DNA of 42,863 nucleotides from Ministeria vibrans ATCC 50519 (Eukaryota > Protista > Filasterea), in NCBI GenBank assembly GCA_943704425.1, contig CALSCP010001768.1, positions 21,753-64,615 on the forward strand, read 5' to 3'. Below, in pieces: positions 1 to 42,863 of the stretch. Position 1 is the first letter of the stretch. Each line of letters opens with the position of its first letter. A program made the position numbers and the translations under genes. Below the pieces are notes generated by a model. It worked only from the letters and a program-made list of their open reading frames with translations. It was not told the origin of the DNA and did no database searches.

Positions 1-107
1 CTCTCTCTCTCTCTCTCTCGAACTCTCTCTCTCTCTCTCTTGAACTCTCTCTCTCTCTCTCTCTCTCGAACTCTCTCTCTCTCTCTCGCCATTGCAAATC
101 TCCTTAC

Positions 108-281
108 GTCGCGCGACTTCTTGCAAATCTGTGCTGAGCATCATGTGGTGGTTTGCGGTCTCCTCTGTGCGCGACAGGAACAGTGTTTGGGTCATGGAAA
201 AGGCTCCACTCTCATCGCTGGACGGTTTCTGGATTTTCATCAACGACTTGGAATACGCCTCCTCCACTGTCGCCCTAGATA

Positions 282-365
<84 letters not shown>

Positions 366-628
366 TACAGTCACGCGTTTAGAACCCTGGCGGTCGCTCG
401 GATCGCAATGCAAAACGTTGAAAAGTCCGTTTTAAAGAAAAAAAAACTCCTACCGCGCCTTTAAAACGTCATACAGCTCGCGTGCACTGTTGCTGCATGA
501 CTTTAGTTCGTTGACAAGCACATCATGGCCCGTCAGCGACATGCCCTACCACCAAAACAAGCCAGTCAACATCATTCGATTTCCTCTCTTCTCTCTACCC
601 AGAAGCCCTCCTGAAACGAGACGCTCAT
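108..628 (-). CDS. F-BAR (FCH) domain protein, FCHo1/2-like; 5' three exons, gene continues off the left edge
   Basis: Not in the ORF track. Spliced exons 628-599, ~545-454 and ~274-108 give MSVSFQEGFW-GMSLTGHDVLVNELKSCSNSARELYDVLKAR-ATVEEAYSKSLMKIQKPSSDESGAFSMTQTLFLSRTEETANHHMMLSTDLQEVAR. This matches the FCHo N-terminus pattern (FWG..GFDVL..KEL..RATIEEAYS..TEKLANCH..LQE). GT-AG junctions keep frame. Confidence 0.8.
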
Positions 629-1092
629 GGTTCCAGCAGCCTAACAACTCGATTGTCAACAAAGTAAAGCAATTAACTAAAGTCTAAACAGTCTGAGAAT
701 TTGACTTGTGAGATATTTAATTTTGAGGGAAATCATACAAGTCAACTCATCGCCTCAATAAACATTAGCTGCTGAATTGATGATTGAACGATTAATAAGA
801 AAACCTCCAGTCTTTTTTTACTGCCACTCAAGCGTTGGCAAACATCGCGGGTCCTTCCAGCTCCTTGAGTCACCCTTAAACAGAAAACAGGTACGATTGT
901 GTCATCGTCATCGTGAAACTGTCAACAACCTCAAAAGGGCCCATTCGCCTCTTACGACGCTCCCCCGTTGCCGCGCTAGGTCGTGGTTTGGACAGACTGT
1001 TTGGGGTGGGCGCATACTCGGGTGTGGAGGCCGCAAGAAGAACAGGAGAGAGCAAAGCTAAGCCAAAAGCGAAAAAAGGACCAAAAAAAAAA

Positions 1093-4000
1093 ATGTCGCG
1101 GTCGCGTCGAAGCCAACAGACGGCACAGCGACGTGTGCGGGGGTCTGGGGGGTCGCTGGAGAAAAGGCTCTCGTTTGAGACGGGCATGGCAGGCGGGGCG
1201 GGCAGCAGTGACTCGCTCAGCCTGCCACTGCCAGACCACACAACGAGCATTACGCTGGGGACGCCGCGCGTGCCTGCCGACCAGCCGACCACGCCCGAGG
1301 GCATCCAAGCCCGCCAGCTGGCCCTCACCGTGCGCCAGTGGGCCTCGATGCGCTCGCCGGCGGTCGCCCCCGCCACCACCACCAGTGGCGTCGCCAGTGA
1401 GAGTGTCGAGGAGCCGAGCGAGGCCAAGCGGCGCAACGCCCTCTGGCTCGGCGTCTGGGCCAAGCTCTACCGCTACCCCAACCTGGAGCAGGCCAACGAC
1501 GAGATTGAGCGACGACGCAGCGCGGGCACGGTCATCATCAAAGATTTCCTCTCCGGCCAGTCGTTTGCAACAGCTGCAGGATCAGCGACTATGGCGTCCG
1601 CACCAGCCTCTTTGTCGTCATCGCCAGCGGTCCCGTCCACTTCCTCTCCCTCTGCTTCCTCTGCCTCGTCTTCCAAGGGTGGAAGCAAAGTTGCGGCACT
1701 CGTCACGCCCGCCAAAGTGATGGCGCTGCTACGCTCCGTCGAGAGTGTCATTGCCCTGTACCCGAGCGAGCAGCAGTTTCTCGCGGCACAAGTCGGCACA
1801 CAAGAGAAGGCATTTGTGCAGCGACGCGAGAGTCTCAATGCCTACGTCACAATTGAGTCGATGCTCACGCAACAGATCACAATCAAAGCCAATTGGTGGG
1901 GCACACGCACATGCGACGAGCTGCAGAAAAGCCCAATGTCGTATGCAGCGCGCCAGTTTGTCTCGCGCATGGTTCTCAAGCGAGTCGACGTCGACGCCTT
2001 CATTGACATGATCCTGCGCAACCTTGAGCCGTCGCTTAACCTCGCCCGCAACACCATTCTACACTACTCGCGTCGGTGGCAGCGCTACCAGTTGCAGTCC
2101 CTTACACCCAAGTACCTCTTTTTGGCTCTTGTGTCGCTCTCCATGGCCCAGGCGTGTTTGCGTGTCCGCATTGACAATGTACCGCCGCATCTTTCGGCAC
2201 TCTCGGCACCCGTTCTCGTGCGCCAGTTTGAGCTTGCCATTGGGCAGGCATTCCGCGTGCAAGGCTTCTACAAGGCCATGACCGACGACTTTCCGGACAC
2301 GACAGCCCAGATGGAATCGCGTCGTGTTGAGTCTATGGTCAACTTTGAGCGCGAACTGCGCCGCTCGTTGGCCAAGTACCTCGACTTGCTGCTCATGTGG
2401 CTCGAGCAACTGGCCGAACAGGCACCCGACAAGCCGGTGCGCAAGGAGCGCATGCTCATTGACATTCTCGATGATCATTGGGGGCCCGCCTGGGAGATGG
2501 CCCACCAGATCCGCAAGGGTCCTGTCGAGTGCTCACGTCGTTTTTGCTCCATGATGGTCTTTGTCATTGAAAATCTCCGCCACGACACTAACACGCTGGT
2601 GAAGCAAGTGGCGCCCTCGCGCAACATTGCTATTGACGGGACGCCATCGTCGGAGGAGGAGGAGGAGGATGACGACGATTCAGACGTTGACGATGACGAG
2701 GAGAACAACGATGACGAGGAAGAAGTCAATGGTGCTAGTGGTGTAGGAACCGGGGGAATGACGCGTGTACATCGTCATGGCGACAGTGTGGTACTCGAGG
2801 AGAACGAAGAGGAGGTGGCTGCGGCGGAACGGAGGGAGATGATGGGCGAAAAGAGTCCCACCAAGGGCATTCGCAGAGCATTGGTACGGTCGGTGTCGCG
2901 CGACAAGACACCCTCGGCCATTTTCAAAGGACCGGGGAGCTTGCCGACCATGGGTGGTATGTTGGAGTCGGATAACCACAACAGTAGCAATAATGAGGAG
3001 GAAGAGGACGACGAGGACGATGACGATGATGACGATGACGACGACGACGATGACGATGACGACGACTTCAACGACGACGACGAGCGTCTGGTAGTGCGCA
3101 ATGTGCGTCGCATGGAACGTGAGCAGCGTCGCAAGCAGCGTGCTCAGCGACGCCTTGCTCGACGTCTCTCGACCACCGCCGAGACACCCTCGGTCAACGT
3201 CAACGATCTGCTTGCACCCCAGCCCGCCTCATCACAGCTCACCAAAACCACGCACCAGCTGCGACCCCGTTCGGTGACTATTGCGACGTCGACAGAGGAA
3301 CGCAACAAGGGCGACGGTGCCGTTGTTGCTGCTGGCTTTGAAAGCAATGGTCATTCCTGTGGTGGCGCCGATCACGGTGCAGGCGACGGTAGCGGCGCTG
3401 ACTTAACGCTTAACGGTGAGTCGCGTCCTCGCGCGTCCACCCTCAACTCGCTGAGCAGTCCACCGCGCAATCCGCTGTCGGCAAACCCTCGACCAGCACG
3501 AGTGCGCGAAGGCGCCACAGGACTCGACAGTCGACGCTCCCTACTGTTCAAACACGGCAACGATTCCGTCGGAGCGAGCTACGACCAACTGGGCGAGTTG
3601 GATGATGAAGAGCAACAACAACGCGAGAGCACCGATCGAGGGGCAATGACGACAGTGGACCCTTCTGGTGTGCGCGCTGGTGGTGAGGCGCACCCATTGA
3701 CACCGCCGCTGCCAACGCCACCCATTGCCGAGAAACAACCGAATGGCGAAGTGGCCTCTTTGGTGACGCCTGCCAGCAGGGACAACGTGGATGCGTGTAC
3801 ACTGACGGCGACAGCGACAGCGGCGGCACCACGCGAGCGTGCGTCCACCTTGACCTTGACGTCGACTCTGTCGCCTGTGTCCGTGGCGAGTCGTGTGACA
3901 GTGGAGACACCGTCGCCACCGTTGAATATACGCGATGCGGAGCAACAGCAACGCAATCGAATGCTTCGCAAGTCGGACGAACTTTTTTCGTACTCGCGAC

Positions 4001-6709
4001 GCTATGCGCTCAAGACCTTCTCGTTTGTCAAGCGATTGGTGCACAACATTGAGACGGGTGCCGAGCTGCCGCTGGCGGCGCCCCTCACCGTTGTACTTAA
4101 CCAGCTGGCGGCCAAGGACTGGCGCATTCTGCGACCCACTGCGCAACACCTGGAGGGTCGACGACAGGATAATTTGGCGATTTTGTTGCCACCGACACTT
4201 TCGGTCGCGTGTCAGACGATGCAGGACGCGTCGTTGGCCAAGGTTTTTGGGACGACACAGTCGCAGCGTAACCGCAGCATGTCGGCCGTGGACGACGAGA
4301 GCTTTATTATTGTACTACCGTCAAGGACGGCGACCACGGGCGAGAGTGTCTTTGACCTGTGGCAGGGCTCGGAGACGCGACAGCCTTTGCTGAAACGCTG
4401 TGATATTTCGCCCAAGATGCAAGATGACGTTGCGGTGCGCGATGGCTACCTGCTTCTGCTGAGTGGCAATGTGACGAGCAAACCGCGGCATCGACGCGAC
4501 GTGTCCGACGCACTGGGCGACATGGTGGACTGGTCACGAGTGCACTCGACGTGTCCGTACACTACGGTGCGCGATGCGCTTCAAAATGTCTTCAACGAGG
4601 TATGCACCCTTGGACCGTGTATGAGCCACGCTGCGGCAACTGTCCACAACGACTTCGTGTCGGTCTTTACGCGCCCCAAGGAGCTTCATGGAACGGACGC
4701 GCGCAGTCGCGGTCCCAACTTTGTGCTGCACAAGGCCCACGCGTCGGCATTGGCTGTCATGTGGGAGGGCATGCGGATGCAAGGCCACACGTTCACCGAG
4801 CAGGAAGCGTCGTTGGTGCTCCAGTGGATGCGCTTTGTGCTTGACTGTCCGCGCGACACGCTCGAACGCTACCACTACCGTTTGCAAGTGGGCATCACAC
4901 TGGTGGACCACTACTGCGAACAGCTCTACTTTGCTCTGCCTCAGGCAGACCGTCCCGAGTTCACCTATGCTCTCACGCGCTTCATGGCACACGTGCCCGC
5001 CACCAAGCGTCTTGGCAACTCTGTTCCGTCCACTCCCTGTTCAGCTGCTCCCCAACTGCCCCAAAAGGTAAAAGAAAAAATAATTTAATAATAATAATAA
5101 TAATAACAATTTAATTTTTATAGAAAATGTCATCGACTACATTTGACATTGGGCGGCAGATGGGAGCGCGACTTGTGGCGGCACATGCGCTTGCGGGTGG
5201 AGCGGGCAGTGGGGAGCTCTCCTTGACGGGGAGACGAGCGGCCCACCACACCCACCGACGGACGCGCAGTGACGGCGCAGCTGCGTCGTTGATGGGTGTT
5301 GGGAGTGAGCCTGAAGCATCTCCAGAGGTAGGTGGGCCATCGGTTGCTGCTGCAGCCATTGCGACGGTGGGGCGACGGCGGTATGGGCGTGGTCGGGCGC
5401 CATACAAGACGTGGAAGGACATTGATGGGCTGCGCGATGACAAGCTTCAGCGAGGAGGCTACGTGGGCAAGGTGCTGGCGAGTCCGCTACGTGCACTTGG
5501 GCGCGGTGAGGATGCGCAGGAGGACCCGGTGATGCGTGAGCTTAAGCAGTTCTCGTATACGGTGCGGTGGCTGCGTGGACGGCAACTCGGGGCTGGCCAG
5601 TATGGCGAGGTGTTCGTGTGCATTGACTTGGATCAGCCGCGCCAGTTGGCTGTGAAAGAGTTGCGTTTGCAGCGCACCGAAAAGACCAACATCACGTACA
5701 GCTCGACGCTGTTAGTGAAGCCGTCGACGATTCGCGACGAAATGATGATCATGGACCAGATTGATCACAAGAATATTGTCAAGCACTTTGGCATTGAGGT
5801 GCACTCTGATCGTGTCTATCTCTTCATGGAGGTAAAAATGAAAGCGAGAGAGACAAAAGAGAGTGGAAGAGAGAGAGAGAGAGAAAGAGATATTGACTCT
5901 GTGTATGTGACGTGTAGTACTGTTCTGAGGGCACGCTTGCGGACCTAATTGCGTCTGAGCGACTTGTGCGCGAGCGGGACATTCGACAAGTAGCGGCACA
6001 GCTGTTTGACGCCGTGAGCTTCCTGCACTCGCGCGGCATTGTCCATGGCGATATTAAGACGGACAACATCTTTTTCGATCAGGATTATGTGCTCAAGGTA
6101 CAATTTATGATGGAGTGACGGAAGAGAGAGAGAAGAAGAAGAAAAACAAGTTTTTGAACGTGTGTGTGTGCGTGTGTCTGTAGTTGGGGGATTTTGGACT
6201 TGCAAAGAAGTTGAAGGTGCGAGTGCGGACACGCAAAGGAGAGTTGACGCGGGCAGAGGGGACGCCGCACTACTGGGCGCCAGAGATTGTAACGGGAGAG
6301 AGCAGTGAGGGGCATGGCAGGAAGGTACGAAGCAGGAGTGATTGTGTAGAGGAGTGAGTGGAAGTGCAGAGTGTGGTTGGATTTTGTGTGGGGATTACGT
6401 TTGGTGGTCTGTGTGTGGGTGGGTTGAGTCGTGCTGACTTTGACGGGGGTGGGGGTTTAGGTTGACATTTGGTCTGCTGGATGCTGTTTGCTTGAGATGC
6501 TGACGGGCAAACGGCCATGGCACCAGATCAGCAACGAATGGCAGATTGGGTTCCGATTGGCATTCACTGAGGAGCTTCCAGGCGTGCTGGACATCGATGG
6601 AACCAACGCGGCTGCACGTGAGGTCCTTGAGCAGTGTTTTGTGCGCAATCCCACTCTCAGACCCACTGCCCATGATATTCTGCGTCTGCCCTGGTTTCAC
6701 AAGCAATGA
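1093..6709 (+). CDS. MAP3K4: MAP kinase kinase kinase 4 (MEKK4/Ssk2 family), 5 exons
   Basis: Exons 1093-5067, 5124-5831, 5918-6097, 6184-6324, 6461-6709 are in frame across GT-AG introns. The N-terminus has MEKK4-type segments (LWLGVWA; VIALYPSEQQF...FVQRRESLNAY). Kinase motifs: RWLRGRQLGAGQYGEVF, AVKE, LFMEYCSEGTL, HGDIKTDN, LGDFG, GTPHYWAPE, GHGRKVDIWSAGC, EMLTGKRPW. The start at aaaaATG 1093 is inferred. Confidence 0.85.
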
Positions 6710-6751
6710 CGAGAGACAGTGAGAGCGAGACTCGCGTGTACAAATTTAAGC

Positions 6752-6753
6752 TA

Positions 6754-6795
<42 letters not shown>

Positions 6796-6842
6796 AACAT
6801 CAGAACCCACTATGTTATACTACTACTACTACTACTACTACT
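6752..6842. repeat. (TAC)n microsatellites between convergent 3' ends
   Basis: Two TAC runs visible directly. Confidence 0.9.
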
Positions 6843-6909
6843 CAAACATCGAATCCACTATGTTATGTGTCCAACTGATATTGATAATAAAGATGCCTTT
6901 TGGTGTGTC

Positions 6910-7489
6910 TTAGTGCTTGTCGATGGAGAAGACGTGTACATGAAAGATGTTGCGGATGGACTGTGCGGCGGGAGGATTGATGAAGTGGATGCAATCGCGC
7001 TCGGGGAATTCGCGAGCAATGATGTCGTTGATTTCTGTGGATGACAGGGTGCCACCGACGACCCAGATGAGGTTGTGGTGGATGTGGTCGTCGACGGCGT
7101 AGCGAAAGTGATTAGTGACCACTCTGATCTGCTTTTCTTTCAGCGCTGGGATGGGACAGCGTTGCTTTCCGGTGGCTTCGTCCACTTCAATGGGAAAGTT
7201 GAAGTGTTGGTAAACGATGAAGTCGCCTACGGTCGCCCATGTCTGCAGTGTTTTCGCATTGTGAGCCTACGAGCGAAAACGAGAGTCAGTCCGAAGACAT
7301 AAATTCAGTGTCTCGTCTTATACGTGGTAGTAGGCGAGCGGTTCTTTGAGTCGGCCGAGTTCGCCAACACGGTCTTCTACACGGTATGCATGGAATCAGG
7401 AATGAGGGCTGAATAGGATGCGACAGACCTCTGATCACCGCTTGGAGCTCATCCCAAGTCAACGGTACATCGACTGGATCGCGGCCCAT
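6910..7489 (-). CDS. DUF3605 / GIG1-like (HIT-like) protein, 3 exons
   Basis: Spliced product MGRDPVDVPLTWDELQAVIR-EDRVGELGRLKEPLAYYH-AHNAKTLQTWATVGDFI...VVTNHFRYAVDDHIHHNLIW...FINPPAAQSIRNIFHVHVF. It carries the LTW, N-x-F-x-Y...H-x-x-x-W and F-x-NPP...S-I...H-x-HV motifs of this family. Confidence 0.75.
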
Positions 7490-7669
7490 AGTGGGAATTG
7501 ACTGCTAAGAGCGTAAGAGTACTGTATACGCCTTGATGACTTGATGAATAGTGTAATTTTGACTTTTGAGTTTTGAGTCATCATAGAGAGACTCTTTTTT
7601 CGACCTTGATCAAGTGGACCAACGTGAACCAACGAAACCACTTTTATTCCTACTCTAAAGTTGGTCAGG

Positions 7670-8873
7670 ATGTGTACACCCCCTGGTAGATGGAAAGGAC
7701 CGCGCACGGGTGCGTTTGTGGCGAACTATACACTTGACGAAGGTTGGTTGGTTCGTCGCATGTAACGTGAGCGAGATCGCTCAACCTTGGCTCTCCCCTG
7801 CGTAGAGCAAGAGAAGACACTCGAACGCTTTCGATCCCACCTGTTTGAAGGCGACGAGGCTGTGGCTGAGGACGTTCGATGGATTTGCGACGATGCCTGT
7901 TTGGTTCGGTAAAGGAAGAAGAGCGAATGTGTCAGTCACGTTTTTCACTCTCTCCATCTTCTCTCTCTCTCTCCTTTTCCTTTATTTTTCGTTGCCTTTT
8001 TGACTCGCCATACAGTTTCTTACGAGCTCGTGACTGGGATTTGAAAAAGTCTGAAGTGCTACTACGAGAAATGCTCGTGTGGCGCAACGAGTTTGGGGTG
8101 GACAGGCTGCACCCGGACACGCTGGACAAGGAGGCGGAGACGGGCAAGCTGTACCGCCACGGGTTTGACCTGCACGGTCGTCCTGTTCTCTACATGCGCC
8201 CGCGCTTCCAAAACACGAAAGACTACAGAAACCAAGTGAACCTGACGGTGTACACACTCGAGCGAATCGTGCAGGTTTGCAATACTAATTATTGTTGCCA
8301 CCCTGTTGTCATAAAACTTTCACCCAATAGAGTATGGACCAGTCGAAGGGAGTCGAACAGCTGACGCTGTTGATTGACTTCAAAGACTACTCGCTGTTCA
8401 ACGCGCCGCCCATGTGGCAGAGCAAAGAGGTCCTGCACATCATCACGTCATGCTACCCCGAACGCCTCGGCCTGGCCCTCCTCGTCGACGCTCCCTGGAT
8501 CTTCAAGACCTTCTTCAAGGTCTCTCTTTTACATGCTTTTAAGTCCATTCCAGGGCCATCCCTAATTCTTTCTTAGGTGATTTCTCCGCTTATTCCTGCT
8601 GTCACCAAGCAAAAGATTCATTTCATATCGGGCTCAACCGAACCAGGTGCAGCAGAAAAGAAAAAATCCGCTTACACCCAAACACGCAGAGCCACCTTGA
8701 GACAGCTAAATCCACCTGTTCTTTTGGTGCTCTATATAGGGTCATCGAAAGTGACAAAGCTCAGCGAGCATCTTGACATGAGCGCAATGCAGAAGGACTA
8801 CGGAGGCACAGGCGAATGGGAGTACGACCACTCAGTCTACTGGGCCTTTGAGCAAAGCGAAGCCAATCAATGA
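7670..8873 (+). CDS. CRAL-TRIO/Sec14-like lipid transfer protein (PDR16/Rsc5-like), ~6 exons
   Basis: Spliced motifs DDACLVRFLRARDWD, WR, GKLYRHGFDLHGRPVLYMRP, LLIDFKDYS, YPERLG, APWIF, TKQKIHF, DYGG. Start at 7670 is inferred. Confidence 0.85.
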
Positions 8874-9519
8874 GCAGAGCGAAGCGAATTAATGAACAGA
8901 GCTAAGCCAATCATCAATGAACCCACATAAAATAAAGTGAAATGAATGAGTAGTTTTGTAGTTCAAGTTCAAAATAAGTGTAAAAATAATAATAACAACA
9001 AAAATAATAATAATTATTATTGTACTGTCTCTCTTCATCTCTCTTTCTCTCTCTCACTCTCTCTCTCTCTCTCCCTCTTTCTTGATTCTTCTGTACACAA
9101 TGGTGTTTTTTTTGCATCGTGTTGACTGTGTGTGTGTGTCTTGCGTAGCTGTGCACTGCTTCCCCATCTCCTCCAATGGGTTGTTTTTCCTTCCCCAACA
9201 TCCCAATAAGCGAGAATCACACTCTCTGTGCGCCCCGCAGCCCCGCCACCCCCGCATTCTCATGACCATTCCATGTATGCCTCTGCTCTTCTTCTCGCTC
9301 TTGTCCTCGGCACTGCATCTTCGGCGCGGGTGTCGATGACACACAAACATCACCTCAAGTTCGCCGTATGAGCAGCCCCAGTCCGCGCCCACCCGTTTAT
9401 TCCCCTTGGTGTGATCTGTAGACCCTAATCACATGAGAGAGTGCGATGTATCGGTCCGTTCTGTCCCTGCCATCGATCCAACGGCGATCCGACAAAGATC
9501 CAGCGATCCAACATCGGTC

Positions 9520-9594
9520 ACCCCCCCCCCCCCCCCCCCCCCCCCCCCACTCCCCGCCCCACTCCCTGCCCCGCAGCGCCCTACACTCCCCCTG
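9520..9594 (-). other. poly-C run (~30 nt) plus further C-tracts; G-quadruplex-capable on the minus strand
   Basis: C homopolymer at 9520-9548 followed by CCCC/CCC tracts. Confidence 0.5.
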
Positions 9595-10096
9595 GCCGCA
9601 GTAAAAACGGGTGCGACAACTGCGTGAACCATACCTGGATCAGGGCCCCGTGGAGGCCTGCTGAGGACCCTGGCCTCTTTCGCTGTCGCGCCAACTCCGT
9701 TGTTTTTGCTTGATCAAACAGAAAAGCTGTTTTGCGCCTTTGTTGGCAATCCTGCACCACCACTCACCACTCACCACTCTGAGCTCTGATCAACTCCTGT
9801 GTCCTTGGCCATCCTTTCCACGGCTGCTTTGCGTGTTCTCTTTTTGGAAAACAAATTGCCACTACCAATGAGCGGAACCACGTCAAAGAATACAGTCCTT
9901 TGCAAGGTCTCTCAATCTACAACGCAACACATGTGCAATCGCACAAGGGAGGTGACACGGCTGTCTGCGATGGATGAACCAAATGAGAAAGGGACAAAAT
10001 TGGCACTGGAGCGTGATCGGACTCTCACATTGGGCGGTCAGACCGTGCGTTGGACGCCATGACCCACTTATGTCGACTACCTTGGCATTGTGTCTG

Positions 10097-10273
<177 letters not shown>

Positions 10274-12141
10274 CGCACCTTTCTCGCTCGTCTCTGAGCT
10301 TTGAACTGACTAATCTGCCCATTCACTATAGACACTGAGTCACTGACTGCACTTTGCAGTCAGTGAACTCGTCATCTATCTACAACCTGCGTGAAAATGT
10401 GAATGTTTATTCACTTAATGACTGATCGGCTGTCTTTGAAATAATGGACCGTTTTGGAACAAGGGATAAAATGACGCTACCGTCTCAACAGTGCACCGTC
10501 GCAACACCCGAGAGCCACGCTTGCCCCAGCCGGAAGGGACTCTACGTGCGGACCACCGTGAAAAGCGGCAAGTGCGTGCGTGGGGCGACAGCGAGGATGT
10601 GTGTGGATGACGTCGCAGCAGGCAACCAAGTCATATCATATCAACAAAGTCCACTTCTCACTTGCTCACTCCTTTCTCACTCTCTCCCTCCGTCCGTATT
10701 CCCTCTCACTTTATTGCCCCGCCCATCATGTCAACGGAGGAATGCTCTGATGCCATCTCTCCTGCCGTGACCAGCGAACTTGCCCAGAGCTTCTTGTTCA
10801 CGCAAGGACGCGCAAACAACCGTACGATAAAGAAAAAAAAGACAAGAAAAAAAAAGAACAGGGCAATATCGTGCTGTATCCCGCAGATGGCGCATCCCTA
10901 TTGCTAACCCCTCATCCCTACTTGCGTTCTGTCCCACCGCATCTCATTTATTCGTCCTGCCCGCTCCGGGGTTCCTCGCAGAAGTTCTGGAGCCATCCGC
11001 CATTCCGTCCACTTGCGCCGTTCTCAACAAAGTCCTTGTGCCGACCCACACCAGTGCCGCCCTCTGTCCCAACGACTCCTGTTGCTCCGTCTCTCTCAAC
11101 GATCTTGCCTGTTTTTTTGGCAGCTTCTGTAAGAGATCCGATATCAGTCGGCACCAAAAAAAACGAGCCATGAAATCAAAAAAAAAAAAAAACGAACGAG
11201 GGCGTGAAACGCACTGATCGGACAGGTATTAAACTCTCCTTGTGCTGTAGATACAGTGTGTGCGTTCGCGGTGAATCGTACTTCGGTGAAACCTTCGGGA
11301 TTGAAGGTAACAACAAGGATTGATAAAAGACGCTCGCTCTGACGGCGTGGGAACCAACCCTTTCGCGACCGCCCCGGCGCCCTCCTTGACGCTCCCTATC
11401 CTCCCATTCCTTTCCCCTGTGCCTTTCTCGGCCAACTTGCCCGCAGGATGCGCTTTTTTACCGTTTTTTTTCGCTCTCATCTTGCTTGTGTCCAAACTCC
11501 CGGCCCTACCCGCTGTTTATTGTACCACCGCTGCCTTTGCGCTGGCCAACCTCCGCCTTGCACTGCTGCAATTGCGCGTCGCAGCACGTTTCATCCGCCG
11601 TTTTCGACTGTTTTGCAAACCGCGGTGCGACGGATCTCCGCCGCGCTCAAACCCATCCGCTCGACGCCATTTGTCTTTGTAATGCCGAGAGCCTTCCTCC
11701 GAAATTCGCTGTGAAAGACCCTCCCCTTTGGGGAATGTTTGGAAAAAAAAAAACGGAGACACGCGATCCAGCCATCTCGTACCGACGGAACCGGACCCGT
11801 CCTTGCTCGTTTCTTGCCCTTCGCCCTTCCCTGCTCTAATCGCTTTTGTTTGTCGCTTTCCATTGATGCATTTCCAGCCCCTGCTCATTCTGGAGTTTTT
11901 TTGTGTGCCCAAAACCGCAACGTTTTTTTTTTCTTTTTCTTTCCTTTTTTTGCAAACCACTGCCTAAGAAAAGGGTACGCCTTCGTGGTCCCTTGCCTAT
12001 GCAACATGTATTTTGGTGGTGTTTATTCTATGTGGCCACATGAGAAGGGGGGTTGTGGCTTCTGTGCTTGACTCTTATTATCATCCGCTGATTTTTATTA
12101 ATTTATATTTTTGTGGTTTGTGGTTTGTGTCTCAGTCGCGC

Positions 12142-12777
12142 ATGGCGGTTGCTTCAGACGGCACCGACGCCACCATCGATGCGGCGCTCACTGGGATGCT
12201 TTACATGAGCGTGCTACGACCGCTATTCAACCGATCGCGTGGCACGGATCATCCGCAACGGCTGTGCTACACCCTCTCCGGTTCAAGCAACACGCCCACG
12301 CACAAATTTCTCGCCGACGAGTTTGGTCGTGTGCAGTTTGTCATTTACAAACTGAGTTTGCGACGCGACGCGCGCATCAAGGTGTACGCGTGCCATCGTG
12401 TGTTGAACATGTCGTCGCAGGAGGTCTGTTTTGTCGCGCCAATGCTGGTCATTGTGGACGATGTGAGCGGCAAACTGTTTCCTCATGTGCCCCCGCGCGC
12501 ACTAGCACGCCCTGACATTGAAGAGCGGGTTATGCTGTACAACGCCAAAGCAGCGGCACAGCAGCAGCAGCAGCAGCAGCAACGCGCCAGGAAGCGTGCG
12601 GCATCCAACGAGAGCGACAAGGACGACTCTAACCACCACCAACAACAACAACAACAACAACAGCAGCAGCAGAGAAAAAAGCAGCGCTCCACTCTGCCCA
12701 CACCACCCGGCTCCGCCGACTCGTCCTCCGCCGACTCACCCCCCCGACACTCCCCTGTTACCTCTCCATCCTTCTGA
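12142..12777 (+). CDS. orphan 211-aa protein: globular N-terminal domain, polyQ tracts, basic NLS-like clusters, Ser/Pro tail
   Basis: GC-rich coding-like ORF preceded by an acceptor (tctcag at 12135). An upstream donor (aagg|gtacgc, ~11975) suggests a 5'UTR intron. No family recognised. Confidence 0.65.
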   Translation: MAVASDGTDATIDAALTGMLYMSVLRPLFNRSRGTDHPQRLCYTLSGSSNTPTHKFLADEFGRVQFVIYKLSLRRDARIKVYACHRVLNMSSQEVCFVAPMLVIVDDVSGKLFPHVPPRALARPDIEERVMLYNAKAAAQQQQQQQQRARKRAASNESDKDDSNHHQQQQQQQQQQQRKKQRSTLPTPPGSADSSSADSPPRHSPVTSPSF

Positions 12778-12911
12778 CTCCCTTTCCTCTCCCTCAATTT
12801 GATCTGCTGTGCAGACATTCACGTTGCAATCACGCACACTCTCTCGACTTTCCAATGTAACATTCTTTCACACGCTTTCTATCTCTTTCTTTTGCCTTTC
12901 AAACAAGTCGT

Positions 12912-15666
<2,755 letters not shown>

Positions 15667-16039
15667 CGCAAACACAAGAATGTAAGTTGAAAATAAGTTG
15701 TTCTGATAACAGATAATCTGATAATTCTGATTCTACTTTCTTCACTTTCTTGAACTTTCCTCTTTCATTTATACACACACATTTATTTATTTCCTTGCTC
15801 GCTTGATGCAGCGCCTCTCTGTCTATGACAACGCGGCGATTGTTGCGTGGTGTCCATCGCATGCTGCGGTTGTTTTGAGCACTGTGAACCGAGAGTGACG
15901 TGAGGTTGTTGTTGAAAATGGCTTTCTCACTCTTCTGCACACACCCGTTGACGCGGACGACGGGAACGCGTCTGCCGTTGCCCTGGAAATTCCTTTGCGT
16001 TTGCGCCCGTGTCCGCGCAAATGACGCGGTACTCGACAG

Positions 16040-17137
16040 ATGTCTTCGGAGCGTGTGCGAACTTTGTTAAACATTGCTGCGCGTTTGGCTCTCTTTCGCC
16101 TTGTGTCGGTGCTTGTACAATGCACGGACGTTGATGTGTTCACGGCTGACATTGATGCGGCATTGGAGTGTGTCTGCCGAGCGGGTCTTTGTGATGCTGC
16201 GCGCCTCATGCTTTCACAAGCGAAGTGGCTAGATACGAACGCTACGCGTGCGCTCCGAGGCGGGTCATTTTGGCGTCGTCGAGCTGCTTGCTTTTGCTCT
16301 CATCGCATGCACGAGTAGGATTGGATTTCCTTGAAATACGCAAGTTATTTTACTTTGCTTGCAAGAATGGTCACGCTGAGGTGGTGCGGTTGTTGTTGGC
16401 GGATGGTCGCGTCGACCCGGCAGCAAGAGACAATTCTGCCATTCGCCATGCCAGCAAGAATGGACACTCTGAGGTGGTGCGGCTGTTGTTACAAGATAGT
16501 CGAGTGAACCCAGCTGGGGGTGACGGGAGTAGAGCCATCGTGAAGCTGCACCCGCGCGTCGCTCGACCTCTGCTCCAAGATGGTGGTTCAACAAAGTCAT
16601 TGGCTGTATCCTTGCTATGGGCCATTTACGCTGGCATACCCAGTGTATGCATTATTCGAATGCTACTGAAAGATGGCCATGTGGACCCAACGTCGCAAAG
16701 CCATTTTTATCCGCTTTGCAATCCTTCTCAATCGCCCCAGCGCCGTTCAAATTCTGCTCAAGGACCCTCGGGTCGATCCAACATATGGGCTCCGATTCCT
16801 CGAGTCTGTGCAGAAGTGGCGCGAGTCCTACTGGCGTTCCGTCGTCTTCTCGCGACTCAACTATTCTTTGTTAAAGGAGAGTCGCGGGGAAAGGGAAAGA
16901 GCCTGCCTGGGAAGAGATGCGCGCGCTCACCTTGGGGCCTCAAGAAGTCCGATCCAGCTGGTTTCGCAAGAAATATGTCAAGGTTGGGCGCACATGGTGC
17001 AACTGGTGATGTCGGACAGTGCTTTTGGCGAAGTTGAAGCTCTTCGCGACGGAGATAACCAAGGTCATGAGAATTGTACCATGGCGTCGTATAGGCGAAG
17101 GACAATGAATATTTATAAATCTCATTTCAAATTTTGA
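16040..17137 (+). pseudogene. frameshifted ankyrin-repeat gene (DxRVDP-type repeats)
   Basis: Ankyrin motifs are spread over three frames: CRAGLCDAARLML; SEAGHFGVVELL; ACKNGHAEVVRLLLADGRVDPAARDNSAIRHASKNGHSEVVRLLLQDSRVNP; IRFAILLNRPSAVQILLKDPRVDP. No intron signals at the frame switches (~16240, ~16290, ~16705). Confidence 0.7.
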
Positions 17138-17186
17138 ATGTTGAATGTATACATTTACTTTGAGCGACTGTATGAATTAATTTCTC

Positions 17187-20004
17187 TCAATCACCCTTGG
17201 CAAGCCGCGCACTCAGCTTTGTGGGTCGAGGCTTTGACCTTTGCTCGCGGATGCGCTGCGCCCGTTCCTCACGCGCCCGAGCCCGCTCATCGGCAGTCGT
17301 GGACGGCACAGCCTTCCTTTTGTCGCTGCTGCCATCATCATCGACATTGTCGTCGTCGCTGCCATCGTCGTCCCAACCGCTGGCAATCTTCACCTTGGGA
17401 GCGGGTGTAGTAGTGGAGGTAGCAGCGGCTGTGGCTGCTTTTGCAGGCCCCGTATTCGTTGCTGCGACGGCCCACCCGTCATCGTCATCATCATCCCATC
17501 CAGACACCACCGCAAGAGGCACGGAAGAAGTCGTAGCAATTGTAGCCGCGGCTGGTGTAGCAGTCGTCGTGCCAGTGCTGGTTGGGAGAGTCGCAGTGGG
17601 AACGACTTTTGCAGCCAGTGGCTTGCCCCACACGTCCTCGTCAAAGAAGTCGGGCTCGGCCTTCTTTGCAGCGGGTTTGGGTCGAGAGGAGAGCTTCAAA
17701 GCCGACGACGACGACGACAACGACGACAACGACGATGTTGGTGGTGCTCGTGCTGAAGTCGGTGCACGTGTAGCGGTGACGCTGTTCCAGTTGATTGTCT
17801 TTGGTGCATCCACGGTGTCTGCAGCACAGTCGGCGCGTCAGAGAAACAATGTGCACTTTGTGCAATTTTACTTACTCCATCCGTCGTCGTCGTCGTCGTC
17901 GCCCCATCCACCCCCTCCCACAATGGTTGGTGGTACATCAACGGCAAATGCACGTTCAGCTGCGTCGTGCTACAAAAGAAAACAGCCCAATTTTGTAAAA
18001 TGTTAGTAACAACGTCTCATGTTTTTCATCGCTTCATACCCAGAAATCTTCATCTTCTTCGGGCTCTTCGGTCTTCTGAGACGATCCGTCGTCGTGAACT
18101 ACCCCCTGTTGTTGTGGCGCACCATGTGTCTCTTGCTCGTCCGCGTTGTGGTTGACGCCCGTCTCGGCGGTGCGCTTGAACTTTTGTGCAAGAGAGCCCG
18201 CCAACGTAGTGATGTTGCCCGTGGCCCATCCGCCCCACCCGCTAGTGCCTGTTGATGCACCACCGCTGACTACGGTGCTACCATTCTCGTGGGCTGCTGG
18301 TGCGCCTATAGCAGCTGCATTTGCTGCGTTAGCGGCGGTCCGTTCGCTCAGAAGCTTGTCACACTGCTCGACGAGCACGCGCAGGCAAGAGAGTGCGGGT
18401 ACGCTGACGGCACTTGATGGGTCAAGCAAGAGCGCTGACACAGCGGGAAGGAGACGCTGAGCAATCTCCTCGAGTGGATACATGGCGTGGGTGGCTGAAA
18501 CAGCAAGCAGTGCGGCGGCGCGAGCGTGTTCAAAAGGGTCGCGGAAGGCGCGCTGGAAGGCAGATGCAAGGACTTTGCGCTGAAGAGACTCAGAGAGGAA
18601 ACCGGCGATTTTGCCGAGACACACGGTGGTGTTGGTGCGAATGGCCGGTTCGCGGTCCATTTGAAGACGGGAAAAGTGGCACAGAACGTGTTGAGTGAAA
18701 GTGCGCTCGGAGAGAAAGGGCGCAAGCACCAATAGGCTTTTAACCGTTGCTTCACGCAGGGCAGGCGCGGCATCCTCAAACCCATTGACAAGCGCTGGGA
18801 AGATGGTCGTGTCGACGAGGAGAGGTGACAGTTGCGGCGCAATGGTAGGCAGCATGGCAAGTATTTGCATGCGCACGGCGCGGTCGGGTAGCTCGCATAG
18901 ACGCACGATGCTTGGGGCAACACGACTGGCAAACAGCTCGGGCGAGAGCGACGAGCCAATGTGCACAAGTGACGGGAGTGCGTGAACGCCGACCCCGTCA
19001 AACTCAATGCAATCGACAATTTTGCGCAGAACGCTGTTGGCACATGCAGATGCGGGAAGTGCTGCAAGATGTTGAGGGAGTTGTTTGAAGAAGGCCTCGC
19101 GAGCGAGGGGCTCCTTCAGCGTGACCTCGTCGAGGAACTGTTGCACCGCGACAAAGGGACTGGTGGCAAAGAAGCCATGGCCGGGGGCGCTGCAGGCTTC
19201 CATGAAGGCGGTGACAGGGGCACGACGCAGCGGATCTGACGACGAAATTAGGGTTTGTGCCTTGGCGAGAGCCGCGGGCATGCATGTGCCATTGTAGAGC
19301 TGACGAATGAGCGAGGCGAGACCGCCGGCGTCGACGCCTCGGTCACTTTCACTTGTGTCGCTGCGCACGCGCGCAAACCCGCCGAGTTTCCAGTCGCCTG
19401 AGTCGCACATGACGTACACTGTGGCCATACCAATGTCGCCGTGCACAAGGTGGGCGTTGGCATTGAGGAAGACAAGTCCTCTGCAAATTTGCATGAGACC
19501 CCACACGATTGCGTGGCTCGCATCGCTGGCAGTCAGTGTTGCGAGATGGTCCGCAAGCGGCACGACGGGAGGCGTCACAATCTGGACGGCAGACGGGCTG
19601 TCAAGGGTTTCAAGGACTGGCACGAGGTCGGGGTGGCGCAGCGTCTTCCAGCGCACCAGCGTCCGGCGCGCCACAGCCCACTCGGCGTCGCCCATGCCCT
19701 GCGCCTCTTTCGTCAGCGAGAACACCGACACGCGGTTCGACGCTGCCCCCGAGTCTTTCCCTGGGTTCTGGTGGTTGCTGCTGTTGGCTGCTGCCGCCGC
19801 CGCCGCCGCAGCAGCAGCAGCAGCAGCAGCAGCAGACGAAACCATTGAGGTCGAAGGCACTGACTGTGTCGAAGTTCCCGAACGCAAATCAAACAGGCCG
19901 TTTCCATGTTCGCCGCGTGGTGTACACACCTCGCCAACACGTGCATTGAGCGACTCGCTTCCGCCACTGGCCTGACCAACAAGCGAGCCGATGAGCTTAA
20001 ACAT
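17187..20004 (-). CDS. SCYL1: SCY1-like pseudokinase with HEAT repeats (SCYL1/Cex1), 3 exons
   Basis: VSVF, WKTLRHP, WGLMQI..GL.FL, LVHGDI, GDWKLGGF, DRAVRMQIL, GFEDAAPALREATVKS, AIRTNTTVCLGKIA, RAFRDPFEHARAA. The C-terminus has GW-D repeats and ends KLSARLAKGD. Two 3' introns splice in frame. Confidence 0.9.
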
Positions 20005-20113
20005 GTTTGACTATATAAAAAATGAATGTGTTTCAATTCATGATTGTAATTAATATCTGATTTTCGATTTTTAAAAAAAAAACCATTAATAATTTCGTTC
20101 GATTCAACTTACA

Positions 20114-23046
<2,933 letters not shown>

Positions 23047-23104
23047 ATACACCGCGACTTTGTGTCTTTCACCGTTTTAGAGTACACATGTGTACATTGT
23101 TTGT

Positions 23105-24253
23105 TCAGCAGCGACGCGTGCGCCGCCGGAGGTAGAGACCGACAAAGAGGGCGGCGATAAGAAAGAGAAAAAGTGATGACGATGAGGAGGAGGCGCTGCG
23201 GGCAACGGTACGGCCGGATGAGGGTGAAGGATCGTGTGTGAGGCAATTTGCTATGAATTCGGGTCGCGGTGGATGAGTACAGGCAAAGACAGAGACAGCG
23301 TGTGCCATGGAGGGAGGACGCGCAGAATCTGTCTTAGCGACCAGTGCATCAAAGTCAATGTTGTCAACACGCAACACTTTGCGCTCTTGGGCGTCGTCTG
23401 GTGTTGACGACTTCTCCGTGCCGAGGACAGTGACACGGACACGAAATGCGAGAGTGGCCGCACAGAAGCGCACAAGCTCTTCTTCAGAGCGCGCCCCGTC
23501 ATGATACCATTCTGCGACGTACCCTGAACACAGACATCCAACCTCAGTATTTTTCGTTTCTTTTGATCTCGTGCACGTGTGTTTGTTGTACCTGTGTCGC
23601 CTTGGCGCTTGGGCATTTCGAAGAAGGTCTACACACACAGACAAGACATCAGTTGCCGTTCTTTCATGAACGTATCGCAGCTGATTACCACGCGCGAGTG
23701 CTGGAATATGCCGCCCACGTAGGTGCAGAAGGTCACGAGGGTGTTCTTGAAGGGAAACCAGTGGATGATGCTGAGGAGGAAGGTGATGTCGAAGAAGTCG
23801 TGGGCATCGCGCAACGCCGCAAAGGATGCCTCGCTCATGGTGGCCACACACACAAAGTCGTTGGCTTCGAGACCCAGTTCCTGTGTGTGCCGTCGGTGTG
23901 GGTCGGTGTGGACCGGGTCGGAGTCGACAGCAAGCGCGCAGGTGTGCGGATGCTGCGCGCGCAGTTTCAAAATGGTGTTCATGGTGAAAAAGCCCTCGTT
24001 GGAGCCCACATCAAGGATGCGTAGGGCGCTCGAGGGCGGTGGAGGGTTCTGTGTTGGTGCGTGTATGCGTGAGTGGGTGTGGGTGGTGCGCGGGAGTCGG
24101 TACTTGTTCAAGCGAGGGACCGATCAAACTCCAGCGTGCCTTCTTGGCTCCCTGGTACGGGAGCCAGGTGATTTCGTCGATTGAGGAGAGGCCGTTTGTG
24201 CATAGCGGTGTGTTTAATATGTGTAGGGTGAGTAGTAGTAGTTGGGGAAGCAT
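23105..24253 (-). CDS. class I SAM-dependent methyltransferase-like protein with N-terminal signal peptide and C-terminal TM helix, 4 exons
   Basis: Exon 1 (24253-24104) begins MLPQLLLLTLHIL. Exon 2 from 24048 has LRILDVGSNEGFF (motif I), ALAVDSD and FDITFLLSIIHW. Later exons give TFFEMP...GYVAEWY...LFLFLIAALFVGLYLRRRTRRC*. All three GT-AG junctions keep frame. Confidence 0.7.
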
Positions 24254-24449
24254 ATTAATTCAAGAATAATAAATTATAAATTATATTGAATACGAGGCGT
24301 AAATAAAATACGACGAGAGGAACACATAATAACATTATAATAATATTATTATATGAGTGATATATGAAGTGAAAAGTTTACTCAAGTCTTAAGAGACAAC
24401 TAGATCATAGTGATCATATCGTTTTGAGACTTGATATTCTGTCTTGAGT

Positions 24450-27250
24450 ACGGCAGTGCGACAAGTGACCGTAATTTTGATAAATTTCCAGTGGCTGATA
24501 AGCCAGCACCACCAAGCAAGGATTATCTTCGGATTATCAGCTGGCATACAACACTGATATCAATAGCAGCATTGCTGGCTGAGATCTATGAGAGACCCAC
24601 GACACTCATGGCCATCCCTCTCACCCGGCAATCCGCACTCGGGCTTTTCGGCAAGAGTTCTTTTATGAATCCCTCTGGAAAATGTACACACAAACATCAC
24701 CTCTCCTCGTGGGATCCTCGTGTGGAACCGGACAATAGTCAATACTGACTACCATGGATGGACGTCGCGATGTGCCGCGATGCGTTGTGGTACTCTCTCG
24801 GACACACATATATACACTCCCTCTCAGTTGTTGTCGCTAATAGGAGCATATTTCCGCTCTTTTTGGTTTGAATCTTCTGGTACCACTCTTGAGCACTCCT
24901 TAGTCATCTTCAAAATCCCGGTGTTGTCATCTGCCGTCGTCGTGTCGTGCCTCTTTCTTGCGTCCGTCTCCTTTCACTTGAGTAGTCCCAACCCTGCTCG
25001 CGCTGCAACCCGCCTTCCTTCTTGGGTTTCCTTCTTGCAAACCGAACACCCTTACACAGTTGCGCAAACAACCACTCCTCGTCTCCATCCCTCAACATCT
25101 CTCCTTGTCATCTCGGTGTCTTCCATTTGTCCATTATCGTCTTCTGGGTTCGCTGTATATGCACAGTTTTTTAATTAAACTTTCAGGTGACTTTCAATAT
25201 TGATTTTTATAGAATGTTCAAGTTTGTTACAAATCGACAGAAGACTCTCAGACTCTTTCTTTCCTTCCTTTCTTTCCCTTTATTCTTTTTTGCCTTTTCC
25301 TTCTTCCCTTTTTCTTCTCCCTTTGATGAGGCGTTTTCAGCTGCTCAGCGGTTTACTTGCTTGGGTGAATGGCTCTGCACGCAAGTCTCTCGGAATGTCC
25401 GCTTCGGCTCGTGTGGAGGTGAAGCAGTCGCTTCGGATGGTGAGATTGACTTGTACAATGAAGATTTTCCCCCTAGGACTTCCAAAAATATATACTCCGT
25501 AATATATATATTCCATATATATAATACTGACTGAGAAGACACAGGGCGCTCATCACTTTCACTCTCTACCTCCTCCAGGCTCAAGGGCGGCACTAAGGCA
25601 AGCCCCTGTGACGNNNNNNNNNNNNNNNNNNNNNNNNNNNNNNNNNNNNNNNNNNNNNNNNNNNNNNNNNNNNNNNNNNNNNNNNNNNNNNNNNNNNNNN
25701 NNNNNNNNNNNNNNNNNNNNNNNNNNNNNNNNNNNNNNNNNNNNNNNNNNNNNNNNNNNNNNNNNNNNNNNNNNNNNNNNNNNNNNNNNNNNNNNNNNNN
25801 NNNNNNNNNNNNNNNNNNNNNNNNNNNNNNNNNNNNNNNNNNNNNNNNNNNNNNNNNNNNNNNNNNNNNNNNNNNNNNNNNNNNNNNNNNNNNNNNNNNN
25901 NNNNNNNNNNNNNNNNNNNNNNNNNNNNNNNNNNNNNNNNNNNNNNNNNNNNNNNNNNNNNNNNNNNNNNNNNNNNNNNNNNNNNNNNNNNNNNNNNNNN
26001 NNNNNNNNNNNNNNNNNNNNNNNNNNNNNNNNNNNNNNNNNNNNNNNNNNNNNNNNNNNNNNNNNNNNNNNNNNNNNNNNNNNNNNNNNNNNNNNNNNNN
26101 NNNNNNNNNNNNNNNNNNNNNNNNNNNNNNNNNNNNNNNNNNNNNNNNNNNNNNNNNNNNNNNNNNNNNNNNNNNNNNNNNNNNNNNNNNNNNNNNNNNN
26201 NNNNNNNNNNNNNNNNNNNNNNNNNNNNNNNNNNNNNNNNNNNNNNNNNNNNNNNNNNNNNNNNNNNNNNNNNNNNNNNNNNNNNNNNNNNNNNNNNNNN
26301 NNNNNNNNNNNNNNNNNNNNNNNNNNNNNNNNNNNNNNNNNNNNNNNNNNNNNNNNNNNNNNNNNNNNNNNNNNNNNNNNNNNNNNNNNNNNNNNNNNNN
26401 NNNNNNNNNNNNNNNNNNNNNNNNNNNNNNNNNNNNNNNNNNNNNNNNNNNNNNNGACTTCCAAAAAAAAAAAAAAAACTCTCTACCTCCTCCGTTGGGG
26501 TCAGTAAGAAATCCGAGAAGATATCTAAAATGATCGTGTACGCCTCAGGTGGTTTTTTCTCTCTACTGTCTTTCTCTCACTCTTGCGTCACATCTTCTCA
26601 TGTGAAACACAGTTTTTCCGCGCACCAACAGAGCCCCCGATCGTTGCAGCCTGCTCCTGTTTTTATTCCTGCTTTCTATCCCACTTCCTTCTCTGCTTTC
26701 CCTTTTCGTGTGAAAAATAAGTAGGACTTTCAAAAAAAAACTTCCAAAAAAAGTGTCTTCCACCTGTCCATTATCTTCTTCTGGGTCCGCTGTTCACAAA
26801 CTTCGAGAGCTACTCCCGCTTCGCGTTGCGTGTACCCTGTCTGTGTCTTCATCCATACCTGTTTTTTGTTTTTTCGGAAGTCCTAGCGCAAAAGCTTCAT
26901 TATACAAGACAATTTAGCCATCCGAAGCGGCTGCTTCACCCCCGCATGGGCCGAAGCGGACATTCCGAGAGACTTGCAGGCAAAGGCATTCACCCAAGCA
27001 AGTAAACCGCTTAGCAGCTGAAAACGCCTCATGATTTTAAACTTAATACCAGTCGGTCTGCACATAACCTATCGCTCTCATGCATGCCCTTCTCATCCTC
27101 AACAAAAAACATCTTGCAACTTTATTAAACGGAACATTTTTGTACCCTTTACCTGTTCACCAGCTCGTCTTTTCAAAAGTCGATCCGACCGCGGTCTCTT
27201 TATTTTGTTATTATCACTTTTTACGAAAAAGTTCGTGTCAATTTAATTAA
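24450..27250. mobile_element. degenerate repeat patch (possible mobile-element remnants) spanning an assembly gap
   Basis: No intact gene. Contains an ~160-bp inverted pair (25326-25488 vs 26871-27032), a direct repeat (~25115-25155 vs ~26753-26793) and repeated short motifs (taggacttccaaaa; actctctacctcctcc). No transposase or RT motif recognised. Confidence 0.4.
25614..26455. other. assembly gap (842 N)
   Basis: Run of N. A second 8-N gap lies at 39365-39372 inside SMG5. Confidence 1.
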
Positions 27251-27734
27251 GCCGTATATTTGCCTAACTTTGTTTAGAATTTTCGCGTGACATCACGAAC
27301 TCACAAATTAGAGGTACAGAAACACAACATTATGTGAAATGTAATACTTTATTCCGGTCACAGGACATTGTACATACGGCGAAAGTTTAACCAAAGTTTG
27401 CACAATCCGTGACAAGGTTCTGTTCTCAGGTCTTGCGGTCGATCTGCGCATCACTCATCCTCATCATCTTGTAGCCTAAGTTTCAAGAGACATGAGAGTT
27501 GCTATCACTCAACAGTAAAATGAGTTTTTTTTTGTAAATGGCTGGGCCCGTCTTACTTTAACACCGGATCGTACCTGCGAACAAAAAGGTGTACTCGTTG
27601 TTAACACTCTTAAACATCATACACAACAAAAAGAACACAATACAAATTCAGAATACGAAGTAGTGTAAAACAAAAAATGACCGTGTGATAGAATCTTATT
27701 TAACTTGCAAAATTATCAAGAGAGCATGTATGTT

Positions 27735-30094
27735 CTACAAAAGAATCGCATCCACAACCTCCCCCTGCTCAATATGAAGCTTGTCATCGGTGCGAGGGGG
27801 CAACACGAGAAGGGCATCGGCAGAGCGGTTTGACAGCAACCGTGAACTACACACAGCCATTTAAATGATAAGCGAGTGCTCGATTATTGGCATAGAGCAA
27901 TTATGTTTTACCTGCACTGAGAGCCCGTCGAATGGGCAGTGTACTGGCACGTTCCACGGTCATATGTCAGCGTGACTCGATGATACTCAGGTCGAGGGTC
28001 GAGTCGAATGCGCGCACTAGTCTAAACACAATGCAATACACATCATTGTTAATGCGTTCTTCCACAATAATAATAATAATAATAAGAAGAAGAAGAATAA
28101 TAATAATAATAACAATAATACATATTACGATTATGCTGTACCTTCACACCAATGACCTTGTGCTCATGTGACTTTCCCGCCATCTTGTACAAAGCCGGCA
28201 GCACATGAAGCACGAATGTGACATGAGCACTCACAGGGTTTCCTGTGCAACCTCGTTAAACAAACCGGAGAAAAAAAAAACACAAAAAAACAACGTACAC
28301 ACGAAAAACACATACCTGGAAGCCCGAAAAAGAGAAGGGAGCGGCCATTGTAGTCGATTGTGGCAAAAGTAGTGGGTTTTCCGGGTTTCATGAAGACCCG
28401 TGCAAAGTGGAGGGTGGCAGGAGCACCGGGGAGGGCGGCGAGGGCTGGGCGAAGAAGGTCAAGCTCGCCCATGGAGACTCCGCCAGAGGTGAGGATCACG
28501 TCGGAGTTGGGCAACAGCGACGTCAGATGCGACACGAGCGAGGCAAGGTCATCCGAGGCAATACCGGCATCGTGAGGCTGTGCCGAGTGAGACTGTGCAA
28601 GCGACGCCAGCAGCGTCGAGCGGTTTGCATCGCGAATATGTGAGGGCGGCAGAGGACTTGGGTGTGACGGCTCCACCAGCTCATTGCCTGTGCTGAGAAC
28701 GGACACGCGTGGAAGCGGGTAAACCAGAACGGAAGTGACGCCAACGGTAGCGAGAAGGCCGAGTTCGGCAGGGAGCAAGAGAGTGCCCTTGGCGAGCACC
28801 CGTTCGTCGAGGGCAATGTCGCTGCCCACGGCACGCACATCATGGCCAGCACACGGGGCCGCCGTGACAACGCGCACACGCAGCTCCACTCGACCATCCT
28901 CACTGCTCTCCAACAAAACAGTGTCTTCAACCTGAACAACGGCATCGGCTCCCGGTGGCAGAGGCGCCCCTGTGCTGATTCGGGCGACCTGCCTTGGACG
29001 CAACGGCGCGGCACACTCAGAGGGATCAGCGCCTGCCGTGAGCGCAACTGACACCACGTCAAAGTCACCGACGCCATCGGCAGCAATGACAGCATAACCA
29101 TCTTTGACAGACGCGGCAAAGGGCGGAACGGGACTTGCAGCGTGTACGTCCTCGGCGAGTGTGTGGTGGAGTGCATCGCCGAAGGGCATGGTGACGGGCG
29201 TAAGGGCCGCTGCATGCGACAAAACTGTCGACGTCGCCTCGCTCATGGGTATCATAGGGTAAGGAGAGGTTCGCGGACGTCGACTCACAGGAGTGTCGCC
29301 CGACGAAAGCTGCAGGGGCGTCCGGGCGTTGTTTTCCTGGTGGTGGTGGTGGTGGTGGTGAGAGCAAACATGCGTGTGTGGCTGTGAAGTGGACGTGGTC
29401 TCGTCTGCCTGTTGTTGCATTGTCGCGTGGACCTTTGCAACACGTTTTTGTTGTTCGCCGCGGATGAGATCAAGAGCGTGAGGAAGAACCGGGAGAAGAA
29501 ACGACAGGCACTCGCAGGCAGCCTTGGGCGAGCCTGGCACATTCACAATGAGAGTCTGCTTGCGCACACCACAAACCGCCCGCGACAAGGCCGCCATCGG
29601 AGTGACTTCAAGTGACTTCACCAGCATCAGCTGCGACAAAGACTCGGCCAGGCGATCCACTACTTGACGCGTAGCCTACGACACAAACACGACACATCAT
29701 CCCACAACGCCCCTTTCCAAGTGGGGCTCTGCTACCTCGGGAGTCACGTCTCGCTGGGCAAACCCCGTGCCACCCGTGGTCACCACCAAGTGGGCACCGT
29801 CCTCGTCGGCATACCGTCTAAGGCGCGCCGCAATTGTGTCGATCTCGTCGGCACAAAGATCGCGACTCACTGATAAACAAATTCGAGTCTGGTCAGCGAC
29901 CAACACTGCTGCACACTGTCCGTACCGCGGGTAACGCCAATGGGACTCTCCCTCAGAGCCTTCTCCAGCGCAGGCCCACTGCGATCCTCCGCCGTTCCGG
30001 CGAAACACCGATCGCTCACTGAAACGTCAACAGTGAGCAGACGACTCACACACATCAACATTCGCATCTCACCTGTCAACACACAAGCAATCAT
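27735..30094 (-). CDS. GPHN: gephyrin / molybdenum cofactor insertase (MogA G-domain + MoeA E-domain), ~7 exons
   Basis: MIACVLTVSDRCF..AEDRSGP, ADEID, VVTTGGTGFAQRDVTPEAT, ALSRAVCGVR, NVPGSPKA. Then SPYPMI, PPFAASVKDGYAV, ISTGAPLPPGADAVVQVEDT, STGNEL, IRDANR, TSGGVSMGELD, MKPGKPTTFA, GLPGNPVSA, LDPRPEYHR, STGSQCSSRLLS, stop at 27735. Confidence 0.93.
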
Positions 30095-30169
30095 TTGGTT
30101 GAAAAAAGCCCCAAAAATCAAACCAAGCGAAAAGAATTAGTCAGAAATTATAGAAGAAAAAGATCAAGT

Positions 30170-30213
<44 letters not shown>

Positions 30214-30266
30214 TAATAATAATAATAATAATAATTTTTTTGTTGAATATCTATCAGGAAATTGTA

Positions 30267-33200
30267 TTAAAAGGCATGACGGGTACGCATGTCCTCGAGC
30301 TTCTTGTTGACCTCGGCGGGAGAGCGGTCAAGCTCTTCGGCAATGGAGCGTCGCTTGTGGACATCAAGAGTGCCAAAGAGCTCACAGAGGTCGCCATCAA
30401 TGACTGCCTTGCACGGCTGATACGACGAGCGGTACGCCAGGTGGTCGCGCCCCAGCAACGGTGGCTGCTCCTGCCGCATGTGCATCTCAAGATGCTGGAA
30501 GAACTCAATGTCCTCACGCCTACCAAACAACAGAGCATTGAGAATGAATTGTAATGATTGCTATCGTAGTACGTTCTGAAGGCCATGAGACAGCCAATGG
30601 ACCCGCCCAGAGTGGTGAACACGAGCGTCTCCTCGCCGCTCGGCGACAGACGTGCCTTCTGCAGACTCGTCACCGTGTCTCCCACATAGTACGCACACAG
30701 AAGCTCAGCCTAAAAAAAGAAAAAAAGAAAAAAAAGAAAAAAAAAAGAAATTAACAATAAAAAAAGGTATGCACTCATGGGAGTCTTGTCACCTTTTGAT
30801 CGGCACTGTTGAGAGGATGGCGCTCATAGAGAAGTCGGGAGGCACTAGTGGCAGAGTCATCGCGATCGTCGTTGACGTCGTGGGGCAGACGCAGCACAAA
30901 GACATTGCCAAACTTGTCGCCGGCTGCGACAGTGCTGTAGTCAAGCAGGACGGCGCTAGTGACGTGCCGCGGCAGCGAGTCGTCCGCAAACACGACCAAC
31001 TGGTTGTCGCTGTGTCGGTACCGCACAAAGTGAAACGACTCCTGAAGGTCCCCCACCGTCAGTCGGTTCCCCATTGCCCCAATCCACACAATCTGTGTTG
31101 GAAATCGCTGCAAAGCACAAAGAAGAAGTAGAAAAAGAAGAAAAAAAAGAAAAAGAAAAATAAAGTTGAGGCACACACAGAGATTCCACAGCGTTTACCT
31201 TATTCTCACACTTTCGCAAGAGTTTACTCTGGCCTAAGTCGAAAAGACGAAGAGCGCGACCAACACCGACGGCCAAACGACCCTGAAAGGCACAGAGGGC
31301 GCCCGGAACGCCATCAACGGCTGTTCGGTGTACCAGTCGCAACGACACCCCATCCGCCCCAATCTCAAACGTGTACAGCACACCCTGCGCATCCAATGGC
31401 TAACAACAACAACAACAACAACAACAACAATACATACAACATTCAATATCACTACTCTACCCCTCTTTCCACTTCTGATGAGCTCTACCTTGGATAAGTT
31501 GTGGGAAGGGACAGCGCCCACGACGAGATAAAGAGCGTCGGGATGAGAAGCAAACTCCACGACGGCAATGGAGTAGCCGGCGTGGTTCTCGTCAAGAGGC
31601 ACCGTCAGCAACGACTCGCCGGTCGCGCCGGCACGCACTACACGCACCTGAGCGGCCCATGCACCGGCGGGCGCCTTGGCCGAGCCAAACACCTCCTCGG
31701 GCAGCTGCATCTCTTCGTCGACAACCATTTCGTTCTCGTCCGTCTGCAGTTGCGACTGGGCATTTGCCTTGGCCGCCTCAGAGAAGGCACGGTGATCGCT
31801 CTCGAGCAGGTAGAGGCAATGGGCGGTGGGGTGCACGGCGAGACGACGCGGAGTGCGCGTCACGGGCGTGGTGACGGTGTTGAAAAGCGAGCCGAGCTGG
31901 GGCACAGCAATAATGCGCAATTTGTCGCCGCTAATGGCCACAATGCCTTCGGGACACTGTGCCGAGTGGAAGGCACTAGCGTGCTCAAGTACCTCGTAGT
32001 TGAGCGGACTCATGTGGTAGCGCGCCTCGTAGCTGTAACTCAGCCACGAACGACTGCTCAGTGCCAACACAGCCTGGTTGCCTTGGGCATCCACACGGAA
32101 CATACGCACGGGACGGGCACCCAGGTAGCGCGTGCGCGTGTCTGTCAGCTGGCCCGAAATGCCGTCGAGTGACGAGCGCAGAAGCACGCCGTTGTCCAAA
32201 CCAATGTTGAGGAAGAGCGACGAGCCACCGCCGCCGCGCGTTGCCACGTTCGAACCGGCGCCGCCCATGTTGCCACCCGTCGCAACGGCGCTCTCGTCGC
32301 CCGACATCTCCACAATGCACAGGGACGCTGCTTGTGCCGGCAGCGCTTGCATGCCTACCGGCTGCAGACACGTCGTAGGGTTGAGCGACACAATGCGCAC
32401 CGTGTTGTCCGCACAGCCAATGGCCAGGTAAGAGAAGCGCTGGCGGCCCACAGGCACACTGCCAATGGCCATGCACACTGCTTCGGCAGGCAGGTCGCAG
32501 CGCTCCGTCGACTCGTTCAGCTGGCCACTCATGTCCAACTCAAAGTACACAATCTCACCGCCACCCAGTGCCAGCGCCACCTGACGCTCGTTCACCGCGG
32601 CACACGCAATGGGTCGTTGACTTGGCGTCTTCCACTCGTTGACGCGGCGGTCCGCCTTGACGTGGCGCAGACCACCCGGGTACACCTGCAAGAGATCATC
32701 GTCGCCAATCTGTGCCACGTGGATTGTCGGCGACTGCAGCATGAGGCCGCTGTCGCTGACTTCCTCGACTGTCTCACCAATCGACAGGACCAACGTCGCA
32801 TTGACAAACGACACAACAATGTAGCGATCAAACTCGTCGGCACGCGCGCGCTTCACGCTCCAAATGGCACTGGGGTTGCCCGGGAGTGCACTCACGGCCA
32901 TCTCGGCAACTGCAAGGCCGTGACGCAGAGTGCGCACCGACGAACGTGGACCACGTCCGCAAAGAGAGTACAACTGCATTGAGTCTTCGCCGGCGAGATC
33001 AGCAACGCAACTGTCAAGGATGGGCGCGAGCGACTCGAGTTCGTCGACGAGCATCAGGTTGAGGAGGGGCCGTGGAATGAAGACGGTTGCGTCGAGAAGG
33101 GGTGCCGGAATGTCATCGAGGTCCTCCGAGTCAACGACGGCATTGGCCTTGCTGTTAAATTCGGGCTCGTCGCCGCCATCGCCCAGCTGTGTGATCTGGT

Positions 33201-34644
33201 ACAGGTGGTGGTTGCCAAACTCACTGGCAACAAAGAGGAAACCCGAACGCAGCACACAAATGCCCGCCGCGACCGGCACCGTGTCAAAGTACTTGATGCG
33301 CATCTTCGTAACGGTGTTCTCCTCGGGATCGACGTCGAGCATGACACGGAAGAGGTCACCCGAGTCGGTCTGGACCAGGAAGAAGAACATACTCTTGGTC
33401 TTGTGCGCAGCTGCAGCGACCACCAGCGGAATGCGCGTCGGGTCGGAGATGTCGTTGCGACGACGCGGCAGTGCCACTCGGTGCTCGGTGGTCTCGCCAT
33501 AGCACTTGTAGAGAAGGTAGCCTTCGCAGCAGACAATGACACCGCTGGGTCCGTCGCTGCCACCAGGCACGGCAACGAGCAAGTTGGCAAAATCGCGCAG
33601 GGGCTCGCTTGCCTTGCGCACCACGTGGTTAAGACCAAGGTCCAGCTCGTAGAAGGTGAGCGACTGTCGTGTGGCGGGCGCCGCCTCGCCAGTCGTGTCG
33701 TCGTCGGCGTCCTCATAGTCGAGCTCGAGGCAGGCAAACATGGGGTTCTCAAAGCCCACGTCGACACCGACACAATGGAAAAGAAGCGTGTGCGCCTTGT
33801 GGCCCTCCAGCGGCGAAGAGATGGTGAGGTTGGCGTTGCCGTCGCGATTCATAATGTACACGAGTTTCTGTTTCTCGACGGCTGCGATCATAATGGCACG
33901 TCCCTTGGCATCCGCCGCCACAAACTGTCCCGGGATGCACCGTCGCGCGCCGCTCTTGCCAAACGTCTCCATGTGCACCCGATCAAACGAGCCCTTGGCC
34001 GGCTGAAACTCCAGGATCACAATGCGACCCGAATCAGAGCCGACAACAAGATAGTCTGAGAGCGAGAGAAAAAAAAAAAAAAGCAAAGCAGTGTTGGCGT
34101 TAGCATGTCCAATCTGGGGCGGCGAAGGGGCACACAGGGGCGCGTAGACGGACATGCGTGCATGCAGCAGGAGAGGCGGGTCGATGGGGATGCGGGTGGG
34201 TGGATGAAACGACGAACGGTATTTGACAACGCGACGTTTTTTTTTGAGGCTTTTTTTTTCTCTCCTTTGAAGATGTGAGGCGTACCCTTTTGAGAGCCGG
34301 TCAGACGGAACGCGGTGAGGCTTCGAATCACGCCAAAGACGCGGCCACCCGAGTGTAGAATGGACTTTAACTTGCCAGTGGCGGCATCGACTTTGTACAG
34401 CTCGAGCACGTCGTTGTGGGCGCAGGCGATCTCCTGCTGCTTCGGGAGTCCGCTGAAGGCTCCGTGGCACATGCACTGTATACCTGTGGGCGAGAGGGAG
34501 CGGGGGCAGACGTGGAGAGAGAGAGGGAGAGAGAGGAGGAGGGGAGAGTGTTAGAGAGCATGATTCTTTGTACTGTTGCTTACTTGCACCACGCTGCAGC
34601 GTGACCGCATACAAATGGACACTCGATGGGTCAAGGGTGGCCAT
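30267..34644 (-). CDS. SF3B3: splicing factor 3B subunit 3 (SAP130/Rse1), multi-exon
   Basis: DYLVVGSDSGRIVILE, HMETFGKSGARRCIPGQ, LTISSPLEGHK, YELDLGLNHVVRK, LRHGLAVAEMAVS, DTRTRYLG, LLRKCENK, FQHLEMHMR, VIDGDLCE, KKLEDMRTRHAF. Confidence 0.97.
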
Positions 34645-35308
34645 TATGGGATGGGGGAAGATAAAAAAAGAGTTGTCTTAAGATCACGTCTCAGTTACTC
34701 AGATATTTAAGACAACTCTCCAAGTCTGTTTGCAGTCCTCGTATAACAACCTCAACAACACGTTTTGATAATTATATATATATATTTATTATAAATATAT
34801 ATGTGTGTGTACAGGTGCGACAAACAAAGACGTAGAACCAAAAAACGCACTGCGTGAGGGGCGCGAGTTTGACGGCGCCTCTTCTGCTGTTGGCTGAGAG
34901 AAGAAGAAGAAGAAGAAGAAGGCGAAGTTCACTCACTAGTTCAGAGAAAACGACATCGTCTAAAACACTCGACAGTATGTAGGTGCTGTGCTTTCAGGAG
35001 AGTGTAAAGGAGTGTGTGTGTTTATTACGGAGTAATTGTTGGTTGGCGCAGAATTGTGCGTGCGTGTGAGAGACGCCGAGCCTTTGCGACTGTGTGACTG
35101 CTGCGTCGACTCCCCAAGCAACGTGAGCTCCATTGCCCATTCAACACCTTGCAACGAGCCCACAATACCTGGGAAAGGGATTCAATCAAAATACTGTTGG
35201 ACAATCAAAACGTGATTCCTTGCTCTGCCGTTTTCTCGGTTTTAATAATCCCTTCTTCTATTATATTATTATTATTATTATTATTATTATAATTATTAAA
35301 CCGCGTGT

Positions 35309-38300
35309 TCACTCCAACTCTTCCACAGACTCCCTCTGCGACAAAAGACTCCCCGACGCCTCATCGGACGACGCCATGGTGCGACGCATCTGGCGCATGA
35401 GAGACGTGGCGCCGCCACCTTGTGCAAGCTCCGAGCCACCCAGGCGGGCCTTCTTGCGTTTGGCACGCGAGCGCAGGAACCGCGCGCCGGCCGACGTGAG
35501 CGAGCCACTGCAGCCGCGCAGCACGCCGTACCACTTGTACAGTTCGGCACAGCTCACGTCAAAGAGCGCAAAGATCACGCAGGCAATGAGGGCACTGACA
35601 GGCAGGTGGACCAGCTGTGCGATAGGCACGACCGAGAGAAGCAGCGCGAGCGACAGGAGGGAGACAGTCGCCCACAGGAGAAAACGACGATTCACAGTGA
35701 GGCCATGACGCAGAACAGGAATGCGTTCAGAGCGCAAGTGGAAGCAGAGGAAGACTATGTTCAGTACAAGAGTGCAAAACGTCGCGGCTGTGTCAGCGTC
35801 GTTGGGGGCTAGGGCAGGCACAGCCTTGCGGCTAAGGTGACGGGCCGTCAGCGAAGCGCCGAGAGTCGTCGCAAACACGATGATGGCGTGGACAACGACA
35901 CGGATGGCGAGGTGCGTCGTGAAGATAGTGGGGCCGTCGCGCACGGGCTGTTGCTGACTGCGCTGCTTGTGCTGCTGCTTGAGCTGTTGCAAGTGCGTCA
36001 TTGGAGGCTGCTGCATCACGTCAGCCTCGGGCGGTTCGTGCAGCAGCACAAAAAGCGCTGCTGTGTCGGCACAGAGCAGTACCAGAACCATTTGCACGGG
36101 CGACAGCGACGGCGAACCGTAAAAGGCACTCGACGCAAGGAAGAGCAGCGCCACAGCAAGCTTAACCACCAGTAAAAAAGTGATGGCCTTGCGCAGATTG
36201 GACAACATCACGCGGCCAAGACGAATCGCCTCGATAAACGTTGCAAAATTCGCGTCGTGAACACTCATCGAGGCAGTGTGGAGAGCAACATGGCCCACAG
36301 CTGCATCTTCGTCGCGGCCCATCACCGCTGCAAAGTTCCCTTGCGCCATGGCGGCCACGTCAGCTGGCTGAGCCCCGAGCACGGCCACACACTCACCAGC
36401 GTCTTGCAGCATCGAGACAAGACGGCGGCGTGCGCTCGCGTCCACCCGAGCAAAGGCGGCCGTGTGAAAAAGCAGGTCGGCGGGCGATGTATCGTGATCG
36501 TCGAGCGAGTGTGCCAGACGAAAGGCGCCCCCAAACTCGTCGTCTTCGTCGCTCAGTCGTGCCATGGTGCCCACTGCAATGGATGTATCCAAACTGTCGC
36601 CCGTTGCCATGATGACACGGATGCCCGCATTGCGACACGTCTGTACTGCTTCACCCACGCCCCCTCGTAGTGGATCCTCAAACGCCGCAAAGCCCGCCAG
36701 CTCAAACTGTCGCTCGTCGACGCCCCACTCGTCGAAGGCAAGCTGGATGCGCTCGAGCAGTGTCGATGGATCTGCAGTGCTCGACATGTCAGCAAGTGGA
36801 TCGCGACGGAGCGCAGCAAAGGCAATCACACGACGGCCTGAACGAGCGTACTCGCTAAACGACGCTTCGAGACGCGCCACTGTGGCATCGTCCAAAGGTG
36901 CACCGCTGCCATTGCCACTGGGAGTGCCATGGTGGTGGTGGCAGGGGGAGCGCATGCTGGTGGAACACACGCGTAGAATGGTCTCGGGTGCACCGCGACA
37001 GATGAGGATAGCTCGGTCGCCAGTGGAGCGGTCGCCGGTGAGCAGAACACGCTGCACAACAACCTTGCGGGCGTCATCAAAGGGTAGCTGCTGCGTGAGG
37101 CGAGGCCGCAGCGGGGCAATGGCGTGTGCAGAGAGACAGAGCGGGCGGCTCCACGGGTGGCCGGGCCCCACGTCGGTGAGAGTGGTGTCAAACAAATTGT
37201 CGGCGTGTCGTAGAGCAGCCATGAGCCGCATTGCGCCAACACCGTGTGGGTCTTGCTCGAGGGTGTCGTTGACGGAGGCTGTCGATTGCTGACTGTCGTT
37301 TGCACTTGGGCGCAGTTGGTGGTCTGCGCCAAAGCTGAGAAGCCAAGTGGAGAAGAGAGTCTCGAGACTCGACGAACTAGTACTAGTCGAGGAGGAGGAA
37401 GCGGTGCTTGCGTGGCCTGTGCCGTCGATGGCGCCCACCAGGCGCAATTGGTTGCGAGAGAGCGTGCCGTTCTTGTTGGTGACAATGGTGGTAATGCTGC
37501 CGACGAGTTCGGTTGCGTGGTGGTACAGAGAAAAGTCAGTGCACAGGCTGAGGGAGCAAAAGGAGACAGAGAGTGCAAGGGCCAAGGGAAACAAATGAGC
37601 AATGGTTGCGGCGACAAGCGACAAGGTGGTGGGCACAAGCTCACGGCCGTCGCGAAGGCCACGAGCAAGGAGCACGAGAGGCGTGACCGTGGCGACAATG
37701 AGACCAACGGCAGTGACGTAGACAGTGGCGCGGTGGACGGTGTTGTAAAGCAGGGCCGAGGGGCCCTCGGAGGTGGTGCGCGTCGACGATGAGAGCGCGT
37801 ACCGTGCAAGGCCTGTCAAGACGCTTTGGTTGCGATGGGGTTGCTGTTGCTGTTGTACATTATGATTGCTGGCGGAGGAGGAGAAGGAGACGTGGTTCTT
37901 CGGAAAGGACCAGCTGCGGCCGACCATGCGACTGGCATACGTGGTATGTGTGCCCGTAGCTGTGACCACTGCTTCGCCGGTGCCGCTGGTGACGACCGAG
38001 CCGGCGTAGACCATGACGAATTCCTTGAGGAGTTGCTCAACTGGTCCGCCGCGGGTGGCTGTCGACAGAGGGGGAGGGGAGCCGGTGGAGTCCTGGCGGC
38101 TTGGGAGCGGAGGCGAGCCCATTGAGACACTCGTAGAGCGCGACATGATAGGCGACGAGTTTGGTCCGGCGGCAGCGACTGCAAGTGCGGTGCGCACCGA
38201 CGTCTGCTCTGCTTCAGACGGTTCGCTGGGCTCCGTCGTAGTCGCCGCCGAGTTGGCGCGACGTGACTGTCGTACGCGCGCACACATTCCCAGGTTTGCC

Positions 38301-39031
38301 GAGGCGTCCTTGAGCACCGCCTTGAGATGTCTTCTTCGCGGTGTCTTTGACGAGGAGGTGGTGGACGCGGAGGCGAGAGGGGATTCGTCGACAATGAGAG
38401 AGCGGGAGGAGACGAGACGCGCATCGACAGGAACAATGTCGCCGGGACGCAGGACAATGACGTCGCCGAGAGCAAGCGAGTCGGCGGTGACACGGTAGAA
38501 CGAAGCGCCTGGTCGACGCACCGTGATGCAGGTGGGATAGCTTGTGTTGGCAAGGAGGCTTTGTTGACGCCAGGCAAGAAGGAGCGGGACCACCGTTGTG
38601 GCGGCGACCAGCAGACACACTGCGGCGGTCGTCGCCGTCTCCAGCGAGTTGTACCACACTGCCGTGGTGACCATGAGCGCCATGAGGAGTCCGAGAACGG
38701 TGGCGTGCGCATCGAGCGAGGCAAGGGGGGTTGAGGGTGCCGGGGCGCCTTTGCGAATGTCAAAGGCGGCGCGCTGTTCGCCCACAAGCGCAACGCGCTC
38801 GCGTGATGCAATGGCCGACAGCCCCGAGGGCGACACACCGTCTCCGGCCAACGAGCCAAGCGCACGGAGGCTAGCGGCGGCCGTAGAGCGCCACGGCGTC
38901 GACGCTGCCTCCAACAGTTCCTGTCTTAGCGCCTCTCGATTCTGTTGCTTGGGACGCCGCTGCGACAATAGCGCCTCAACGTCGTCGTCGTCATCTTCAT
39001 CAAACGCCCCTTCAAGAATTCGTGACGACAT
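35309..39031 (-). CDS. P-type ATPase homolog (P2-like), single exon, catalytic motifs degenerate
   Basis: A domain LALGDVIVLRPGDIVPVDARL..VDES; YAGSVVTSGTGEAVVTATG; N domain LPFDDARK, RGAPE; P domain FEDPLR, GIRVIMATGD, FARV, DANFATF..GR; about 10 hydrophobic segments. First ATG at 39031. Confidence 0.88.
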   Translation of the reverse strand: MSSRILEGAFDEDDDDDVEALLSQRRPKQQNREALRQELLEAASTPWRSTAAASLRALGSLAGDGVSPSGLSAIASRERVALVGEQRAAFDIRKGAPAPSTPLASLDAHATVLGLLMALMVTTAVWYNSLETATTAAVCLLVAATTVVPLLLAWRQQSLLANTSYPTCITVRRPGASFYRVTADSLALGDVIVLRPGDIVPVDARLVSSRSLIVDESPLASASTTSSSKTPRRRHLKAVLKDASANLGMCARVRQSRRANSAATTTEPSEPSEAEQTSVRTALAVAAAGPNSSPIMSRSTSVSMGSPPLPSRQDSTGSPPPLSTATRGGPVEQLLKEFVMVYAGSVVTSGTGEAVVTATGTHTTYASRMVGRSWSFPKNHVSFSSSASNHNVQQQQQPHRNQSVLTGLARYALSSSTRTTSEGPSALLYNTVHRATVYVTAVGLIVATVTPLVLLARGLRDGRELVPTTLSLVAATIAHLFPLALALSVSFCSLSLCTDFSLYHHATELVGSITTIVTNKNGTLSRNQLRLVGAIDGTGHASTASSSSTSTSSSSLETLFSTWLLSFGADHQLRPSANDSQQSTASVNDTLEQDPHGVGAMRLMAALRHADNLFDTTLTDVGPGHPWSRPLCLSAHAIAPLRPRLTQQLPFDDARKVVVQRVLLTGDRSTGDRAILICRGAPETILRVCSTSMRSPCHHHHGTPSGNGSGAPLDDATVARLEASFSEYARSGRRVIAFAALRRDPLADMSSTADPSTLLERIQLAFDEWGVDERQFELAGFAAFEDPLRGGVGEAVQTCRNAGIRVIMATGDSLDTSIAVGTMARLSDEDDEFGGAFRLAHSLDDHDTSPADLLFHTAAFARVDASARRRLVSMLQDAGECVAVLGAQPADVAAMAQGNFAAVMGRDEDAAVGHVALHTASMSVHDANFATFIEAIRLGRVMLSNLRKAITFLLVVKLAVALLFLASSAFYGSPSLSPVQMVLVLLCADTAALFVLLHEPPEADVMQQPPMTHLQQLKQQHKQRSQQQPVRDGPTIFTTHLAIRVVVHAIIVFATTLGASLTARHLSRKAVPALAPNDADTAATFCTLVLNIVFLCFHLRSERIPVLRHGLTVNRRFLLWATVSLLSLALLLSVVPIAQLVHLPVSALIACVIFALFDVSCAELYKWYGVLRGCSGSLTSAGARFLRSRAKRKKARLGGSELAQGGGATSLMRQMRRTMASSDEASGSLLSQRESVEELE

Positions 39032-39130
39032 TGGTTTTTTTTTGTGGAAAAAAGTTTGGATTTCCGATTTGGAATTCTCGATCATCAGTCATTCTTTGAT
39101 TTCGTTCAAAAAAGTCTTTCCCTCCAAAAA

Positions 39131-41969
39131 ATGGACGAAAGGCATGCGAGAACCCGGGTTCCCTTGACCTGTATTGACGATCCTACTTTGTTTCTAGGCT
39201 ATTTGGCGCGAAGGCACGGGCGATATTTGAAGCTGGAGATGAGGCGAGTTCAGTGGACGCTGTTGACGATCTGTGGACCAACGTGGTGAGCCGTCCGGTG
39301 CAGCGGGCCCGCAGAAAGTGCCAGCAAGCAGCAGCAGCGGCGGCCGTGGACGCGGAGGCGGCGCNNNNNNNNACGTCGACAATGGTGTGGCGGCTGGCAC
39401 ACCGCCTCGCACGCCCGCTCGAGCACTTTCCCGCCATCCTTGGCGCGCCATGGCCGCCCGCCAGTGAGAGCAGCAGCAACGACGGCACCTCTGGAGACCA
39501 GGACAGGAGCAGCGTCTGTGCTGCGAGTGCAGTGCAAGCGTGTCTGATTGTCCTTGGCGATTTGGCTCGCTACGAAGAGCAACATGTCCGTCCTATTGTT
39601 GGCACAGTGCTTTCCGACGACACCCTTCCGTTATCACATAATCTTTACGTTGCCGCTGCCAATGTCGAAGGCATTCCTGCATCGGGACGGGTCTTCAATG
39701 CGCTTGCAATTCAATGCGACGGACTTGGCGAGGTACAAAAGCACACGATCGCAAGAAGACGACTGTCGACCAACACTTCCCTCGACGCTTCTGCTTACAC
39801 TCCTTTTATTTGTGTTTTACTCTTTTAAATATTTTATTTATGTTACCACTCTTTTTAATAATAGTATCAATAATAATAATTATTATTATTATTATCATTA
39901 TCTTATTCATGTTACCACTCCTTTTAATATCTTATTAATTATGTTACCACTCCTTTTTGATATCTTATTTATGTGACCACTCTTTTTTAATATCTTATAT
40001 TTTATGTTACTCTTTTTAACATTCTTCTCTTTTAGCTGTACTATCTGTGTCGATCTGCGGCCGCACCACGACCTTTCTCACGGGCACGCGAAAACCTCAT
40101 GCGGGTACTAGCGCAGATGGCAGCGCCGACGGAAGACGAGTCAGGGACGAAGGGGGGAGATGGAGTCGCAAGTGGACGAGAGGCGGTGGTGCGTGCTCTG
40201 TCGGTGTATCTGTTGACGCTGTTTGCTGGGGAACGCAAGCGAACGGATGCGTGTGCGACGGTGTTTGTGACAACACTAAGTCGCTATGTGGATACAGCAC
40301 TGACGCCAACGGATTTGTTGCGCGTGTCGGCCATTGTGCTGTTTGCACAGTGGGAAGTGCGCGAGAAGGAGCTGTTGAGTGGACGCAAAGAGCTGTTTCC
40401 TCGTGCTTTGCGAGTGGCAGTGGAAACGATGAAAGTAGTGCTCTCGTGTCACTTTGGCGATGAGGGTCGTGCGTCGTTTGTTTTGGTACGGAGGGGGAAA
40501 GAACTTGCGAGATGAATGGACGAACGTGAAATTTGTGTAGATTTGGCTGACGTGGTTGCGAGAGCGAGTGTTTAACGGTGGAATGGTGACGGATGAGACG
40601 TGTACGCGAGGGAGTTATGGAGCGGCCGTGCTTGAGACAGTGGCGAGTATGGGGCGGGTAAGGGATGAGGAAAGGGAGGAAGGGGAAGGGGAAGGGCGTG
40701 GACAGCAGCGCAAGGGACTGTTCCCGACGACTCAGCGGAAGAGGGAAGCCCTGGGTGGTGGGGATGTGTTGTTGCTGGTGTGGAGGCATGTGGCAGTGTG
40801 GGGCAACAGAGCAGCGGGTAATGAATGGGCGATGCAAAGGCGAGCACATCAGTGTTAATGTAGGTGTGTTTTGTGATGATTAGGGGCACTGGATATGGAT
40901 GCGAAAGTAGAGCAAGAGGGACTGCGCAGCGAAGAAGAGCGAGAAATGGATGGGTTTAGGCCGATTGAAGGAGAAGATGGACGCGACGGGAGAGGGTATG
41001 GAGAGTGGAGCAGTGAACGAAGTGTGAGGATTGTGCGGATTGTGCAACGCACTGCGCAAGTGGCTCAGGGCATCCGCTCATTGCGCTATGACAGTGATGC
41101 GCATCGCTTTGTGTACAGTGCGCGCGAAGGAAATGAGATTGAGACGAAACAGATGCGTAAAATGGCGCAACAGAAGTTACTTTCTGAAGTGGAGCAGTTG
41201 CAAAAGGTAGAGCACGCAGAATATAACAACAATTGAGTGATGAGGGTTTGTGTAGAGTACGCTGGAAAGAAAGGGAGGTGTGGGGACTCTGGGCACAGCA
41301 TATGGAGTTCTGGACACGACTGCGCTGACAGAGCACCTGGCGCGCGTGCAGGCACTGGTGAACACACAAACACTGATTGTAATCGTGCCCTGTGCAGTCA
41401 TTGCCGATCTTGATACGCTCAAGGGACTGCGAGGCACTGAAATGGTCCATTTGGCCCAGTCTGCGCGAATGGCCATTAGTTATTTGGAGGTACCTGTGTG
41501 GGAATGAGGTTATTTGTGTCTTGATGGTTGGGTTGTCTTTCAGCGGTGTTTCAGTGCGGGTGAGCCACATTTGAGGGCTCAGAAGCAAACGGAAACAGTG
41601 AGTGGCAGTCTAGACATTGATTCGTGCTGTCGCTACTTTAACGCTTTGGAAGGAGGTACGCTGTGTGTGTGTGTCTTTCTCTTTGCCTGTGTGTGTATAT
41701 ATATAATTGAGACTGGTTTGAGTTTAGGTGCGACTCTGGTAAGTGGGAACGAGGAGAATGAAACAGAAGAAGAAGAAGAAGAAGAAGAAGAAGAAGGAGA
41801 CAAAGAAAAAGAAGACGAAGAAGAAGAAGAAAAAGAAGAAGAAGAAGGGACTGTGTGGAGTGATGAGAGTGCCAGTGAAAGTGATGAAGAGGAGTCCTAT
41901 GCAGTGACGTTTATTGGACGACTGGTTAAGCGTACAAGACACAACGCAAAGCGGAAGAAGAGACGATAA
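39131..41969 (+). CDS. SMG5: SMG5-like NMD factor (EST1/14-3-3-like domain + degenerate PIN domain), multi-exon
   Basis: CLIVLGDLARY, GRVFNALAI, LYYLCRS..PFSRARENL, EEEREMDGFRPI. SMG5-typical MRKMAQQKLLSEVEQL is followed by the PIN region YGVLDTTALTEHL..IVIVPCAVIADLDTLK..ARMAISYLE..HLRAQK. Exact start uncertain (39131 or 39144). Confidence 0.8.
39835..40022. repeat. AT-rich ~30-bp minisatellite in an SMG5 intron
   Basis: About 5 diverged copies of ttatgttaccactctttttaatatctta. Confidence 0.75.
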
Positions 41970-42030
41970 ACTGAAACAACATGATTGTGAATAATTATTT
42001 ATTGTTTCTACTGTACAAAGTAATTGAGAG

Positions 42031-42726
42031 TTACATTTTCATACGAGCGAGTTCAGTGTCGAGTTCTTGAAGGGTCTGCTGGAGGAGACGGAGTTCGGAA
42101 GGAGGGATTTTGTCACGGCCGGACTGGGCAGCACGAAGCTGCTGTACGATCATGTCACGCTGGTCGTGGATAATCTGTAGAAGCTGCGGGTCGGCAGCAG
42201 GACCGGAGCGGGAGCCAGAGCCACCGCCCGAACCACTGTCGCCGCCCGAGCCACTGCCACCCGGCGATGCAGTCGCGAGGTCACTGAAGAACATCTGGTC
42301 GTCATCAAAGGCGGACAGGGCTCGGCCGGGATCGCGCGTGGCGCCACCGGCACTCTGGCGGGCACCACTGCTCATGGGCGCACCTGCGCCACTCGCCTGC
42401 CCAAACACCCGCCCTTGCGACTGCTGCTGCTGTGGTTGAGCGGGCTCGTCCTTGCGCGGCGGTGCCTTGATAGTGGACAGCAGTTGGGACTGCTGCGGCA
42501 TGGCGTGCTCCAGGTCGTACATACGCTTCTGCAAATAAAAGGCGGCATTGCGGCGGATGTTCTCTTGGATGCGCAGTGTGAGCTTGCCCCGATCTCCCTC
42601 GGGCTTCAGCGTCGCAATTTGCTTGCTCAGTTTGTCCAGGTCGTCTAGCATACGCGCCAGATCTGCCTTGGTCTGCACCGCCTCCAGTTTCATCTGACTT
42701 GCAAATTTCACATTGGGATCCGTTGC
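42031..42726 (-). CDS. RBSN: rabenosyn-5 (ZFYVE20/Vac1-like), terminal exon; gene starts beyond the right edge
   Basis: Acceptor ttag at 42727-42730. LDDLDKLSKQIATL...LRIQENIRRNAAFYLQKRM matches the post-FYVE helix. DPQLLQIIHDQ...LRAAQ...ELRLLQQTLQELDTE matches the Rbsn Rab-binding hairpin. Confidence 0.75.
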   Translation of the reverse strand, partial: ATDPNVKFASQMKLEAVQTKADLARMLDDLDKLSKQIATLKPEGDRGKLTLRIQENIRRNAAFYLQKRMYDLEHAMPQQSQLLSTIKAPPRKDEPAQPQQQQSQGRVFGQASGAGAPMSSGARQSAGGATRDPGRALSAFDDDQMFFSDLATASPGGSGSGGDSGSGGGSGSRSGPAADPQLLQIIHDQRDMIVQQLRAAQSGRDKIPPSELRLLQQTLQELDTELARMKM

Positions 42727-42779
42727 CTAACGGGTGCACAAGAGAGAGAGGGAGAGAAAGGAGGGAGAAAGAAACAAAG

Positions 42780-42863
<84 letters not shown>

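Follow-up and report, generated by a model that had tools for sequence, protein, structure and literature searches.

A probable non-pumping pseudo-pump: a full-length P2-type ATPase homologue in which the catalytic motifs are replaced

P-type ATPases are defined by an aspartyl-phosphate cycle. The single-exon open reading frame (ORF) described here, which lies in a window of 42,863 nucleotides (the whole stretch of DNA that was analysed), encodes a P2-type ATPase homologue in which the motifs of this cycle are replaced and which is probably a non-pumping pseudo-pump. The reading that we favour, with a probability of roughly 0.6, is that of a translated, membrane-inserted pseudo-pump derived from a clade of pumps having PEELP in the fourth membrane helix (M4), which would be non-catalytic and whose frame and fold would have been kept by selection. 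We would grant slightly less than even odds to the proposition that a stand-alone P2 pump has become a membrane protein which binds ATP without catalysis and which is selected as a signalling protein, a regulator or a scaffold. The features on which the analysis is based are collected in Table 1.

Table 1. Features of the ORF and of its product; positions refer to the window and residues to the 1258-aa protein.
Feature	Position	Strand	Description
P2-type ATPase homologue ORF	35309..39085	minus	single-exon, 1258 aa, stop codon included
A-domain loop DESPLASAS (residues 233-241)	38363..38389	minus	TGES replaced by ASAS, residues 238-241
Two low-complexity A-domain insertions	37790..38359	minus	about residues 243-352 and 392-432
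M4 ion-site motif AHLFP (residues 496-500)	37586..37600	minus	clade has PEELP
Phosphorylation loop TNKNGTLS (residues 536-543)	37457..37480	minus	replaces (S/T)DKTGTLT
Nucleotide-side motifs, kept	36596..37084	minus	PFDDARK 668-674, RGAPE 697-701, Arg752, DPLR 804-807, ATGD 827-830
ASARRR (residues 883-888)	36422..36439	minus	invariant Lys of the P domain (position of SERCA Lys684) is Arg886
P-domain hinge GAQPAD (residues 904-909)	36359..36376	minus	replaces GDGxND
M5 and M6 core	36056..36169	minus	clade-typical Lys975 (VVKLAV) and Asp1007 (CADTAA) kept

The initial annotation had described an uninterrupted frame of about 1240 aa; the openness of the frame stands; position 39031 corresponds to the second methionine (Met19, giving 1240 aa), and the first ATG, at 39085, gives 1258 aa. 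Met19 may be the true start of the ORF. The GC content at the three codon positions (0.65/0.52/0.68) is the same as in the neighbouring genes, this coding-type pattern is present along the entire ORF, and the GC content is 57-67% within the ORF vs 36-48% in its flanks. The ORF contains no N, and a run of eight N is present at 39365-39372. A composition scan revealed no intron-like GC dip along the ORF. The idea that introns might be concealed in the in-frame insertions finds no support in the composition, given that the GC dip is lacking and that the coding GC3 pattern continues through the insertions.

The encoded protein consists of the A, P and N domains plus ten membrane helices. The full architecture attributed to it at the outset agrees with the correct order of the Pfam domains (E1-E2_ATPase, 1.9e-10; Hydrolase; Cation_ATPase; Cation_ATPase_C, 8.9e-17), with a hydropathy profile showing nine clear hydrophobic peaks and a weaker tenth one, and with the AF2 model (pTM 0.80, mean pLDDT 74.8). 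The protein also passes the cutoff of the HAD-IC family P-type ATPase model TIGR01494 (88.2 bits, cutoff 62.3), and the Pfam scan revealed no fused effector domain, that is, it is a stand-alone P2-type protein. Searches carried out with the AF2 model point to a P-type ATPase fold: Foldseek retrieved SERCA2b (6ln6, E 9e-37), and VIA-align retrieved LMCA1, a Listeria Ca2+-ATPase (9evc, Z 35.6, rmsd 4.2 over 790 residues), SPCA1a (Z 33.8) and SERCA (Z 32). The rmsd of the model is about 4 against E1-state structures and about 8 against E2P states. The low-complexity stretches inserted twice into the A domain are lacking in the relatives and are predicted to be disordered; the pLDDT falls below 50 in segments 122-228 and 272-323 of the model, which correspond to about residues 241-347 and 391-442 of the protein.

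In the alignment with active pumps, every motif fell in the expected column. The phosphorylation loop TNKNGTLS is present where it had been reported, with its Asn codon (AAC) at 37475-37477; hence, the phosphorylated Asp, which occupies this column in 100% of 133 active relatives, is replaced by Asn537, and the Thr of the motif by Asn539. The earlier claim that TGES is replaced is borne out by DESPLASAS, which occupies the expected alignment column and reads ASAS where the Thr, Gly and Glu columns are 92-99% conserved among the relatives. The hinge GAQPAD and the substitution of the P-domain Lys by Arg886 in ASARRR, both of which had been proposed, were likewise found; in the hinge, Ala905, Gln906 and Ala908 stand in place of Asp, Gly and Asn, respectively, while Gly904 and Asp909 are kept, so that TGDGxND reads LGAQPAD. 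In M4, the reading AHLFP was correct, whereas the ancestral form assumed for it (PEGLP) was not, the protein's own clade having PEELP. The second Pro (P500) is the only residue of this motif to be retained, the helix is still broken there in the AF2 model, and the M4 carboxylate is replaced by His497. Since the acceptor Asp, TGES, the Mg2+/phosphate ligands of the hinge and Lys, and the M4 carboxylate are all lost, the protein, as far as its residues allow us to predict, is unable to accept a phosphate, to alternate between E1P and E2P or to act as a pump. This agrees with the initial annotation, which had called the protein catalytically dead in view of what the Post-Albers cycle requires: the Asp that serves as nucleophile, the Glu of TGES and that of M4, the Lys of the P domain and both the Asp and the Asn of GDGxND are replaced. 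It might be argued that the protein is still an enzyme, acting through an unconventional chemistry, through another acceptor residue or through recoding, such as A-to-I editing of AAC to GAC. The one point in its favour is that a single A-to-G change in AAC would restore the Asp; however, multi-nucleotide changes, which lie beyond editing, have also removed TGES, GDGxND, the Lys of the P domain and the Glu of M4, and position 537 has no adjoining acidic residue. We find a surviving enzyme barely credible.

The losses are not evenly distributed along the protein. Out of 71 alignment columns that are at least 90% conserved across the 133 active relatives, 46 are kept, and the losses are enriched in the catalytic columns (14/23 vs 11/48 of the others; Fisher p=0.003). 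The motifs that had been listed as surviving (PFD..RK, RGAPE, DPLR, TGD and NFATF, the latter within DANFATF at residues 944-950) are each present at computed coordinates, and the residues kept of TGD, of DPxR and of the N-domain Phe, Gly and Arg are T828, G829, D830, D804, P805, R807, F669, G698 and R752. The nucleotide pocket of the N domain thus retains Phe669, Arg697-Gly698 and Arg752. RGAPE does not represent a degeneration, because Arg in xGAPE is also normal in several active members of the clade (P0093, P0098 and P0094). If only the residues that are invariant in six sister pumps are considered, the N domain keeps 7/7 of them, M1-M2 1/8 and M3-M4 5/16, and the identity of M5-M6 to the sisters is 0.76 of the sister-to-sister level. 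The retained residues suggest that the N domain would still bind ATP without turning it over. SERCA D351N/A mutants still bind ATP, and with a raised affinity. The loss of the hinge Asp/Asn and of the P-domain Lys may weaken the binding of MgATP too.

This distribution bears on a different reading, according to which the membrane domain would be the functional part, acting as a passive cation leak or channel, as a lipid- or ion-binding receptor or as the structural partner of a transporter, with the head serving solely for folding or docking. The clade-typical residues of M5 and M6, the identity maintained by these two helices and the break at Pro500 in the modelled M4 would fit this idea, as would the case of TMEM94, which lacks TGES, has an occluded nucleotide pocket, binds a buried lipid and, according to one study, exhibits neither ATPase activity nor conformational change (PMC12134183, PMC13322241). 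However, degradation is strongest in M1-M4, where the ions would enter and where their main site lies, and an N domain as conserved as that of the active sisters is hard to square with a head acting as ballast. On balance, we consider a role residing in the membrane domain rather unlikely.

The protein is an orphan. Its nearest sequence relatives, retrieved with HMMER, share about 30% identity with it (E 1e-47 to 1e-40). Synonymous sites would be saturated in comparisons with these relatives at such a level of identity. An exhaustive HMMER search of 1.84 billion representative proteins returned no orthologue (best match 176 bits, 30% identity), and thus none with the Asn-type loop that the initial annotation had proposed to look for in related protists; a word-indexed search of 5.8 billion proteins likewise gave no orthologue and retrieved active pumps alone, with no more than 31% identity. 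No record was found by exact-sequence look-up, the ESM Atlas look-up returned generic cation-ATPase clusters and nothing more specific, and a scan of JGI metagenome contigs did not confirm any relative. Among the 60 best PDB sequence matches listed, the best were ACA8 (5.7e-33) and SERCA2 (1.9e-29).

In the maximum-likelihood tree, the protein falls within the PEELP-type clade with an SH-aLRT support of 99% under both LG+C20 and LG+G4, its exact position being uncertain owing to its long branch and odd amino-acid composition. The clade comprises seven rows, three of which come from named eukaryotes. The end branch leading to the protein (2.75 vs a median of 0.71) is the longest in the tree and 2-3 times longer than those of the sisters. 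A partly degenerate Basidiobolus protein (P0094) was its sister in one tree (97%, with a long-branch warning); pairwise scores place P0094 no nearer to it than the other clade members are, and the sister relationship is therefore uncertain. No published name for the clade was found in the literature, where no paper contains 'PEELP'. Mycobacterial CtpE (family 23) was considered as the identity of the clade and rejected, as CtpE has VPEGL. The same genome harbors at least 10 other P-type ATPase loci; all those found keep DKTGT, and those covered in that region also keep GDGxND. Because genes run on the same strand, a kinetoplastid source was considered; the genome yielded no match to a spliced leader, and the idea was rejected. 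Moreover, at least four other degenerate P-type relatives, both bacterial and eukaryotic, occur among the top 150 matches, similar ones being found in an actinobacterial MAG, in a fungus and in another protist.

The orphan condition of the protein raises the question of whether the gene is simply dying, i.e., whether it is a drifting paralogue whose open frame is what is left before the first stop or frameshift. The absence of an orthologue among the 1.84 billion representatives, the length of the branch and the large low-complexity insertions are all in line with this idea, and, because of the high GC content, wrong frames at the ORF also run open over 327-349 codons. Nevertheless, in a neutral drift simulation based on point mutations (indels ignored, 2000 runs at 10% divergence), which presumes that the catalytic losses are neutral and is blind to when selection last acted, the frame survived in 2.3% of the runs at 5% divergence and in 0/2000 at 10%. 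At 5% divergence, about 2.6 of the 23 catalytic positions would be expected to change, and the probability of at least 14 changes is 6e-7. At least 14 catalytic positions are in fact changed, each of which would be sufficient, or nearly so, to kill the pump. Since the frame closes quickly under drift and rarely survives the divergence that so many changes require, most of the change took place while the frame was maintained, and this maintenance continued beyond the loss of catalysis. This argues against a decaying pseudogene and speaks for selection acting on what the frame encodes, in line with the selection for a non-pumping role that had been proposed from the open 3.7-kb frame. The coding GC pattern, the ten hydrophobic helices, the confident fold and the intact set of N-domain invariants also persist, contrary to what a dying gene would lead one to expect. 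Overall, we regard a dying gene as improbable. The gene may have lost every function very recently, after having long encoded a pseudoenzyme.

As for the pseudo-pump, it probably descends from a clade of eukaryotic P2-like cation pumps marked by PEELP in M4 and by Lys and Asp in M5 and M6, respectively. Selection would have preserved the open frame and the fold, and the catalytic and M1-M4 positions would have been freed from constraint, which would explain why the branch is 2-3 times longer than those of the sisters. The resulting non-catalytic membrane protein, for instance a nucleotide-dependent regulator or a scaffold, would probably be locked in an E1-like shape. Its role may be that of an ATP-binding regulator, a scaffold or a leak; the initial annotation had offered an ATP sensor, a scaffold, a regulator of an active pump and a passive leak as candidates.

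Whether the P-type fold has uses other than pumping is currently debated over TMEM94/ERMA. The protein described here offers a clean natural test case, in that the residues for phosphorylation, for dephosphorylation and for the ion site are gone and the N domain and the fold are preserved; it could reveal what the scaffold can be used for without cycling, such as binding ATP, assuming an E1-like shape or partnering other transporters. If the reading of an ATP-binding protein kept by selection is correct, P-type pumps would seem to yield pseudoenzymes repeatedly, as the other degenerate relatives among the top 150 matches hint that the duplication of pumps recurrently leads to pseudo-pumps, which have been overlooked; all of them would be called calcium pumps by annotation pipelines. 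The practical value of the finding is limited, the gene being an orphan. The singularity implied by the initial annotation is lessened by these degenerate relatives and by the fact that degenerate P-type ATPase folds, namely TMEM94/ERMA and the flippase modules of the P4-guanylate cyclases, are already known.

The PEELP-type P2-like pumps, which are eukaryotic and bacterial and have IPEELP in M4, share a clade with the protein (e.g., Marchantia polymorpha MARPO_0016s0126/PTQ45076.1, Gloeochaete wittrockiana EP00276_P003890 and EukProt GILK01013194). They share with it the M5 Lys, the M6 Asp, the domain order and, in some members, the xGAPE Arg. Lys975 and Asp1007 are present, and the PEE(L/M)P of the clade's M4 is degraded to AHLFP. 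These pumps keep DKTGT, TGES, PEELP, GDGxND and the Lys of the P domain, have no disordered insertions and are presumably active; the protein under study lacks all five motifs, and about 150 of its residues belong to such insertions. None of them attains an NCBIfam equivalog cutoff. The P2A/P2B Ca2+-ATPases (SERCA, SPCA/PMR1, PMCA/ACA8 and LMCA1) have the same fold and topology; however, the protein lies far below their equivalog cutoffs (TIGR01116, 103.6/703.4; TIGR01522, 133/798.3; TIGR01517, 145.8/507.05), its M4 has His in place of the Glu, its M5 is a Lys975-containing helix in place of one with Asn/Glu, and Asp1007 in M6 is the only ion-site residue of theirs that is kept.

As regards degenerate systems, the flippase modules of the alveolate P4-guanylate cyclases (Plasmodium GC-beta, Cryptosporidium and Tetrahymena) have lost or altered the Asp of DKTGT and the A-domain Glu and are nevertheless retained and required (PMC13466520). 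They are P4 lipid-flippase modules retained because of their fusion to a cyclase, whereas the present protein is of the P2 type and stands alone. TMEM94/ERMA, whose status as a pump is disputed, has a P-type fold with DKQGIL and with GSSANL in place of GDGVND, and its D427N mutation abolishes the Mg2+ uptake reported for it (PMC12134183, PMC13322241). TMEM94 chains are absent from the 60 best PDB sequence matches and from the 50 best structural matches listed, all of which are canonical P2/P3 pumps. Both proteins are full-length membrane proteins of P-type fold with degenerate catalytic motifs; however, TMEM94 keeps the Asp, has its nucleotide pocket occluded and is conserved across animals, whereas the orphan described here naturally has Asn at that position (loop NKNGTL) and conserves its N-domain residues. 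Lastly, the laboratory mutants SERCA D351N, Na,K-ATPase D369N and H,K-ATPase D386N carry, at the identical position, the same substitution as Asn537, and substitutions of this kind block the formation of E1~P and trap the pumps in an E1-like state (PMC13322241). If the P2 pump has indeed become an ATP-binding protein kept by selection, it would be the natural equivalent of the D351N mutant and would provide a free-living parallel to TMEM94; in the laboratory mutants, a single residue was altered by design in a pump that is intact in all other respects, whereas Asn537 is natural and is accompanied by the loss of the other catalytic motifs.

The frame encoding the P2-type ATPase homologue of Ministeria vibrans is open without interruption (see the table), as the initial annotation had claimed. 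Of the limits that it had proposed (35309-39031), the lower one holds; residue 19, the second Met, lies at the upper one, and the first ATG at 39085. The GC1/GC2/GC3 values of the frame (0.65/0.52/0.68) follow a pattern that is shown by the neighbouring genes too and is present in each 100-codon block, low-complexity insertions included; moreover, the GC content is 57-67% across the frame vs. 36-48% in both flanks, and a GC scan along the frame revealed no intron-like trough inside it. The two out-of-frame ORFs harbored by the gene are best explained by its high GC content and do not argue for overlapping genes. A run of Asp (DEDDDDD) is present at the N-terminus, and a Ser-rich acidic end follows the basic stretch at the C-terminus; both ends look like putative regulatory or lipid-/calmodulin-binding tails.

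Concerning the surroundings, the neighbours are ordinary eukaryotic genes whose functional link to the ATPase is not evident, and the splitting of the MEKK4-like gene over two frames suggests an intron or a frameshift. The ORFs at 25559-26507 are artefacts, because they lie almost wholly inside the longer run of N, while the AT-rich stretch at 39800-39999 may represent a promoter or an intergenic microsatellite region.

Features of the ATPase gene and of its surroundings in the window
Feature	Position	Strand	Remarks
ATPase homologue	35309-39085	-	1258 codons from the first ATG
C-terminal tail	35309-35440	-	residues 1195-1258; strongly basic RFLRSRAKRKKARLGG just past M10
Asn537 codon	37475-37477	-	AAC
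Out-of-frame ORF	36826-37809	-	327 codons; within the ATPase gene
Out-of-frame ORF	37816-38865	-	349 codons; within the ATPase gene
RSE1/DDB1/CPSF1-type protein	31234-34644	-	double beta-propeller (2e-99 and 2e-83)
MoeA/gephyrin-type protein	28164-29660	-	molybdopterin protein
Protein kinase	14030-15514	-	
MEKK4-like protein	913-5948	+	kinase domain runs on into the next open frame, 5127-5948
Run of N	25614-26455		842 bases
ORFs	25559-26507	both	
Run of N	39365-39372		8 bases; 280 bases upstream of the ATPase start codon
AT-rich stretch	39800-39999		GC 0.195; translates into simple repeats of the Ile/Asn/Tyr type; separates the region upstream of the ATPase from the next open frame

Four P-type ATPase domains were found by Pfam, in the correct order: E1-E2_ATPase (1.9e-10), Hydrolase (6.1e-5), Cation_ATPase (0.0099) and Cation_ATPase_C (8.9e-17). 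The protein passes the generic NCBIfam model TIGR01494 (88.2 bits, cutoff 62.3) and comes near none of the NCBIfam subfamily equivalog cutoffs; its top relatives of solved structure, by sequence, are plant ACA8 (5.7e-33), SERCA2 (1.9e-29) and Listeria LMCA1. The structure predicted for residues 120-1215, using an alignment of 59 relatives as input, has a mean pLDDT of 74.8 and a pTM of 0.80, the low-confidence segments being the insertions only. Foldseek matched this model to SERCA2b (E 9e-37), and VIA-align to LMCA1 in the E1-Ca state (Z 35.6, rmsd 4.2, 790 residues), followed by SPCA1a, PfATP4, SERCA, PMCA and Na,K-ATPase (Z 31-34); the rmsd is about 4 against E1-type structures vs. about 8 against E2P-type ones. 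The hydropathy profile has ten membrane peaks, nine of them clear and the tenth weaker, and in the model the M4 helix is still broken at the kept Pro500.

When 1.84 billion representatives were searched exhaustively with HMMER, 11,905 matches were returned, the best one with 176 bits and 30% identity, and neither the protein itself nor any orthologue was among them; a metagenome scan for relatives and an exact-sequence look-up were also blank. The best matches share IPEELP in M4, YLACK in M5 and ELFMD in M6, and Lys975 (M5) and Asp1007 (M6) of the query agree with this membrane motif set. The proteins carrying it (P0093-P0121 in the numbering of the search) represent a distinct clade of P2-like pumps, spread in bacteria and patchily in eukaryotes (a liverwort, a glaucophyte, a zygomycete fungus and protists); its named members, from Marchantia polymorpha, Gloeochaete wittrockiana, Basidiobolus ranarum and a EukProt transcriptome (GILK/GILJ), are all hypothetical proteins, the clade reaches none of the NCBIfam equivalog cutoffs, and no mention of an IPEELP-type motif was found in the literature searched. 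In a tree of 61 sequences (LG+C20+F+G4, with P1B pumps from this genome serving as outgroup), the PEE(L/M)P proteins formed one group (94% support) and the query fell, on a very long branch, within a seven-member sub-clade (99% SH-aLRT). Its end branch measures 2.75 substitutions per site, where the median is 0.71 and the sisters have about 0.9-1.3; its position rests on this very long branch. A second tree (LG+G4) placed it again in the eukaryotic sub-clade (99%) and paired it with the Basidiobolus protein, a pairing that calls for caution due to long branches and to which pairwise scores add no support.

All the motifs quoted in the initial annotation were retrieved. The phosphate acceptor is replaced by Asn537, within TNKNGTLS, in a column that is Asp in all 133 active relatives aligned; LASAS (residues 237-241) stands in place of LTGES, AHLFP (496-500) occupies the M4 motif, the P-domain Lys is Arg886, and LGAQPAD (903-909) replaces TGDGxND. 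The M4 motif is indeed replaced, but its ancestral form was not the PEGLP originally assumed, as the clade of the query has PEELP. Similarly, RGAPE is present as described, but its Arg is shared with active members of the clade and, thus, is no loss. On the nucleotide side, PFD..RK, xGAPE, Arg752, DPLR and TGD are kept, together with the final hinge Asp, DxNF, the GR past the hinge, the M5 Lys and the M6 Asp.

How specific this loss is can be appreciated from the columns conserved in at least 90% of the active relatives, 46 out of 71 of which are kept. These columns were split according to established roles into 23 catalytic ones (TGE, M4 PE, the DKTGT loop, the xGAPE Lys, the N-domain Arg, TGD, the P-domain Lys and TGDGxND) and 48 others; 14 of the former and 11 of the latter are altered (odds ratio 5.2, Fisher p=0.003). 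Scoring the residues invariant across six sister pumps, retention was 7/7 in the N domain, 14/23 in the A domain, 18/31 in the second half of the P domain, 9/14 in M5-M6, 5/16 in M3-M4 and 1/8 in M1-M2. Thus, the nucleotide-binding domain is conserved to the level of the active sisters, and constraint has been relaxed on the ion entry side and on the phosphoryl-transfer chemistry. The same 29.7-Mb assembly contains at least ten further loci for P-type ATPases with DKTGT, and with GDGxND wherever this is covered; therefore, the loss is specific to this gene.

Since dN/dS is not computable without an orthologue, the survival of the frame in the absence of selection was simulated by composition-preserving point substitutions on the real coding sequence; indels were left out, which makes the estimate generous. 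Even so, the frame was open in 46% of the runs at 1% divergence, 22% at 2%, 2.3% at 5% and in none of 2000 at 10%, and the expected number of changed catalytic residues at 5% divergence is only about 2.6 out of 23, the probability of 14 or more being 6e-7. The Asp-to-Asn change at the acceptor, the loss of the TGES Glu and that of the hinge Asp each abolish the cycle by themselves (Asp-to-Asn mutants of SERCA, Na,K- and H,K-ATPase are summarised in PMC13322241). Taken together, the simulation and the catalytic changes indicate that the later losses arose in an already non-pumping protein whose frame, fold and helices were maintained. We infer that such a pattern marks a pseudoenzyme and not a drifting pseudogene; this concerns past, not present-day, selection and is in line with the selection for a non-pumping role suggested in the initial annotation.

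Judging from its residues, the protein should be unable to accept phosphate or to catalyse dephosphorylation, and of the three hinge residues that bind Mg2+ and phosphate two are missing, as is the M4 carboxylate. ATP would still be bound, without being turned over, by the conserved pocket of the N domain (Phe669, Arg697-Gly698, Arg752) and by the TGD loop. The protein probably holds an E1-like shape and could serve, in a membrane, as a nucleotide-dependent regulator or scaffold. The loss of negative charge at SERCA Asp351 raises ATP affinity, which would suit a sensor. A selected, non-pumping, nucleotide-binding protein is the best-supported reading, with a probability of roughly 0.6. It is rather unlikely that the functional part is instead the membrane domain, acting as a leak, a lipid/ion receptor or the partner of another transporter; such a role is under discussion for TMEM94 as well, but M1-M4 are heavily degraded and the N domain is well conserved, which favours, although not decisively, the nucleotide-binding reading.

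A full-text literature search retrieved no relevant paper describing a P-type ATPase as a pseudoenzyme. Degenerate P-type ATPase folds are already known. Animal TMEM94/ERMA has DKQGIL and, in place of GDGVND, GSSANL; it lacks TGES, and its nucleotide pocket is occluded (PMC13322241, PMC12134183); one group reported Asp-dependent Mg2+ uptake (PMC13322241), whereas another one observed no ATPase activity, Mg2+ binding or conformational change (PMC12134183). In alveolates, P4-ATPase modules are fused to guanylate cyclases, and those of Cryptosporidium, GC-beta, gregarines and Tetrahymena no longer have the Asp and the A-domain Glu (PMC13466520). Nor is the query unique in nature, since the best 150 of the 11,905 HMMER matches include at least four further degenerate relatives. 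Altered motifs occur in P0218, from an Actinomycetota MAG (cluster member HEY1330896.1; NEIAG replacing DKTGT, AGGA replacing TGES and an Arg at the P-domain Lys), P0122, a paralogue from the GILK transcriptome (EukProt GILK01009371; no TGES, GDRCQD), the ENA protein P0123 (SEKTG), P0094 of Basidiobolus ranarum (KAK9762695.1; PGALL in M4, TSD for TGD, Asn for the M6 Asp) and P0154, also among the best 150 matches (no TGES, GDNIDD); catalytic motifs seem to have been lost repeatedly in the clade. Compared with TMEM94/ERMA and the P4-guanylate cyclase modules, the M. vibrans protein differs in its combination of features, that is, a stand-alone P2-type ATPase with no fused effector, an Asn at the acceptor position and a conserved N domain.
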